Shown here piece after piece: positions 1-64,000 of a DNA stretch of 64,000 nucleotides. The stretch is from an uncultured bacterium (GTDB lineage Bacteria; Verrucomicrobiota; Verrucomicrobiia; Verrucomicrobiales; DEV007). Location: assembly GCA_963977015.1 (NCBI GenBank), contig CAXBMO010000004.1, positions 96,001-160,000 on the forward strand, given 5' to 3'. Positions within the stretch are counted from its first letter, which is position 1, and the number at the start of each line of letters is the position of its first letter. Both the position numbers and the translations under genes were made by a program. The notes beneath the pieces are model-generated. The model ran no database searches. It was not told the origin of the DNA and saw only the letters and a program-made list of their open reading frames with translations.

Positions 1-3000
1 CCCATTGCTGATTGATTCGAGGCGAACACTGGGAGATTGGGCGTGACCAATCATCCCACCGGTCATATTTAAATCGTCTCCCGCCGCTACCGAAATATCA
101 CCACTTTGGTAACTCCGAATACCCGCTACGGGGTTATCCAGGAGATTATCGCCGTGGCCAATCTTGGCGTAGGCATCTTCTCCCGATCCATTGGTAAGAT
201 CGATCGACTCACCCACTCGGATATCGATGTCTCCAGACATGTTGATGTTCGGAAACGCGCTGGAATTGTTACCAGCTCCGCCATGACCAATTTGGGCGAA
301 GGAACCTCGTGCGCCGGTCGTCGCGGCCTCATCAAGGCCAGTGGTCGTTGCCGTCACCCGAAAACGGCTAGTGTAATCGGCGGTACCGTCGTTGAACGTC
401 GGGACCGAGGCAAATGTGCTGGTCTCATCATAGTTGTCGTAATCCAAGATATTGGTCAAGGTGCCCAAGTCCCCTGGGGCGGAGGGATCAATAATTCCGA
501 ATCCCACACTGCTGGTCCAGTTGGCTGCACCACCGTCGTTTCGCCCACTTGCACCGGCTCCGCCCCCGCCATTGGCAAAGATGAACTGAATATCGTGCCA
601 CCCATCACCATTGGTCCCCATCCCGAAATCAATGGTCCCAGCTTGAGCTCCAGTGTTCCCGTTGTCGGTTCCAAGGGAGCTGGTGGCATTGCTCCACGTA
701 TTGTTTACAATCAATTCATTGCCATCAACAATCACTCTCGCTCGGTCATCGATGTTCTCGGCAAAACCAAAAAATCCATCGGCATCGTAAAACTGCCCAT
801 GATAGACAATGGTTTCGTTATCCCCCAAGACCGCCCACGGCCCGGTTCCCGAAGCATCACCGGCCAACACATGGCTGACGAGCTCGGTTTGGAAGAGATT
901 CGAAGCACTTGGGGTAAGCGTGTTGCTGTTTGAATAAATTTGCTGAAGAAGCCCCTCCCCGACCAACGACGATATGTCGTTGACGATTTCGTTCCCTCCC
1001 AGGATGAAAAGATTGCCGGCAGTGACCACCTCCACATCACCGCGCAAATTCAAAATCGGACTTGTATCCCGCGTGAGGACATCGCCGATCGCATTTCCCC
1101 CATGCCCGATCATCGCATGGTTACCTGACCCAACATTCCCCTGCATCGTAATGTCGCCGTCGGCCATTACAGTCACGTTCGATGCGGCCGAAGTGGTAAG
1201 CTCCACAGAAGTCCCTTGCGCAAAATGGCCAATTTGCGCGAAATTGCTTCGTCCCGTGGGACTGATGCCACCAAGGACATCAATGGTTCCTCCCGCATCA
1301 ACCGTGATGGATCCATCAACATTGATGGGGGCTGAACTGGGAGACTCGCCAGCGCCATGGCCAATGGCTGCATAGGCAAACGTTCCGTCCCCGCCGGCAA
1401 CAGTTACATTGGAAGCTGCCTCGACCGTGATACTGCCAACGGCGTCAAAACTCGTTCCTGCACCACCGTGTCCAATGGTGGCATAGCGTCGGGATTCACC
1501 GCCGCCTCCGCCATCATCTCCTCCACCGTTCAGAATAATACTCCCGTTGGTTGAGCGCACCACGATATCTGAGGGACTGGCACTGGTACCAAAGGACAGT
1601 CCCGAGACATTGGAAAGGGTGCCACCATGGCCGATCGATGCGTTGGAGTCGTGATTCACGCCACCTGTCAGGGTAATATCGTCCACTGCAGTCACCGTAA
1701 TATTTCCGGTCACCGTTCCTCCTACGCTCGCATCATGAATGGAATGGCCAATCATGGCAAAGGTCCGTTCCCCATTGGTATTGTCGCCTAAAGCACCTCC
1801 TCCGATAAGGGAAATGCTCCCCGTGGAATTGACCACAATATCGCCGGAAAGGTTACTGTCATTGTATTGACCTCCGTGACCAATGATGGCGGGCCGACTG
1901 TTTTCCACTCCTCCCTGCACCGAAATAGTTCCGGAATTGATTTCAATTCTGCCACTGTGATCGCCATCCGAATTATAACCGCCATGGCCGATCTGCGTAA
2001 TCGTGCCTGCTCCCCGATTGGCTCCGTCATTTGCGCCTCCGGAGTTCATTTCAATGCCACCCGAAGCGTTGATTGTTATCGCGCCTGAAAAGTTCCCCTG
2101 TGCGTCAAAACCTCCGTGTCCGACGCGCGCCCCCGAAGAATTTCCACTATCGAGACTGCTGATGGTCAGCAGCGACGTCGTCACATCAATCGCGCCGGAG
2201 TGATTGCCACTCGAATCGTCTCCCCCGTTACCAATTAGGGCAAAGGAGTGGTCGTTTCCACTTCCTCCCGTCACTTCGAGTCTCTGCTCTGCAACGACGG
2301 TGACGTCACCGACCATATTTCCATCAGAGTTAAAGCCGCCGAGACCAATCATGGCGAATGAGTCAGAAGCGGTCCCTCCACTAAGCAGAATCGTCTTGCC
2401 CGTAACCGTAGTGGGGCCGGTGTGATCTCCGTTCACGTCCCATCCGCCGTGTCCGATGTGAGCAAAGCCGTCATTGCCACGTCCGTTCAACTCCACATAG
2501 CCAGCATTGACAACAACCGCACCCGACGCGGTTCCGGTGATCTGCTGACCACCATGACCAATTTGAACGAAGTCTTGGTTGGATGTGCCTGCGTTCAGAA
2601 AAAGGGCTGAGGCATTCACATTAATATCTCCGGTCATGGTCGGAAAATTGACCAAGCGACCGCCATGCCCAATCAGCACATAGCCGTTTCCTCCTCCTCC
2701 GTTGGCCTGCAGAATTCCTTCGGCATTGAACGTAATATCGCCAGAAAGCGGAACTGCTGCCGCAGTGCCTGTCGCATCGGAAGTGTGGGCGCCGTGTCCA
2801 ATCTGAATGTAACGCTCCCCGCTTCCCGTGGAAGTGAGAAACGAGCTCCCCAATAGTTCGATATTGATATCTCCGGTCACGGGGCTGGTTGTGGCGGCAT
2901 CATAATGGGAGGTATTGAATCCAATGTGGACGTGCTCGTCAGTTTCATTGCCGACCCTTGCTATCAGATTCCGGGCAAAGAGGTTGGTCTCGCCACCGGC

Positions 3001-5349
3001 GCTGCCAATCTCGACCTGGAAGTAGAAATCATCCGGATTCAAATTGATGTCCCCGGCGTCACCGTAGGAGCCGTAGGTTCCCGCTCGAAGATCGGCTGCT
3101 GAGATGGCACCGGAAGGAGCAAGCGCATGGGAAGAGGTCTGGTCGACCACGTTGCTGGGATCTGCGTTGGCAACCAGGTTGGGACCGAACAGGGAAACGC
3201 CTCCTCCGTCCCATCCCGCCACGAGATTGATATTGCCGCTTCCATGATTGACAATCTGCGTCGCTCCGCGGTCGCTGGCATTAAAAGCGACGTTGATATC
3301 TTCGTGAGCAAAAAACGACAAGGAGTTGGAGTTGTTCCCGATGATTTGAACGTCCGATTCAATGTCAATCTTACCGACGCCACTGCCAACGCCCGAGGTG
3401 TGCACGACAACGTTTCCGGAATTCCACGCGGCAATCAGTGCATCGGCGTCAATCACGCCCGCCCCCAACCCGGGCTCCTGAGCAGATCCGGCAGCAGCAT
3501 TTCCATCACCAACCGTTGAACCATCCGAGTTCACCTGCCCGATGGTAACATCAACCGGATCCAGCAGCAGGAAACCGTTCTCTCCCGTTCCTCCAGACAA
3601 ATCCACGCTTCCTGAATAGGTCAGCGTTTCCAGTCCGGAAACTTCCACCACACCGCCATTGCCAACTCCGGCAACACTGGCAAAGCCCCGGAAATCCGTT
3701 TCTCCATCCGACCAGACTGCAATCTGGCCTCCGTTACCCGATTGGGTCGCATCTGCCCGAATCACGGCTCCGGCGGCAACATTGGTCTTCGATGAGTTTC
3801 GCAGACTCACAACCCGCCCCTGAAATCCGCCACCAATATTGATGTTTCCGCCTCCCGTTGCACCGCTCGCATCAACCACGGCCATGGGCCCCACATTCAC
3901 TTCGTCACCGGTCACATTGACCGTTCCGCCAATCCCGCCATTCCCGGTCGCACTGACATTCCCGGCCACCGTCATTCCATCGACGGCATGAAGTTCCACC
4001 GTGCCCCCGGCAGCGCCTCCGTTGGCTTGGATGATCCCCGTCTGACCAATCAGCACATTCTGGCCCGACAAATCCACCAAGCCGCCATTTCCAACTCTAC
4101 CATTGGCCAACAACAGACCATCCGCCTGGACCCTTCCATTGCTTTGCACTCCAATTGTCCCCCCTTCGACTTCGCCCTCAGCTCCCAACGTGCTGTTTGG
4201 GTAAAAAACAACCTCTCCCGCCGTCACCGCCACATTTCCTCCGTTTCCAACCTCACCTCTTGCCGTGACGCTTGCACCAGTCATCACTTCGACTCGCCCC
4301 ACATCAGAGGCGACACCGACCTGAATTTGCCCACCTTCGGTTCCGTTTGCCATGACGCTTGCTCCGGTATCTACCCGCACCGAAGAAGCGGCCAATCCAA
4401 CGGACCCTCCAATATTGCCGCTACCCGACGCATTCAAAATTCCGCCGACATGGATCTCCCCCATTCCCGCGTGAATTTCGATTCCGCCGCCGCTTCCATC
4501 CGCGTTGCGGGCCGAAATTTCTCCGGTATTCGAAACATTGCCATTGGCGGCACTCAGCACCACGCGGCCTCCATCCACACCTGCTCCGGAGACTCGAACC
4601 ACACCCGTGTTATTGATCGCGAGAGCTCCGACGTTACCGTGAGCCTTCAACTCCGCCATCGCGGAACGAATCTCTCCCGTATTCGTGACTGAACCTTCTC
4701 CCGCGCTGACAAACACTCGTTCACTTCCCAACGCCTTGAGCAGAACCCGGTTCCCCGCAGCCAATCCAACGGTTCCGTCGACCGCACCAATCGCACCATG
4801 GTTGGCGACGCTTCTTCCCACCAGAAAGACATCACCACCAACGGCATTGATCGTGCCGAAGTTGACAGTATCTCCGAGTCCGCCCCCTGAAAGCTCGATA
4901 TCCCCACCCGACATAAACGCCTCATTGCTGACATCCAAGGTCGAACCCACCAAACCAAACACATCGACGGTCGATCCAGCGCCAAACAACACGCCGTTCT
5001 GGTTGATCAGCCAGACATTTCCGTTTGCTCGAAGGGCACCATTGATCTGGGAAGGCGATCCGCCCGTTACCCGGTTGAGGATCGCGGCCTGCGTGCCGGG
5101 CTGAAAAAATTGGGTGAGTTCACCGCTATCGATCGAGAAGTTCTGCCACTCGATAATCGCCCGATCCGAAAACTGGTCGATGTTCAGCGTTCCACCAGTC
5201 GCCTCGTGAATCGTCACATCTCCCGTAATAACCTCACCTCCAAAGGGATTGGCATAAATTGGAACGGAAAAAAGAGGCATCGACACCACCAATATCGCAC
5301 TGGTCAGGTGCTTGGCCCATCGAGGGAAATGGAGAGGTTTTGGTTTCAA
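1..5349 (-). CDS. Filamentous-haemagglutinin-family two-partner-secretion exoprotein (TpsA), 5' part only, >1780 aa, runs off the window
   Basis: Manual translation from TTG at 5349 gives MKPKPLHFPRWAKHLTSAILVVSMPLFSVPIYA|NPFGGEV...AIIEWQNFSIDSGELTQFFQPGTQAAILNRVTGGSPSQINGALRANGNVWLINQNGVLFG: a signal peptide plus TPS domain. The same frame reads as protein at position 1, and the ORF track lists no stop-terminated ORF in this frame. Gly/Thr/Asn-rich with recurring IGHGG motifs. Confidence 0.9.
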   Translation of the reverse strand, partial: MKPKPLHFPRWAKHLTSAILVVSMPLFSVPIYANPFGGEVITGDVTIHEATGGTLNIDQFSDRAIIEWQNFSIDSGELTQFFQPGTQAAILNRVTGGSPSQINGALRANGNVWLINQNGVLFGAGSTVDVFGLVGSTLDVSNEAFMSGGDIELSGGGLGDTVNFGTINAVGGDVFLVGRSVANHGAIGAVDGTVGLAAGNRVLLKALGSERVFVSAGEGSVTNTGEIRSAMAELKAHGNVGALAINNTGVVRVSGAGVDGGRVVLSAANGNVSNTGEISARNADGSGGGIEIHAGMGEIHVGGILNASGSGNIGGSVGLAASSVRVDTGASVMANGTEGGQIQVGVASDVGRVEVMTGASVTARGEVGNGGNVAVTAGEVVFYPNSTLGAEGEVEGGTIGVQSNGRVQADGLLLANGRVGNGGLVDLSGQNVLIGQTGIIQANGGAAGGTVELHAVDGMTVAGNVSATGNGGIGGTVNVTGDEVNVGPMAVVDASGATGGGNINIGGGFQGRVVSLRNSSKTNVAAGAVIRADATQSGNGGQIAVWSDGETDFRGFASVAGVGNGGVVEVSGLETLTYSGSVDLSGGTGENGFLLLDPVDVTIGQVNSDGSTVGDGNAAAGSAQEPGLGAGVIDADALIAAWNSGNVVVHTSGVGSGVGKIDIESDVQIIGNNSNSLSFFAHEDINVAFNASDRGATQIVNHGSGNINLVAGWDGGGVSLFGPNLVANADPSNVVDQTSSHALAPSGAISAADLRAGTYGSYGDAGDINLNPDDFYFQVEIGSAGGETNLFARNLIARVGNETDEHVHIGFNTSHYDAATTSPVTGDINIELLGSSFLTSTGSGERYIQIGHGAHTSDATGTAAAVPLSGDITFNAEGILQANGGGGNGYVLIGHGGRLVNFPTMTGDINVNASALFLNAGTSNQDFVQIGHGGQQITGTASGAVVVNAGYVELNGRGNDGFAHIGHGGWDVNGDHTGPTTVTGKTILLSGGTASDSFAMIGLGGFNSDGNMVGDVTVVAEQRLEVTGGSGNDHSFALIGNGGDDSSGNHSGAIDVTTSLLTISSLDSGNSSGARVGHGGFDAQGNFSGAITINASGGIEMNSGGANDGANRGAGTITQIGHGGYNSDGDHSGRIEINSGTISVQGGVENSRPAIIGHGGQYNDSNLSGDIVVNSTGSISLIGGGALGDNTNGERTFAMIGHSIHDASVGGTVTGNITVTAVDDITLTGGVNHDSNASIGHGGTLSNVSGLSFGTSASPSDIVVRSTNGSIILNGGGDDGGGGGESRRYATIGHGGAGTSFDAVGSITVEAASNVTVAGGDGTFAYAAIGHGAGESPSSAPINVDGSITVDAGGTIDVLGGISPTGRSNFAQIGHFAQGTSVELTTSAASNVTVMADGDITMQGNVGSGNHAMIGHGGNAIGDVLTRDTSPILNLRGDVEVVTAGNLFILGGNEIVNDISSLVGEGLLQQIYSNSNTLTPSASNLFQTELVSHVLAGDASGTGPWAVLGDNETIVYHGQFYDADGFFGFAENIDDRARVIVDGNELIVNNTWSNATSSLGTDNGNTGAQAGTIDFGMGTNGDGWHDIQFIFANGGGGAGASGRNDGGAANWTSSVGFGIIDPSAPGDLGTLTNILDYDNYDETSTFASVPTFNDGTADYTSRFRVTATTTGLDEAATTGARGSFAQIGHGGAGNNSSAFPNINMSGDIDIRVGESIDLTNGSGEDAYAKIGHGDNLLDNPVAGIRSYQSGDISVAAGDDLNMTGGMIGHAQSPSVRLESISNG

Positions 5350-5372
5350 AATGTTGGGTTTCAGAATTGCGG

Positions 5373-6278
5373 TTAATAGGTATTAGCCTGAACTGCCGAA
5401 GTGTGACTCGAATTCTCATTTCGCACTTCAGTCTTTTCAAGAAGTTCGATTACGGCATCCATCGGGGTGACCACCGAGTAGCCTGAATTTGCGACATCCT
5501 GATTCACGGATCGATTTTGAGAATCTATCCAGTTCTGAGCGACAGGAACGTATTGGCTAACGAGTCCCATCACCGAATAAAGCTCGTTTCCGGACTCATC
5601 TTCCGTTCTCCAGATCACCGGACCTCCACTGTTTCCCCCATCAACGCGGCAATCCAGGATGACGTTGGAGTATTCGGGATGGATTCCCGCGATAATTCCC
5701 TCTCGCAGCAAGGGAAACCTCTGGTCCAACTGGCTACCATCAGGTAAACCCACGGAATTCGGAAATCCACTGACATAGACCCGGGCTCCAAATCGCAGTC
5801 CTTCGAGCCGCGTCAAATTTTTCCAGTCGACCACCGTCAACCGCCCTCCTTCTCGAAGCGTCACCGACGGCAAATAGGTAATCGGACGCTGCTTCTCATT
5901 GCCATTGGCGATTCCAATTCGAAGAATCGCCGCATCCCAGGTTTCGTGAAACCGACATTCCCCCGCCTTGGACAAGGCCTGTAAATCAATCGTCAACTTA
6001 CTCGGCTGAACTCCCCGCTCCTGCAGCCCAAAAGCCGACAACCGCATCGAAGGGGACCAGAATTTACCTTCCCGGTTCAGAACCACGTGCCTCGCGGTAA
6101 CGAGGTAAACAGAATCCGAGTGCAAAACGAAAAAACCAGAGCCCTGACCGCCATCGAAATCCATCTGCACCAGCACCGGGTAGGCCACCGTTTCCGTAGG
6201 CAACCCCGCGTTGCTGGCCCCAGAAAAGCCGAGCATCAGGCACAAAAAAACCGCTGCTCTCGTCAGATTACCGATCAT
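5373..6278 (-). CDS. Secreted trypsin-like (S1) serine protease
   Basis: Signal peptide; GSGF, VTARHVV (His), DAAIL (Asp) and GNSGGP (Ser) motifs. Confidence 0.85.
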   Translation of the reverse strand: MIGNLTRAAVFLCLMLGFSGASNAGLPTETVAYPVLVQMDFDGGQGSGFFVLHSDSVYLVTARHVVLNREGKFWSPSMRLSAFGLQERGVQPSKLTIDLQALSKAGECRFHETWDAAILRIGIANGNEKQRPITYLPSVTLREGGRLTVVDWKNLTRLEGLRFGARVYVSGFPNSVGLPDGSQLDQRFPLLREGIIAGIHPEYSNVILDCRVDGGNSGGPVIWRTEDESGNELYSVMGLVSQYVPVAQNWIDSQNRSVNQDVANSGYSVVTPMDAVIELLEKTEVRNENSSHTSAVQANTY

Positions 6279-6495
6279 TGCGTTTCGTAGTTTATGTTCT
6301 CAGTAGCGACTGAAACTCAGTCCAACCTGTTTTGTTGCGATCCAAGTGAATGTTTCCCTGATTTGCGCCGAAAGGGCAATCAAATTCGGTCAACAAATCA
6401 TCACCTTGCACACAGACACGACTGATACGGCAGCAATGTTACATCTTAAATTGATTTTAACCACCCTATGTAACCAAAAGGCGTAATCTTCACGC

Positions 6496-6876
6496 TCAGC
6501 TTGGCAGTTCCACGATGCACTCAATCTCGACACTGGCGCCGAGAGGAAGTGCCGCGACCTGAATGGTGGAGCGGGCGGGTTTGTGGCTGCCAAACGCGGC
6601 TTCGTAGAGGCCATTCACCGTGGCGAAGTTGCTAAGATCGGTGAGAAAAATGGTCGTTTTGGCGATATTCTCAAAACCTGCGTCAACTGTGGCAAGGAGG
6701 GCGCGGATATTGGTGATGACCTGCTGCGTCTCCGCCTCGATGCCGCCTTCGACGATTTTCATGGTCGCAGGATCAAGCGGGATTTGCCCGGAGCAGAAGA
6801 GGAGATTGCCAACGCGTGCGGCGTGGGAGTAGGGACCGACGGCAGCGGGAGCTTCAGGAGAATTGATGAGAGTCAT
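6496..6876 (-). CDS. ridA: RidA/YjgF family enamine/imine deaminase
   Basis: APAAVGPYSHA, SGQIPLDP and KPARSTIQVAALPLGASVEIE motifs; ATG at 6876 gives the typical ~126 aa length. Confidence 0.9.
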   Translation of the reverse strand: MTLINSPEAPAAVGPYSHAARVGNLLFCSGQIPLDPATMKIVEGGIEAETQQVITNIRALLATVDAGFENIAKTTIFLTDLSNFATVNGLYEAAFGSHKPARSTIQVAALPLGASVEIECIVELPS

Positions 6877-6996
6877 GGCGACGAAAGAATCACGAAAGTC
6901 GCGAATGGCGAATGGTTTCCGCAGTGGAAAGCCGATAAATTGCCTCAATCACAGTCTCTGCTTGAGTCCGAATTGTCGCGATGAGAATCTCACCCC

Positions 6997-8766
6997 ATGA
7001 ACCCCGTCACCATCTGCTATTTCGCCGGGTTCCTGCTCCTGACGACTCCCCTCGCCTTCCCGGCAGACGAGCGACGACCCAATTTGGTGATTTTCCTGGC
7101 CGATGACCAGGGTTGGGGAGATCTAAGTACTCAAGGTAACACCAATCTGGCGACCCCCAACATCGATTCGTTGGCGAGAGATGGGGCGATTCTGGAAAAC
7201 TTCTATGTTTGCGCGGTTTGCGCTCCAACCCGGGCTGAATTCCTGACCGGACGCTACCACTTCCGGACTGGAGTCAGCGGTGTGAGCGAGGGTACGGGGC
7301 GGTTGAATCCGGACGAAACCACGTTGGCAAACCTGTTCCGCGCGGCGGGCTATGCGACCGGTGCGTTTGGCAAATGGCACAATGGGACGCAATCCCCCTA
7401 TCATCCGCTCGACCGTGGATTTGATGAGTTCTATGGATTCACGTCGGGGCATTGGGGGCACTACTTCAGCCCACCGCTGGATCACAACCGGACACAGGTG
7501 AAAGGCAACGGATATCTAACGGACGACCTCACAGATCACGCACTTCGCTTCATCGAGGAAAATCACGCCGCGCCCTTCCTGTGCTACGTCCCGTTCAACA
7601 CGCCACATTCTCCCTTTTACGTCGATGACGATTTTTACGAAAAGTTCGAGAATCTTGATCCGGCGATGCGAAATCGTGATCCGGAAAAGGAGGACCTGCC
7701 AGCGACCCGCGCCGCGTTGGCGATGGTTGAGAACATCGATTGGAATGTCGGTCGCATCCTGGCCAAACTGGACGCGCTCGAATTGCGCGAAGAAACCATC
7801 GTCGTTTACTTTTCGGACAACGGACCCAACTCCTTCCGCTGGAACGGGGGCATGAAGGGAAAAAAGGGATCTGTCGATGAGGGAGGCCTCCGGTCACCGT
7901 TCCTCATCCGTTGGCCCGGCCAGATCGCGGCAGGGCAGACCATCACGGAGGTGGCGGGCGCCATTGATTTGCTGCCCACATTGACGGAGTTGGCCGGGGT
8001 GCCCGCGAAAACGGAGAAGCCGATCGACGGTCGCAGCTTTGCCGGATTGCTGCGGGGAGATTTCGACTTTGATTGGCCGGATCGCCAACTCTTCAGCATC
8101 TGGGGCAAGCGGAGAACCACGGTCCGCACCGCTCGGTTTCGGCTCGATGAAAAGGGCGCGTTGTTCGACATTGAGGCCGACCGGGGTCAGCACCGGAATG
8201 TTGCGGACCAGTATCCCGATATCGCGGCAAAGTTGCGCGAGGCCGCCGCTGAGCATCGCAGGGAAGCCGACCGCCAATTTGCCGCCAACGCAGATCGACC
8301 GTTTACGGTTGGCTACGCGGAGTCCACGACGTTGCCGGCTCGCGACGGAGTTCCCCACGGCACGATTCGCCGCAGCTCCAAAGCGCCGAACAATTCCTTC
8401 TTCAAAAACTGGACCCGCGAAGACGACTCGATCACCTGGGACATCGAGGTTGGAACGGCGGGCAACTACCGGGCAACCGTCTTCCAAACCTGTCCCGAGC
8501 CGAACGTCGGTTCCACGATTCGCCTGGCCTGGGGCCAATCCGCCACGGAAACAACCGTCCTCGAAGCCTTCGATCCGCCCTTGTGGGACAAATCCAAGGA
8601 ACGCGTCGCCGAATCGCATTACTTCGTGAAAGACTTCAAACCGCTTGATTTGGGCATCCTCACCCTGGGCGAGGGACGCGATCTCCTGACGTTGACCGCT
8701 CCCAAGTTGGTCAACGGTCACGGAATTGACGTCTACTCGATCGTTCTCGACCGCATCGAAGACTGA
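6997..8766 (+). CDS. Arylsulfatase (S1 formylglycine sulfatase) with C-terminal extension
   Basis: Signal peptide, PNLVIFLADDQG, CAPTRA (CxPxR), GKWH, SDNG. Confidence 0.92.
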   Translation: MNPVTICYFAGFLLLTTPLAFPADERRPNLVIFLADDQGWGDLSTQGNTNLATPNIDSLARDGAILENFYVCAVCAPTRAEFLTGRYHFRTGVSGVSEGTGRLNPDETTLANLFRAAGYATGAFGKWHNGTQSPYHPLDRGFDEFYGFTSGHWGHYFSPPLDHNRTQVKGNGYLTDDLTDHALRFIEENHAAPFLCYVPFNTPHSPFYVDDDFYEKFENLDPAMRNRDPEKEDLPATRAALAMVENIDWNVGRILAKLDALELREETIVVYFSDNGPNSFRWNGGMKGKKGSVDEGGLRSPFLIRWPGQIAAGQTITEVAGAIDLLPTLTELAGVPAKTEKPIDGRSFAGLLRGDFDFDWPDRQLFSIWGKRRTTVRTARFRLDEKGALFDIEADRGQHRNVADQYPDIAAKLREAAAEHRREADRQFAANADRPFTVGYAESTTLPARDGVPHGTIRRSSKAPNNSFFKNWTREDDSITWDIEVGTAGNYRATVFQTCPEPNVGSTIRLAWGQSATETTVLEAFDPPLWDKSKERVAESHYFVKDFKPLDLGILTLGEGRDLLTLTAPKLVNGHGIDVYSIVLDRIED

Positions 8767-8778
8767 CCAGTTTCCTGA

Positions 8779-10530
8779 TTATTTCAACGTCACCTGATAG
8801 ACCTTCGGACCATCCGTTTCGCCATCGACTTGAGCGGTGAATTTTCCTAACCCGGTTGCTGGAAATTCCACTTCGCCAATCGCAGCCGAATCAACTCCCC
8901 GCGGCAGACTCACATCCTGCTCCCAACGGGCATCCCCAACCGACAGTCTCAGCTTCACCGTCGTCGCAGCAGGCACTTCTCCATTCAGTCGAACATGGAC
9001 GGTGTAACTGCCTTTGCGCGCAAGATCGACCGTCCAATGGCCGCCAGTCCACCACCCTTGTGAGTCGGGCCCTTCGATGCGCTTGTCCTGAGGCGTTAAA
9101 ACGACGGTTGGTTGTTTGTCCGACCCGATGACGATTGGCGTCATCCCGAAATTGGGGGAACGGGTATTGCAGACGTCGTCAAACCAAGCGTCGTATTCCG
9201 CTTTGAGCTGCGCCACCAGATCCGGTTTCTCGGCGGAGAGATCGTTCGTCTCGCCAATATCATCGCGCAGATTGTAGAGCTCAAAAACCGGTTCTCCCTC
9301 AAACTGATGAGAGCTGATTTTGCTGCGATGAAGCAACTTCCATTCACCCTGCGGATCGATCGCCGCAAAGTGATGATACCGCTGCGGCTCGTTTCCGCGA
9401 TGCCATTGAAAAAAGAGATGCCGGTCTTCCCAGCCCAGTATCTTGGCCACCCCTTTTTCTGGAATCAATGGGCGCAAGCTCCGGCCGTCCAGCTTCACGT
9501 TTGCTGGCTGGGATACGCCGCAAAAGTCGAGAATGGTGGGCATCAGATCCATGTGCGCCGTGGTGAATTGGACGGACGATCCCGCTTCAATCACGCCGGG
9601 CCAGCGGACAAAACACACCGTGCGAATCCCGCCCTGATAAATCTGCCCTTTGGCTCCGCGAAACGGGCCCGCCGAGCCGCCCCCGGCTGGACCATTGTCG
9701 GTCAGGAAAATCACGATCGTGTTGTTCTCAATCTTCAGCTCCTCAAGCTTCTCATACAATCGCCCCATGTTGTCATCGATGTTCCTGATCATGGAATAGA
9801 ACCCGGCACGGGTGGGCCGTTTATCGTTGGGCATCTTCGCCTGAAAATGCTCGAACAACTCGCGGGTCGGGGGCTCGTCGAACGGCCCATGCGGAGCGTT
9901 CGTCGCGATGTAGGTGAAGAAGGGCTTCCCGGCTTTCGCCTGCGTTTCAATGTACTTGGCCGCTTCGTCAAAAAAGATGTCGGTGCAGTATCCCTCATAC
10001 CGAACCGGCTCACCATTGTGGAAAAGAATGGGATCGTGATACCGCTCACCTTCCGGTGGATTGGACGGCTGGCGCAACCCGCCGCCCTGATGCACAAGCG
10101 ATTCCTGAAAGCCCTGATCGATCGATCGAATCGGATAATAATCGCCCAGATGCCACTTCCCAAAAATTCCCGTGGAATAACCCGATTCGCTGAGCACCTC
10201 AGCCAGGGTCACCTCGTCCGGCTCAATGTTCGCCCGGCCAAGGTACGTATCGATCGCCCTCGTCCGAAAGCCATAACGCCCCGTCATGAGATGCGCGCGG
10301 GTCGGGGTACAAACCGGGCTGACGTAAAACTCCTTCAGCCAAGCCCCTTCTTTGGCGAGACGATCCATATTCGGCGTCTCGACGATCGAGTTTCCCGTAA
10401 TGCTGAGATCGCCATAGCCCTGATCATCCGTCATGATCAGGATCACGTTTGGAGTTGGCGCGGCAACAAGGGCCGTCACATGGCCCAACAACAAGGTCAG
10501 GACACCGACAAGGAAAACATGGGGGTTCAT
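8779..10530 (-). CDS. Arylsulfatase (S1)
   Basis: PNVILIMTDDQG, CTPTRA, GKWHLG, TDNG; ATG at 10530 precedes the signal peptide. Confidence 0.92.
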   Translation of the reverse strand: MNPHVFLVGVLTLLLGHVTALVAAPTPNVILIMTDDQGYGDLSITGNSIVETPNMDRLAKEGAWLKEFYVSPVCTPTRAHLMTGRYGFRTRAIDTYLGRANIEPDEVTLAEVLSESGYSTGIFGKWHLGDYYPIRSIDQGFQESLVHQGGGLRQPSNPPEGERYHDPILFHNGEPVRYEGYCTDIFFDEAAKYIETQAKAGKPFFTYIATNAPHGPFDEPPTRELFEHFQAKMPNDKRPTRAGFYSMIRNIDDNMGRLYEKLEELKIENNTIVIFLTDNGPAGGGSAGPFRGAKGQIYQGGIRTVCFVRWPGVIEAGSSVQFTTAHMDLMPTILDFCGVSQPANVKLDGRSLRPLIPEKGVAKILGWEDRHLFFQWHRGNEPQRYHHFAAIDPQGEWKLLHRSKISSHQFEGEPVFELYNLRDDIGETNDLSAEKPDLVAQLKAEYDAWFDDVCNTRSPNFGMTPIVIGSDKQPTVVLTPQDKRIEGPDSQGWWTGGHWTVDLARKGSYTVHVRLNGEVPAATTVKLRLSVGDARWEQDVSLPRGVDSAAIGEVEFPATGLGKFTAQVDGETDGPKVYQVTLK

Positions 10531-10585
10531 GGCCGCTACGTAACCGCAGAACCTCCGAGCGTCCACGCGAAAACCTTTGCGAGCC

Positions 10586-11476
10586 CTATTCGGCCGCGGC
10601 CTTCAGATAGCCCATCGCACCGAACCAGTCCGCCATCCGCAATGGCCATTCGCCGACTTTTTCCGAAATCTTTTTGATCCCGAAACCGTGACCTCCGTGC
10701 CCGTAAATGTGGAGCTCGCACTGGCGTCCCTTCCGGAACATCTCCAGGTAAAGCAGAGCGGCGCCTTCGACGAAACGTTTGTCTCCATGAGCGATGGCGA
10801 TGAACGCAGGTGGCGTCTCCTCGGTGATGACAATCTCCGGTGAAAGGGCGTTGGATTCGGCTTCGTTCTTGAGATAGGCCGGGTAGATGGGAACGGCAAA
10901 GTCGGGAACGCAGCTATGGGCATCAAGCGTCGCGTCCGGAGTGAAGGTCCGCTTCTCCTGCGAGGTCATCGCCATGACCGTGAGGTGACCTCCGGCGGAA
11001 AATCCGAGCATGCCAACCCGTTGCGGATCGATCTTCCATTCTTCTGCCTTGCTGCGCACCAGAGAGATGGCGCGTTGCGCGTCCTGCAGGGGAGCATGGT
11101 GCTTGTCCAGGTTTTCCCGACGCGGAACGCGGTATTTCAGGAGAACCGCATTCACCCCAATCGAGTTGAGAAACTCGCACACATCCGTGCCCTCATGTTT
11201 CGACGCCAGAATGCCGTATCCACCTCCGGGAACCACCACAACGGCCGTGCCGGTATTCGAATCGGCCGGCGCTGGATAAAACTGAAGCGTGGGAACGCTG
11301 ACATTGGAGATTCGGATGATGCCATCCCCATTTTTATCAGCCGCAGTTTCTTCCGGCAGGTCCACGTTTTCCTCACCGGGAACCTTCCCATCAGGCCAGA
11401 GTTCAATCGGTTCTTGAGGGGCGGCAAGGGCACTCGCGGTCGCAAACATCAGGACGAGGAAAAGGGTTTGTCTCAT
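10586..11476 (-). CDS. Secreted alpha/beta hydrolase (carbohydrate-esterase-like)
   Basis: PGGGY oxyanion motif, GFSAGG nucleophile, GGHGFG His; signal peptide. Confidence 0.88.
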   Translation of the reverse strand: MRQTLFLVLMFATASALAAPQEPIELWPDGKVPGEENVDLPEETAADKNGDGIIRISNVSVPTLQFYPAPADSNTGTAVVVVPGGGYGILASKHEGTDVCEFLNSIGVNAVLLKYRVPRRENLDKHHAPLQDAQRAISLVRSKAEEWKIDPQRVGMLGFSAGGHLTVMAMTSQEKRTFTPDATLDAHSCVPDFAVPIYPAYLKNEAESNALSPEIVITEETPPAFIAIAHGDKRFVEGAALLYLEMFRKGRQCELHIYGHGGHGFGIKKISEKVGEWPLRMADWFGAMGYLKAAAE

Positions 11477-11725
11477 ACTTGCCCTCTAGCGGTAGATTGG
11501 CGGTTGGTCTAGTGAAGGTTTTGAGTCAACGAACCGTGCAAGGGGAGCCTTCAGCACGCTTTGCTTAAAAACTTCAGAAATAATTAATGAAACCATAATT
11601 TTATCCTTGCACTGATTTAGTTCAGGATTATAGAAAATCTATAACACTGAGATAACCAAGGGATTCACACAAAGCCCTTTGCTTTCACAGGTTTACTCGA
11701 AAATTTCTTAGATATGCACGCACAA

Positions 11726-11771
11726 TAGCGGGAGTCGCTGGCCTCAGGGCAACGGCTCCCGCTACTTTTTT
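11726..11771 (+). terminator. Intrinsic terminator-like hairpin
   Basis: TAGCGGGAG...CTCCCGCTA stem with further pairing, followed by TTTTTT (11766-11771). Confidence 0.7.
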
Positions 11772-11846
11772 GGGAACCCACGGAGCAACATTCACGTCCG
11801 CTCTCTAAGGTTTGGGACGCAATTCCGTTGAAGAGAATGGTTTCCC

Positions 11847-12566
11847 ATGATTTTCTTCCTGCAACCTATGCGAATGCTCCCCCTGCTTTTATCGATTGGT
11901 TTGGCGACCTGCGCTCAAGCTCAAGAAAAGGAGGAAAACGCCGTGCCGAAAAAGCCAACGGTGGAGCAACTCTCAGACACCCAGTTTCGCTTGGGCACGA
12001 TCGAATTTAACTCGGAAACGCGCGAAATCCGGTTTCCCGGCGTGTTGAACATGAACCGGGGAATCCTGGAATACGTCCTCGTTCACGTGAATGGCAAGGA
12101 TCACGAGTCGTTGTTCACGACAGAGATCTCTCCAACGGACTTGAACGTCGTCCTGAAGCTACTGCGCTACAAGGATGGCGACGGGAAGCTGTTTCATGGG
12201 TTTTACCCACCTGGTGAATTGCCGGAGTTGGAGCCTCTGGGCGATGGCATCGACCTGTTCGCGACCTGGCCGGGCTCGATCGAGAACCCGGTTTATGAGC
12301 TGATTCGCGATGAACGCGGGGATTCGGCGATGAAACCTCTGCCCTGGATCTACAATGGGAGCGAAATCGTGAACGGTAGGTTCGAAGCCGAGTATGAAGG
12401 TTCGTTTTTCGCGATTTATCGTGACCCTCTCGCCTTGTTCAACACGCAACATCCCCGTGCGACCGATGACGAAAACTGGTTTCCGATCACAGCCAACATT
12501 CCAGCCATGGAAACCCCCATCACCATCATTTTGAAACCATCGGTGCACAAAGCTGTCCAAGAATAG
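11847..12566 (+). CDS. Exported YdjY-domain-like protein (start may be 11868)
   Basis: Signal peptide; NMNRGILEYVLV...GKDHESLF and WIYNGS...F.AE..GS pattern recalled from YdjY-domain proteins. Confidence 0.6.
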   Translation: MIFFLQPMRMLPLLLSIGLATCAQAQEKEENAVPKKPTVEQLSDTQFRLGTIEFNSETREIRFPGVLNMNRGILEYVLVHVNGKDHESLFTTEISPTDLNVVLKLLRYKDGDGKLFHGFYPPGELPELEPLGDGIDLFATWPGSIENPVYELIRDERGDSAMKPLPWIYNGSEIVNGRFEAEYEGSFFAIYRDPLALFNTQHPRATDDENWFPITANIPAMETPITIILKPSVHKAVQE

Positions 12567-12593
12567 AATCCCACCAACAACGTTGACCAAATC

Positions 12594-13760
12594 ATGAAAA
12601 CTCCCTTTTCACTGTTCCTCCTACTCGCTCTCGGCGTCACGGTTCTGAATGCCCAGGAAACAAAGCTCCACCACATCAAGGGTGACCTCTCGCTCAAGCT
12701 GGAGATTCAGCGCCATATCGACAAAGGGCTGAAGTATCTCGAGTCGCAGCAAAACGAGACCGGAAGCTGGGGCGATGAAACGTATCCCGCCCTCACCGCA
12801 ATGCCGCTGTCCGCAATCATGGGCAATCCGGATCGCGACCCCACGCAGCCGATTTCTCCCGAGTTGGAGAAAGCCTATGCGTTCCTCCTTTCGAAGCAGA
12901 ACCGCACCGGTGGCATTTTCGGCAAAGGGTTGGCGACCTACAATACCTCCCTCTCGCTGATGGCCCTGATTCACCTGGCTGATCGCCCCGAGGTCGAAGA
13001 CTCCATTCGCAAAGCGCGCCGATTCCTTATCAATCAACAAGCCGATTTTGATGAACGCGGGGTCGCCGACAGCCCGATGGACGGCGGAATCGGATATGGC
13101 GGCACCTATCCCCACAGCGATTTGTCGAACACCCATTTGGCGATGGAGGCTCTCTACTACTCGCGCCAGGTCCTGGCCGATCGTCCGGGTGGCGTCGGTC
13201 GTCAGTTGGATTGGAATGCCGCGATCGACTTTGTTACGAAATGCCAAAACGTGGAACAAAATGCCGAGCCTTACGTTGCATTGACGGAAAAGAACAGAGG
13301 CGGTTTCGTCTACTTCCCGGGAGACAGTAAAGCGGGCGCGGAAAGCGAGGAGAAGGATGGAAAGATCGCGCTCCGCTCCTATGGAAGCATGAGCTATGCC
13401 GGCCTCCTGAGTTTTGTCTATGCAGAGATGAGCCCCACCGATCCGCGCGTTCAAGCGGTCGAAGAATGGTTGGCCAAAAACTACAGCATCGCGGAAAACC
13501 CGGGAATGGGCGCCCAGGGGCTCTACTACTACTATCATACCATGGCCAAGGCGCTGACCATCACCGGCAAAGGCGAATTGAAACTGAACGACGGCTCCAA
13601 CGTCGACTGGAAAGAGCAACTCGCCCTGAAACTCTTCGATACTCATCAGCCCGATGGCTCCTGGATCAACGAAGGCTCGTCACGCTGGTGGGAAGACGAC
13701 CCGATCCTCGTCACCAGCTACGCCCTGCTCGCGTTGGAACACATTTCACGCCAGCTTTGA
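12594..13760 (+). CDS. Prenyltransferase/squalene-cyclase-repeat (alpha/alpha barrel) protein, exported
   Basis: QW-type repeats (YLESQQNETGSW, FLLSKQNRTGGI, HQPDGSW), GLYYYYH, LVTSYALLAL; signal peptide. Confidence 0.8.
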   Translation: MKTPFSLFLLLALGVTVLNAQETKLHHIKGDLSLKLEIQRHIDKGLKYLESQQNETGSWGDETYPALTAMPLSAIMGNPDRDPTQPISPELEKAYAFLLSKQNRTGGIFGKGLATYNTSLSLMALIHLADRPEVEDSIRKARRFLINQQADFDERGVADSPMDGGIGYGGTYPHSDLSNTHLAMEALYYSRQVLADRPGGVGRQLDWNAAIDFVTKCQNVEQNAEPYVALTEKNRGGFVYFPGDSKAGAESEEKDGKIALRSYGSMSYAGLLSFVYAEMSPTDPRVQAVEEWLAKNYSIAENPGMGAQGLYYYYHTMAKALTITGKGELKLNDGSNVDWKEQLALKLFDTHQPDGSWINEGSSRWWEDDPILVTSYALLALEHISRQL

Positions 13761-13804
13761 TTCAGCGACTTGCCCGCAGTCTCGAATTAGGCTACATCCG
13801 ATCC

Positions 13805-14443
13805 ATGAAAACCCCATTCCTCGTCACCCTCACGCTCCTCATTGGTCTGCTCTCGCTTCATGCCCAGGAAACCGATGCGGAAGGATTCACCGTCATTTTT
13901 GACGGCAAAGACCTTTCCCAGGTCAAGACGGAAGGGAACTGGATCATTCAGGACGACGGCTCACTTCATCTCGAGCCTCGTCCCGGCGAAAAGGGTTGGA
14001 GCCGTTACGGATCCTACATTTGGCTCAAAGAGGACTACGCCGACTTCGTCTTCGATTTCGAATTCAAATACGGAAAGGGCGGCAACTCAGGCCTCTATTT
14101 TCGCTGCGGAGATGATGTCGACCCCACCAAATCCGGGTTTGAAGTCCAGATTCTGGATTCCTACGGCGAAGAGAAAGAGTTAGGCCACCACGACATGGCG
14201 GGAGTCATCAAAACCGCCGGCCCGCTCAAGAACATGTCGAAGCCCGCGGGAGAATGGAACCGCATGATCGTGACGATGAAGGGCGACCAACTCCACGTCG
14301 TCCTCAACGGCGAAGTCGTGCAGGACATCAATCTCGCCGAAAAGAAGCCCGCCGACAAAAACCTCGCGCCCAGCGGAAAAATCTGCATCCAGGATCACGG
14401 TCAACCATTCACGGTCCGGAACCTGAAAGTGAAGCGGCTCTAG
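13805..14443 (+). CDS. DUF1080 (3-keto-glycoside hydrolase family) protein
   Basis: FTVIFDGKDL, GGNSGLYFR, FEVQILD, GEWN, ICIQDHG...RNLKVKRL; ATG at 13805 followed by a signal peptide. Confidence 0.9.
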   Translation: MKTPFLVTLTLLIGLLSLHAQETDAEGFTVIFDGKDLSQVKTEGNWIIQDDGSLHLEPRPGEKGWSRYGSYIWLKEDYADFVFDFEFKYGKGGNSGLYFRCGDDVDPTKSGFEVQILDSYGEEKELGHHDMAGVIKTAGPLKNMSKPAGEWNRMIVTMKGDQLHVVLNGEVVQDINLAEKKPADKNLAPSGKICIQDHGQPFTVRNLKVKRL

Positions 14444-14770
14444 AAGGCGAGCTCCTCTGCGAGCTTCCCCCAAATACGCCGCACCATCTGCATTGATCCA
14501 GGCAAAGGGTTCCGGCCAGGCTGCCACACCCACCCATTCGCAACTGCCCGGCCCTTCCCCCTCCGTTCCCTCCTGTTGAACGGTTGGAACACGAAGGAAG
14601 GGATTCAGTAGTGAGGTGGATCCTGCCACTGCGCCGACGGCTTGGCAACTCCGCGATCTTGGGGAAGCCCATGCACATGGGTTTCTCCAATCCGAACGAA
14701 CGTCCTTGAAAAGCGAATCTCTTCAGCTTACCTCGCTTGGTTTTGCCGAAGACCTTCGGTTCCTTTCATC

Positions 14771-15430
14771 ATGCGACTCTTGCTCATAGAAGATGACGAC
14801 GACTTGGGCGAAGCCATTGCGGAGGCCTTGAAGTCCGAGGGGTATCAGGTGCAATGGGAACGCCACGGAGGAGAAGGGCTCTTCCGGGCGCTGGAATGGG
14901 ACTGGGATGCGGTAGTCCTGGATTGGTTGTTGCCCGGTGAGGACGGCATGGCCGTTTTGCGCCAGCTCCGTCAGGCCAAGTCGACTCCGGTCCTGATGTT
15001 GACAGCGCTGAATACGGTTCAGCATCGGCTCGAAGGCTTCGACAACGGTGCGGACGACTATCTTGGAAAACCTTTCGACCTCAGTGAGCTGCTCGCCCGG
15101 GTGCGGGCGCTGCTGCGCCGTGCTTACCGCCTGGACGGCGACGTGATCCGCTGTGGGGAACTGGAGCTTCAGACATCCGGCGGTCGCGTCTTTCGGGGCT
15201 CGCGGGAAATCCGCCTTTCGGGGGCGGAGTATCGAACCCTGGAACACCTCATGCTGCGGAAGGGGCGCGTGGTTTCGCGTCACCGGCTGGAGGAGTTGCT
15301 GGACGACGACCTGGGAGACGTGTTGGCGAACACCCTCGACGTTCACATGCATCGCCTGCGATCCAAGATTGGCGCCGACGTGATTCAGACCCGGCGTGGA
15401 CTGGGCTACCTGGTAGGCGATGATGCGTAA
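14771..15430 (+). CDS. OmpR/PhoB-family response regulator
   Basis: MRLLLIEDD, VLDWLLPG, GADDYLGKPF, winged-helix IQTRRGLGY. Confidence 0.93.
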   Translation: MRLLLIEDDDDLGEAIAEALKSEGYQVQWERHGGEGLFRALEWDWDAVVLDWLLPGEDGMAVLRQLRQAKSTPVLMLTALNTVQHRLEGFDNGADDYLGKPFDLSELLARVRALLRRAYRLDGDVIRCGELELQTSGGRVFRGSREIRLSGAEYRTLEHLMLRKGRVVSRHRLEELLDDDLGDVLANTLDVHMHRLRSKIGADVIQTRRGLGYLVGDDA

Positions 15431-16670
15431 GTTCCTGGCGAAGCACGATGCCCCCACCGGCACGCCCTTCCTGAGGCTTGCCCTCCGTCGCTACTTTCTG
15501 GGAGAGTCGATTTTCCGGCTTCTGATCGCCTTGCCGGCGTTCTTTGGCGGCTACCCGTTGACGGCCATCGCCGGATTGGCTGGCGGCGTCGTCTCCGGGT
15601 TGCTCTATCTCAGTTCCTTTTATCTGCGGAGACACCTGCTGATTCTGGGATTCGGCTACAACTGGGCCGTGTTCATGTTGGCCTTTGTGTATCTGTTTGG
15701 CTGGGCGGCGGGCTTTCAGGAATACGTGAGCTGCCTGGTGTTTGCCGTCTTCCTGTTCGATCACCTCCCCCTGAGACGCCGGATTTTCATGGCGCTCTTT
15801 CCCCTGGTTGCGATGGTCGCGTTGCAGCCGTTCCTAGCTGAGGTGGATCCCGTGTATGAGCTGCCCGGCTCGACACTGACCCGGATCAACCTGGCGAACA
15901 CCCTCGTTAGCCTCCTGGTGGACCTCGCCATTCTTGTCCACTTCGCCCACCGTATCGTTTCCCAGCGAGAGCGGCTCGCGGCGCAGGCGGAGGCGCGGGG
16001 GCAATTGATCGCAGAGTTGAGTCATGAATTAAAAACGCCGTTGGCCGCCATGCTGACCCGAACCCAGTTGGAGTTGAAGGACGACGCTCCCGATTCGCGG
16101 CAGAGAAGCGCGCTGAAGATGGTGGAGCGCAATGCCCGGGGCGCGGCCCAGCTCGTGGAGCGGATGCTCGATTTCCACGCGCTCGAGGCCGATCAAACCC
16201 GGGACGAGACGATCCCGAGTGTCCCGGCGGCGTTGATCCGTGAATGCTGGGAGATGCACGAACCGTTGGCTGCTGCCAAGGGGGTGAGCTTGAAGATGAC
16301 TGATCCCGATGAACGACCTTGGCAGATCGATCCTCACTTGCTGCGAATCGCCCTCAACAACCTGCTGAGCAACGCGATTCACCACAGTCCGGAAGGCGGC
16401 ACCGTCACGGTGACGTGCCTGACGGCTGGCGAAGGCGATTTGTCCAAACAGGGAACCATCTCGGTGCGCGACGAGGGCGAGGGCATTCCGGAAGAGGCTC
16501 TATCCCGGTTGTTCGACGCCTTTTACCGGGGCGACCGCAGCCGTTCGCGAAAGGAAAACCGCCACGGGCTGGGCCTGAGCATCGCGCAACGGGCCGTCGA
16601 GCGGATGGGCGGCCGCATCGAGGTCCAGTCAACGCCGGGCGAAGGAGCGGAGTTTTTTATCCACTTGTAA
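15420..16670 (+). CDS. Membrane sensor histidine kinase
   Basis: Multi-TM N-terminus; SHELKTPL H-box, NLLSNAI N-box, DEGEGI, FYRG and GLGLSI; overlaps the regulator stop. Confidence 0.93.
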   Translation: MMRKFLAKHDAPTGTPFLRLALRRYFLGESIFRLLIALPAFFGGYPLTAIAGLAGGVVSGLLYLSSFYLRRHLLILGFGYNWAVFMLAFVYLFGWAAGFQEYVSCLVFAVFLFDHLPLRRRIFMALFPLVAMVALQPFLAEVDPVYELPGSTLTRINLANTLVSLLVDLAILVHFAHRIVSQRERLAAQAEARGQLIAELSHELKTPLAAMLTRTQLELKDDAPDSRQRSALKMVERNARGAAQLVERMLDFHALEADQTRDETIPSVPAALIRECWEMHEPLAAAKGVSLKMTDPDERPWQIDPHLLRIALNNLLSNAIHHSPEGGTVTVTCLTAGEGDLSKQGTISVRDEGEGIPEEALSRLFDAFYRGDRSRSRKENRHGLGLSIAQRAVERMGGRIEVQSTPGEGAEFFIHL

Positions 16671-16684
16671 GGTAGTTGTAAGGT
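16665..16684 (+). promoter_or_regulatory. Direct repeat TTGTAAGGT-AG-TTGTAAGGT, putative OmpR-family regulator box
   Basis: Perfect 9-bp repeat with 11-bp period, about 60 bp upstream of the autotransporter start. Confidence 0.65.
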
Positions 16685-16745
16685 TGGGGTGCGAGGGGTT
16701 GGCAGTTAATCCACACGCCACATTCAATCTCGACCTCAACTCCCA

Positions 16746-18638
16746 GTGAACTCCACCAATTCCGTTGTCCATTCTTCCGCAAAACCGATCCGGCCGAACC
16801 CCGCACCCAGCTGCCCTACCGGAGCACTCTCGAGCTCAACGAACCGATCCACCGACAAGCGGCGAAGTCGTTCCACCTCCTCCGTGCCCAAAGCGCTCGG
16901 AGGGCTGGCCCTGGCCGCGCCGACACTGGCGGTTTTGGGGCTGCCATCGACCGGCCGGGCCCAGAGCACGGTGACGGTCGTTCGACAGACCGGCCCGGGA
17001 TCCACCAACGGTTTCGTCAATCTCATTTCGGGGGCTATTGCGGCGAGCGGAAATGCCCGGGTTACGCCCATTTTACCAGCGGGTAGTTCGCTCAGTATTT
17101 TTGCCAGTGCCAAGCTGTTCGGCCCGGCGTCCGTCACCCTTGCCTCCACCTCCAGACGACTGCGGATCGGGACCTACGCAATCTATCTCAGTTCTTCCCA
17201 TCGAAGCTCGCCCTTCAATGTGTCTACTTCTGGCGGTGGGCAAGCCTCTGGAATATTTCGCACTACCCTTGATGGGGACCTTGCCTCTTACAACATCACC
17301 GCCACGGCGAAGATTCTCAACTTCACGTTCACCGCCCCGGGGACGCCCTCGAGCGGAAGCAACGCAGACGGATCAACGACGGTCGTTCCGGCCCGAACCA
17401 ATCAGGGTTCTCCGGCCGTTGTCATCGTTCCTGCGCCTGAGCCTGATCCGGACCCCATCACCATTATCGATGTCGGCGCGCAACTTTCGGCCAAAACCAC
17501 CGGCGAGGCGGTGATCAATACCGTTAACGGAGGCTCGCGGGCGCATTTCCGCGGCTTTTCCAAGAACGTCTCCTCCCATCTCAACGGGTTGACCGGGTTT
17601 GGCGCGCCGGGCAATGACAACGCCTACCATCGGGCCAATCTCCAGCTCAACTCCCGAATCGCCGGGGCGGCACGCCGCTGGGAACGGGCCGCGCGAATGA
17701 CCGCCGGGGTTATTTCCGAGCCGATCAGCGTGGAGACCTTCGTGCCGAAGTGGGAACTCTACACCATGGGCGCCTTCAACCGCCAGGATCAGGACCGGAT
17801 CGGACAGGATCCCGGTTACACGAGCGATGCCTGGACCGGGACGATCGGGATCGAGCGCCGTCTCGGCCGGCGTTTCCTGATCGGCTTCGCCACCACCCTG
17901 GGCCGCAACACGGTCGAATCCGGCGGCAATTCCGGCAGCGCGGACCTCGATGCCATCGTTCTGGATGGCTACGCGCTCTATTCCCGCAAACATTTCTGGA
18001 CGAGTCTGCGCTACGGCTACGGGATGATGGACATCGACGTGACCCGCAACGCCTTCCCCGGAGTGACCCCGCGGGCCGCGACCGACAGCGCCAACAGCGT
18101 GATCAGTTGGGGCGCCGGGCTGAACCTGCCGCTCAACCTCTTCGGCATGGAGTTTCTTCACGGGCCGAATCTGGGCCTGGATTACACCACCGGCAGCATC
18201 GACGGCTACACCGAACGCGGCGGCGGGGCCTTCAACCTGATCGTGAACGAGCACGCCTATGCCAGCCTGCTCAGCGACGTGGGCTGGAGTATCGCCAAGC
18301 AGCATCATTTGGGCAAGCTGGGCCGCGGCTTTCTCCAACTGCGCGCTGGCTGGAATCACGAACATCTCCTGGACGAGAGCAACACCGAATACCAGTTCGA
18401 AACCAGCCCGATTACGACCTTCGATCCGGCGACCGGCAGCGTGACCGAAGGCCCGGCAGTGTTCGGCGCGGGGCACAATCCCACCCCGCAAAACGATTAC
18501 ATGTCCCTCGGCCTGCACCTGATGCAGTTGCTGGGCGAGCAGGAGCGCTGGATCTTGCAGTCGGGGTATCAGACGCAACTCTTCCGGAGCGATTTCACCG
18601 AGCACTACGGTTATTTGCGGCTGGGGCTTCAGTTTTGA
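16746..18638 (+). CDS. Autotransporter (type Va) with short passenger
   Basis: Signal-peptide-like segment, Ser/Thr/Gly passenger, PAPEPDPDP linker, beta-barrel pattern (GLDY..GSIDGYTERG, RAGWNHE) ending in YLRLGLQF. Exact start uncertain. Confidence 0.85.
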   Translation: MNSTNSVVHSSAKPIRPNPAPSCPTGALSSSTNRSTDKRRSRSTSSVPKALGGLALAAPTLAVLGLPSTGRAQSTVTVVRQTGPGSTNGFVNLISGAIAASGNARVTPILPAGSSLSIFASAKLFGPASVTLASTSRRLRIGTYAIYLSSSHRSSPFNVSTSGGGQASGIFRTTLDGDLASYNITATAKILNFTFTAPGTPSSGSNADGSTTVVPARTNQGSPAVVIVPAPEPDPDPITIIDVGAQLSAKTTGEAVINTVNGGSRAHFRGFSKNVSSHLNGLTGFGAPGNDNAYHRANLQLNSRIAGAARRWERAARMTAGVISEPISVETFVPKWELYTMGAFNRQDQDRIGQDPGYTSDAWTGTIGIERRLGRRFLIGFATTLGRNTVESGGNSGSADLDAIVLDGYALYSRKHFWTSLRYGYGMMDIDVTRNAFPGVTPRAATDSANSVISWGAGLNLPLNLFGMEFLHGPNLGLDYTTGSIDGYTERGGGAFNLIVNEHAYASLLSDVGWSIAKQHHLGKLGRGFLQLRAGWNHEHLLDESNTEYQFETSPITTFDPATGSVTEGPAVFGAGHNPTPQNDYMSLGLHLMQLLGEQERWILQSGYQTQLFRSDFTEHYGYLRLGLQF

Positions 18639-21600
18639 TGGACGCCAAAAAAGTACTTCTCATCGGCTGGGACGCCGCCGATTGGCGAGTGATCCATCCT
18701 CTCGTCGATCAGGGCAAAATGCCCGCAATGGAGCATTTCATCAATCACGGGGTGATTGGGGATCTGGCCACGTTGCAGCCCGTCCTGTCACCGATGCTCT
18801 GGACCTCGATCGCCACCGGTAAGCGCCCCTACAAACACGGCGTTCATGGCTTTACGGAACCCGACCCGGTAACGGGCGGGATTCGCCCCGTTACCAATTT
18901 ATCGCGCAACACCAAAGCGATTTGGAACATCCTGAACCAGCAGGGTCTGAAATCGAACGTGGTCGGCTGGTGGCCTTCGAATCCGGCAGAGCCCATCAAC
19001 GGCGTGATGGTGAGCAACGATTATCAACGCGCAGGTGCCAACACGACGGCGGACAATTGGCCGATGAAACCGGGCACGGTGCATCCAGAGCGCCTGGAGG
19101 AGACCTTGAAAGCTCTCCGTCGCCATCCCACAACCCTAAGCAACGGCGATATCGCGTTCTTCCTGCCGGAGGTGTTGCAGCTAAGCAAAAAGGAAGTGGA
19201 GAAGGTCAACGACGATCCGCGCCTGCAATCACTCTGCAGCATTATTGGCGATACCTTCACCATTCACGAAGCGGCGCAGCATCTCTTCGACCACGAGCCG
19301 TGGGATTTCATGGCGGTTTACTATGACGCGATCGATCACTTCGGTCACGGGTTCATGAAATACCATCCACCGAAGCGGCCCTGGATCAGCGACGAGGATT
19401 TTCGGTTGTATCAACACGTGATTGAAGCGGGCTACCGGCTGCATGACAACATCCTGGGCATGTTCCTGGAGAAGATTGACCCGGTCAATACGACGGTCCT
19501 GTTGATTTCCGATCACGGCTTTCACCCGGATCACCTGCGGCCCTGGACCCTGCCCAAGGAACCGGCCGGACCGGCGGCGGAACATCGCGATTTCGGAATC
19601 TTCGGGGCTTACGGACCAGGCTTGAAGCAGGACGCCTTGATTTCCGGCGCCAGCCTGCTGGATGTTTGCCCAACAATTCTCAACTTGTTCGATCTGCCGG
19701 TGGGCGAAGACATGGACGGCAGACCCCTGACCGAACTCCACAGCGTTGAACCCGAGGTGAGGTGGATTCCGAGTTGGGATGAAGTGCATGAGGGCAACCC
19801 GGGAACACATTCGCCGGACAAGCAAATCGCGCCCACCGACTCAAAGGCCTCGATCGATCAATTGGTGGCGCTGGGCTACATCGAAAAGCCGGCGGAGGAT
19901 ATGGCCCAGGCGATTGAGGAAACGGTGCGCGAGCTGAACTACAACCTGGCTGGAGCCCACATCGACGGAGGGAATTATCGCGAAGCGGCGGATCTGCTTC
20001 AGGGTTTGTATGAGCGCTGGCCGGAGGAGCACCGGTTCGGGATCAAGCTGGCGACGTGTTACCGGGCGCTGCGCAAGCTGGATGAGTTGGGCGAACTGAT
20101 CGAAGGGCTGCTGCAGCGCCGGATCGAGGAAGCGGAGACGGCGAAGGAGGGGTTGCAGAGGTTGCGGCGGAAAATGCTGTTGGATCGGTATCGATTGGTG
20201 CGGCGGAAGCTATTTTCAGGAAACCGTCGGGAGGCAAAACTGAACCGGCGGCGTCTTGGACGCAGAAAAATGGTGCGGGGGCCGTTCGTGGAACTGCGGG
20301 TGCAGCGTCGTCAGCAGATGCAGCGCAAGGTTGCGATGAAACAACGCAGGCGACAGGGGGAACTCCGTGAATTGAACGCCCGGGCCTTTCCGAATCTGTT
20401 CAGTCTGCAGCACCTCGCGGCTTGGGCGGACCTCGCCAATCGCAAACCCAGGGAAGCGTTGGAGAAGCTGCGCGAGGCGGATGAGGAGCACGCGCACCGC
20501 CCTGAGTTGCACAACTTGCGCGGCCAAATTTATCTGGGACTGGGCGATACGGAATCCGCGCGCGAAAGTTTTGCCGAAGCCGATAAGCACGACCCGGGCA
20601 ACCCGCAGGCCAAGATGGGTTTGTGCCGATGTGCGTTGCGCGAGAAGATCCACGACGCCGCCATCGAGCATGCCCTCGCATCCCTCGCCAAGAACTACGA
20701 TCAACCCTGGGGGCACCAACTTCTTGGCCTAGCCTATTTCCGTTCCGGACGATACGACGAAGCTGAGCAGGCCTTCCTCACCGCCGCGAGCCAGAGCACT
20801 TGTTTTCCAGCGCCCTGGCGAATGCTCTCCCAGCTCTATAAATTTGTGCGGAAAGACATTGCCCGAGCGGCGGAATTTCATCGCGAAGCCCTCAAGGCGC
20901 GAGCGGAGATTCGCGACTATCTGGAGGCGAAATTTGGCGCCAACGCGGAAGGTGGCAAGGATTTGCAATCCGTCTCTCAAAGCGGGGGCTCTGAAAGCGG
21001 ATTGCAAATCCACTCCACGCCCCCGCGCACCACGTTCACGACCGATGTTTCGGTGCTGGATGGCGTCCCGGATTCGGAGATGATCACGATCGTGAGCGGT
21101 CTGCCGCGTTCGGGAACCTCGATGCTCATGCAGATGCTCGATGCCGGCGGAATTCCCGCGTTGACCGATGCGAGGCGCAAGGCCGACGAATCCAACCCAC
21201 GGGGCTATTACGAGTACGAACCGGCCACTCAACTGCAGCGCAACAGGAACTGGGTGCCGGAGGCGAAAGGCAAAGCGGTCAAGGTCGTCGCGCAGTTGTT
21301 GCCGTTCCTGCCGTCGACGGATGAGAATGGTGAAAAGCTGCACTACCGCGTTCTCTTTCTCGATCGGGATTTGAACGAGATTCTGGCTTCACAACACAAA
21401 ATGCTGGAGCGGGAGCAACGGCTCGACCACGGAGGACAGGGAGATCTGGCAAGCGCCTTCCGGCATCAGCTGGCGAAGGTGCGGGAGGTTTTGAACGAAC
21501 GCGAGATTCCGGCTTTGGAGGTGCAGTACGCAGCCACCGTTTCCAATCCGGCCGAGGCGGCGTCAATCCTAAACCGGTTCCTTGGGAATGAGCTCAACAA

Positions 21601-21685
21601 GGTCGCCATGGAAGAGACCGTCGACCGGAACCTCTATCGCAACGTGATGGCTCCATGCTCCGGAACCATTGGGGTCAATCTGTAG
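18638..21685 (+). CDS. Fusion protein: alkaline-phosphatase/phosphodiesterase domain + TPR + sulfotransferase domain (~1015 aa)
   Basis: ATG overlaps the autotransporter stop (TGATG). KVLLIGWDAAD, LSPMLWTSIATG, DHFGH and SDHGF (AlkP); TPR helices; IVSGLPRSGTS PAPS-binding loop and NPRGYYE. Confidence 0.88.
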   Translation: MDAKKVLLIGWDAADWRVIHPLVDQGKMPAMEHFINHGVIGDLATLQPVLSPMLWTSIATGKRPYKHGVHGFTEPDPVTGGIRPVTNLSRNTKAIWNILNQQGLKSNVVGWWPSNPAEPINGVMVSNDYQRAGANTTADNWPMKPGTVHPERLEETLKALRRHPTTLSNGDIAFFLPEVLQLSKKEVEKVNDDPRLQSLCSIIGDTFTIHEAAQHLFDHEPWDFMAVYYDAIDHFGHGFMKYHPPKRPWISDEDFRLYQHVIEAGYRLHDNILGMFLEKIDPVNTTVLLISDHGFHPDHLRPWTLPKEPAGPAAEHRDFGIFGAYGPGLKQDALISGASLLDVCPTILNLFDLPVGEDMDGRPLTELHSVEPEVRWIPSWDEVHEGNPGTHSPDKQIAPTDSKASIDQLVALGYIEKPAEDMAQAIEETVRELNYNLAGAHIDGGNYREAADLLQGLYERWPEEHRFGIKLATCYRALRKLDELGELIEGLLQRRIEEAETAKEGLQRLRRKMLLDRYRLVRRKLFSGNRREAKLNRRRLGRRKMVRGPFVELRVQRRQQMQRKVAMKQRRRQGELRELNARAFPNLFSLQHLAAWADLANRKPREALEKLREADEEHAHRPELHNLRGQIYLGLGDTESARESFAEADKHDPGNPQAKMGLCRCALREKIHDAAIEHALASLAKNYDQPWGHQLLGLAYFRSGRYDEAEQAFLTAASQSTCFPAPWRMLSQLYKFVRKDIARAAEFHREALKARAEIRDYLEAKFGANAEGGKDLQSVSQSGGSESGLQIHSTPPRTTFTTDVSVLDGVPDSEMITIVSGLPRSGTSMLMQMLDAGGIPALTDARRKADESNPRGYYEYEPATQLQRNRNWVPEAKGKAVKVVAQLLPFLPSTDENGEKLHYRVLFLDRDLNEILASQHKMLEREQRLDHGGQGDLASAFRHQLAKVREVLNEREIPALEVQYAATVSNPAEAASILNRFLGNELNKVAMEETVDRNLYRNVMAPCSGTIGVNL

Positions 21686-21712
21686 CCAATGAAAACCTCA
21701 GATCGCCATGCC

Positions 21713-23116
21713 TCATCGGTGGTATCCGAAGTAGCCGCGTTCCTTGATGACGCTGGCGACTTCGGGCGGAACCATCGACTCCCATGAGGAATCATTCTTC
21801 GCAATCTTCGCGAGAACATCCCGGGAGAAGACCTGTAGACAGCTGTCGTCGTGGTCGTGCAGTTGTTCGATGCAGCCGCGATCGATGAGGTAGCCGTACA
21901 ACTTCTGCAGATCTTCGGCAATCTCCAGATTATCAATGGTGACGAGTTCGCCGTTCGCACTGTCTTTCAGCGGATAGATGTAAAGCTTGAGGTCGCCCTT
22001 AAACAAGCGGCCGAACGATTCGAGAATCCCACCTTCGAGTTCGGTATAGTATTTTTCGTCGAACAGTTCGCGAAGGCTGCCGATTCCCATCGTGATTCCG
22101 ATCTTTTTCTTGGTATAACGACTGAGATAGGCAGCGAGCCTGTAATATTGAAAGTAGTCGGAGATCAGGACGGTCATTCCGGCAGCAACCAACATGTCCG
22201 CGCGAGCCAGGAAATCACGGTAATCAATCTTCCCGCTCGCCATCAGGTTCTTCATGGTGATCTCCATGATCTGGATCGCAGAATCCTCCTCGACGCCCGG
22301 CTCCTGAAGAAACCGTTCGTAAGCGCAGCGCATGATGTCGATGTTCGCGTTGCAGACTGGGCGGAAACTGCCTCGCTCAACCAGAACGGACTTTTTGCGG
22401 AGCGCTTCCGACGGTTGCAGCACTTCTCCATTCGCGCCGAACATCGCCGCATTGGTCAGCCCCAACTGCACAAGGTGGAGACTCATCAGCCGGTTGTCGA
22501 CGTGCCGGAACTCGATCCCGTTGAACTCGATCATATCGACCTCGAGCCGGGCCGTGGTCAGGTTGTCGAGCAGCGACTCAATCAGCCGATCCGGGCTATG
22601 GTGCAACATGCAGGCCCCGTAGACCAGGTTGACGCCAACAATCCCAAGCGCCTCTTGCTGAAGCGCGTTGGTCTTATCCAGCATCCGAACATGAATGATA
22701 ATCTGGCTGCTTTCATCACGAGGATGCGCTTGAAAACGGACTCCGAGCCAGCCGTGGCACTCATTGGTGCCGTGATAGTTGCGAGCTGAAACCGTATCCG
22801 CAAACGAGAAGAAGGCCGTGGTATCTCCGCGTTCCTTGCGAAGGCGCTCCATGTTCAGGCTCTGCTCGTATTCGAGCATGCTTTCCAGCCGAGCCCGGCA
22901 GACATAACGATCGCACTTCCCGTAGATGGCATCGCTGACCTTCATGTCGTAGGCCGAAATGCTCTTGGCAATGGTGCCGGCGGCGCCTCCGGCATGGAAG
23001 AACCAACGAACGACTTCCTGTCCGGCCCCGATTTCAGCAAAGGTCCCATAACGCCTGGGATCCAGGTTCACCTGCAAGGCTTTATCCCGAGTTGAAAGCT
23101 TCTGAGTCTCGGCCAT
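21713..23116 (-). CDS. Conserved protein with degenerate nucleotidyltransferase-like C-terminus (NMN/NaMN adenylyltransferase-like)
   Basis: YGTFAEIGAGQEV N-terminus, ERGSFRPV, and SRDVL...W..MVP.EV...IK..GYFGY C-terminus resembling NadD-like folds. Confidence 0.6.
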   Translation of the reverse strand: MAETQKLSTRDKALQVNLDPRRYGTFAEIGAGQEVVRWFFHAGGAAGTIAKSISAYDMKVSDAIYGKCDRYVCRARLESMLEYEQSLNMERLRKERGDTTAFFSFADTVSARNYHGTNECHGWLGVRFQAHPRDESSQIIIHVRMLDKTNALQQEALGIVGVNLVYGACMLHHSPDRLIESLLDNLTTARLEVDMIEFNGIEFRHVDNRLMSLHLVQLGLTNAAMFGANGEVLQPSEALRKKSVLVERGSFRPVCNANIDIMRCAYERFLQEPGVEEDSAIQIMEITMKNLMASGKIDYRDFLARADMLVAAGMTVLISDYFQYYRLAAYLSRYTKKKIGITMGIGSLRELFDEKYYTELEGGILESFGRLFKGDLKLYIYPLKDSANGELVTIDNLEIAEDLQKLYGYLIDRGCIEQLHDHDDSCLQVFSRDVLAKIAKNDSSWESMVPPEVASVIKERGYFGYHR

Positions 23117-23140
23117 TGGAAAGGATTATCGTTAGGGAGA

Positions 23141-23186
23141 AACAAAAACCGGCGTGAGCGCCACAGCTGGCACTCACGCCGGAAAA
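23141..23186 (-). terminator. Intrinsic terminator after glutamine synthetase
   Basis: CCGGCGTGAG / CTCACGCCGG perfect 10-bp stem plus inner pairing, followed by TTTTTGTT on the minus strand. Confidence 0.8.
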
Positions 23187-23200
23187 CACGCGGCTAATAC

Positions 23201-25354
23201 TTACTTAATGAAAAGCATTTCCTGATAGGTCGGAAGCGGCCAGAGATCGTCGGCAACGATGCCTTCAAGCTCATCCGCAATTCCTCGAACCTTCAGCATT
23301 GCTGGCAAAACTCCATGCGCCCAATCATTGATGGAGCTGGCAGATTTGTGAGCTTTCTCCAGTGCGGCGATCGAAGACTCCAAACTCGCCACTTTTCCGG
23401 CGAGGGTCTTGATGGAAGTCGTCTCAGGCTTCACACCGGCAGCTTTGGTCTTCGTCGCGGTGTCAGCCAATTCGCCGAGATAACGGACGGCGGCAGGAAG
23501 AATCATGGTCTTGGCCATTTCAGTCACCAGGTTGGCTTCGACGTTCACCACCGCCTCGTACTGCTCGATGTAGATCTCTTCGCGGCTGTGAAGCTCGCGG
23601 GAGGTGAGCACTTCGTATTTCTCGAAGAGTTCGATCGTCTTGGGATCCACAATCTGAGGAAGCGCCTCAGCTGAAGTCTTGAGGTTCGGCAATCCGCGCT
23701 CGGCGGCTTCTTTGTGCCACTCTTCAGAGTAACCGTCGCCATTGAAGATAATGTTGCCATGCTCATCGATGATTTCCTTCAGAAGCGTTTGGATCTCTGA
23801 ATTCAAATCCGCAGCACCTTCCAATCGTGATGCCATGTAGTCGAGAGACTCACAAACGATGGTGTTCATCGCAACCAACGCACCTGAAATCGACATGTTG
23901 GAACCGACTGCGCGGAACTCAAAGCGGTTTCCGGTAAAGGCGAACGGGCTGGTCCGGTTCCGGTCACCCGCGTCTTTCGGAAGTTCAGGCAAGGAATCAA
24001 CGCCAATGTTGAGAACGCCCTTCGACTTGGAAGTCGTCGCGCCACCGCCTTTGATTTGATCAAAAACGTCGCCGAGTTGGTCACCGAGGAAGATCGAAAT
24101 AATCGCCGGAGGAGCTTCGTTGGCACCCAAGCGGTGATCGTTTCCAGCGGAAGCAACCACAGCGCGCAAGAGTTTCGAATGCATGCTGACCGCGCGGATC
24201 ACGGCACCACAGAAGACGAGGAATTGCGCATTCTCGTGAGGCGTATCACCGGGATCAAGCAGATTGCCCTGGGTTGAGTTGCCGAGTGACCAGTTCACAT
24301 GCTTACCGGATCCGTTAAGACCCGCAAATGGCTTCTCGTGCATGATACAAGCCATTCCGTGACGATCGGCAACCTTCTTGAGAATGGTCATCACCAATTG
24401 CTGGTGATCAGAAGCGACGTTTGCACTTTCGAAAACCGGAGCGATCTCAAACTGGCCGGGAGCAACCTCGTTGTGACGAGTCTTGGACGGAATGCCCAAT
24501 TTGAAGAGTTCGCGATCAACCTCATACATGAAGGACATCACGCGATCAGGAATCACGCCAAAGTAGTGGTCGTCGAATTCCTGGCCTTTCGGGGAAGCAG
24601 CTCCAAAAAGAGTTCTTCCTGAACTGAGGAGATCAGGACGGGCGTAGAAGAAGGCCTTGTCGATCAGGAAGTATTCCTGCTCTGGTCCCGCGCTCGATGA
24701 AACTCGGGAAATGGTTTCGTGCCCAAAAATCTTCAGAATACGGCGGGCTTGTTTGTCCACCGCCTGCATCGATTTGAGAACGGGCGTCTTCTTATCGAGA
24801 GCTTCTCCGGTCCAGGAAACAAACGATGTGGGAATGCACAACGTGGTTCCGTAAGGATTCTCCATGATGTAGGCAGGGCTCGTTGGATCCCATGCGGTAT
24901 ATCCACGAGCGGTGTGCGTGGCGCGGATCCCACCATTCGGGAAGGATGACGCATCGGGCTCACCTTGGATCAGGGTCTTCCCCTTGAACTTGGAAATCGC
25001 GGATGCACCGTCTTTGCCGGGATCGTAGAAACTATCGTGTTTCTCGGCCGTGTATCCAGTCAACGGATAGAAGACGTGGGTAAAGTGGGTCGCTCCGCGT
25101 GACAGGGCCCACTGTCTCATTGCTTCCGCCACCTCATCGGCCACCGAACTATCGAGTTTCGTACCACTCTCGATGGTACTCATCAGGCTTTCGTAAGTGG
25201 CAGGACTTAGCACTTGCTTCATCAAGGCCAGACTAAAGGTATTGGACCCAAACAACTCCGCAGACGGTGATGTTTCGAATTGATACGATTCTGGAGTAGG
25301 GTCTGCGTTGATGATTTTCGAGATTGCTTCGAGCCTTGGCGAGCTTGCTTTCAT
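23201..25354 (-). CDS. glnA: Glutamine synthetase type III
   Basis: [77 protein letters not shown] and WPLPTY; ~717 aa. Confidence 0.96.
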
Positions 25355-25398
25355 AGATTCAGTGATAGAGGTGTTTGATATTGTGGAATCCAGCAATA

Positions 25399-25415
25399 AG
25401 CATTTCTTAGGCCAA
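25399..25415 (-). promoter_or_regulatory. Putative sigma-54 (-24/-12) promoter of glnA
   Basis: Minus strand TTGGCCTAAGAAATGCT has exact GG-N10-GC spacing, 45 bp upstream of the ATG at 25354. Confidence 0.55.
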
Positions 25416-25475
25416 CCTGCTTGAAAAATTGAAAAAAATTCGTTTAACCAACTTCAACCCAACCATTCTCTCTTC

Positions 25476-26288
25476 GTGATTGTTTCTCTATCTCCCTTTC
25501 ACAAAGCCGAAATCGATGCCGATCTGATTCCCTTCTTCGAAGATCCGCCCACCCGCGATCTCGTGATCCGAACCGTTTCGCGCAAGCTCGCCAACGATCA
25601 GCCCCTGATCCAAGGGGATATGGTGCTGGCCGGACAAGAGACGAGAGACAAGCATCCGATGGCTCGGGAATATCCGGTTCATTTTCGTAAAACCTACTAC
25701 CCCACCGCATTCCACCCGCCACCGGAACGCGAATACCGCCACCACGAGAATGCGGCGAAAATCCTCGAACTACCACCTCCGATCGGATTTTCGCGCAATA
25801 GCTTTCGCAGTTGCTTCATCCCGGGCAAGCCGCTTTCGATTCTCACCTCGTTAGGCGTGGAACCCGTCGAACGAAACATCTCTCTGGCTCGCGAACTCGA
25901 ATCCACCTATCTGATCGGCCTCTGGCATATGCTGGAGTCCGTATTTGAGGAAGTCCAACTCCTCCATCAAGCGGGGATGGCTCACGGTGATCTTTTTCTG
26001 CACAACGTCATCGTCTCCCTCTCACCCATCAAAGTCTTTCTGATCGATTTTGAACAGTGCGTGGAAATGAACAGTTTGCCGGCGAACAAAACGTGGGATC
26101 AAGTCTGCAAGGCGGACGAAGACGAGATTCTGAAGCAAGCCGTCTTTGTTCAGTGCGCGTTAGGCGAACAGAGCGGCAAGCTCGCGAAACGAAGCCGGGA
26201 ACGCCTCCCGGACCTCTTCGAATCACAAGCGGAGAAGTTCGAAAAAGCAATGAAGCTCGCCGCTACTTCGCAAACACCGGCGCGGTAG
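25476..26288 (+). CDS. Protein-kinase-like fold protein
   Basis: LHQAGMAHGDLFLHNVIV catalytic loop and FLIDFE motif. Confidence 0.7.
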   Translation: MIVSLSPFHKAEIDADLIPFFEDPPTRDLVIRTVSRKLANDQPLIQGDMVLAGQETRDKHPMAREYPVHFRKTYYPTAFHPPPEREYRHHENAAKILELPPPIGFSRNSFRSCFIPGKPLSILTSLGVEPVERNISLARELESTYLIGLWHMLESVFEEVQLLHQAGMAHGDLFLHNVIVSLSPIKVFLIDFEQCVEMNSLPANKTWDQVCKADEDEILKQAVFVQCALGEQSGKLAKRSRERLPDLFESQAEKFEKAMKLAATSQTPAR

Positions 26289-29043
26289 GAACCGCGACCG
26301 CTTTGGATGGCTCCGCCGCATCTCCCGACAGCACTTTTTCCACATCAACGGACGTCACTTTGTACTCCGGGCAGAGCGTGTCATCGCAATGCTCATCACT
26401 CGTGACGTTGTTCACCATGTGTTCAGGAAAGTGGAACGTGGTGTAGAGAATGCCCGGTTTCACCTCGTCACTCACCATCGCTTCCAACTCGACTTCGCCG
26501 CGTGCGGAAAAAACTCGAACGATGTCCCCAGTCTCAATGCCCTTCTTCGTGGCATCCACCGGGTTGATCGCTAGAACGTCCTTACTGACGATCTCGCGGT
26601 TCCCGGTGCGGCGGGTCATCGTGCCACAGTTGTAATGCTCCAAAAGCCGACCGGTGGTGAGAATGAAAGGGAATTCGTCACGATTGGCCAGAAGCTCCTT
26701 GGATTCTTCCCATTTGAAGAAGTGGAACCGTCCAAGCCCGCGCTTGAACTCATGGATGTGAAGTAGCGGCGTGTCGCTACCGTCAGGCTTGATCGGCCAC
26801 TGTTTGCCGTTGTCGCCCAACTCATCCCACTTCGCCCCGGCAAAGAACGGCACCACCTGGGAAATCTCTTCCAGCATGCCTTCCGGGGTGTAATCCGGTT
26901 GGGGATACCCCATCCGATTCATGATCTCGACGATGATCTGTCCGTCCGGTTTGGTTCCCTCCAACGGCTCGACGGTCGCCTGAACCCGCTGCACGCGTCG
27001 CTCGGCATTCGTGAACGTTCCCGACTTCTCGAGAAAGCTCGCCGCCGGCAAAATCACGTTTGCGAATTTCGCCGTCTCCGTCATGAAAATTTCCTGCACG
27101 ACCAGAAAGTCGAGCGCGTTCATCGCAGCCTTCACCGCTTCGGAGTTGGGGTCGGTTTGCACCACATCCTCACCCATGAGCCACAATGCCTTCAGATCTC
27201 CGGACCGGGCGGCCTCGAACATCTGCGGAATTTTCAGCCCGATCTCGTCGGACATTTTCATCCCGTAAAACTTTTCATACATCGCGTGCATCTCGGGATC
27301 GTTCACCGCCATGTAACCCGCTCCCTGGTGCGGTTGGCACCCCATGTCCGCCGCTCCCTGCACGTTGTTCTGACCGCGCAACGGATTCACCCCGCAACCG
27401 GGACGCCCGATATTCCCCGTCATCATCGCCAGGTTTGCGATCATCATCACCGTCTTAGCTCCCTGGCTATGCTCCGTGACTCCGAGTCCGTGGAACTCCA
27501 TCGCAGCCTCCGCGCTGGCATAGTCAACCGCCGCCGCTTTCACCGCTTCGCGATCCACACCGTGAATCTTCTCCAACTCATCGAGATCCAGGGCCTTCAG
27601 CCCCGCTTCAAACTCGTCCCAATTTTCGCACCGCGTCTTGATGAACTCGTCATCAACCAGTCCGGCTTCCCAAATGTAGTAACTGAACATGCTCAGCAGA
27701 GCCACATTCGTCCCGGGCCGAAGCTGCAGGTGATGTTTCGCATACGGCTCAATTTCGATCTTCCGCGGGTCGATCACGATCCCGGTAACGCCTTTCATGA
27801 GCCGCTGCTTGATCTTCGCGCCGGTCACCGGATGTCCCTGTGTCGGGTTTGCACCAATCACCAGGATACAATCCGTAAACTCAAGATCCTCGACCGAGTT
27901 CGTCGCCGCGCCGGTTCCAAAACTCTTCTGCATTCCCCATGCGGTCGGCGAATGACAAACACGGGCACAACAATCAATGTTGTTCGTTCCAATCACGGCG
28001 CGGATGAACTTCTGCATCAGATAGTTCTCCTCGTTGGTGCACCGCGCGGAGGAAATTCCCGCAATCGAATCCGGCCCATGCTCCTTCTTGATTCGTTTCA
28101 GATTCTCCGCGATGTGGTCATACGCCTCGTCCCAGGTCGCCTCCTCAAAATGGCCGTTCGTGCGAATCATCGGCGTCCGCAAGCGATCCGGATGGTTGTA
28201 GAACTTGAACGCGTAGCGCCCCTTCAGGCAGGTATGGGCATGATTCACCTCGGCGTCGACCGGCGCCTGAATCGACAGCACCTTGTCACCCTTCGTCGCA
28301 ACTTCGAGATTGCAGCCCACCCCACAATACGTGCAGATCGTGCGGGTCTTCTTCGTCGCGACAATCCCTTTTGAAGCGAAAATATCGCTGATCGCCGAAG
28401 TCGGGCACGCCTGAGAACACGCTCCACAACTCACGCACGGCGAATCCTCAAAACTCACATCGAGCCCCTTGATGATTCGCGCCGCAAATCCACGACCATG
28501 CATGGAAAGAACATGCTGTCCCTGGATCTCGTCACAGGCCCGCACGCACCGCGAACAGTTGATGCATTTGGCCAGCTCCGACGTCATGTAGGGGTGGCTC
28601 AGATCCTTCTCATAATGCAGGTGATTTCGACCGTTCGGGTAACGAATCTGACGGACTCCCACCTTCGCGGCCACCGTCTGCAGCTCGCAATTCCCGTTCA
28701 CCTCACAAGTCAGGCAATCAGGTGGATGATCCGTCAAAACCAGCTCCACAATATTGCGGCGCAAACGCTGAATTTGCTGGCTCTGGGTAAAAATATGCAG
28801 ATTCGGCGTCAGCGGCGTGTGGCAGGCGGCCACGGTTCGGCGCGGCCCATCATCACTCAGGGCGATTTCGACCGAACACACGCGACATGCGCCATAGGGC
28901 TCCAACTGCGGCGCATCACAGAGCGTCGGCACCGCGCCGCGCCCATGATGACGGTCAATAAACTTCAGAAGCGTATCGCCGGGCTCAAATTCGAGCATTT
29001 CACCGTCCAGATACGCAGGGTTTTCAATCTTGAGGCTTACCAT
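26263..29043 (-). CDS. fdhF: Formate dehydrogenase alpha subunit (Mo/W-bisPGD, N-terminal Fe-S domains, Cys ligand)
   Basis: GACRVC 2Fe-2S, HxxDCxxC, two CxxCxxC ferredoxin motifs, CTYCGVGC, CARVCH, LRGQNNVQG and PEYK. Confidence 0.93.
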   Translation of the reverse strand: MVSLKIENPAYLDGEMLEFEPGDTLLKFIDRHHGRGAVPTLCDAPQLEPYGACRVCSVEIALSDDGPRRTVAACHTPLTPNLHIFTQSQQIQRLRRNIVELVLTDHPPDCLTCEVNGNCELQTVAAKVGVRQIRYPNGRNHLHYEKDLSHPYMTSELAKCINCSRCVRACDEIQGQHVLSMHGRGFAARIIKGLDVSFEDSPCVSCGACSQACPTSAISDIFASKGIVATKKTRTICTYCGVGCNLEVATKGDKVLSIQAPVDAEVNHAHTCLKGRYAFKFYNHPDRLRTPMIRTNGHFEEATWDEAYDHIAENLKRIKKEHGPDSIAGISSARCTNEENYLMQKFIRAVIGTNNIDCCARVCHSPTAWGMQKSFGTGAATNSVEDLEFTDCILVIGANPTQGHPVTGAKIKQRLMKGVTGIVIDPRKIEIEPYAKHHLQLRPGTNVALLSMFSYYIWEAGLVDDEFIKTRCENWDEFEAGLKALDLDELEKIHGVDREAVKAAAVDYASAEAAMEFHGLGVTEHSQGAKTVMMIANLAMMTGNIGRPGCGVNPLRGQNNVQGAADMGCQPHQGAGYMAVNDPEMHAMYEKFYGMKMSDEIGLKIPQMFEAARSGDLKALWLMGEDVVQTDPNSEAVKAAMNALDFLVVQEIFMTETAKFANVILPAASFLEKSGTFTNAERRVQRVQATVEPLEGTKPDGQIIVEIMNRMGYPQPDYTPEGMLEEISQVVPFFAGAKWDELGDNGKQWPIKPDGSDTPLLHIHEFKRGLGRFHFFKWEESKELLANRDEFPFILTTGRLLEHYNCGTMTRRTGNREIVSKDVLAINPVDATKKGIETGDIVRVFSARGEVELEAMVSDEVKPGILYTTFHFPEHMVNNVTSDEHCDDTLCPEYKVTSVDVEKVLSGDAAEPSKAVAVPTAPVFAK

Positions 29044-29070
29044 TCGAAAGGGGGATTTCTGGTAAAGAAA

Positions 29071-29099
29071 AGCCTATCGACCTGAATCCCGGCTGTCAA
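29071..29099 (-). promoter_or_regulatory. Putative sigma-70 promoter of fdhF
   Basis: Minus strand TTGACA-N17-TAGGCT ending 27 bp before the ATG. Confidence 0.55.
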
Positions 29100-29208
29100 T
29101 GCAATCACGCCTCTCTCCAAAAGCCCACTCTTCAGGCCTCACGCCAGATCGCCCGCCACCTCTTCGCCTGTTCCTGGCGCTTCCGTCACGAAGGGTGACG
29201 CAGTGCAG

Positions 29209-29472
29209 CTATCGATCTCCCGATTGCCGCATCGCACCCGTCCCGCTGTAGCCCGAAGGGTTGGGTTTCCCCGTATTGCCACTGCTTCCGCCGGTCCGGG
29301 TGGCAGCCCCTTCCGACGTCTCCAAATCCCCCGCCTCCAACAACTTCACGACCGGCGGATGCTTGAGCGCCTTTTCCGTCACTTGACCCGTCTTTCCCGG
29401 TCCAAGAAACAACTTCTTTCCTTTTGGGAGGGAGACCGTCAGTGATTTTTTCGTCTTGTTGGTGATGTCCAT
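29209..29472 (-). CDS. Small hypothetical protein (87 aa)
   Basis: ATG-started ORF filling an intergenic gap with plausible composition; no motif recognised. Confidence 0.6.
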   Translation of the reverse strand: MDITNKTKKSLTVSLPKGKKLFLGPGKTGQVTEKALKHPPVVKLLEAGDLETSEGAATRTGGSSGNTGKPNPSGYSGTGAMRQSGDR

Positions 29473-29566
29473 GGGGATTGATCTTGCACACCCTAACAGG
29501 TACTAACCTCACGTCCAGATAGGAATTGCGGAAGAATGGACTTTTTCACGCTCTGCTTGCAGTCCC

Positions 29567-30889
29567 CTATCGCGCTGAAAGCGGTTTCTGGTCGATGGTC
29601 AAATTCGTCGGAAGATCCTTGATCAGCCAATTGCAGTTTTGGATGTAAATCGTCCGTTGGACTGCAACTTCAAAAACCGGAGGCTCAGGATCATCGATAA
29701 AGCGGCAATCATCGAACGTGCAGTTCTCCATCAGGCTAAGCACGCTCGCAGGAATCACACACTTCCGAAAGTGCGTGTCGCGAATCATGGCCCAGTCCGA
29801 CAACGCAAATGCTCCAGGCTTATCGTCCTTGTGATACTTGATGGGAACAAATTCGACCCGCTCCACGTGGGAATTAACCATCTGCAACCCAATATGGCTG
29901 GACTCCCACCGTTTCACAAAGGAGCCCGTTATCGTGCAATTCAAGAACTGCCATCTCGTCATTGGCCGACCACCGAACCATCCCCCTCCCTTCCCAATAT
30001 CCATATCCTTTAAGGTGCAATCCTGAAGGTAGAGCTTGGCGCCCAAGTTCCCGTAAAGCCCAAAGCTATCGAACGTTACGCCTTTCGCAACGGTCACGTA
30101 GTTACCAACGTTCCAGGCCGTATTATCCTCCAACCCTTTGAACGTCGTCCCGGGTTGCAGCACGAGTTCGTATCCTGAACCTCTTCCAATTTCTCGCTTC
30201 TCGCGCAATCGAAAGTTCGCGACCGGCAACGTGAGCTTTTCGGGCCATTTGTCTCGTTCAAAAATGTCATCGCTCACCAACGGTGGAGAAAACGATGGGA
30301 TTGGAGCGATCGCAGCCAGCCCGGCGGGTAGGGTATTTGCCCGTCCAACACTCAAGGTTCCCATCGCATTTTCCGGATTCAGAAATGGAGTGACCCGCTC
30401 GGTCTCCGATTTCACAGCGAGGGCTTCGTCAATCCTTCCCGCCTTTGTCAGCCGCAATTGCAGGGGCTCCAACAACTTCAAATACGACGTCGTCAGCTTC
30501 ACGATATCGTCCGATTTCTTCTCATCAATCGGCTCTTTCGCAACTTCCATTCGCGAACGCAAATCCTTGATTTCATCCAGATCGTCAGGGCCCATCGCCC
30601 CAGATTTCTCGAACAATTCTCGCTCGTTCTTGACCTTTACCAACTCCGTCAGCTTTCCCTCTTTCTGCATCTTTTGCTCCAGCTTCACCAGCGCCACCAC
30701 ATAGTGCTTGTTCAAGTCGGCAATCTTCTCGGCATGCTCTTGGACGATCTTGTCGAGGGCATCGTCAAACCGCTTCCTCAACTCCTCCGGAGATCCGGGA
30801 ACCTGCGCTGACGTCAGAATCGGGAACAGCGCCCAAAGCGCAAAAATTCCCATTTTTTGTGAAATACGAGTGCCCAAAATCGTTCTCAT
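29567..30889 (-). CDS. Exported hypothetical protein (coiled-coil N-terminus, beta-helix-like C-terminus)
   Basis: Signal peptide, helical charged region, then repeated F.NCT/FDDC-type short beta motifs. Confidence 0.7.
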   Translation of the reverse strand: MRTILGTRISQKMGIFALWALFPILTSAQVPGSPEELRKRFDDALDKIVQEHAEKIADLNKHYVVALVKLEQKMQKEGKLTELVKVKNERELFEKSGAMGPDDLDEIKDLRSRMEVAKEPIDEKKSDDIVKLTTSYLKLLEPLQLRLTKAGRIDEALAVKSETERVTPFLNPENAMGTLSVGRANTLPAGLAAIAPIPSFSPPLVSDDIFERDKWPEKLTLPVANFRLREKREIGRGSGYELVLQPGTTFKGLEDNTAWNVGNYVTVAKGVTFDSFGLYGNLGAKLYLQDCTLKDMDIGKGGGWFGGRPMTRWQFLNCTITGSFVKRWESSHIGLQMVNSHVERVEFVPIKYHKDDKPGAFALSDWAMIRDTHFRKCVIPASVLSLMENCTFDDCRFIDDPEPPVFEVAVQRTIYIQNCNWLIKDLPTNLTIDQKPLSAR

Positions 30890-31136
30890 GGTTTTTTAAT
30901 CAACGGTGCCAATCGAAAAAACCAAGGAGGAGAAACCAAGTCAGGGCAAGCAGTTTTCCCTCTCCAGCCTATCGCCTTGAAAACGATTTGCCCTTCTGCC
31001 CAAGTTTTGAAGGAAAAAGCGAGGGCCTCCGGCTGGCGATAGGAGGCAGGTTGGGCAGGGATGCCGAGCACCGAAGGCCCTCTTGCCAAGAGATTCGTGC
31101 GAACGCTCGAACCGGATGCTGAGGAATCCGATTTTT

Positions 31137-31973
31137 TCACTTCGGCTCAAGAATGAGCCGGCTTCGACGCATGTCAATCGTCACCCGAAATCGACTCAAC
31201 ACCGCGTTCCCGAGCAAACCATTCTCACCCGGAAAGAGCGCTCCTCCCCGCGCCGTCGTCCGCATATTGGAGAAGGTTTGGCTTCCCAGGGTGACGTCAT
31301 TCTTGCCGGAGGTCGAGATCTTCCCGGTAAATCCAATTGAACTGGTTCTCGACTTGGAATTCGCGATCAATCGGGCACCGGCAGTCGACCAAAGGATTCC
31401 TCCGGTACTTCCCGTATCAATCCGCATCCGTGGCAACGATGCATCGCCAACTTCGACCGGAACACACATCGCCCCGTAATTGCGGCGAATCGGCAAGATC
31501 TCTGCGGCCCCACCGGGCGAGTAGCCCGACAGCACCCGAAGCTGACGAGCCCGGTAATCAATCTGGACCACGCGGCCATGAAAGTAGTCTGCTCCCAGCA
31601 AACCATCCACCTTCCGCCCCGCCTTCCGGCTTGCTGCGGAGAGATCGAGCGTCAAAAACGACTTTCGGAGGCTCACACCCGCGCAGCGCAGGCCATGACT
31701 CTGCGAACGATACCCTTGGACGAGTCCGCCGACACCGCGCACCGTCTCCTTCCGTCCAAGCGAGAGCCCCAAGGTTTCCGCCGTCTGCAAATTCAGCACC
31801 GTTTCTTCCGCCCCGGTATCAACAATGAACGTCAGCGGCCTCTTCCCGGAATCGGAAGTCACGTTCACCCAGACCAAACCGCTGCGGGATTGAATCGGTG
31901 CCTGACCCGCCTCAGCAGCGGCAAGCAAGGCGCAAAGTGTCAGGATTTTGGCAAAAACTAGGAAGGATCGCAT
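31137..31973 (-). CDS. Two-domain retropepsin-like aspartyl protease
   Basis: FIVDTGA...DGLLGADYF and RIDTGS...NGLLGNAVL; signal peptide after the ATG at 31973. Confidence 0.88.
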   Translation of the reverse strand: MRSFLVFAKILTLCALLAAAEAGQAPIQSRSGLVWVNVTSDSGKRPLTFIVDTGAEETVLNLQTAETLGLSLGRKETVRGVGGLVQGYRSQSHGLRCAGVSLRKSFLTLDLSAASRKAGRKVDGLLGADYFHGRVVQIDYRARQLRVLSGYSPGGAAEILPIRRNYGAMCVPVEVGDASLPRMRIDTGSTGGILWSTAGARLIANSKSRTSSIGFTGKISTSGKNDVTLGSQTFSNMRTTARGGALFPGENGLLGNAVLSRFRVTIDMRRSRLILEPK

Positions 31974-32160
31974 GGGCGAGCCTGAAGCATCATCGATGCC
32001 AACCCGTGCAAGACGCCTCAATTTGCGGAAACTCCCACCTATTTTGCACCTTTCCCCTCAACCGGTCGGGAAAACCGTCGGATGTTCTAAAAAACATGTA
32101 AGGGATAGGGGCCCCTTTGGCGTATAATTTAGGAACACTAAAACCCATAACAACAAACCA

Positions 32161-32430
32161 ATGAAATCCCCTGTATACATAGCTACCATCCTTCTTGCCA
32201 CCCTCGGTTTTGCTTGGGCAGCTCCGCCATCCAAGATTCACAACCCGAACTACAAACAAGTTCGCGCTGAGAAGCAGGCAGACCTCGCCAATCGATCCGA
32301 GCGCATGAGACGGATGCAAAGGATGCATCGCATGCAACCGACTGAGCAACGCGCTTCCACCGTCGCTCTCAACGTTCGCGAGAAGAGAAATCAGTTCAAG
32401 ACCCATGGTCATCGGAACAAAGGCCACTAA
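32161..32430 (+). CDS. Small secreted basic protein
   Basis: Clear signal peptide (AWA|A), A/C-rich leader upstream, hairpin downstream. Confidence 0.7.
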   Translation: MKSPVYIATILLATLGFAWAAPPSKIHNPNYKQVRAEKQADLANRSERMRRMQRMHRMQPTEQRASTVALNVREKRNQFKTHGHRNKGH

Positions 32431-32481
32431 GTCACCCTGATGTTTGATGTCATAACCCTTTGACCTCAAACATTGGTTTAC

Positions 32482-32522
32482 AGCCCGAGCGCGAAGCCCC
32501 TGCTAAACGCTCGGGCTTCTTC
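32482..32522 (+). terminator. Possible terminator between convergent genes
   Basis: AGCCCGAGCG / CGCTCGGGCT 10-bp stem with a 16-nt loop and a short T-rich tail. Confidence 0.5.
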
Positions 32523-32543
32523 GTGCAAACGCCTGACTTGTTC

Positions 32544-33581
32544 TCAATGCGATGAGAATTCAGGCGCCTGAAATCTGGGCGGGTCGAGTCCGGGATGCCG
32601 CTCAAGATAATGGGTGAAATAAGCAACGACGGCGTCGAGGCGTTTCTCGGTCGGATGAAGTGGTTGTTCGCTTGATCCGCTCCTCAAGACCAGGTTTCCA
32701 TTCAAGATCGAGTGGGGCGGGTTTGGAACGAGTCCCGGAACGATGCGATCATGGTTCCGATCGAAATACTCGTCTTTCCTCGATATCGTCCAATCGAAGA
32801 GAACCTCGTCGCCAAACTCTCGGCGCAGAACCTGGAGATGGCGCTTCGGCGAGAGTGGATCCGTTTCAAAACGCATGGCGACCGGTGGAGCCGCCGTCCC
32901 ATTTTTGACCCGCTCAACCGCATGCTCAAGATCACTTCCCGGGATGCCCAAAGTGCAGAACGTCTGATCAAGCGGCATCAAAACAGGAGCGAACATGGGC
33001 AAAACCGGCTGACTGCTGACCGTGGCGCGAACCTCTGGCTCGCTCAGCATGGCGAGAGCGACCGATCCGGTAAAACACATTCCGATCACCCCGATCGGTT
33101 TGCCGGGATTCTCGGCTGCCACTTGGCGAATTTCCCGCCGCAAAAGCTCAAAGATTGGCCGGCTCCCCTTTTGCAGCTTCCATTCCGCCGTTCTTCCAGC
33201 CATTACATAAAACTCGTTTTCAGAGACGCCGTGATCGGGCCCAAACATGATCGGCATGATGACTTTGAAATGGCCTCGCCTTTCGATTTCTTCGGCCAAT
33301 CGCAGTATCCCTGCATCGAGCCCGGTAATCTCATGCAGGAGGACGATGGGAAGCCGGTCCTTGCTCGCCTGATTCAAGCGGGACCGAACCAGCGGAAGTC
33401 GGTCCGGAGCTGTTTCTTCGGGAAAAACGAAACGATTCTGAAAGCCGAGCGCTTCCTCCGACAGCACTTTCGAGGGCCGCTCTGCATCACAACAACTCCT
33501 GGACGTGGAGCACGACACCAGAACCAGATTCGCAGCCACCATGACTGAAAACGCGACGAATGTTGGCTTGGTTGTTTGCAC
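32544..33581 (-). CDS. Dienelactone-hydrolase-family lipoprotein
   Basis: Lipobox LVSC, LLHEITG, GMCFTG Cys nucleophile, HSIL. Confidence 0.8.
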   Translation of the reverse strand: MQTTKPTFVAFSVMVAANLVLVSCSTSRSCCDAERPSKVLSEEALGFQNRFVFPEETAPDRLPLVRSRLNQASKDRLPIVLLHEITGLDAGILRLAEEIERRGHFKVIMPIMFGPDHGVSENEFYVMAGRTAEWKLQKGSRPIFELLRREIRQVAAENPGKPIGVIGMCFTGSVALAMLSEPEVRATVSSQPVLPMFAPVLMPLDQTFCTLGIPGSDLEHAVERVKNGTAAPPVAMRFETDPLSPKRHLQVLRREFGDEVLFDWTISRKDEYFDRNHDRIVPGLVPNPPHSILNGNLVLRSGSSEQPLHPTEKRLDAVVAYFTHYLERHPGLDPPRFQAPEFSSH

Positions 33582-33587
33582 GGGCTT

Positions 33588-34964
33588 TCAATCGATCTTT
33601 CCTCCAACCGCTTTGGCGATCGCCACCTGGTCGATCACGATGAGGTGACGCAGGGCCAGCTCGGACCGACGCGCAGCGAGGTAACTGCGTTGGTCATCAA
33701 GCACTTCGACATGGGAAACGACACCGGCTGCAAAATTCGTCCTCGTCGTTTTCCAAACGTCGCGCCATTGCGCCGTTTCGCGGCGGACGGATTCAAACTG
33801 GCGGCGGTGATGAGCCACGTCAATCAAGGCGATCTCCAATTCTTCGAACGCGGCCAACAGCGCGGTTTCCCAAGCGGCCACGGCGGCATCGGTTCGCGCT
33901 TGGGTGGCACGGGCCCGGGCCCGATTGGTGGGATCCAACACCGGCAATTGAAGTCGAGGGCCTCCTCCCGCCAGCCACGCCCCCACCGGGCCGGAAAGTG
34001 AGCCCGCCATCGCGATTCCATCCAGCTCCATGGTCAGCGCAGGATAGAGATTCAACCGGTCCGCCTGTTCTTGAGCATAGCTGGAAAATACGGCGGCTTC
34101 CGCAGCAAGCAGATCAGGGCGCTGCCGAATCCATTCCAACGGGACTTGCCGGGGAACCTTCTCGAACAGCCGGGAAGTGGAAAGGCCCTTTTGCGGGGGA
34201 GCAGACGTCCCGGGATGTTGCCCCTTCAGGACGTCGAGCCGGATGGCCGCGACTTCCCGTTGCCGGTCGATCTCAATCGACGTCCCGCGGAGCGTTTCCG
34301 TCTCTGCTTCCTGGCGACCGGTCTCTGCGGTGGAGGCCAGGCCCGCCTGTTCACGATTGCGGGTCGTCTCCGCAATTTCTTCGCTGGATTCCAGCAACTC
34401 CGCGACGATCTCGCGCTCCTCGTTCAATCGCAACAGTGTGAACCAGGCGACGGCGACCTCGGCGGACAACGCCAGTTGGACCGCTTGCAGATCGGCCTCG
34501 CGCTGACGCAAATTCTCCGTTGCCGATCGGGAACGAGCCGCAATGCGACCGAACAGATCGATCTCCCAGGAGGCGGTGGCCGCCGCGCGCCACGGATCGA
34601 TCCGGACATTCCGAAACGCGGTTTCGCGATTGCTTTCGCGCCCCTGGGTAAAGCCGGCTCCCAAATTGGCCCGGGGCAGACCTTCTGCCCGCTGGGCCTG
34701 AGCCAGTTCCCGAGCCTCACGGATGCGGGCGGCGGCGCTGTCCAAATCCGGGTTGCCCTCAAGCGCGGTCTCAACGGCCCGATTCAGCCCCGGATCACCG
34801 AACTCCCGCCACCAGGCGGGGATTTCGGCGAGAGGAGCGGTTTCCCGAACCTCGCTTTTCCCAAGCTGAGGGGCGTCCCGTTTTGGCACACTCGAGCAGC
34901 CGACAAATCCCAGGGAAAGACTCAGCGCAAGAATCGGGAAAAACTGTCTCCACGGGATTCGCAT
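33588..34964 (-). CDS. Outer-membrane efflux lipoprotein (TolC/NodT family)
   Basis: Lipobox FVGC, WWREFGDP.L, SWEIDLFG, RPDL.AAE, KAVGG. Confidence 0.92.
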   Translation of the reverse strand: MRIPWRQFFPILALSLSLGFVGCSSVPKRDAPQLGKSEVRETAPLAEIPAWWREFGDPGLNRAVETALEGNPDLDSAAARIREARELAQAQRAEGLPRANLGAGFTQGRESNRETAFRNVRIDPWRAAATASWEIDLFGRIAARSRSATENLRQREADLQAVQLALSAEVAVAWFTLLRLNEEREIVAELLESSEEIAETTRNREQAGLASTAETGRQEAETETLRGTSIEIDRQREVAAIRLDVLKGQHPGTSAPPQKGLSTSRLFEKVPRQVPLEWIRQRPDLLAAEAAVFSSYAQEQADRLNLYPALTMELDGIAMAGSLSGPVGAWLAGGGPRLQLPVLDPTNRARARATQARTDAAVAAWETALLAAFEELEIALIDVAHHRRQFESVRRETAQWRDVWKTTRTNFAAGVVSHVEVLDDQRSYLAARRSELALRHLIVIDQVAIAKAVGGKID

Positions 34965-34978
34965 GGTTGCGGCCTCGT

Positions 34979-35542
34979 CTAGCTGGGCTTCCGGTAAATC
35001 CCGGTCGCATTCACGATGAGGTTCTCCGCGGTTGATCCTTCGGCTACCGTCCCGGTGACGATGATCGAATCCAGCTCTTTCAAACCTCCGGCGCCTTTCA
35101 GTGTTTGCGTCATGGGCTTGCCATCCGCGTCACTGATCTGAACGGACAAACGGGAAGCCTTGATGGTTTCCGGGAGCGCACAACACGCATCCCACGGTGT
35201 CGGGCAACTATCGCCGGGAATCTTGTCGCACGTCTCAAGCGTGTCATCGGCGAGAACCAGCGTCGCAAAGCTTTCCGAGAACGGCTCCATTGCTCCGCCA
35301 ACCCTGCCAACGACGGTAATTTCAGCCCCCGGCGTAACTTCCTTGCGGGCTTCGATGACGGAAACGGCTTCCGACTCAGGCGCCGCGTCCAAAAGCACGG
35401 CTTTGATTTCAGGAAGGGGTTCAGCGGAAGCAGCGGCACTTTCCGCCTCTCCACCATCACCACAAGCACTCATGCCGAGCGCGAAGGCTCCGGCGGCAAG
35501 GGTTGAGAACAGGAAGGATGGACTCAGTATATTTTTCATCAT
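34979..35542 (-). CDS. Cys-motif lipoprotein (OB-fold-like)
   Basis: Lipobox MSAC; ITVVGRVGG; CDKIPGDSCPTPWDACC. Confidence 0.75.
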   Translation of the reverse strand: MMKNILSPSFLFSTLAAGAFALGMSACGDGGEAESAAASAEPLPEIKAVLLDAAPESEAVSVIEARKEVTPGAEITVVGRVGGAMEPFSESFATLVLADDTLETCDKIPGDSCPTPWDACCALPETIKASRLSVQISDADGKPMTQTLKGAGGLKELDSIIVTGTVAEGSTAENLIVNATGIYRKPS

Positions 35543-35572
35543 TTAGGTTTGTTAATAGTTAATTAAACGAAA

Positions 35573-36724
35573 TTAAGCGGAACGCAAGGCAGTTGGAAGT
35601 GGAGATTGGAGGCAGCGGATCGCCGGCGGTAGCGCTCCCAACGAACCGAGAAGCAAGCCGGTGAGCAGTCCCAGGCCAAGCACCGACAAGGGAAGCAACA
35701 GCTGAAAAGTCCCGATTGAGAACGGAACGGTGACGCCTTCGAGCAGGACGATGGCGAGAAACGCCGCGAGGAGCGTTCCCAACAACGTGGAAAGGAGACT
35801 TTCCTGAATCAGGGACACCAGGATGGCGAACCGGGAAAAACCGACGGCCTGAAGCGTCGCCAGTTCCCGGATGCGCGAGGCGTAGGCCGCATAAAGCAGG
35901 TTCAGCCCTCCAAACACGGCCCCCGCTCCAACCATCCCAGCCGTGAGCCAGGTCATCCCGCGAAGCGGACCGTAAAAGTTCGCCAACTTGGCGTAGTAAT
36001 CGGATTCGCGCATCGCCACCAGCTCCAGATCGAGGCGTTGCCGGCAAAAGAGATCGGCCTCAACAAATTGCTCCTCGGAATCCATCCGCAAAATGACGCA
36101 GGACAAGGCATCGCGCTGAATCGCGGTCATCAGATCCGTTCGGTCAAACCAGAGTTCCGACTCCATCACGGTGCCGCGCGCTTCAAAAATCCCGGAGACC
36201 ACGAAGGTCTGATCTTCCAGGTAAACTTTCGTCCCGGGTTGCACCTGGTCTTCCGCCAGCCCGAGCGAGTGATGCGCCAACGTGCCGACCAGGACTTCGC
36301 CCGGGCGCGGATAGCGGCCTTCGAGAATGCGCACCTCCCGATGAACCTCCAGAGCAGCTGGCGTGATGCCGCGCAAAATCGCCTGCTCTTCCGGGTGGTC
36401 GCCAATGCGCAGCAGCCCCATGTAATGGACCTCGCCGGACACCGCAGGCACTCCCAGCCGCGAACTAATGCCGCTGACGCCGGCGGTGGCCAACGTTTCC
36501 GCCTGGATCGCGACCTCGCTCCGCTCGACGCTTTCCTCGGAACCTGCTCCCATCAGAATGACGTTGCGAGGCGAACCCGTTGCTTCCAGAACCTGCTTCA
36601 TCCCAAGATTGAAGGAACCAGCCGCGAAGACGAGAAACACGACCAAACAGGAACCGCCGACTTTCTGAGCGAACCGGGTGGGATCGCGCAGCAAATTTCG
36701 GGTGGCGTAGGAAAACGGGAGCAT
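35573..36724 (-). CDS. ABC transporter permease (MacB/FtsX family)
   Basis: N-terminal TM, periplasmic domain, RIRELATLQAVGF, three C-terminal TMs. Confidence 0.9.
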   Translation of the reverse strand: MLPFSYATRNLLRDPTRFAQKVGGSCLVVFLVFAAGSFNLGMKQVLEATGSPRNVILMGAGSEESVERSEVAIQAETLATAGVSGISSRLGVPAVSGEVHYMGLLRIGDHPEEQAILRGITPAALEVHREVRILEGRYPRPGEVLVGTLAHHSLGLAEDQVQPGTKVYLEDQTFVVSGIFEARGTVMESELWFDRTDLMTAIQRDALSCVILRMDSEEQFVEADLFCRQRLDLELVAMRESDYYAKLANFYGPLRGMTWLTAGMVGAGAVFGGLNLLYAAYASRIRELATLQAVGFSRFAILVSLIQESLLSTLLGTLLAAFLAIVLLEGVTVPFSIGTFQLLLPLSVLGLGLLTGLLLGSLGALPPAIRCLQSPLPTALRSA

Positions 36725-36741
36725 GGTAGGAAAGGGCGGGG

Positions 36742-37893
36742 TCAGGCGTTTCGCAGGGAGGTGACAATCGGTTTGCGGGCCGCATCAAAGGCGGGCCAAA
36801 GTGAAGCGAGCAAGCCCAGAAAAACCGCCAGAACCAGCCCCCAGGTGATCACTTGAAAACTGGGGACAAGGGCAAGTGTTAGCCCCTCATTCCCAAACGT
36901 GAAGCGTTTCAGGTGAAAGAAGATGCCGGCGGTCAGGCTGCCCAGCGCTCCCCCACCCAGGCCGAGTAGAATGCCCTCCCATAACATGAGGACGCCGACC
37001 GATCTTCGCGGAAACCCAACCGTCTGCAGAATCGCATTTTCCTTGATCCGTCCCCGCGCAACGAGAAGGAGCGCATTGGCCACCAGCCCCAACACGGCAA
37101 AGACCGCGCCCACGCCGAGCCAACGGGTGAAGCTGATGATTTCAATCATGTCACTGGCGGTCTGGGCAAAGAATGCTTTCTCCGGGCGCGTATCCGTGGG
37201 TTGCGAATCCGAAGCAAAGAGTTCGTCGATGCTCTCCGCCACCGACTCCAGTTGCTCGGAGGAATCCACCTGAACATTGAACTGGGTCACCGTTCCCAGC
37301 CCGACCCGGGAGGACTGCTGAAGGAAAGGCAGATGAACGTAGGCCACGTTGTTGTCCTGAGCCGAGGGAGAACGAACAATCCCCGCCACATAGACGCGAA
37401 CGCCTACCGCTTCGAACTGATCGCCGGGTGTGAGGCGACGCCGTGCGGCAAAGTTCTCCCCCAACAGCGCTCCGTCGCTGCGGGCTACCCAATCCTCGAA
37501 CGAACCGGCAATAACCTCCAGCTCGGGATTATAGGGTTTCAGCTCCTCCGGCGGCACCCCGCGAAAGGTAATCACGTCCAGACTGGCGCCACAGTTGTTC
37601 ACCACAATCTGCACCGGAATCGCGTCGCTCACCCCGGGGATGCGCCGGATATCGCTCAGGTAATGCTCCGGAAGCCGGGACGTTGCCGGACAGAACCGGT
37701 TCTCCCGGTAGACGACGAGGGTGGTATCGTCCGCGCTGGCTTCCGTCGCCACGCGAAGCGACTGCTGCATCGTCTCCACCGCCGTAAAGAGGAACATCCC
37801 CGTTCCGACTCCCAGGATCGTGAGTAGGCTACGCAGCCGGTGGCGGGCGATCTGCTTGGTGGCCAAATGCGCCAGATGAAGGAGCATCTTCAT
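36742..37893 (-). CDS. ABC transporter permease (MacB/FtsX family)
   Basis: RHRLRSLLTILG, RIKENAILQTVGF, PAFDAARKPIVTSLR. Confidence 0.9.
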   Translation of the reverse strand: MKMLLHLAHLATKQIARHRLRSLLTILGVGTGMFLFTAVETMQQSLRVATEASADDTTLVVYRENRFCPATSRLPEHYLSDIRRIPGVSDAIPVQIVVNNCGASLDVITFRGVPPEELKPYNPELEVIAGSFEDWVARSDGALLGENFAARRRLTPGDQFEAVGVRVYVAGIVRSPSAQDNNVAYVHLPFLQQSSRVGLGTVTQFNVQVDSSEQLESVAESIDELFASDSQPTDTRPEKAFFAQTASDMIEIISFTRWLGVGAVFAVLGLVANALLLVARGRIKENAILQTVGFPRRSVGVLMLWEGILLGLGGGALGSLTAGIFFHLKRFTFGNEGLTLALVPSFQVITWGLVLAVFLGLLASLWPAFDAARKPIVTSLRNA

Positions 37894-38618
37894 TTCACGG
37901 GTGCTGGCTCAGGGGTCAGTTTTCCACCGCTCACCAATTGGCCCTTTTCCAGGAACAAGGTTCGCTCTGCCGCGTTGGCGGCGCGGGAATCGTGCGTCAC
38001 CATGACGATGGTCTTGCCGTGTTCGCCGGAAAGCTCCCGCAGCAGATCCAGAATCTGGTCGCCGGACTTGCGGTCCAGATCTCCGGTGGGTTCGTCGGCC
38101 ACCAGGAGCCCGGGATCGGCCACAATCGCCCGGGCAATGGCAACCCGTTGCTCCTGCCCTCCGGACAACTCAGACGGGCGATGACTCGCGCGATCGCTCA
38201 GCCCCACCAACTCCAACGCGGCGTGGACTCGCTCCCGGCGTTGCCCCCGGGAAAGCGATTTGTCGAGCAGGAGCGGCAGTTCCACGTTCTCAAACGCCGA
38301 CAAAATGGGGACCAGGTGATAGAGCTGAAAAATATAACCACAATGACCAGCCCGCCACTTGGTCAGTTGGCTGCGCGACATCGTGGCGAGGTTGTGGTCT
38401 CCAATCAGCAGCTCTCCGGACGTCGGCTGGTCGATCCCCGCAATGAGGTTGAGCAGCGTGGTTTTGCCCGACCCGGACGGCCCCATCAAGGCGAGAAACT
38501 CCCCTCCCCTCACCTCCAGATTGAGGTCTTCCAGCGGCGTTACCGTGATCTGTCCCTTGCGATACGACTTCGAAAGCTGGCGACAGCGGATGTAGGACTC
38601 TTGAGATTTTGAACTCAT
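37890..38618 (-). CDS. ABC ATP-binding protein (LolD/MacB type)
   Basis: GPSGSGKT, LSGGQEQR, ADEPTGDLD, VTHD. Confidence 0.95.
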   Translation of the reverse strand: MSSKSQESYIRCRQLSKSYRKGQITVTPLEDLNLEVRGGEFLALMGPSGSGKTTLLNLIAGIDQPTSGELLIGDHNLATMSRSQLTKWRAGHCGYIFQLYHLVPILSAFENVELPLLLDKSLSRGQRRERVHAALELVGLSDRASHRPSELSGGQEQRVAIARAIVADPGLLVADEPTGDLDRKSGDQILDLLRELSGEHGKTIVMVTHDSRAANAAERTLFLEKGQLVSGGKLTPEPAPVK

Positions 38619-40070
38619 CTAGGATTTGGGTTTGATTCGTTGACCAGGCTTGAGATCCCCTGGTGGGTTTGTGACGACGCGATCCCCCGGCTTGAGCCCG
38701 TCCAGAACCAGCCGATGATCCTCCCGCTTTTCCGGTCCCAGTTGCACCGTCTGCCGGACGACACGTTTGCCACTGGCGTCAAGCAACCAGACCTGCGCCT
38801 CATTGCCGGACGCCTCAAGGAGCGCAGACTCCGGCACGTAAAGATTGACCCGTTCGTTCGCAACCGCGCCGGAATCCGAGCTGGTGAGACGCCCCGAAGT
38901 CAGCGCCAGAAACTCGGCCCGGCAGAGCATTTCCGGACGCAACCGCGAATCGGGATCTTGAATCCGCACCTTGGCCTGGAGCGTGTTTCGCTGAAGGTCC
39001 GCCTCCCCCACAATCCGGGTCACCGTCCCGCGAAACGTCCGGTCCGGCAAAAAATTCGAGCGCACCCGCACCGGCTGCCCCCCGGCGAGTTGAGCTGCCT
39101 CTTCCAGTGGCACATCAATCCGCGCCTGCAGGTGATCCGGCTGATACAGAATCGCGATGGTGGCGGAATCCGGATCGTCCATTCCCAACATGCGTTTCTG
39201 CCCCGGGACCGCGAGCAACCGCAATACAATCCCGTCCACCGGTGAAAGGATCCGCGTCCGGTCCAGGGCCAGCTGCCGTCGCGCAACCTCCGTCTCCGCC
39301 TCCTTCACCCGGGCGGTAAAGTCCTTGGCCATCTCTCGGTGCTGCTGCCATTTTCCGCGCAGCTCCTGTTCGGTCGCGGCAACGGCCTCGATCTCCGCCT
39401 CCTGAGTCGCCAGTTGCAGCCGCGCCTCCGCCACCTCGCGCTCCGGAACATTGCCCTTGGGCAGTTCCGTCAGGCGCCGCGCCCGGTCCGCCAGGTCCGT
39501 TCGTTTTGCCTCCGCCGCGACCAACTGCTTTTTCAAGGTCTCGACCTCCGCCTCAATCACCTGGATCAACCCATGGTGTGCCGCCTCCTGTGCCCGAAGC
39601 GAAGCCAGGCGACTCCGGGCCGTCTCCAAATCCAACCGGGCATCCTCGTCAATCAACGTCGCCAGCACCTGCCCTTTCTCGACCGTGGCTCCCTCCAGCA
39701 CTTCCACCCGATCGACCACTCCATCCACCAACGCCGTCGCCTTGATCGGGAGCGGATCAGGTTCAATCCAACCGGACGCCTGAAACAACATGGGTGCCGC
39801 GTAAGGATCGCCGGCCGTAGGAGTTGCCTCCTGCCGAACCCCCGCTTCGGCGCGCACCGTCACCACGGTTTCCAACGCCACTTCGCGAGCCGGCATCAGC
39901 CGTTCGCCCAAAAGGAGAACGAGGAGAAGCACAAACCCGAGCAGAATTCCAAGTGGAATCAGCGCGGCCAGACGCGCCTTCCAAACCGTGGTGGCTGAAG
40001 AGGTTTCGGAAGGTGCATCGTCCGAGCGGACGGAGCTTTTCAGTAGAGTTGTTAGTCGATCATTCGTCAT
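38619..40070 (-). CDS. Efflux periplasmic adaptor (MacA/HlyD family)
   Basis: Single TM, VEVLEGATVEKGQVLA lipoyl half-motif, coiled coil, SPVDG, LRPEM, GLKPGDRVV. Confidence 0.92.
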   Translation of the reverse strand: MTNDRLTTLLKSSVRSDDAPSETSSATTVWKARLAALIPLGILLGFVLLLVLLLGERLMPAREVALETVVTVRAEAGVRQEATPTAGDPYAAPMLFQASGWIEPDPLPIKATALVDGVVDRVEVLEGATVEKGQVLATLIDEDARLDLETARSRLASLRAQEAAHHGLIQVIEAEVETLKKQLVAAEAKRTDLADRARRLTELPKGNVPEREVAEARLQLATQEAEIEAVAATEQELRGKWQQHREMAKDFTARVKEAETEVARRQLALDRTRILSPVDGIVLRLLAVPGQKRMLGMDDPDSATIAILYQPDHLQARIDVPLEEAAQLAGGQPVRVRSNFLPDRTFRGTVTRIVGEADLQRNTLQAKVRIQDPDSRLRPEMLCRAEFLALTSGRLTSSDSGAVANERVNLYVPESALLEASGNEAQVWLLDASGKRVVRQTVQLGPEKREDHRLVLDGLKPGDRVVTNPPGDLKPGQRIKPKS

Positions 40071-40232
40071 CGTAAATTCCGCGAGAGAGGTAGAGGTGAA
40101 AGCCGGGCGAAAGGCCTGGTGGTGCTTTCAAGCGGATTGAACCTGCGAATGGTTCCTTCCGCGCCAAGAATCAAGGCAACCGGCCGACTCCAGCACGGAA
40201 CGGGCCTGCCACCTGTAGTAAAGGCGCGGGAA

Positions 40233-40616
40233 TCAGAGCAGACGGACCTGTCGCTGAGCCAAACCGGTCCGCAACGGCGGCGGCGGAAGCTCGGGAATCG
40301 ACGGTGGAGCCAACTCTCGCTGGCTCGAACGAAACAACCCGGAGTGCAGAACATCGCTCGGGAGAAGAAATTGGAACGAGCAGCCCGGAACCGACGCAGT
40401 GGCCGGAGCGGTGAAAAAATCCCCCAGCGAAGGCAACTCCACACAGCAATCGCTCTCCTGGTTCGTCGTCACCTCATCAGAGCCGCAGCAACTGTGCTCA
40501 ACCGGCGAGCAAAAATCGTTTTGAGACGTGCAAAACTCCATCCCGGTCATCGGACGCGCCACGGCAATCCCCAGAAACAGGGGAAGAAGCAGAATGGCCT
40601 GGAGACAGCGGATCAC
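40233..40616 (-). CDS. Small Cys-rich exported protein with C-terminal Pro run (DUF2946-like leader candidate)
   Basis: GTG at 40616; hydrophobic N-terminus; C-x6-C-x6-CC-x12-CC; ends APPSIPELPPPPLRTGLAQRQVRLL. Confidence 0.65.
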   Translation of the reverse strand: MIRCLQAILLLPLFLGIAVARPMTGMEFCTSQNDFCSPVEHSCCGSDEVTTNQESDCCVELPSLGDFFTAPATASVPGCSFQFLLPSDVLHSGLFRSSQRELAPPSIPELPPPPLRTGLAQRQVRLL

Positions 40617-40690
40617 GAATTCGAAGATGGTTTTCGAAACCGGGCATGCCAACAGGAATGGAGCAGGTGCGATGGGAAGCTCACAACACC

Positions 40691-40773
40691 GTAGCGGAAT
40701 TTGCCAAAAATTCCGACCGAAGATCGCATCGGCCTTCGGAAGGTTCTGCGGAAGATTTCGCATCTTCCGCTAC
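40691..40773. repeat. Inverted REP doublet (REPIN-like)
   Basis: GTAGCGGAATTTGCCAAAAATTCCG (40691-40715, +) and GTAGCGGAAGATGCGAAATCTTCCG (40749-40773, -). Confidence 0.88.
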
Positions 40774-41345
40774 GATTTTTCCCGCTCCCGGAGCAGCCAG
40801 TAAAGCTTCCAGAACGATTCCCAAAATTCGTCCGTCCACACATCGAGTTCCGGATAGCCAGGCACGAGACATCCGGCAAACGGGTAACTTGGAAGCTCGT
40901 CGTAATCCGCGACCAACCCGGCGCGGAGCGGATTCTCCTGAACGTAACCGGCCACCTTTTCGAAAATGCTCGGCTTCCGTGAATCTTCACGAAGAACGTG
41001 GTCGTAACCTTGTTTTTGCAGCTGGAATCCTTCCGGGCGAAGGACCCAATTCAGTTGCTTCCGAAAATAGCGCATCGCGACCCGCTGGTCCGAGGACTCG
41101 TGGTAGCCCATCAGGAGCAGATGCAGATGATCAGGCATCAGGACATAGCTCGGACAGATCACATGGTAGCGAAACGCCATGTGGGTGAGTAGTTCGCGAA
41201 ACCGGGCGTGGAACAGCTCTGTCAGCCAGCCTTGCTTCCGCTCCTCAATGGTCATCGACCAGTGAACGACGGCGTAATCGCGATACGCTTCGGGAGGCAG
41301 GCGCCGCAGATAGGAATGTTCCTCGATCGGACTCTTCTCATTCAT
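40770..41345 (-). mobile_element. REP-associated tyrosine transposase (RAYT/TnpA-REP, HUH Y1)
   Basis: YVLMPDHLHLLL (HUH), QKQGYDHVLR and YVQENPLRAGLV (catalytic Tyr); 191 aa; flanked by GTAG hairpins. Confidence 0.9.
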
Positions 41346-41346
41346 C

Positions 41347-41454
41347 GTAGCGGAATTTACCAAAATTCCGACCGCTGCAATGCGCAAGGCTGACGATCGG
41401 AAGATTTTGCATCTTCCGCTACAGCCCTCGTAGCGGAATTTGCAAAAAATTCCG
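41347..41454. repeat. Three alternating REP hairpins
   Basis: 41347-41370 (+) GTAGCGGAATTTACCAAAATTCCG; 41398-41422 (-) GTAGCGGAAGATGCAAAATCTTCCG; 41430-41454 (+) GTAGCGGAATTTGCAAAAAATTCCG. Confidence 0.88.
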
Positions 41455-41538
41455 ATTCCCAGATGTTTGAGGAGGTCGAATGGCGTCGACGTTCCGCATC
41501 TCGGGCCCGATGGTTCGGGATTCCACTGAAGGCGCAGC

Positions 41539-42978
41539 CTACCGGGAACCCAGAGCAGCGCTGAGGATCTCGAGATTGCGGCAGAAGACGGCGCTATCGA
41601 TGTATAGCTCGCCCGGCTGGAACTTGGGCTGACCGACGAGAAGTTCGCCGCCGAAGGTGGAGATCCAGCGGCCTTGATCGTCCAGGGCGGCGAGGATTTC
41701 GGCGACAGTGGGATCGGGCTGCAACGGGGGCAGGATTTGGTCAATGTCAGGGAGTTTCCCGGTTTTGAGAAGACCTTGCCAGGCCGCTTCGATCGTCTGG
41801 ATGCGGGAAGGATTCTTCCAGCCGTAGTGACTGGGAAGACGGGAGTCGTCGTAGGTTAGGGAGTAGGCCTTGCCCTGGCGTTCCATGAAGAGCGGTTGAT
41901 TGGTTTGCACCTCGTAATATCTGGCCAGCATTCCGCCGTCCAATTCCGAGCGTTTGAGGTAGGCAATGGCTTTGGGAATGGGCTTGAGAAATTGTTGATC
42001 GCGAAGATAAGCCGCGATTTGCAGGAGGGTGACGATGACGCCTTCCGATTCCCGGCCGGCGACGGCTGGCGGCTCGAATTTTCGCGCCCAGATGGGCTGC
42101 ATCTCGTAGTTGTATTGCTGCGCCCAGCCGGATTGAGGCTCGGGCAATTGTGCCAGGATGAGAAACTTGCCCAAGCGTTTCAGCGCATCGGAATAACGAT
42201 CATGCTGATAGGCTTGATGGGCGACCATGAGCGTTTTGGCGACGGCGGGTGCCAGGCCGTCGTTGAGGGTGTATTGGCGCCAGTATTCCTTGATTCGTCC
42301 CTCCGTGCGCCAGTCGTAGTTGGGAAAATTGGCCCGCTTATCGACCGGCAATCCCGCGGGTTGCGGAGCGTCGTCCCAACCCTGGGGAAAGGCGCCGTTT
42401 GGAAACTGGGCTGCCAGCAAGGCGTCGAGCGCGATGGTAACGGATTCATGCACCTTCGCGTTCTTGAATCCGGTCGCGTGATCCAACTGGACCAGAAACT
42501 GGATCGCGGCTTGCGAGATATCGTCGTCGAGGGTTGAGAAGTTTCGCCCCTTGCCCTGGCCGTTTCGATACAGGCCAGCCCGGGGACTTTTCGGATCGAA
42601 GTCTACGAGATTCGTCCAGGCTCCGGACTTGAGTTGGCCATGGATCAGGGCATCTGCGGCCGCCAAAGCCGCCTCCAGATAATAGGGATCGCCGGTCGCC
42701 CGATGGGCCTTGAGATAGGCAAGGCCAACCGAGGGAGTTCCCGGAGGTTGCACCCAGATCTGGTTCTCGGTCGCGATCCCTTCGCCCGACCGTTTGGAGA
42801 AATCGGGAGCGGTATAGTAAACATAGCCGCCGTGGCGCGCGATCTTCTCCCCATAAAATACCGATGCCCGTTTCATGGCAGAGGCGATTTCCCGCGAATC
42901 GGGTTCGGCCTCCGCTCCTCCGGACAGGACAACGACAAAGACGGGAAGGAGGAAGCGGATCGGGAATGGATGGGGCAT
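41539..42978 (-). CDS. Pectate lyase, PL10-like
   Basis: STLDDDIS, AQFPNGAFPQ, TLNDG, GWAQQY, WARKFEPPA; signal peptide. Confidence 0.82.
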   Translation of the reverse strand: MPHPFPIRFLLPVFVVVLSGGAEAEPDSREIASAMKRASVFYGEKIARHGGYVYYTAPDFSKRSGEGIATENQIWVQPPGTPSVGLAYLKAHRATGDPYYLEAALAAADALIHGQLKSGAWTNLVDFDPKSPRAGLYRNGQGKGRNFSTLDDDISQAAIQFLVQLDHATGFKNAKVHESVTIALDALLAAQFPNGAFPQGWDDAPQPAGLPVDKRANFPNYDWRTEGRIKEYWRQYTLNDGLAPAVAKTLMVAHQAYQHDRYSDALKRLGKFLILAQLPEPQSGWAQQYNYEMQPIWARKFEPPAVAGRESEGVIVTLLQIAAYLRDQQFLKPIPKAIAYLKRSELDGGMLARYYEVQTNQPLFMERQGKAYSLTYDDSRLPSHYGWKNPSRIQTIEAAWQGLLKTGKLPDIDQILPPLQPDPTVAEILAALDDQGRWISTFGGELLVGQPKFQPGELYIDSAVFCRNLEILSAALGSR

Positions 42979-43039
42979 GAGAAGCGGGGGTTTGGTCACC
43001 AAACTACCCTGCTCTGCCCCGGAATTGGAACCAAAATCG

Positions 43040-44506
43040 CTACTTCCCTTCCGCCAGCCACTGTTTCTGCTGGCGAATGTTCTTTCGGATCTCGGCGAGC
43101 CGCTCCGGACGTCGCGCCTTCAGTCCTTTCAGGTATTCAGCCATGTCGCTGTTGTAGGCCTTGGGATCTTCCGGCGTCTGCCCGGCGTCCTGAGTCTCGA
43201 CGATCCAGTTCTCAAGCAAGAGACGATGTTTCCGAAGTTCGCCACGAAGTTTTGGATCTTTGGCGAGGTTGTTGGTTTCCCACGGATCGGCTTCCAAATC
43301 GTAGAATTCTTCCATCGGACGCGTTTCCGCCACCAGGCGCGATTGAAGCTCGTTCAGCTTCCCTTCCGCCCCCAATTCCCGAATCCTCGCGATGATTGGT
43401 TTGTTATCCTTATAGGCATTGGGCTGAAGGTGAGGACGCTCCGGATGAAAGTTGCGAATGTATTTATACTTCGCGGTCCGAACCGAGCGGATCCGGTCCA
43501 TTGTTTCATCACAACGATCCCGCGCCGAAACCACGAAGTCCCGGGGATTGGCGTTGTCTCCAAACAAGGGGCGGCCTTCCATCGACTCAGGAATCTCGAC
43601 CCCGGCAAAATCCAGCGACGTCGCCGAGAGATCGATATGAGCGACGAGGTCGGTTCGCCGCGTGCCGGGCTCAACCGCTCCGGGCGCGCGAATGATCAGG
43701 GGCACCTTGATTCCTTCTTCATACATGAACTGCTTGCCGCGAGCGTGGCTGATTCCGTGATCCGTGAGAAAGACGACCACGGTATTGTCCGCAACGTTCT
43801 CCGCTTCCAGTTTGGCCAAAATTTTGCCGACTTCGTGATCCACCAACAAGACACTGGCGAGGTAGTCCGCCCAGTCTTCCCGAAGCACCGCATCGTCTGG
43901 ATAGTAGGGCGGGAGCTTGACTTGATCCGCAGTGGGGAGTTGATCCGCGGGCAGAAGTTCATTGCTTCGGACGGCCCGGTTCTTCCCTCCCGCAAGTTGA
44001 TACTGGGCAAAGAACGGCTGGCCCTCTTCGCGCTGGGTCCAGTCATTCCCGTCGTAAAGATCATCCGCCGTTTCGAAGTTGTAATCGGTCTTTCCGATGG
44101 CATCCGGCTTCTTGGGATTCACCTTCGCTCCGGAGTTGGTGACATAGTATCCAGCATCCTTGAGCAAGTCGGGAATCGTGGAGATATGTTCGGGAAGATG
44201 AATGCGTATCTCGCCCCGGCCGCTGCGATGCTGATGGGCGCCAATGGTGGTTTGATACATCCCGGTGATCATCGCGGATCTACTTGGTGAACATACCGGG
44301 CAGGTTACGAACGCGTTCTCAAAGAGCGCCCCTTCCGACGCCAGCTTGTCGACATTCGGCGTTTGGATCGTCGTCTCGCCGTAGCAACTGAAATGGTCGG
44401 ACATGTCCTCCACCACAATCCAGACGATGTTGGGTTGATCAGAGAGTGCGAACAGTGGCGCATTGCCCAACAGCAAAGCGGTTAGAATATGAAGAAGGGG
44501 TTTCAT
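43040..44506 (-). CDS. Sulfatase (S1)
   Basis: PNIVWIVVED, CSPSRS, TDHG, EEFYDL..DPWETNNL. Confidence 0.92.
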   Translation of the reverse strand: MKPLLHILTALLLGNAPLFALSDQPNIVWIVVEDMSDHFSCYGETTIQTPNVDKLASEGALFENAFVTCPVCSPSRSAMITGMYQTTIGAHQHRSGRGEIRIHLPEHISTIPDLLKDAGYYVTNSGAKVNPKKPDAIGKTDYNFETADDLYDGNDWTQREEGQPFFAQYQLAGGKNRAVRSNELLPADQLPTADQVKLPPYYPDDAVLREDWADYLASVLLVDHEVGKILAKLEAENVADNTVVVFLTDHGISHARGKQFMYEEGIKVPLIIRAPGAVEPGTRRTDLVAHIDLSATSLDFAGVEIPESMEGRPLFGDNANPRDFVVSARDRCDETMDRIRSVRTAKYKYIRNFHPERPHLQPNAYKDNKPIIARIRELGAEGKLNELQSRLVAETRPMEEFYDLEADPWETNNLAKDPKLRGELRKHRLLLENWIVETQDAGQTPEDPKAYNSDMAEYLKGLKARRPERLAEIRKNIRQQKQWLAEGK

Positions 44507-44568
44507 AATGGTGACGGGTTTGGTGGCACTGAAGCCGGAGACGGGAAAATCGCAAGCGGGAGAGAAAC

Positions 44569-46569
44569 CTATCCCTTGGCGCGCTCGGCAGCGGCACGAG
44601 CTGCGCTCGCATCCGCCTTGGCCTGCTCCAGTGCCTGCTCGGAATCCTTCAGGGCCGTCAACGCCACCAGGGTGGTATCGACTCGAGACACATTGAGTGG
44701 CTTCTTCGTCGCCTTGGCCGCCTTCTCCGCAGCCTCCGCCACCAGTTTCGAGGCCGCCTTGACCTTTGCCGCGGCGATTTGGGCTTCGTCCAGCGCCGCC
44801 TTTGCTTCATCAACCTTCGTCGTCGCCGCCGTCACTTCGTTTTCCAGCGGGGGAACCGTGTCAGCCGTTTGCGTTCCCGCAGCCACCGCTGCTTTCGCGC
44901 TGGCCACCTTCGCTATGGCGGTTTTCACCTTCGCTTCCGCCGCACTAACCGCTTTCTTCGCTTCCGCGATGGCTCCATCGGCATTGGCAACCTGAAGAGC
45001 GACCTGGCCGATCAGACGTTTCGTCTCCCGAACCGCGCGGCGTTCCGCAATGATATCCCGCCAATCGTGCACCTGGTAGCCATCTCCCAATCCGCCAAGC
45101 CCATCGATCAGGGACTCACACTTTTCCTTCCACTTCAGCAAGTCCGGGGGACCTTTCGTCTCATCTTTGGAACCGGGAAAGACAACATAGGTAACCTTCA
45201 AATCACTGACCGGCCGATTGTAGGGACTGGCTTTGGGGTTGATGGTTTGGGCAACGAACAGGCTGGCTTCGCCCATCTTCCATGATGGCCCCGCATCACC
45301 ACACAGCACGGGATAAACTTTGGAACCATAGACCACCGCAGCGTAATCGCCGATTTCCGGGGCATGGGAAACCTTCCCAACCTGACGAAGCAAGGAGAGC
45401 GGCAACACGATGAAGGGATCCGCTTCCGCGATGAGAAAGCTGCGAAACTTCAGGTCAGAGATGATGCGCTTCAACTCATCGCGACGATTGACGAGGTAGC
45501 GGTTTCGGGACGCCGACAAGCCGGGAATCTTATACTCTTCAGTCACATCCTTGAGCTCCTTCTCCAACCGGGGAATCAACGGATTGAGCGTGCTTCCCGT
45601 CTTGGCCCAACCGTAGCTCGTCGTCGGTTGATAGTAGTTGGAAAGCGAAATGTAGTCGTCGATTGTCGGCATGCGATCGCCATCGGAACCGTCGGCCACC
45701 ACATCCATTTCACCCTGCATCAACAAGGCTTTCTGGCCTGTGTCCGGATGGGTTAACTGAAGAATGGTCTCGCAATCAAAGTAGTTGTGACGCGTTTCCA
45801 GCTTCTCCAACCGCGTCATGTAGGTTTTGATGCGGTCGTTCTTCAGGCTGTAAAGCTTATCATAAAATGGAGAGACCTTGGAGGTTTCGACCAGCGTGTC
45901 CAAACTGGGAAGAATGGTGGGCAGCAGAGGATTGAGCGCAGCGAGTTCGGCCACACTTTGATTCGCCTTGGGAACATTGATCTTAAGCTTGATCTCGAAT
46001 TGATAGGCATCGTCCGAAATCCGTTCCTTGGTTGCCGTATCGCCCTTCTGGAGGTCGAGCGTGGTTTTGACGCCAACGCCATTGAACAGCTTCGCAACGT
46101 CATACTCCTGCCGTGGAAGCAATTTGGGCGCCGGCGGAATGTCTGCCGGTGGTTCCTCCACGGTTTCTTCGGGCGTCTCGACTTCGGCCGGTTCGTCTTC
46201 CCCGATCGGTTGAGCGACCAACGGGGCCCGCTCTGCCGCGGCTTTGGCAGAGGCCAATTCCTGTTCCAGCTTGGCAATTTTCGCCTTGGCCTCCTCCAAT
46301 TGCTTGGTATCGACGACTTTTTCGCCATCCGAGCGGAGCGTTTTTTGGACCTCACGCTTTAGCCGGGAACCCGTGTCCGTAAAATAAACCAAAAAGGGAA
46401 TGGATATGAGGCACAGCAAAATTACCAGAAGAATGAGATTCCCCAGCGCATTGGAAAATGCCGATGGTTTCGGTTCGGGAGGTCCCGAGGGCGGCTCCGA
46501 TTCTTCCGCCGCATGAACCTGCGCAGCGATCGGATTTTCTGGGGGTTCGTTGGATTTTTTCTCAGCCAT
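44569..46569 (-). CDS. Membrane-anchored GH75 (chitosanase-like) domain protein with Ala/Lys-rich coiled-coil tail
   Basis: N-terminal TM; MDVVADG, PFIVLP, GDYAAV, GDAGP..KMGEAS and VTYVVFPGS motifs. Confidence 0.72.
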   Translation of the reverse strand: MAEKKSNEPPENPIAAQVHAAEESEPPSGPPEPKPSAFSNALGNLILLVILLCLISIPFLVYFTDTGSRLKREVQKTLRSDGEKVVDTKQLEEAKAKIAKLEQELASAKAAAERAPLVAQPIGEDEPAEVETPEETVEEPPADIPPAPKLLPRQEYDVAKLFNGVGVKTTLDLQKGDTATKERISDDAYQFEIKLKINVPKANQSVAELAALNPLLPTILPSLDTLVETSKVSPFYDKLYSLKNDRIKTYMTRLEKLETRHNYFDCETILQLTHPDTGQKALLMQGEMDVVADGSDGDRMPTIDDYISLSNYYQPTTSYGWAKTGSTLNPLIPRLEKELKDVTEEYKIPGLSASRNRYLVNRRDELKRIISDLKFRSFLIAEADPFIVLPLSLLRQVGKVSHAPEIGDYAAVVYGSKVYPVLCGDAGPSWKMGEASLFVAQTINPKASPYNRPVSDLKVTYVVFPGSKDETKGPPDLLKWKEKCESLIDGLGGLGDGYQVHDWRDIIAERRAVRETKRLIGQVALQVANADGAIAEAKKAVSAAEAKVKTAIAKVASAKAAVAAGTQTADTVPPLENEVTAATTKVDEAKAALDEAQIAAAKVKAASKLVAEAAEKAAKATKKPLNVSRVDTTLVALTALKDSEQALEQAKADASAARAAAERAKG

Positions 46570-46644
46570 GAATCAAAATGGTGGGCAAGATAGGATAAAT
46601 CGCGTCCACTTTGGACGTTGGCAACCTCTCAATTGTTTCACCCA

Positions 46645-47004
46645 ATGACGATTCAGCAACTTCGAGACCAGGAACCGTTTACGACGAAAGACGGATCCAC
46701 CATCCGCAGCATCCTCGATCTCACCAATGCGCCGGTGCAAAACCAAAGCTTGGCCGAAGCCACGCTGCCCGATGGCGCCGCGACCGATCGGCACTTTCAC
46801 AAGGTCTCCGAGGAGCTGTATTTCATTCAGGAAGGCACCGGAACCATGGAGATCGATGGCAATACCCGGACCGTCAGCCCCGGAGATGCCATTTTGATCC
46901 CTCCGGGGGCATGGCACCAGATTCGGGCGACCGAGGCGCTCCGTTTTCTGTGTTGCTGCGCTCCTCCTTATTCGCATGACGACACGTATTTCTCGGAGGA
47001 TTGA
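46645..47004 (+). CDS. Cupin domain protein
   Basis: HFH...EELY and PGDAILIPPGAWH cupin motifs. Confidence 0.88.
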   Translation: MTIQQLRDQEPFTTKDGSTIRSILDLTNAPVQNQSLAEATLPDGAATDRHFHKVSEELYFIQEGTGTMEIDGNTRTVSPGDAILIPPGAWHQIRATEALRFLCCCAPPYSHDDTYFSED

Positions 47005-47025
47005 TGGATTTTGAAAGCGGCCTGA

Positions 47026-50000
47026 TCAGGATCCCAGCGTGAACGAGGAAGCCGTAGTTTCCGGCGCTTCCGGCACCGCGCTGCGTTTCGCCATCCCGGT
47101 CACTTCGCCAAATCGATCGCCAAATTCTCCCGAGGTCATGGTGAGAATCCGCGAGCGATTGTTCTTCTTCACCACTTGGATGTAGTAGTCGACAAACGGC
47201 TCGGTCACTTTTGCCTTGGCGTCGAATGGAGCGACGATGAGCAGCTGCAGGCCAAATTTCTCGAACAGGCGCAACGCGTATTCAGCATAGCGGTCGTCAA
47301 TCTTGGAGAACATCTCATCCACCACCACGAAGTGGAATTTGTCGCTCTGGGGAGCTTCCGGATCGATGTCGAACTGGTAAACGACGGCCGCGACCAAAAT
47401 GGTGAACGCCAATTTGGCCTTTTCACCACCGGACTGCCCCATGCTGTCGGAATAGTAACCGCGCTCTTCGCCGGTGGAACGAACTGTCTCCTGCGCGCCG
47501 AAATCGAACCAACGCCGGACGTCGGTCACTTTCTCTCGCCAACGCGAATCCTCGCGCAGGCGATTGATCAATCCCTCGATTCGGGCAAAGCGCGCTTCAT
47601 CAGCCTCGGTGTTCCCTTCAAACGCATCCGCGAGACACTCGCGCATCAACCGCTGAAACTCGGCGATCTCCGCATCACGAACCGGCTTCGGCTCCAGCTG
47701 CATGTAGGTGCCGTCGTGGGAATCGTAATCAATCGTCTCCAGGCAACGGTTCAACGTCTCGATCCGGGTCAGGATTTCCTCGCGTTCGTTATCCAACTGA
47801 TTGTTCAGAATCCCGATCTCCGTCGTCACCTTCTCATTGAGCCGCTCTTTGAAACTGCCTTCGTGCTTTGGCAGGTCTTCCTGCTCCAGACGAACGTGAA
47901 GATTGAGGAAATCGTCGAGATAGGAGGGATCATCGCGCAGTTCGTGCTCGAACTGGCGGAACTTCCGCAGGAACCGGCTCATCGATTGCAGCAACGACTT
48001 CTCCACCGGAGCGAGCTTGCTTCGAATCGAATCAATCGCCTGACGCAGATCCGCCGTGTAATGGTTCTCTTGTTCGGCCAACGTCTCGGCATTCAAGATG
48101 ACTCCCGCGCCCAACAGATCATCCTCAATGCTCGGAAACAGCGCTTTCTGAGCTTCGAAACCGCCTTCCTCGCTCATCGATTGGATCTGGCGCTGGCTCG
48201 ACTCGAGAAGACTCGTTGCCTGCGAAATCTCACGCTCCAAAACACCGAGACGCTTGATGAGATGGCTTTCCCGTCCCTTCAACTCGTGCTTTTGCGCCGT
48301 TGCCGCGCCGAGCTGACTCGTTACCGCGCTGACCGCCTCGTTCGAGGTCTCCAGCATTTCCTTTTCGCGTCGCAGCTCCGCCAGTTCGCGATCCACGGCT
48401 TCGTGATCGATCTCCGCAAAAACGCGAACCTCCTGAGCCCGCCGGATGGCTTCCTCGCGTCCCCTCAACTCGGTGACCTGATCTCCATGCTGAGCCATCT
48501 CCACCAACAGGCGTTGCAGATCCTCTTCCGCGATCGCCAAATCCTTGCGCAAGACCTGGAGCTTCGCCTCATTGTTCCAGCCTAATATATAGTGACGGGG
48601 ATTCGTGACCAACTCGCGTTCATCCTTCTCGAACCAGCCGCGCCCCAGATTCACATGCCGGTCGGCAGTCAACGCCATCGTCCGGACTTCGCGAAACTCC
48701 TCAAACGACTCACAGCATTTGAAATTGTATCGCGCAATCAACTCCGCTTTGATCCATTCGATCCAGGGATGTCCCTCTTTGAAATCCAGTTTGTTGATCA
48801 GCTGCGACGCATCGTTTGCATCGATCGTCGGGACGTTATCCGGAAGCACCTCGCCAACCCTCAGATAGGACACCTTCATGGCATCGGTCTGGTTCTCGGG
48901 AGTAAGCTGGTCCACGAACGTGCTCACTTCACGGAAACGATCCGCAGGGACGAGCAGACTAAGACCAAACTCGCGCAACGCCGATTCGGCTGAACCGGTC
49001 CATGCCGTCGCGCTCTCTTTCACCGCAATCAATTCAGCGGCGAACGGCAGTTCCGAAGGACTCATCCCGAGGCCCTCACAGATCACTTTGCGGATCTGCT
49101 GATGACGATCCGGAAGGTTCGAGCCCTGCTCCTGAAGCGTCCGGATCTCAAGTTCCATTCCGTCGCGGCGAGCTTCAAGCTTGTGAGCCCGAATCGCGCT
49201 ATTCAGCTTCCCTTCTTCGAGGGTCTGCAACTCTTGTTCCGTCGAAAGACGCAACGCGGAAAGAGACTCGTGGGCGGATTGAAACGTCGCCTCATCACCC
49301 ACATGCCCGGCCAAGCCAGCCTTCTGGAGCGCTTTCCGATAACGGTCCGCCCGTTCACGCCTCCGCTTGGAGTCGTCCTGCTTTTGCTCCAGCAAAAAGG
49401 GCAGGGATCGCAAACGCTCTCCGCCCGCGTTTTCCACATCATTCTGCAAGCGGCGAATCTGCTGCTCGTTGTCGTCCAATCGACGATTCAACAACTCCAG
49501 CTCAGCCGAAATCCCCTCCCCTTCGACGAGGCGATCCTCACGAACCCGCGTGAAGAGATCGACCGTCTTGACTCGGAAATACGCATCACAGGCTTTCTCC
49601 GTTTGTTCCCGCTTCTGCAGCTCTTCCTGAAGTCGATTGTATTCAGCTCCGGTCTGGGCAATCGGCTGAAGCGCAATCGACTGCTCCCTCGCATCGACCA
49701 ACATCCGGTGCGCGTCAGAGAGCTGCTGGAAGTGATTGAGAATATCATCAATCCGCTCCTTCCAGTTCTGCCCCTCCAACATATGCCCGCGAATGAACTC
49801 CGTGAGACTTCGAATATCTTTAACCGCGACCGTCTGGTTGAAGACGTCCATCGCTTTGGGACGCATGTTCGCCTCGTTGATGAGCCACTTGTGATACTGG
49901 GCAAACGTCTTCGTGGTCTTGATGTCACGAGCTTCCAGTTTCTTGGCGATCTGGTCGATTGACTTAATCTCGCCAAAATCCTCTGCGATGTCTTTCTCTC

Positions 50001-50469
50001 CTTTCGCGAAGCAAAAAACCTTTTCGACTTTTCCGTCCGCGCCGCAATACAGCACCTGGGCGACCGTGAATCCCTTGTTGGTGTCGGCATTGAAAAAGTA
50101 TCCCAGAAGAATACTGAGATGGCGCCCTTCCTTGCGAAGATACAACGTAGAGGCCTTGTTCTCCGCATCTGAGCTGGCGTGTCCATACGCGCCCATCAGA
50201 TAAGAACGTTCATCCCGCTCGCGCTTCTTCCCGCTCGAACCCGCCGCTACATTGTAGTTCCGGATTCCCGGCCGGACCAACAACGTCAGGATACTATCCA
50301 CCATCGTGGATTTCCCGCTTCCATTCTGACCAATGAGCAGTGACGTCCTGCCATTGGGACGAACGGTATGAATCTGGCCTTTTGAGGAATCAATCGTTCC
50401 CCAGTTCATGATCTGCACTTTATACAGACGATACCCGGGAAGTCCCACCGAAACGAAATTGTCTTCCAT
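47026..50469 (-). CDS. jetC: Wadjet/Mks SMC-like ATPase
   Basis: NWGT, GQNGSGKST Walker A, long coiled coils, DVRRW, SGGEKAKL signature, VVVDEMF Walker B. Confidence 0.88.
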   Translation of the reverse strand: MEDNFVSVGLPGYRLYKVQIMNWGTIDSSKGQIHTVRPNGRTSLLIGQNGSGKSTMVDSILTLLVRPGIRNYNVAAGSSGKKRERDERSYLMGAYGHASSDAENKASTLYLRKEGRHLSILLGYFFNADTNKGFTVAQVLYCGADGKVEKVFCFAKGEKDIAEDFGEIKSIDQIAKKLEARDIKTTKTFAQYHKWLINEANMRPKAMDVFNQTVAVKDIRSLTEFIRGHMLEGQNWKERIDDILNHFQQLSDAHRMLVDAREQSIALQPIAQTGAEYNRLQEELQKREQTEKACDAYFRVKTVDLFTRVREDRLVEGEGISAELELLNRRLDDNEQQIRRLQNDVENAGGERLRSLPFLLEQKQDDSKRRRERADRYRKALQKAGLAGHVGDEATFQSAHESLSALRLSTEQELQTLEEGKLNSAIRAHKLEARRDGMELEIRTLQEQGSNLPDRHQQIRKVICEGLGMSPSELPFAAELIAVKESATAWTGSAESALREFGLSLLVPADRFREVSTFVDQLTPENQTDAMKVSYLRVGEVLPDNVPTIDANDASQLINKLDFKEGHPWIEWIKAELIARYNFKCCESFEEFREVRTMALTADRHVNLGRGWFEKDERELVTNPRHYILGWNNEAKLQVLRKDLAIAEEDLQRLLVEMAQHGDQVTELRGREEAIRRAQEVRVFAEIDHEAVDRELAELRREKEMLETSNEAVSAVTSQLGAATAQKHELKGRESHLIKRLGVLEREISQATSLLESSQRQIQSMSEEGGFEAQKALFPSIEDDLLGAGVILNAETLAEQENHYTADLRQAIDSIRSKLAPVEKSLLQSMSRFLRKFRQFEHELRDDPSYLDDFLNLHVRLEQEDLPKHEGSFKERLNEKVTTEIGILNNQLDNEREEILTRIETLNRCLETIDYDSHDGTYMQLEPKPVRDAEIAEFQRLMRECLADAFEGNTEADEARFARIEGLINRLREDSRWREKVTDVRRWFDFGAQETVRSTGEERGYYSDSMGQSGGEKAKLAFTILVAAVVYQFDIDPEAPQSDKFHFVVVDEMFSKIDDRYAEYALRLFEKFGLQLLIVAPFDAKAKVTEPFVDYYIQVVKKNNRSRILTMTSGEFGDRFGEVTGMAKRSAVPEAPETTASSFTLGS

Positions 50470-50474
50470 GATTT

Positions 50475-51083
50475 CTAGCTTGGTAATTGGTTTTGAGCGG
50501 CAATCGTCTCCGCGTGGATTTGAAATTGCTGTTTCAATTCATCCAATCGTTCGGCGGTGATTCGCGCTTTGATGATTGGTCGAATCTCGTAGGCAACAGG
50601 CTGGGTATTGAGCTTGCGAAGAAACCCGAGTTCCTGCGCCCGCACCATCAACTGATCAAATTTTCGCCGAACCCGAACTTCATCTTCCGTATCGGGAAGC
50701 AACTCCATCATCCGGGTTTGCAACTCTGACGTATCCACCACGCAACGCTCGGAATCGACGTTCTGCTCTTCGAAACGCCGGAGTTCATCGCGCAACATCA
50801 CGCTGAATAAGGTGACGTCGTATCCCAAACGGCTTCTTCGAATCAACTTCGGCATCCCATCATACCCGTCGGGCAATTCCTCTTCCTCAATTTGCCGCAG
50901 ATAAGCAAACCCTTCGGGTTCATCGACGACCATGATCAGTCCGACCCGGCCAAAATAAGTCTCCAGCCTCGATCGATTGGTCATGAGTAAATCCCAGGTT
51001 TTGGAATCATCCGCATAGACCGCTCCTTGGAGGAGACGAATCGCGGGAACACTGGACTCGTGAAATTCAGGAAGGTGAGCCAT
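50475..51083 (-). CDS. jetB: Wadjet KITE subunit (DUF4194-like)
   Basis: IRLLQGAVY, VVDEPEGFAYLRQ, YEIRPIIKA; ~200 aa; lies between jetA and jetC. Confidence 0.85.
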   Translation of the reverse strand: MAHLPEFHESSVPAIRLLQGAVYADDSKTWDLLMTNRSRLETYFGRVGLIMVVDEPEGFAYLRQIEEEELPDGYDGMPKLIRRSRLGYDVTLFSVMLRDELRRFEEQNVDSERCVVDTSELQTRMMELLPDTEDEVRVRRKFDQLMVRAQELGFLRKLNTQPVAYEIRPIIKARITAERLDELKQQFQIHAETIAAQNQLPS

Positions 51084-51151
51084 AGAAAATGGGTTGAGTA
51101 AGTTTGGGTTTTGAAATGGTTAAAGGTCTAACGTCGCCAACACAGCAGAAT

Positions 51152-52627
51152 TCAGGACTTGCCAACCGCCGGGCGAAACACCACCCGCGGCACCCGCATC
51201 ACACGGTACCCTCCCTCGGCGCTTTCGTCAGGAAGACGAACTTCGTCCATCTCCTCATCGACAACGACGTGGTCGTCATCCTCTGCAATCTGCACATAGG
51301 CGAGCACCTCGACCGCGCCATTCTCCGGCGGATGATCTTCCAACAGGCGAGGCAGGGAAACGGAATCGACGTGCTTCACCGCATCGCCAATCACATCACG
51401 CATCCCTTTCCAATCCAGGCGCCGCATCTGCGAAAACAAATCAAAGGCTTCGTCCAATTCGTCAGTCCCCGCCTCCGCGACCTGGAGATCCATCGTATCC
51501 ACTTCCGCCGCCGGCGACCAGAACGTCCGGCTAAAGGTCACAAACGGTTTGTAGCCTTCTTCAATGTCCAGGCCGACCACCTCTTCAGGCGGCGCATTCC
51601 GAGCCTGACGCGCCAAATTCAAGACTTCTTCGATCGTGAGCGCGACTTTCCGGCGCTCGTCCGCCACCTTGCCATCGAGGATCCGTCGAATCGACGCCGA
51701 CAGCCGCTGATTCGTCTGCATGACCTGCTCCGCCTCCGCCGTCAGTGCCGGGATCATGTTTCGCAACATCTCCATCTCTTCCTCATCCCCTCCAATCTGT
51801 TCGATCTTCCGCACATTCTCGACCAAATCACGCAGCGTGCGCTGGCGCGAGGGCGATAGAATCAGGTTCACGAAGCCGTAAAAACTCTTCCCCTGGTCGG
51901 AGTCCTTCAAGACCGACTCCGAATTCATCACATACTCCAACAGATCCCCCTTGTTCTCCCCCGCCATCTGCATGTCCTGAACCTGCCGGGTAATTTCCTT
52001 GAACTTGTCTTCCACCTTGCGGAAATCCCCCAAAACACGTTGCAACAGATCCAGCGCAAAATGAAATCGCTCCCGAATCTGGGACTCATCGTAGGTTTTC
52101 GCGTCCCCACTTTGCTGAATCCGATCAATCTCGGCCTGCAATTGGTCGCGCTCTTCGGCCAGCGCCGCCACCTGGCTATCCGCGTCATCGCCCGAAAAAA
52201 TCACCACCTCCCGCAGCGTATCGACGATGGCCAACACGCAACTCTCGGCGCCGACAAACTGATCATCACGCTTCACCGACTCTCTCGCGAATCGCATCGC
52301 AGCCTCGGTATGAGCCGTCAACTGATAGACCGGCTCCTCGCTCGAACCCTGAAAATAACGCTGAAGATACCGCGTCTCCGGTTTGCACCACGCGTTCAGG
52401 TAATCCAGCGGCGCCTCATTCAACGCATCGGGGTGTTGCTCCTGATAATCGGTCAGATCCGCGATCAGTTGATCCTGTGGAATGGTGATCCGTTGCTCCC
52501 GTTTAAACTCCTGATACAGGAAGTGCAGAATGAAGCTCCCATTCTGAGCTCGCAACAAGCGAGTCGTCGGGGATTGGGTCAGAAAAACCTGAAGATCGTC
52601 TAGTTCCACGTTCCGAATTTTTAGCAA
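51152..52627 (-). CDS. jetA: Wadjet kleisin subunit (DUF3375-like)
   Basis: P..RLLRA.N, DFRKVEDKF, SDQGKSF.GF; ~490 aa; first gene of the operon. Confidence 0.85.
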   Translation of the reverse strand: MLKIRNVELDDLQVFLTQSPTTRLLRAQNGSFILHFLYQEFKREQRITIPQDQLIADLTDYQEQHPDALNEAPLDYLNAWCKPETRYLQRYFQGSSEEPVYQLTAHTEAAMRFARESVKRDDQFVGAESCVLAIVDTLREVVIFSGDDADSQVAALAEERDQLQAEIDRIQQSGDAKTYDESQIRERFHFALDLLQRVLGDFRKVEDKFKEITRQVQDMQMAGENKGDLLEYVMNSESVLKDSDQGKSFYGFVNLILSPSRQRTLRDLVENVRKIEQIGGDEEEMEMLRNMIPALTAEAEQVMQTNQRLSASIRRILDGKVADERRKVALTIEEVLNLARQARNAPPEEVVGLDIEEGYKPFVTFSRTFWSPAAEVDTMDLQVAEAGTDELDEAFDLFSQMRRLDWKGMRDVIGDAVKHVDSVSLPRLLEDHPPENGAVEVLAYVQIAEDDDHVVVDEEMDEVRLPDESAEGGYRVMRVPRVVFRPAVGKS

Positions 52628-52765
52628 GCCCTAACAATATGGCAACTTTTTCTTCTTGGATTGCCGAATGAAGCTCAAAACCCCTGCAAAAAACTAGTTG
52701 CTCATCGCGAAGAAGAGTGCACAATACGGGCCGTTCTCGGCCCGGCATTCCTGAGTTGAGAATAA

Positions 52766-52839
52766 GCGCTCGTAGATCAACTGGATAGATCGTCTGACTA
52801 CGGATCAGAAGGTTGAGGGTTCGAATCCTTCCGAGCGCG
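52766..52839 (+). tRNA. tRNA-Arg (anticodon ACG)
   Basis: Acceptor stem GCGCTCG/CGAGCGC, anticodon arm TCTGA-CTACGGA-TCAGA, T-loop GGTTCGAATCC; followed by CCT rather than CCA. Confidence 0.96.
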
Positions 52840-52891
52840 CCTTTCATTCTCAGGGGGATACGCAGGATCTAAGGGAGCATTCAAAAAGAGG

Positions 52892-53008
52892 GGGACTACA
52901 CCAAGTTTGGGGGATTGCCGTTTTTCATCCGCACTCGGCAATGACGCGCAGGCGGTAGTTGTTAAAGTTTCGGAAGCCGTAGGCACGGCGTTGGATCAGT
53001 TTCAATTC
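52892..53008 (-). pseudogene. ISL3-family transposase C-terminal remnant with probable terminal end
   Basis: Peptide KLIQRRAYGFRNFNNYRLRVIAECG* matches the ISL3 C-terminal K..R.AYGFRN..YRLR motif. GGGACTACACCAAGTTTGGGGG at about 52892-52913 may be the terminal repeat. The rest of the transposase is absent. Confidence 0.75.
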
Positions 53009-53320
53009 CGTCGTAATTTTCTCTACCAGACCACTTGAGAGCTTCTCTGCCTCCTTATTGAGGGGATGCTCTGTAGGTAAGAATATACCGACAGTACTGC
53101 TCAACACCTGGCAAGAGGCTGTTCATGATATTCGTCATTCGAAACGAAGGTGAGTCGCCCATTGCTTTGATTGCTGATTGAATCAGCGTTTCAACCATGG
53201 CAACCTCACTCGTTGCATTGGGATTAGGCGGTTCCTTTGAGTGTTCTACCCTAAGTTCTTGTCCATTGAGCCCCTTCGAAAATTCTTACTTTCATCCGTT
53301 CAATTGGGCAAGATGAGTTC

Positions 53321-56300
53321 TCATCCCACTTCATCTACCTGCGGGCAGGTTGCTTCCAATTTCGAAAAAATCCCCTCAATCACCTGTTCTTTGCCAGTGA
53401 ACACGGCCTCTGGTCCACCCGCGTCCAAATCCGAAAACGGCGATTCGTAAAGCGCTTCCGCTCCCATGACTCCGCGGTGGGTTAGTTGGTCAATAATCAG
53501 TTCAACAAACCGAATCTGATTGGCGGAGAGGCTTCGGTCCCCAAGGAACTCCGCGAAAGCCTGCTGCGCTGCGGTCCGGTCCATTCCGATCAACTTCCGG
53601 ACGAAATGCGGCAATGACGGGGCTTCGCTTTGGGCCAGCAAATCGGACAGCAACCTTTCACCCTGGTCCTCGCCAATCTCCTGCAAGGTTCGCTCCAATT
53701 CCGCAAGATCCAGTGCCGTCATCGGCTGATTGGTTCGCAAGCGGTGAATCACAATGTGATCCAGGTGAGCTTTCAAAAACTCCTTCACTTTCCGTTCATA
53801 TTGCGCCCCGGTCATCTTCGGCACCAAGACCGGTTCTCCTACCCGTACGCCCTGAATTTCGTCTTCGAAATCGGTGTAAACAATCTTGCGCTTTTTCTTG
53901 TCGAGAAACTGAACAAGACCTCGCAGCCGAAGCCGCAACTCCTCCAACAACGCCAGGGTGATGCCTTCCCAGAATTCCGTGGTCTGCACTATCTGCAAAT
54001 ACGCCAATTGCTCTGTTACCGCGGGAATGGCGTCCTTTCCTTCCAGCAACGCGGCAATTTCGATCACCGATAGTCTGATGCTTTCGGAAACACCACTCTT
54101 GTTGGCGACTCCCAGCTGCATTTTCAGCACCTTTAAATCGAACATTCGTGCTTCGATTTCATCGTTCTCGATTTGGCTGGGAAGGTTTGCGATGTCCCGC
54201 TCTAACACGTGCACGTCCCCCTCAGTCAATTGGCCCCAAGATTCCTTTTTCTGGAATCGCTCCACCGGTTCCAGTCGCATCCGAACGATAAAATTTTCGG
54301 GATTCATGGCTGCGACCTCCGCGTGAAGACCGGCTGCCAGCGACTGCGTCAGTTTCCCCTCCGGTTCCAATTCCGATTCCTTCTGCAACGTGGCCAGTAG
54401 CTCCACCCGCGTCTTGAACAGCCGACTCCCGATCGATTCGCCCCCGCGCCCTTCGATCCCGTCTGGATTCTCGCGGAAGAAATCGAAATTGAAACAAAAA
54501 TCGAAGATCCGGAAGTCCTTCTTGTCCTTGTCCGGCTCAAAAAGATTCTCGCAGAGCCGGGTGCCGCGTCCAATCATTTGCCAGAACTTGATCTTCGAGT
54601 AGACCGGCTTGAAAAACACCAAATTCACCACCTCTGGCACGTCAATTCCGGTGTCTAACATATCCACCGAAATCGCAATGTGCGGTTCTTTGTCCTTCAA
54701 CGAAAAATCGTCGATTAGGCTCTGCGGATAGGCCGCCTGGTTGTCAATCACGCGGGCAAAATGCCCCTTGAGTTCTGGATAGTGGTGGTTGAACCGCTCC
54801 TCAATGAACTTCGCTTGATCGTGATTCCGAGCAAAAATAATCGTCTTCCCGAGCCGGTCGCCACTCGCCACCGTATGCCCGCGCTCCATCAGGTGCTGCA
54901 GCACCTTGTCCACCGTGTCAGTGTTGAAGAGCCACTGATTGATCGCCGACGCATTCACGGCCGCCGGCGGGCCGTCATCACCGTCGTCACCCCAATCAAT
55001 CCCCTCCCATTCGGCCTGCTCTTCCTGACTAAGATCGTCATAGCTGATTCCCTCGCGTGGAAACTTCAGATCTACCTGCTCGACTCGCGGTGGCACGAGA
55101 AAGCCGTCACTCACCGCCTGATCCAGTTCATAAGCATCGGTCGGCACCCCTGCTTCCAGATCAAACAGATCGTAGGTGTTTTTATCGATCTCTTCCCGGG
55201 GTGTCGCCGTCAGCCCCAGTAGCAGGGAGTCGAAATACTCGAAGATCGCCCCGTATTTTTGGTAAATGGACCGGTGTGCTTCGTCGATGATCACCAAATC
55301 GAAGTGGCCCGGGCCGAACCGCGCCACCCCGCCCTTGGTTTCGTCGATCAATCCCATCATCGTGGGGTAGGTGCAGACATAGACCCGGCCTTCCTTGTTT
55401 TTCTCGGTCACCAGATTCACCGGGCTGGAATCCGGCAGATGCATTTTGAAGGCGTTTGCTGCCTGGTTCACCAGGGAAATCCGGTCGGCCAGAAACAAGA
55501 CTCGCTTCGCCCAATTGGCCCTCTGCAACACATCGGTCAGGGCGATCGCGGTCCGGGTCTTGCCCGTTCCCGTGGCCATCACCAGCAACCCCTTGCGCTG
55601 ATGCGCGGCGAAGGTGGCTCCAAGGCTCGCGATGGCCCGTTTCTGGTAATAGCGACCCGCGATTTCCTCATTCACCTGGGCCACGTCCAGGGGCTTGCGG
55701 ATCTGGCGGCGCTGCACCAGTCGCTCCAGGTCGTCCTTGCTGTAGAAACCGGCCACGCGCCGCGGCGGATAGGAGCGGTCGTCCCAGATCCAGGTTTCGT
55801 AACCGTTCGTGAAAAAGATCACCGGCCTTTGACCATGCATCTGTTCCAGGCAATCCGCGTAAAGCTTGGCTTGTTGCTGGCCGTTCTTCGGGTCGGCCGT
55901 GGTCCGCTTGGCCTCCACCAATCCGAGCGGCAGCCCGTTGTCGCCCCACAACACGTAGTCGACGAACCCCTTGCCGGGACTGTTCGGCATTCCCGTCACC
56001 GGGTATTCCCGATCCTGCGGCTTTTCCAGGGGCCAACCGGCCCGGCGCAGGTCCACATCGATCAGGTATTTCCGCGTTTCCGCCTCGGAGTAATCATGCG
56101 GATCGCTCTTGGCTTCATTCTCCGCAATGACCTTTGCCAACTCTTCGCGAACGGTTTTCAGCTCGGCGTCCAGCGCGTCAATCTTCTGCTGTTTTTCGAG
56201 AGTCTCGCAGCTCGTCCGCTCCAGTTCCGCCTCCAGCCTGGCCAGTTCTTCGCGGGAGATCGTCGGTTCGCTCACCACAGGTTTCGGCACCAGGCCGTCG

Positions 56301-56710
56301 CTCCAGGCTGCCTCACCGGGATCCGGCTGAGCTTCCCGCGAATAGGTTCGGGCCACCCAATACAGAACATGGTGCAGTTCCTGCACCACCCGCAGGGCAT
56401 CACCTTCACCTACTGGCCGGGGATTGTGCGCCGCTGCATTGCCCATCTTGTGAATGACCCGCGCTTTCTGAAACACCGCCTCCGGCAACACGCGCCGAAA
56501 GCTCGGCTCGTAGAGAAACGCCCCCAGGTTCCGGTCATAGGGCCGCTTCAGCCGCTGGTCGAAGCGAAAGAGCCAGTGAATCGTTGTCTCCAGGGCGAAC
56601 CGGGCGTGAAAACAGGAGGCCCGCGCGTCTGCAAGAGCCTGCCGCTCCGCCTTCATCGCCGCTTCGGCCAATTCGGGGAACTCAGTTTCGAGAAAGGCGA
56701 AGTTTGACAT
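53321..56710 (-). CDS. hsdR: Type I restriction endonuclease subunit R (EcoAI/EcoEI-like)
   Basis: MSNFAFL N-terminus, DYVLW...VEAKR nuclease motif, MATGTGKT, DEAHRS, TATP, QMIGRGTR, LYESPF C-terminal domain. Confidence 0.94.
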   Translation of the reverse strand: MSNFAFLETEFPELAEAAMKAERQALADARASCFHARFALETTIHWLFRFDQRLKRPYDRNLGAFLYEPSFRRVLPEAVFQKARVIHKMGNAAAHNPRPVGEGDALRVVQELHHVLYWVARTYSREAQPDPGEAAWSDGLVPKPVVSEPTISREELARLEAELERTSCETLEKQQKIDALDAELKTVREELAKVIAENEAKSDPHDYSEAETRKYLIDVDLRRAGWPLEKPQDREYPVTGMPNSPGKGFVDYVLWGDNGLPLGLVEAKRTTADPKNGQQQAKLYADCLEQMHGQRPVIFFTNGYETWIWDDRSYPPRRVAGFYSKDDLERLVQRRQIRKPLDVAQVNEEIAGRYYQKRAIASLGATFAAHQRKGLLVMATGTGKTRTAIALTDVLQRANWAKRVLFLADRISLVNQAANAFKMHLPDSSPVNLVTEKNKEGRVYVCTYPTMMGLIDETKGGVARFGPGHFDLVIIDEAHRSIYQKYGAIFEYFDSLLLGLTATPREEIDKNTYDLFDLEAGVPTDAYELDQAVSDGFLVPPRVEQVDLKFPREGISYDDLSQEEQAEWEGIDWGDDGDDGPPAAVNASAINQWLFNTDTVDKVLQHLMERGHTVASGDRLGKTIIFARNHDQAKFIEERFNHHYPELKGHFARVIDNQAAYPQSLIDDFSLKDKEPHIAISVDMLDTGIDVPEVVNLVFFKPVYSKIKFWQMIGRGTRLCENLFEPDKDKKDFRIFDFCFNFDFFRENPDGIEGRGGESIGSRLFKTRVELLATLQKESELEPEGKLTQSLAAGLHAEVAAMNPENFIVRMRLEPVERFQKKESWGQLTEGDVHVLERDIANLPSQIENDEIEARMFDLKVLKMQLGVANKSGVSESIRLSVIEIAALLEGKDAIPAVTEQLAYLQIVQTTEFWEGITLALLEELRLRLRGLVQFLDKKKRKIVYTDFEDEIQGVRVGEPVLVPKMTGAQYERKVKEFLKAHLDHIVIHRLRTNQPMTALDLAELERTLQEIGEDQGERLLSDLLAQSEAPSLPHFVRKLIGMDRTAAQQAFAEFLGDRSLSANQIRFVELIIDQLTHRGVMGAEALYESPFSDLDAGGPEAVFTGKEQVIEGIFSKLEATCPQVDEVG

Positions 56711-56792
56711 TCGTGTTGCTGATTCTGATGCCCAACAGAGGAGGAATCAACTTACCAGTTAAACTTTGCCAGATTCTCTGGAGCCCGCCGAA

Positions 56793-57998
56793 TCATTTTT
56801 GCAAAAGGGGAGCAAATCGTTGTTCGAGAGTCCTTCGATTGTAGCGGCTGAGTGCAGGGCGGTTTGCCCACGCAGCATGAACATGCCTCCGCCATTCCCC
56901 TCGCGGTTGACGTTGAATCGAACCCATACTGAAAAGGCTTTGCTCAATTTGTTCACCTGACTTCCCAAGCTTTGAGGCAAGATCATCAATTACCTGGCAG
57001 TAAAGTTCGTAGTTAAAACCGGTGTTCAGTTGGCCAGGTCCCTGGTCCGTATGACGGATGAGATTCTCGCCAGTAAGCAAGATGACGGACTTTGTCGTCC
57101 ACTGATCCATAATGTAGTGATTCTTAGGGCCGAAGAAATAAAGGAGCTTGGTAAAGAATGCGGGGCCCAAACCGGGGATGTTGGCATTGCCAGCAAAGAG
57201 GTCATAAGCCTCGGCACGGCTGAGTTTACAATCCCGTAGCTTGATCAGCTTGCCCCGAATGGCACGCCTCGCATTCCAAGCCTTCTGGGCGTTCTCGGCT
57301 CCCCCCGGTCCCAACCCCTGACCACCCCAAGCCATTGCACAGATGTAGCCGAATAGCGGATCCTTCTCGGTGTTGCTGCAATGCTGGCGAACGTCATGTC
57401 GGGCGAGTTGATCGACTGGAAAAGGACCCAATTGCGAAACCTCCTCTAGCTCTAAGTCTTCCACCCATTGCGCGGGAACGTCACCGATTCTTCCCTGCAT
57501 GAGGAAGGGCGCTTTTCGAAAAGCTTCAAAATGCTCCGGGTCGTAGAAAAAATTCGTGGCTTCTCCGCCATCCGCCTCCGCCATCGTTTCAAATGTCCAT
57601 GGCACGAACTCCCCAGACGGCTGTCCCCGGAAGAGATTCACCATGGATTCGCGGAACGATTTGTCTTTTGCCAACTTCCGGGTGGAACTCGAGATCTCGC
57701 TCCGACTGCGCAAATCTGGATCGAGAACGTCAATAGCGACTAACTCGGCCGCCTCACGTCTCCCGTTGTCGTCAAAGCCCGGTTCCGTCCACCAGATCAC
57801 CCTGGCGACGAGATCCGGATTGAGCGAAACCGCTGCCGATTTGCTGGTGATGCTGCTGCCGCGGTGAATCAAGTGCTGCTCGATCCGGCGGCGGAGATTC
57901 TTGCCCATCTCAACGTAGACCACACGTTCCTGGCCATCGAGCATCGCATAGATTCCCGGTAGCGTGGGGATGGAGGTAAGCTGGAACGAAGTGGACAT
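56793..57998 (-). CDS. Fusion: GIY-YIG-like domain + OGG-fold (HhH) DNA glycosylase-like domain
   Basis: N-terminal PGIYAM...VVYVEMGKNLRRRIEQH; C-terminal AMAWGG, IPGLGPAFFTKLLYF (HhH + Lys), YIMDQW (Asp), YELYC, IEQSLF. Confidence 0.75.
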   Translation of the reverse strand: MSTSFQLTSIPTLPGIYAMLDGQERVVYVEMGKNLRRRIEQHLIHRGSSITSKSAAVSLNPDLVARVIWWTEPGFDDNGRREAAELVAIDVLDPDLRSRSEISSSTRKLAKDKSFRESMVNLFRGQPSGEFVPWTFETMAEADGGEATNFFYDPEHFEAFRKAPFLMQGRIGDVPAQWVEDLELEEVSQLGPFPVDQLARHDVRQHCSNTEKDPLFGYICAMAWGGQGLGPGGAENAQKAWNARRAIRGKLIKLRDCKLSRAEAYDLFAGNANIPGLGPAFFTKLLYFFGPKNHYIMDQWTTKSVILLTGENLIRHTDQGPGQLNTGFNYELYCQVIDDLASKLGKSGEQIEQSLFSMGSIQRQPRGEWRRHVHAAWANRPALSRYNRRTLEQRFAPLLQK

Positions 57999-58019
57999 GA
58001 GGAAGCGAGCAGAGCCCCG

Positions 58020-59153
58020 TCAAACTCGAACCAACTCCATGAGCGGTTCAAACCGATAAATTGCGGCTTTCCTCCCTGACGCCTCTTCAACGGTCTGAAG
58101 AATCTCCTCCTGCAGAAGCAGCCGGGTGAATCGGGCTGCCGTCTGGGCGGGAATTCCGGCGTTCCCGGTAAACCGGCTATTGCGAAAAACCGGATACGTG
58201 AAAACAAAATCAAGGGCATTCACCGACCACTTCGACGCCAGCAATTCAGAAAAACGCCCTTTCATATCCTCGTAAAGCGACCTGACCTTTTCGGCGACTT
58301 CCAGATTGTGAATCGCCTGCTTTTCCACTGCCGTTAGGAAAAAAATACACCAGTCGTCCCAGGCCCCCTTTGCCGAAACGTCGCGCATGGTCGCAATGTA
58401 GGCGTCCTTGTGATCTTCGAAGTAACGGCTGATGTAAAAATGGGGGGCCGCAATGGCTCCCTTTGCCCACAGCATCAGCGTGATCAGCATCCGCCCGACC
58501 CGGCCATTTCCGTCCTTAAACGGGTGCAGCGCCTCAAACTCGACATGACAAAGGGCAGCGCGCAAAAGGATTGGCATTTTCTCATCCTCAACCATGGCAA
58601 CCAGCGCATCCATACCGCTCTCAAGCTTTTCAGGCGCAATTGGCACGAAACTGACCTCTCGGCGGCCCCGCTCTCCGATATAATTCTGCTCGGCCTTGAA
58701 CGCACCGGGAGACTTGCTCGCTCCGCGTCCGAAAGACAGAAGTTGTTGATGAATACTCTTCAGCAACGAGATGGACAGCGGCCGCCCCTCGTCCATCTGC
58801 CGCTGCGCGACGCGAAGCGACCGCTGGTAGAGAACCGTCTCGATCACGTCAGATCGAGATTTCGAAGCCGAGGCCACCTCGTCACCATACTCAGCCTCGT
58901 ATTGAAGGATCTCGTCCAGCGTGCTGATCGTTCCCTCCATTCGTGAGGAGATCACCGCCTCTTGATTGCGCAGGGGTGCGAGGAAGATTTCGCTGTTGTG
59001 CAGCCCCTTTAGCATCTGGTCATAGCGCGCCAAGGAGTCGGTTGCCGCCAGCAGCGCCGACAAAATTCGCCCATAATCGAGCGACTCGGGTGGAAACTCC
59101 CCATCGTGATACCAAACGGCTTTGGACGTATCGAAGTTCATGTTCGGCTTCAT
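58020..59153 (-). CDS. fic: Fic family protein (class II, autoinhibited) with C-terminal HTH
   Basis: HPFKDGNGRVGR catalytic motif; SSRMEG inhibitory motif; start may be 59153, 59141 or 59165. Confidence 0.92.
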   Translation of the reverse strand: MKPNMNFDTSKAVWYHDGEFPPESLDYGRILSALLAATDSLARYDQMLKGLHNSEIFLAPLRNQEAVISSRMEGTISTLDEILQYEAEYGDEVASASKSRSDVIETVLYQRSLRVAQRQMDEGRPLSISLLKSIHQQLLSFGRGASKSPGAFKAEQNYIGERGRREVSFVPIAPEKLESGMDALVAMVEDEKMPILLRAALCHVEFEALHPFKDGNGRVGRMLITLMLWAKGAIAAPHFYISRYFEDHKDAYIATMRDVSAKGAWDDWCIFFLTAVEKQAIHNLEVAEKVRSLYEDMKGRFSELLASKWSVNALDFVFTYPVFRNSRFTGNAGIPAQTAARFTRLLLQEEILQTVEEASGRKAAIYRFEPLMELVRV

Positions 59154-59243
59154 TTTTAATACCAAACTCGGTTGTTGTCGAAATTCTTGGACATTTAAAC
59201 ATTAAATCCGATCGAAGTTCATTGGTGATTGCCAGGGAGCGTT

Positions 59244-59432
59244 GATGTTAACGGGTGGCGAAAAATGAGAGACAAACTCGTTTGGCGTTCATGGTGGAAC
59301 ATCAATCTTCTTTGGCATCAAGATTCTCGAAAGTTTGATCATCGACACCTTTTGAGGCTCTCCCATGAAGGCCAAACGACTTCGATGTTAATAATCTAAT
59401 AAAAATGAGAGACAAACCCACTTGATGCTCAT
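59244..59432. repeat. Imperfect direct repeat, 140-bp period
   Basis: AAAAATGAGAGACAAAC identical at 59261-59277 and 59401-59417; both copies are preceded by GATGTTAA at the same offset. Confidence 0.75.
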
Positions 59433-59550
59433 TCTTGTCCTCCAAATTCGGTGCGAACCTCAAATCTCGCCGTTCGTCGAGGGTGCGAAATTGGAAGGAG
59501 CGAAGGGAATGTTTAGCTCGGCGAAGTGGGCTTGATGAACCAACGCCCTC

Positions 59551-60783
59551 CTAACCATGCCCCATCTCCTTGTGGTTGCCAATCGACAGCGCTTCCCAGG
59601 TGCCGTCGGGCTCCCGACGAAAGTGAGCCCGGAAGTTTTGGTTCACCCTGACCGACCACACATCATTTCCTCCCTTGGGCCACTTCTTGAAATCGGCTCC
59701 CGGTGTGATGGCCGCCTGAAGCTGTGATTTTTTCCGCTCCCAGGCATCCTGAATCGGTGGGGCGAGTTTGCGCAGCTTGCGCTGAAAATCACCGGATTCC
59801 ACGATTTCCTCCAAGTGACCGAACAGATCCAGGCAGCCTTCCAGAATCCCAAGTCGTTCTCCATCGTGAACGAGGTGGATGGGGCAGTAGCGCCAGTCGA
59901 TCCGGGGATGGATCGGGAACTGCCGCGGCCAATCCCAGCCGCCGCCCCGGTCTCCGAGATGGGGATTCGCCTTTCCCGTTTCGGAAAGGGCCCGGTAGCC
60001 TTCTGCCAGTTCCGTGAGATTGCGATCCCAGCCTTCCTTCTCGACATCGAGACCATCGCAGTAGCCTATCGGCTGGCCCCGAACAAATCCTTTCAGAGCC
60101 TCCTGCTTCCCGCGCACCTCCAGTGATCGTTTCCGAGTCCGGAACGCCTTGAGCATGTAGGCGTTCGCCAATTTTTCCTCTTCTTCACAGTAGCCGGGGT
60201 AATCCTCGAAAAACGCTTCCTTGGCCGGTCCCCACCATGGCTCCTGGAAAACCAATTCCATCTGGGCCACCGCGTAGTCCGTGGCAAAGTGAAACAGCTC
60301 ATGGTTGAGGATCGCGTGAAAGGCGAGGTGTGCCTTGGTCTTGTCTGTTGCCGGTAGGCCGCCGAAGGCATGCTTCATGAGGTAGGCAATCCCGGAAACC
60401 GGCACGTAAACGCCCCACTGCAATCCGGTCACGTGAAACGAGGAATACCAACCGACCGCATCCATCCCGTGGATTTCCACGCTTTTCCGGATCCGTTCCT
60501 CTTCTTCGCCATCCAGCGCCGGAAAAGTTTCTTCCGCCTCGGCTCCGATCTCGATCACCGGCTCAAAATCCGGAACCGACCCATCCGACTCCTGCTGCTC
60601 GTCGAAATCGTCACCATCCCACACGGAAAGAGGAGCTTCGCAGGTTTTTTCGGTCTCCGCGCCGGATAACGTGGTCACCGCCACCCTTGGTTCAGGACCG
60701 CGATTCTCGAACTCCGGCGATTCATCGAACAGCGCTCCCTCGATATCCTGCAAACTGTTGCGGACGCTGGTGATCAGTTTCAT
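59551..60783 (-). CDS. Fusion: acidic N-terminus + HExxH metallopeptidase-like domain + RelE/ParE-like C-terminal domain
   Basis: ILNHELFHF, then EEKLANAY; last ~85 aa read FQRKLRKL...DVWSVRVNQNFRAHF...WEALSIGNH; AAGGA RBS just after the upstream stop. Confidence 0.7.
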   Translation of the reverse strand: MKLITSVRNSLQDIEGALFDESPEFENRGPEPRVAVTTLSGAETEKTCEAPLSVWDGDDFDEQQESDGSVPDFEPVIEIGAEAEETFPALDGEEEERIRKSVEIHGMDAVGWYSSFHVTGLQWGVYVPVSGIAYLMKHAFGGLPATDKTKAHLAFHAILNHELFHFATDYAVAQMELVFQEPWWGPAKEAFFEDYPGYCEEEEKLANAYMLKAFRTRKRSLEVRGKQEALKGFVRGQPIGYCDGLDVEKEGWDRNLTELAEGYRALSETGKANPHLGDRGGGWDWPRQFPIHPRIDWRYCPIHLVHDGERLGILEGCLDLFGHLEEIVESGDFQRKLRKLAPPIQDAWERKKSQLQAAITPGADFKKWPKGGNDVWSVRVNQNFRAHFRREPDGTWEALSIGNHKEMGHG

Positions 60784-60789
60784 TTCCTT

Positions 60790-62610
60790 TTAAGCCTCCT
60801 CCACCTCATCCTCCGCCACTCCTAGCTCGGATACAATCGCTCCCTTTCCCGTCGAGTTTTCCACCAAATCGAGAAGCGCGGCTTTCCGTGCCCGGTAGAA
60901 CCCATCGAAATCATCCGCTCGCAGGAACCTCGGCTCGATGCAGTGGGTGCGAAGAATCGAGTCCATCGCGTCGTCGTCGAGTTGGACTCCCTTGTGGGTC
61001 TGGATTTGCTCCAGGTAATGCGACGGGGCGTTGCCGCCGATCATCCGGTTGGCCTTGGCGGAGATGGCCGTCTTGTTGATGATGGAATTGTAGATCCGGG
61101 GTGAAATCCCCCGATCGTCGCACCACTTCCGGGGAAAGATGTGATGGATGTCGATTCCCCGCTCGTTGAGGTCCAGATCCAGCATCCTGGTCTTCCAGAA
61201 GAAGTCGCAGGCTCCCTGCTGCTGCACCAGCACATACAGACCCCGGTAGGCAGCGGAATTCCGCGTCCTCAAGGTATCGAGGCGCGACTCCTGGAACCCG
61301 GAGGCAACCACGGTCACCGGTTCCTCGACGACGTCTCCGGTCAACCAATCCATCAGGTTCTGGTAGTCCAGGGCGATCCTCGTTTCCACCGCGCCGCCAT
61401 ACATTTCCCCCAAAACCCCACACCAAAACCAGCGCGCCAGCCGGTCCTGGATGGCCGGTTCCAGCCAGCGTTCTTTCAAGTGGGTCAGGACCGTGGCCAG
61501 GGGCACCAATTGGCTGCGATAGGGAAGAAACCGTTGATGATGGAATCCCAGCATCCTCAGAAACTGTTCCGCTTCCAGGAACCCGCCGGTCAGGGGCTCC
61601 GTCCATCGCTGGTAGGCCGGCAGCGGCGTGGAAAGGACGTGCTCGCGTTTCGCGCTGACCGTGGTGGCTTCCTTCGGTTTCTTTCCGGCAGCCAAATCAG
61701 CCAGCCTTCGTTCCCGGGAATCGAGCAGGGCGATTCCCTGAAGGAAATCGGTCGGCTCCAGGTCGGTGAGGATGGACTTGGCCGCCAGCTTCGCTTTCCG
61801 TCCCGTTCCCGCAGGCTCGCCGAACCAGTCCTTCCGCATGTTGTAGCCGTCCGCCGCATAGCTGGCCGTGACCAGCTCAAAGACGGAGAGCGCCACCCCA
61901 CCGGTGTTCACCTTTTCAAACACCAGGCAAACGGCCTCCTTGGAGGTTTCCTTTTTGAGGAGAATGACCGGGATCATGTAGCCTCGGAATGCGGCGAGAA
62001 CTTCCTTCCGAAAGGTCATGTAGGTCGAGAACCGTTCCGGAAACCGTTCATTGAGCCCTTCTTCCCATGCGTCGGAATCCAGGATCTGGCTGCAGGGGAA
62101 GCACATCGCCTCGTATTCCTTTTCCGGGCTGCTCAGATCCAGGTCAATCTGCCGCCCGAAATCCGACCGCAGGGTTTTCCGTTCGTCCACAGCGATGATG
62201 GCGGCTTCCAGGGATTGCGGTCCCTCCAGCGCCTTGGCGATGTCGAAGTAGTAGTGCCGTTTGATCGGTCGCTTGTTGTCGTCCCGAGTGGCGACCGGCC
62301 CATCGCCTTTCACCACCTGGGTCAGGGAGGTGAGCCGCTGCTGGCCGTCGAGGATGAGGCGTTCCGCGTCTGAGCCGGGAGACAAGGTGACGCCTTCGAC
62401 CGGCCGGAGCTGAAATCGCGTTTCTCCTCCCGTTTCCAGAATCATGACCGCGCCAATCGGAAAGGAACGGGCGATGCTGACGAGGAGGGAACGAATATGC
62501 TCGTCATCCCAAACCCAGCCGCGCTGAAAGTCCGGCAGTTGGATCTTGCCCTCCACGATGTCGTCGAGGAGGTCGCTGAGCTTGAGCTTGGTGGAGTCGA
62601 AGGTGGACAT
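60790..62610 (-). CDS. DUF262 + C-terminal HNH (GmrSD-like) protein
   Basis: LPDFQRGWVW, LDGQQRLT and FEKVNTGG (DUF262); DIHHIFP...NKTAISAKAN (His-Me finger). Confidence 0.87.
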   Translation of the reverse strand: MSTFDSTKLKLSDLLDDIVEGKIQLPDFQRGWVWDDEHIRSLLVSIARSFPIGAVMILETGGETRFQLRPVEGVTLSPGSDAERLILDGQQRLTSLTQVVKGDGPVATRDDNKRPIKRHYYFDIAKALEGPQSLEAAIIAVDERKTLRSDFGRQIDLDLSSPEKEYEAMCFPCSQILDSDAWEEGLNERFPERFSTYMTFRKEVLAAFRGYMIPVILLKKETSKEAVCLVFEKVNTGGVALSVFELVTASYAADGYNMRKDWFGEPAGTGRKAKLAAKSILTDLEPTDFLQGIALLDSRERRLADLAAGKKPKEATTVSAKREHVLSTPLPAYQRWTEPLTGGFLEAEQFLRMLGFHHQRFLPYRSQLVPLATVLTHLKERWLEPAIQDRLARWFWCGVLGEMYGGAVETRIALDYQNLMDWLTGDVVEEPVTVVASGFQESRLDTLRTRNSAAYRGLYVLVQQQGACDFFWKTRMLDLDLNERGIDIHHIFPRKWCDDRGISPRIYNSIINKTAISAKANRMIGGNAPSHYLEQIQTHKGVQLDDDAMDSILRTHCIEPRFLRADDFDGFYRARKAALLDLVENSTGKGAIVSELGVAEDEVEEA

Positions 62611-62627
62611 GGGGAAACGTTGGGCTA

Positions 62628-63764
62628 CTAAAGTTCTCCGTTAAAGGCGCGGGATTGGAGGGAGGCGAAAAGGGTGTCCAGTTCGGCGAGATGGGCGCGC
62701 AGGCGGGCTTTCTGGCGCTCGACCGATTCGACGACGGCGGCGAAGCTGTGTTGGAGGTCGAGGGGCGGCGTAGGGATTGGTAGCTTCTTCACATCGCCGA
62801 GATTGATTCCTCGAACTGCAATTCCTTTCGTCCTGCGCGCCATGTAGTGCTGCATCCCTTGAGTCGTGATGCACTGCATGACGTAGGCTGCTTCAGCTTC
62901 CGCCAAAGCGAGTCGGGCCGTATCTTGGGTAATATTAGCGCCTTCGGCATCATGCGGGGTTATCGCCATCCGACCAACGTGGCCCCTGATCGACATGAGT
63001 AGATCACCGGGCTTAAGACGCGACCGATTGTATTGATTCGCAATTTCTACCGTGGTTCTTCGGAGTTGGTTAACTAGCACTTGCTCATTCTTAATGTCGA
63101 CGACTCGCACATAGGGAATTCCGTCTTCAATATCCGGGCCCGGTTTAAGAATTCCGTAGGTGATTGGCCGATTCGGATCGATCAGCTTCTCCAGCGGAGC
63201 GTTCTCCCACCCCATCGGATTGGTGACGGGGTCGCCGAAGAGGGTGAGGAAGGTGGATTGGAGGAGGGTGTCGAGCTGGGCGAGGGACTCGCGGCGCTTG
63301 GCCCGCAAGGCGTCCGCCGCATCCAGGATCCCCGCAATCCGCTTCTGCTCGGCGAGGGGCGGGAGGGGGATTTGGATTCGGCTCGCTCCTGCCTTCGTAA
63401 GCTTTGCACGGGTCGTGCCGGTGAGCTGTGGTGTTACGTCAAGGTGCTTCAGCACAAGACATAGATAATCGAGATCTGTGCCGGACTTGGGCCGCAAGAC
63501 ATGTGCATGGTTGTTTACCCACGTTTTGCCGCTGATTTTATACGCGATGCCCCGGTTCGGTTCGAAGAAGTGTCCACCATCCTCAGCGAGAAGGACCAGC
63601 GGTTCATCGAAGATGAAGCCGTCGATGGTCCCCTGTTGCCCGTTCGCTCCAAAGTATGGGTATGGACCGGGATTTCGGTCGGCAGCTTTCACAGGACGCC
63701 TTTGGGAGTCAAGAAACTCAACCGCCTGTCCCAAAGTTGTAAGCGCAGTCGGAACTTCGCTCAT
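62628..63764 (-). CDS. hsdS: Type I R-M specificity subunit
   Basis: Two variable TRDs separated by conserved IPLPPLAEQKRIA...F..LFGDP and PTPPLDLQ...SLQSRAFNGEL; ATG overlaps the hsdM stop (ATGA). Confidence 0.93.
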   Translation of the reverse strand: MSEVPTALTTLGQAVEFLDSQRRPVKAADRNPGPYPYFGANGQQGTIDGFIFDEPLVLLAEDGGHFFEPNRGIAYKISGKTWVNNHAHVLRPKSGTDLDYLCLVLKHLDVTPQLTGTTRAKLTKAGASRIQIPLPPLAEQKRIAGILDAADALRAKRRESLAQLDTLLQSTFLTLFGDPVTNPMGWENAPLEKLIDPNRPITYGILKPGPDIEDGIPYVRVVDIKNEQVLVNQLRRTTVEIANQYNRSRLKPGDLLMSIRGHVGRMAITPHDAEGANITQDTARLALAEAEAAYVMQCITTQGMQHYMARRTKGIAVRGINLGDVKKLPIPTPPLDLQHSFAAVVESVERQKARLRAHLAELDTLFASLQSRAFNGEL

Positions 63765-64000
63765 CCTAACTTCCCCTCCAGCTCCTTCCGCCCTTTGGTG
63801 ATCTCTTCTTCCAGCTTCGCCAGCCGCTCCAGAATCACCCCCGGCGGATCGTATTCGACCGCTTCGTATTCCACCTCCTTGTAGCGGTTGATCGAGAGGT
63901 CGTAGTCGTTGCCTGCGATCTCGTCCTTCGGCACGAGGAAGCTCTGGTCGGTGCGTTTCCGCTTTTTCTCGGCCTTGCGGTTCTTCCACCGGGCCAGGAT
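63761..64000 (-). CDS. hsdM: Type I R-M methyltransferase subunit, C-terminal 79 aa (partial)
   Basis: Manual translation ...RKRTDQSFLVPKDEIAGNDYDLSINRYKEVEYEAVEYDPPGVILERLAKLEEEITKGRKELEGKLG*, a typical HsdM C-terminus. Confidence 0.88.
   Translation of the reverse strand: MLARWKNRKAEKKRKRTDQSFLVPKDEIAGNDYDLSINRYKEVEYEAVEYDPPGVILERLAKLEEEITKGRKELEGKLG

Follow-up and report, generated by a model that had tools for sequence, protein, structure and literature searches.

A single-chain protein with a zincin-like module and a RelE/ParE-fold domain at a type I restriction-modification locus, a candidate protease-gated toxin

Gene, locus and overall architecture

The window, which is the whole 64,000-nucleotide stretch of DNA that was analyzed, carries an intact open reading frame with an ATG start and a TAG stop encoding a protein of 410 residues (Table 1). 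The gene lies between hsdS and hsdR of a type I restriction-modification (R-M) system, directly behind a DUF262 gene that also matches PADLOC PDC-M55C and HEC-05, and a tRNA gene and IS remnants are found nearby; Rfam analysis over the window returned tRNA only. The preliminary description had stated that no separate antitoxin gene is adjacent, and this agrees with the layout: no antitoxin-like gene adjoins the gene, the upstream neighbor being the DUF262 gene and the downstream side a gap of 385 nt with two small ORFs that have no Pfam match. A promoter and terminator scan of positions 58900-61000 was uninformative, giving one promoter-like site (0.8 expected) and three terminator-like sites (2.5 expected).

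The gene is monocistronic, and its 410-residue product unites a predicted toxin domain with a putative regulatory domain; the full-length AF2 model has a pLDDT of 80.6 and a pTM of 0.79. Scans against Pfam, NCBIfam and PADLOC placed the protein in no family, and the Pfam scan revealed neither an HTH nor an ATPase domain. When the Pfam search was extended to E≤10 for all 33 members of the alignment, scattered chance matches were obtained, together with HigB-like or ParE_like in one or two members. The whole-family profile found nothing below E 0.4 among PDB sequences.

Table 1. Features of the gene and its neighbors in the window
Feature	Residues	Position	Strand	Remarks
Whole gene		59551..60783	-	Latch, acidic loop, zincin-like module and RelE/ParE-fold domain
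Conserved N-terminal helix and extended segment (latch)	1-41	60661..60783	-	Modeled docking on peptidase module
Acidic loop of variable length, predicted disordered	42-71 (about)	60571..60660	-	pLDDT 31-38
Conserved acidic segment leading into peptidase module	72-95	60499..60570	-	FDPxFExGAExDE..LGG
Zincin-like (gluzincin-type) metallopeptidase module, putative	96-321	59821..60498	-	Without Pfam, NCBIfam or PADLOC family
HELFH, predicted zinc-binding/catalytic motif	161-165	60289..60303	-	Invariant
EEKLANA, predicted third zinc ligand	202-208	60160..60180	-	Next-but-one helix; E202/E203 invariant
RelE/ParE-superfamily (BECR-fold) toxin domain, predicted	322-410	59554..59820	-	Ends HKEMGHG; VIA-align, Foldseek
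DUF262/GmrSD-like gene, 606 aa		60790..62610	-	Ends 6 nt before the ATG; Pfam GmrSD_N E 2.4e-30
HsdS, type I R-M specificity subunit		62628..63989	-	Pfam Methylase_S; PADLOC Specificity_I E 5e-66
HsdR, type I R-M restriction subunit		53321..56710	-	Pfam ResIII, HSDR_N, EcoEI_R_C; PADLOC REase_I E 6e-183

The C-terminal toxin domain

The preliminary description's reading of the C-terminus as a basic RelE/ParE-like domain was borne out by the models. The C-terminal 89 residues carry WSVRVNQNFRAHF...SIGNH and a net charge of +3, compared with +3 to +10 in homologues. VIA-align placed 2khe (RelE) at Z 11.8 (rmsd 1.9 Å, 80 residues aligned), followed by 4q2u_B at Z 11.2 (rmsd 2.5, 84 aligned), 1wmi_C at Z 10.7 and 2a6q_E (YoeB) at Z 10.1. 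All 17 chains with Z≥8 are RelE/ParE-type toxins by title, and the ParE chains (Z 9.1-9.5) rank below the RNase-type RelE, YafQ, HP0892-type and YoeB chains (Z 10.1-11.8). Foldseek gave a probability of 1.00 with TM scores by target of 0.70-0.74. The models thus assign the RelE/ParE fold to this domain, a small alpha/beta fold in which N-terminal helices pack against three or four antiparallel strands.

All 21 diverse sequences compared keep F333, R379, R385, W396 and H404, and the closer 33 sequences also keep K366, H387 and H409. R379, R385 and H404 may be equivalent to the catalytic residues of RelE, YoeB or YafQ (basic residues and a C-terminal His/Tyr), to judge from what is known of these toxins and not from a residue-level superposition. 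Sequence similarity to known families is low. Against solved chains, the domain profile matched the C-terminal domain of Txp40 at E 2.3e-6, with YoeB at 0.3 and RelE3 at 0.71; the toxin domain itself matched PHROG 1213 'RelE-like toxin' at E 0.0039, below the curated cut-off, and HigB-like_toxin at E 0.02, below the Pfam cut-off. ParE_like, YafQ and ParE_toxin were matched by relatives at E 3.5e-4 to 0.012, also below the cut-off, and Pfam ParE_like was the only family to pass it, in two more distant matches of the C-terminal profile (L101 and L102; relatives and their loci are numbered with L). A word-based search for stand-alone short relatives of residues 318-410 yielded three candidates, none of them scored, and is too insensitive to say anything about absence.

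The peptidase-like module

The HELFH motif that had been pointed out maps exactly to residues 161-165, and the EEKLANA sequence proposed to hold the third ligand also lies downstream as described. Each of the 58 aligned relatives, some with as little as about 20% identity, retains H161, E162, H165, E176, E202, E203 and Y241, which exceeds chance; E162 is replaced by D in only one further relative (L039, in a separate alignment). A206 and N207 are conserved to 90% or more. In the AF2 model HELFH sits in helix 147-179 and the EE pair in helix 200-213, so that HExxH lies on a helix and the Glu ligand on a following helix, as in gluzincins.

Modeled on its own, the segment of residues 96-321 has a pLDDT of 92.4 and a pTM of 0.90, and it is predicted to form a compact domain whose nearest solved folds are gluzincin peptidases. 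Among the VIA-align matches listed, the best was oligoendopeptidase F (2h1j_A; Z 5.8, rmsd 4.1, 126 aligned), and DPP III (5zum_B; Z 5.7, rmsd 5.2, 163 aligned) and 1z1w_A (Z 5.0) were also found. Zinc peptidases by title account for 30 of the 50 rows listed, of which none reaches Z 8. Foldseek produced no match at E≤0.001 for this domain, either in the PDB (best E 1.4) or among the viral BFVD models, and in none of the 33 alignment members did Pfam recognize it. Because the fold match is weak, we apply the label 'zincin' on the basis of the invariant motif and the enrichment of peptidases among the weak matches, and the zinc peptidase site is considered putative.

The N-terminal latch and the acidic region

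The strongly acidic character noted for the first 95 or so residues was confirmed: residues 1-95 contain 27 D/E and 5 K/R (net -22), and the region is net negative in all 33 aligned homologues (-6 to -22, median -14). It is not uniform, however. The first part, which we call the latch, has the consensus MKxISxIRxxLxxIxGAL..PP with M1, R8, L11, I14, P23 and G29 at least 90% conserved, and residues 1-20 have a pLDDT of about 90 in the full-length model. The loop that follows corresponds to a linker of 43-73 residues with a net charge of -4 to -15 in 33 of 33 homologues, and its sequence is not conserved. Between this loop and the peptidase module, P75 and E78 are conserved to 90% or more, and a strand (76-79) and a helix (81-84) are modeled with a pLDDT of 53-68.

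A complex model of the N-terminal 45 residues and a second chain, both being pieces of one protein, gave an ipSAE of 0.76, compared with 0.00 for the best of three controls. By rough counts, for which our own alignment was used, the 0.76 mark is reached by 116 of 157 solved complexes and by 2 of 215 mismatched pairs. The model runs share at least 80% of contacts, and the pLDDT of the partner is at least 71. Confident latch contacts are restricted to residues 112-128, 170-193 and 290-308; the modeled latch follows strand 112-123 at the edge of the sheet and, on the HExxH helix, the C-terminal half (170-182), and the HExxH residues 161-165 are absent from the confident contacts listed. No confident latch contact was obtained in the RelE domain. 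The model supports, short of showing, binding of the latch to the peptidase module; the latch may also be just a fixed structural element of that domain. Because it is modeled on the peptidase module, and because a similar helix, by eye, recurs with other toxins, we assign the N-terminus to the peptidase and not to the toxin.

These results do not favor the two roles originally suggested for the acidic region. Masking of the toxin is not what the models indicate, as the conserved N-terminal 45 residues are placed on the peptidase module and the acidic stretch is predicted to be disordered. For DNA mimicry nothing was found in its favor, the stretch of about residues 42-71 being the part predicted to be disordered.

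Family, exchangeable toxin domains and distribution

Relatives number 208 at 90% clustering, and 722 cluster representatives are relatives at E≤1e-3. The peptidase module is the constant part of the family, whereas the C-terminal toxin is exchangeable and, to judge from profile matches, may be RelE/ParE-like, HicA-like or DUF4160-like. HicA_toxin was the top match in both HicA-type tails (E 0.0032 and 0.024) and DUF4160 in six of six such tails (E 3.4e-4 to 0.45), all of these values lying below the Pfam cut-off. The tail of L039 matched ParE_toxin at E 3.5e-4, and ParE_like was the best sub-threshold match in L031. An Atlas cluster of 388-residue proteins, 41% of which carry HicA_toxin, was found with a score of 0.89 and is a lead only. 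In a tree of the core, the tail types fall into supported clades; the clades were read by hand, the window protein was entered as the domain only, and L036 and L037 are of the DUF4160 type. A second homologue search with another profile recovered mostly the close family again, and no Pfam partners. We also observed by eye a similar short N-terminal helix in relatives with a HicA- or DUF4160-like toxin domain.

The family occurs in bacteria and archaea, with a patchy distribution: among 61 genomes of the same order, a full-length match was present only in that of the window. None of 71 candidate stretches (pattern matches) on viral contigs proved to be a relative. Seven copies are split or truncated (L007, L011, L012, L023, L026, L032 and L059).

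Genomic neighborhood

The preliminary description had noted tight coupling to the DUF262 gene. In the window this holds, with a gap of 6 nt, but elsewhere it does not, since L009 alone, out of 53 further loci scanned, has a DUF262 gene near the family member. The co-occurrence check with DUF262 and hsd genes that had been suggested was likewise negative as a general rule; outside the window, flanking type I R-M genes were seen at just 4 of 53 loci (L001, L002, L003 and L044). No neighbor gene is conserved across the 53 other loci scanned, with the exception of a downstream ORF of 195 residues that is 65-96% identical within one subfamily (L019, L021, L022 and L025) and absent from the window and its closer relatives. 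In the metagenome neighbor scan, 80 of 85 ORFs were searched; the other five belong to L055 (four ORFs, arranged as in L006) and L064 (one ORF).

What does recur is the type of setting, and in this respect the earlier placement of the gene among defense genes was correct: R-M, Druantia, Zorya, Qat and DUF262 genes adjoin family members. The gene follows, in the same direction and at a distance of 0-40 nt, HsdS (L001 and L044), HsdR (L003), DruE3 (L014), QatD (L017), an ORF after REase_III (L010) or, in the window, DUF262; in L045 it lies 259 nt behind ZorD1. L014 comes from the cultured Alteromonas arenosi ASW11-36, in which the homologue stands immediately after DruH3-DruE3. The systems in front of the gene are unrelated, comprising R-M of types I and III, Druantia III, Zorya I and Qat as well as DUF262 enzymes. 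In several of the 53 loci (e.g., L008/L059, L013, L031, L033 and L068) those neighbors that can be recognized are housekeeping genes, which counts against the reading as a defense protein, and IS110, ArdC and other toxin-antitoxin pairs are among the neighbors of relatives. HTH genes were present in the flanking ORFs of three of these loci only: in L001 (HTH_17, three ORFs upstream), in L027 (HTH_3 on the opposite strand) and in L048 (HTH_37, two ORFs upstream, forming a pair with a Gp49 toxin gene).

Proposed mechanism and alternative explanations

The protein is probably a self-controlled suicide or growth-arrest switch. The reading that we favor, tentatively, is that of a single-chain fused toxin-regulator defense protein in which a latch-plugged peptidase gates a translation-targeting RNase. 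In the resting state, the N-terminal latch would cover or fill the peptidase cleft, and as long as the chain is intact the toxin domain would stay inactive. Infection would supply a cue that frees the peptidase, perhaps through the exposed acidic loop or by displacing the latch, and the peptidase might then cut its own chain (in the latch, the loop or the interdomain linker at 305-325) or another substrate. The RelE-type domain would then cleave mRNA on the ribosome, and translation and phage growth would stop. Release of the toxin by cleavage is not required, because Cami1, a CARF-RelE fusion, is described as working on the ribosome while still fused (PMC11229360). A wider proposal, which we consider possible but doubtful, is that the protein represents the RelE-armed branch of an unrecognized, widespread class of single-chain 'protease-gated' immune toxins. 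In such a class, a new zincin plugged by its own latch and provided with a fast-evolving acidic bait loop would sense a phage factor and proteolytically arm a fused RelE, HicA or DUF4160 toxin, serving as a portable second line of defense at the 3' end of almost any defense operon.

The regulator need not cleave the chain at all: it might be a cis-acting antitoxin or sensor that inhibits the toxin by contact until a phage protein binds the module or the acidic loop and relieves the inhibition allosterically, as in CapRel(SJ46) and Cami1, with the metal site serving for binding, or for cutting some other substrate, in a chain that stays intact. We regard this as unlikely. It would accord with the published account of HicA-ended cousins as fused HicBA 'Class 13', whose N-terminal part is taken there as the antitoxin and for which CapRel and EzeT are offered as models (PMC10865869), with the reported action of the fused RelE of Cami1 on the ribosome (PMC11229360), and with the full-length pTM of 0.79, which points to a defined arrangement of the two domains. 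However, contact with one and the same module would then have to suffice for neutralizing three toxin folds that are unrelated, the strict retention of HExxH, E176 and EE in 58 sequences argues for catalysis over mere binding, and profile comparison with HicB (PF15919) gave a probability of only 0.3%. A reading of the C-terminal domain as something other than an RNase seems very improbable to us; here it would be a ParE-type gyrase poison or a non-catalytic ribosome- or RNA-binding handle that delivers the peptidase, then the true effector, to a target such as a translation factor. Lit is a peptidase with a target of this kind. Because ParE_like is the sole family over the cut-off (L101 and L102), gyrase poisoning instead of RNase activity is conceivable, and ParE_like is also the best sub-threshold match in L031 and ParE structures score well, but RNase-type members outrank them, Arg379, Arg385 and His404 are invariant, and the alternative HicA and DUF4160 tails are effector-like toxin domains, which fits the toxin as the effector.

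The genomic setting invites two further explanations. The protein could be a guard like PrrC, kept latent by contact with the R-M or another complex and firing when a phage anti-restriction protein disables that complex, in which case the acidic loop could bind DNA-binding surfaces. The position between hsdS and hsdR resembles that of prrC, and both the window and the four loci named above have type I R-M genes on its flanks; in the rest, by contrast, Druantia, Zorya, Qat, type III R-M or no recognizable system is found. Because the neighboring systems differ between loci, no single partner complex can be the silencer, and with the protein also having no ABC-ATPase domain we judge this explanation improbable. 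No better are the prospects of a selfish addiction or stabilization module, a fused toxin-antitoxin that would retain the defense island or a mobile element without sensing phage. Islands beside a tRNA gene with IS remnants, the IS110, ArdC and toxin-antitoxin neighbors of relatives, and the several split or truncated copies would suit such a module, but classical addiction depends on two separate products that differ in stability, which one polypeptide cannot offer, and the recurrent place at the 3' end of defense operons points to a defense role.

If the favored reading is true, its significance would be as follows. CapRel-type fusions show that a single chain can sense phage and kill translation; a built-in zinc peptidase with a cis latch would be a new control principle. 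A function would be given to a conserved domain that has no Pfam, NCBIfam or PADLOC model and is carried by 722 cluster representatives, and RelE, HicA and DUF4160 toxins would be linked through one shared regulator. The 'very long HicB' of Class 13 HicBA would be re-read as a peptidase-like module. The position after type I/III R-M, Druantia, Zorya and Qat operons makes the protein a candidate backup layer in defense islands.

Comparison with known systems

COG2856 (ImmA/IrrE, Peptidase_M78)-Xre modules are described as linked to RelE or PIN toxins, and the logic proposed for them is that a signal-activated protease controls the toxin (Makarova et al. 2009, PMC2701414). The window protein shares with them, as far as they are described there, an HExxH zinc peptidase motif genetically tied to a RelE-family toxin, and with ImmA/IrrE the order of HExxH followed by E-x-x-A-N about 30-37 residues on. 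Whereas those modules consist of two or three genes, peptidase and toxin are here in one chain, with no Xre/HTH domain or gene. In hhalign, EEKLANA was in register with E-x-E-A-N of ImmA/IrrE at E 0.0038, with a probability of only 8.7%. Membership in ImmA/IrrE is thus not supported, the more so as PF06114 matched none of the 33 members at E≤10. The genome of the window has no M78 match; true M78 genes are present in 16 of 41 related genomes.

PrrC, as described for the EcoprrI type Ic R-M locus (PMC1484252), is likewise a latent RNase encoded between type I R-M genes. Its regulatory domain is an ABC-ATPase and its linkage to R-M is constant, whereas the present family is hsd-linked in only 4 of 53 other loci. 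A PrrC/RloC-type identity was dismissed, as the protein has no ATPase domain and hsd flanks are confined to the window and these four loci. The C-terminal domain of Txp40 (PDB 7xbj) is the only solved chain with significant profile similarity to the toxin domain, and its structural Z is 7.7; Txp40 is a secreted 40-kDa insecticidal toxin whose N-terminal part is unrelated to the window protein. Cami1, described as the CARF-RelE effector of type III CRISPR (PMC11229360; PDB 8phb/8phj), aligns with the C-terminal domain at Z 7.8 (rmsd 2.6, 82 aligned). Cami1 belongs to a CRISPR locus and senses through a CARF domain that binds cyclic oligoadenylate, in contrast to the zincin-like module of the window protein, near which no signaling system is conserved. 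CapRel(SJ46) and EzeT also unite a toxin and a cis-acting regulator, possibly a phage sensor, in one polypeptide (PMC10865869), but their folds and toxin chemistry differ, and their regulators are described without a catalytic peptidase site.

A further close likeness is to the fused HicBA of Class 13, proposed to act in phage defense like CapRel (Gerdes 2024, mBio, PMC10865869). There the N-terminal part is interpreted as an antitoxin, either a very long HicB or RNase H-like, and the words peptidase, zinc, metallo and HExxH do not occur in its main text. A HicB identity of the N-terminal module was rejected, with a probability of 0.3% in hhalign against ten HicB domains (PF15919). The window's own genome has no PF15919 match. 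HicB is not among the structural matches listed for the C-terminal domain or the peptidase module, which is a weak test alone. Both the window protein and Class 13 HicBA are encoded by a single gene, have 340-440 residues and begin with a largely helical part that is followed by a toxin at the C-terminus, which is HicA in Class 13 and a RelE/ParE-fold domain here. In two Class 13 rows of Table S1 inspected by eye, the core motifs DALAWY.P.H, LHEAFHH, EEALACA and PPSYR are as in the present family and in L038/L040 (PMC10865869). What appears to be new here is that the same peptidase-like core is joined to HicA-like and DUF4160-like toxins, and that the HicA forms carry a predicted zinc motif that had not been noted in print.

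The C-terminal domain has the RelE/ParE fold

The AlphaFold2 model of the whole protein (pLDDT 80.6, pTM 0.79) is composed of four parts, the last of which (residues 322-410) is a small alpha/beta domain. This domain superposes on Thermus thermophilus RelE (2khe; Z 11.8, rmsd 1.9 Å, 80 aligned residues) and YafQ (4q2u_B; Z 11.2), with HP0892-type toxins and archaeal RelE ranking next and YoeB at Z 10.1. ParE chains rank below the RNase-type chains (Z 9.1-9.5), and the Cami1 RelE domain scores Z 7.8. Foldseek concurs (TM by target 0.70-0.74). The profile of 21 diverse C-terminal domains retrieved a single significant solved chain, the Txp40 C-terminal domain (E 2.3e-6), followed by YoeB and RelE3 (E 0.3-0.7), and it also finds true ParE_like domains above the Pfam cut-off in two related genomes. 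All Pfam matches of the domain itself are sub-threshold: HigB-like in the window (E 0.02) and ParE_like, YafQ and ParE_toxin in relatives (E 3.5e-4 to 0.012). F333, R379, R385, W396 and H404 are invariant in the 21 domains. On this evidence, the RelE/ParE fold that the preliminary description had read from the sequence is borne out and can be regarded as settled for the modelled domain.

One of the two ParE_like domains (28.7 bits in Pfam, locus L101 of a related genome, G018:C452, 1501-1758, minus strand) lies at the N-terminal end of a UvrD-like helicase longer than 600 aa, a further multidomain use of this toxin fold.

A probable zincin-like middle domain

Residues ~96-321 are modelled as a mainly helical domain, which reached pLDDT 92.4 and pTM 0.90 when modelled alone with 58 sequences. 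Foldseek found no solved and no viral relative of it. An exhaustive structural aligner gave weak matches to oligoendopeptidase F (2h1j_A; Z 5.8, rmsd 4.1, 126 aligned), DPP III (5zum_B; Z 5.7, rmsd 5.2, 163 aligned), 3cmn and tricorn F3 (Z 5.0 each), and 30 of the best 50 structural matches are zinc metallopeptidases by title (M1, M2, M3, M9, M13, M30, M32, M49, MATCAP, ArdC). H161, E162, H165, E176, E202, E203 and Y241 are invariant in 58/58 sequences at identities down to ~20%. HELFH lies at nt 60289-60303, where it had been placed, with EEKLANA downstream of it at nt 60160-60180, and the proposed peptidase-like site, HExxH with a downstream Glu, is supported by this invariance. Since the site residues are invariant and zinc peptidases are abundant among the weak structural matches, we call the domain a zincin-like, putatively gluzincin-type module without a close solved relative.

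The HExxH...E-x-x-A-N layout is similar to that of ImmA/IrrE (M78). Against 12 true M78 domains from related genomes, hhalign placed both motifs in register at a probability of only 8.7%, and the Pfam M78 model does not detect the family; M78 membership was therefore dropped.

The N-terminus is predicted to bind the peptidase module

As had been noted, the N-terminus is acidic, with 27 Asp/Glu against 5 Lys/Arg in residues 1-95. Residues 1-20 (a helix and an extended segment) are placed confidently (pLDDT ~90), and the acidic stretch 41-70 is disordered (pLDDT 31-38). The region is net-negative in all 33 close homologues (-6 to -22), in which the acidic linker is 43-73 residues long and not conserved in sequence; the first ~20 residues are conserved as MKxISxIRxxLxxIxGAL. 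By eye, relatives that carry other toxin tails have a similar short N-terminal helix.

Residues 1-45 and 96-410 were modelled as two chains. The complex scored 0.76 (best of three controls, 0.00); 116 of 157 solved complexes attain this mark, as do 2 of 215 mismatched pairs, counts that are a rough guide as our own alignment was used. At least 80% of contacts were shared between runs, with partner pLDDT of at least 71. Every confident contact is to the peptidase module (112-123, 126, 128, 170-193, 290, 296-308), with none in 322-410, and those listed do not include the HExxH residues 161-165. Residues 17-19 pair with 116-118 on the edge strand of the sheet, and helix 4-14 rests on the HExxH helix at residues 170-182; it is these two elements that border the substrate groove in zincins. 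The model thus supports binding of residues 1-45 to the peptidase module, and because the contacts fall on both elements flanking the groove, the N-terminus resembles a cis latch or a plug of the pro-peptide type. The proposal that the acidic region masks the toxin is not supported by the model of residues 1-45, whose confident contacts go to the peptidase module; for the disordered residues 42-71 it may hold.

An unnamed family with exchangeable toxin tails

The whole protein has no match in Pfam, NCBIfam or PADLOC; in PHROGs, residues 330-406 weakly match 'RelE-like toxin' (E 0.0039). Searches yielded 208 relatives at 90% clustering and 722 cluster representatives at 50% identity with E<=1e-3 (371 at <=1e-10), nearly all ~400-430 aa long and almost all named 'hypothetical protein' at source. 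When one genome per prokaryotic species was scanned for the family pattern, 41 loci emerged, with record titles from Verrucomicrobiota, Planctomycetota, Acidobacteriota, Pseudomonadota, Nitrospirota, Actinomycetota, Bacillota and several archaeal groups. A metagenome scan added 46, among which one matches the window gene at 100% identity, and none of 71 candidate stretches on viral contigs was a family member. On sequence grounds, the peptidase-RelE proteins form a genuine family that is conserved but has no name. Of 61 genomes searched from the order to which the window belongs, 1 has the full-length gene, in a single copy, and it is the genome that holds the window; such patchy spread is as expected of a horizontally moving accessory gene.

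Several copies have a frameshift, are divided over two ORFs or are missing the toxin tail (L007, L011, L012, L023, L026, L032, L059); L011 ends after residue ~320 and L023 retains just the final ...ALGHG. These reflect either gene decay or MAG assembly error.

Weaker genome-scan loci share the core (DALAWYxPFH, WGIY, HExFH, EEALANA, QPxGY) and have other C-termini. Five (L029, L034-L037) end in an HxxPPHxH domain with DUF4160 as top Pfam match (E 3.4e-4 to 0.011; L030 weakly, E 0.45), L038 and L040 match HicA_toxin over positions 2-57 of 58 (E 0.0032, 0.024), and Bacillota and archaeal members carry other RelE/ParE-like tails (ParE_toxin E 3.5e-4, ParE_like E 0.0019, YafQ E 0.011); all are under Pfam cut-offs, but each is the top match, and together they form a consistent pattern. 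An independent lead comes from the ESM Atlas: HicA_toxin occurs in 41% of the members of a 388-aa cluster (score 0.89) and in 14% of those of a 343-aa cluster, the models of which align with residues 96-321 (TM 0.74 by query). The maximum-likelihood core tree (58 rows) splits at a branch with 97/88 support into 45 rows of the '...GHG' RelE type, window included, and 13 rows comprising a HicA pair (100/100), a DUF4160 clade (98/94) and a Bacillota/archaeal clade (95/81). As read from these alignments, it is the peptidase module that stays constant and the toxin that is exchanged, and the supported clades by tail type imply that tails switched on a few occasions, early in the evolution of the family.

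Genomic setting

The gene lies in a type I R-M operon ordered hsdS, DUF262, peptidase-RelE gene, SoFic-like gene, OGG-like gene, hsdR (Pfam, PADLOC). No separate antitoxin gene is adjacent, as first described: 3' of the gene is a 385-nt gap, with two small ORFs without Pfam match.

Features of the window around the peptidase-RelE gene
Feature	Position	Strand	Remarks
JetC	47026-50469		PADLOC E 3e-297
JetB	50475-51083		PADLOC E 2e-48
JetA	51152-52627		PADLOC E 7e-101
tRNA-Arg(ACG)	52766-52841	+	abuts island; separates R-M island from Wadjet system
60-aa ORF between tRNA and hsdR	52925-53107	-	ends ...RAYGFRNFNNYRLRVIAECG; presumably what is left of an IS (ISL3-type) transposase C-terminus, at the border of the island
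HsdR, long (1129 aa)	53321-56710	-	N-terminal DUF4145 (E 1.9e-8) and coiled-coil stretch ahead of HSDR_N nuclease domain
401-aa gene in hsd operon	56793-57998	-	OGG-like 8-oxoguanine-glycosylase-type domain PF21790 (E 2.3e-21); weak N-terminal GIY-YIG (E 0.071)
SoFic-type Fic/DOC protein, full-length	58020-59165	-	PADLOC SoFic E 2.5e-101; directly downstream of peptidase-RelE gene
Peptidase-RelE gene	59551-60783	-	intact, 410 codons
DUF262/GmrSD-like gene, 606 aa	60790-62610	-	Pfam GmrSD_N E 2.4e-30; stop 6 nt before start of peptidase-RelE gene

In the DUF262 protein Pfam sees only GmrSD_N, and its C-terminal DIHHIFPRKW...N...N weakly matches a Cas9 HNH region (PADLOC E 0.073); the gene probably encodes a whole GmrSD-like enzyme whose His-Me finger has diverged. 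The 401-aa gene is an unusual passenger between the Fic gene and hsdR. On the far side of the tRNA, just left of the island, PADLOC identifies a Wadjet system (JetA, JetB, JetC); JetD was not identified, the two large ORFs past JetC (44569-46569, 43040-44506) having no PADLOC match.

A scan of two or three ORFs per side took in 123 ORFs at 30 genome loci and 80 of 85 ORFs at 23 metagenome loci; key neighbours were named with PADLOC.

Neighbours of family genes in other genomes and metagenomes (distances depend on longest-ORF starts)
Locus	Neighbour	Position of family gene
L001, L044	HsdS	co-directional, 0-40 nt behind
L003	HsdR	co-directional, 0-40 nt behind
L014 (Alteromonas arenosi)	DruE3, itself after DruH3	co-directional, 0-40 nt behind
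L017	QatD, itself after QatA-C	co-directional, 0-40 nt behind
L010	small ORF following type III MTase and REase	co-directional, 0-40 nt behind
L045	ZorD1, itself after ZorB1 and ZorC1	259 nt behind
L002	HsdM and HsdS	near
L009	HEC-05 DUF262	near
L075	ThsA-like SIR2 and NERD	
L049	KAP/PifA-like NTPase	
L050	methyl-directed REase and C5 methylase	
L080	DrmE_C and HNH	
L004, L071	Schlafen-type helicase and AlbA_2 domains	
L017, L039, L051	UvrD/GajB-like helicases	
L048, L065	other TA pairs	
L006, L025, L054, L071	IS, ArdC, intron genes	

At L045, the family gene is likewise followed by an ORF with a Fic-like C-terminal domain. One subfamily (L019, L021, L022, L025) has a conserved downstream gene of ~195 aa without Pfam match (65-96% identity between loci), whose ORF starts ~40-100 nt before the family gene's stop. 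Its copies in Gemmataceae- and Acetobacteraceae-labelled MAGs share 96% identity, pointing to either recent transfer or mistaken binning.

A possible mode of action and its alternatives

In the mechanism considered here, the intact chain would be inert until infection provides a cue that dislodges the latch or works through the acidic loop. Once free, the peptidase would cut its own chain or some other substrate, after which translation would be arrested by the RelE-type domain. As a whole, this protease-gated reading is tentative, and we give it somewhat less than an even chance. The observations in the preliminary description were confirmed, and its interpretation is supported only in part.

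The main rival, which we consider unlikely, would keep the logic of a fused toxin and regulator without self-cleavage, as in CapRel or Cami1. Among lesser rivals, the tail may be ParE-like or non-catalytic. RNase-type chains rank first and Arg/Arg/His, which we take to map to catalytic residues, are conserved, so RNase activity is more likely than gyrase poisoning. The protein may instead be a PrrC-like guard of a neighbouring system. The coupling to the DUF262 gene that had been described is present in the window but is not conserved: among the 53 other loci a DUF262 gene is near at L009 only, and they share no conserved neighbour. A selfish addiction module is a further lesser rival. The family tends to occur in defence islands, with recognisable defence or mobile-element genes at 20 or more of the 53 loci, and neighbours are only housekeeping or unannotated in several (e.g. 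L008/L059, L013, L031, L033, L068).

Relation to known systems

Our literature search found no description of a peptidase-RelE fusion. The part of Makarova et al. 2009 (PMC2701414) available to us links COG2856-Xre peptidase-repressor genes with RelE and PIN toxins in a proposed three-component system. The Gerdes 2025 survey of RelE/ParE multidomain toxins starts from Pfam families (PMC11980606); its available text does not mention peptidase, and its three supplementary files (4.18 million characters) gave no HELFHF, EMGHG or LANAYM, an absence that is not certain. In the available part of Gerdes 2024 (PMC10865869), Class 13 fused HicBA proteins have 340-440 aa and begin with a helical part interpreted there as an antitoxin, either a very long HicB or RNase H-like. 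Two of its Table S1 sequences share the peptidase-RelE core motifs, as compared by eye only, and the main text contains no occurrence of peptidase, protease, zinc, metallo or HExxH. HicB identity of the core was rejected, as profile comparison with PF15919 gave a probability of 0.3%. The HicA-armed cousins are already catalogued, with the putative metal site unnoticed. Fused single-gene toxin-regulator defence proteins are a known kind; the present variant, which is new, is built on a peptidase-like module outside every curated family.
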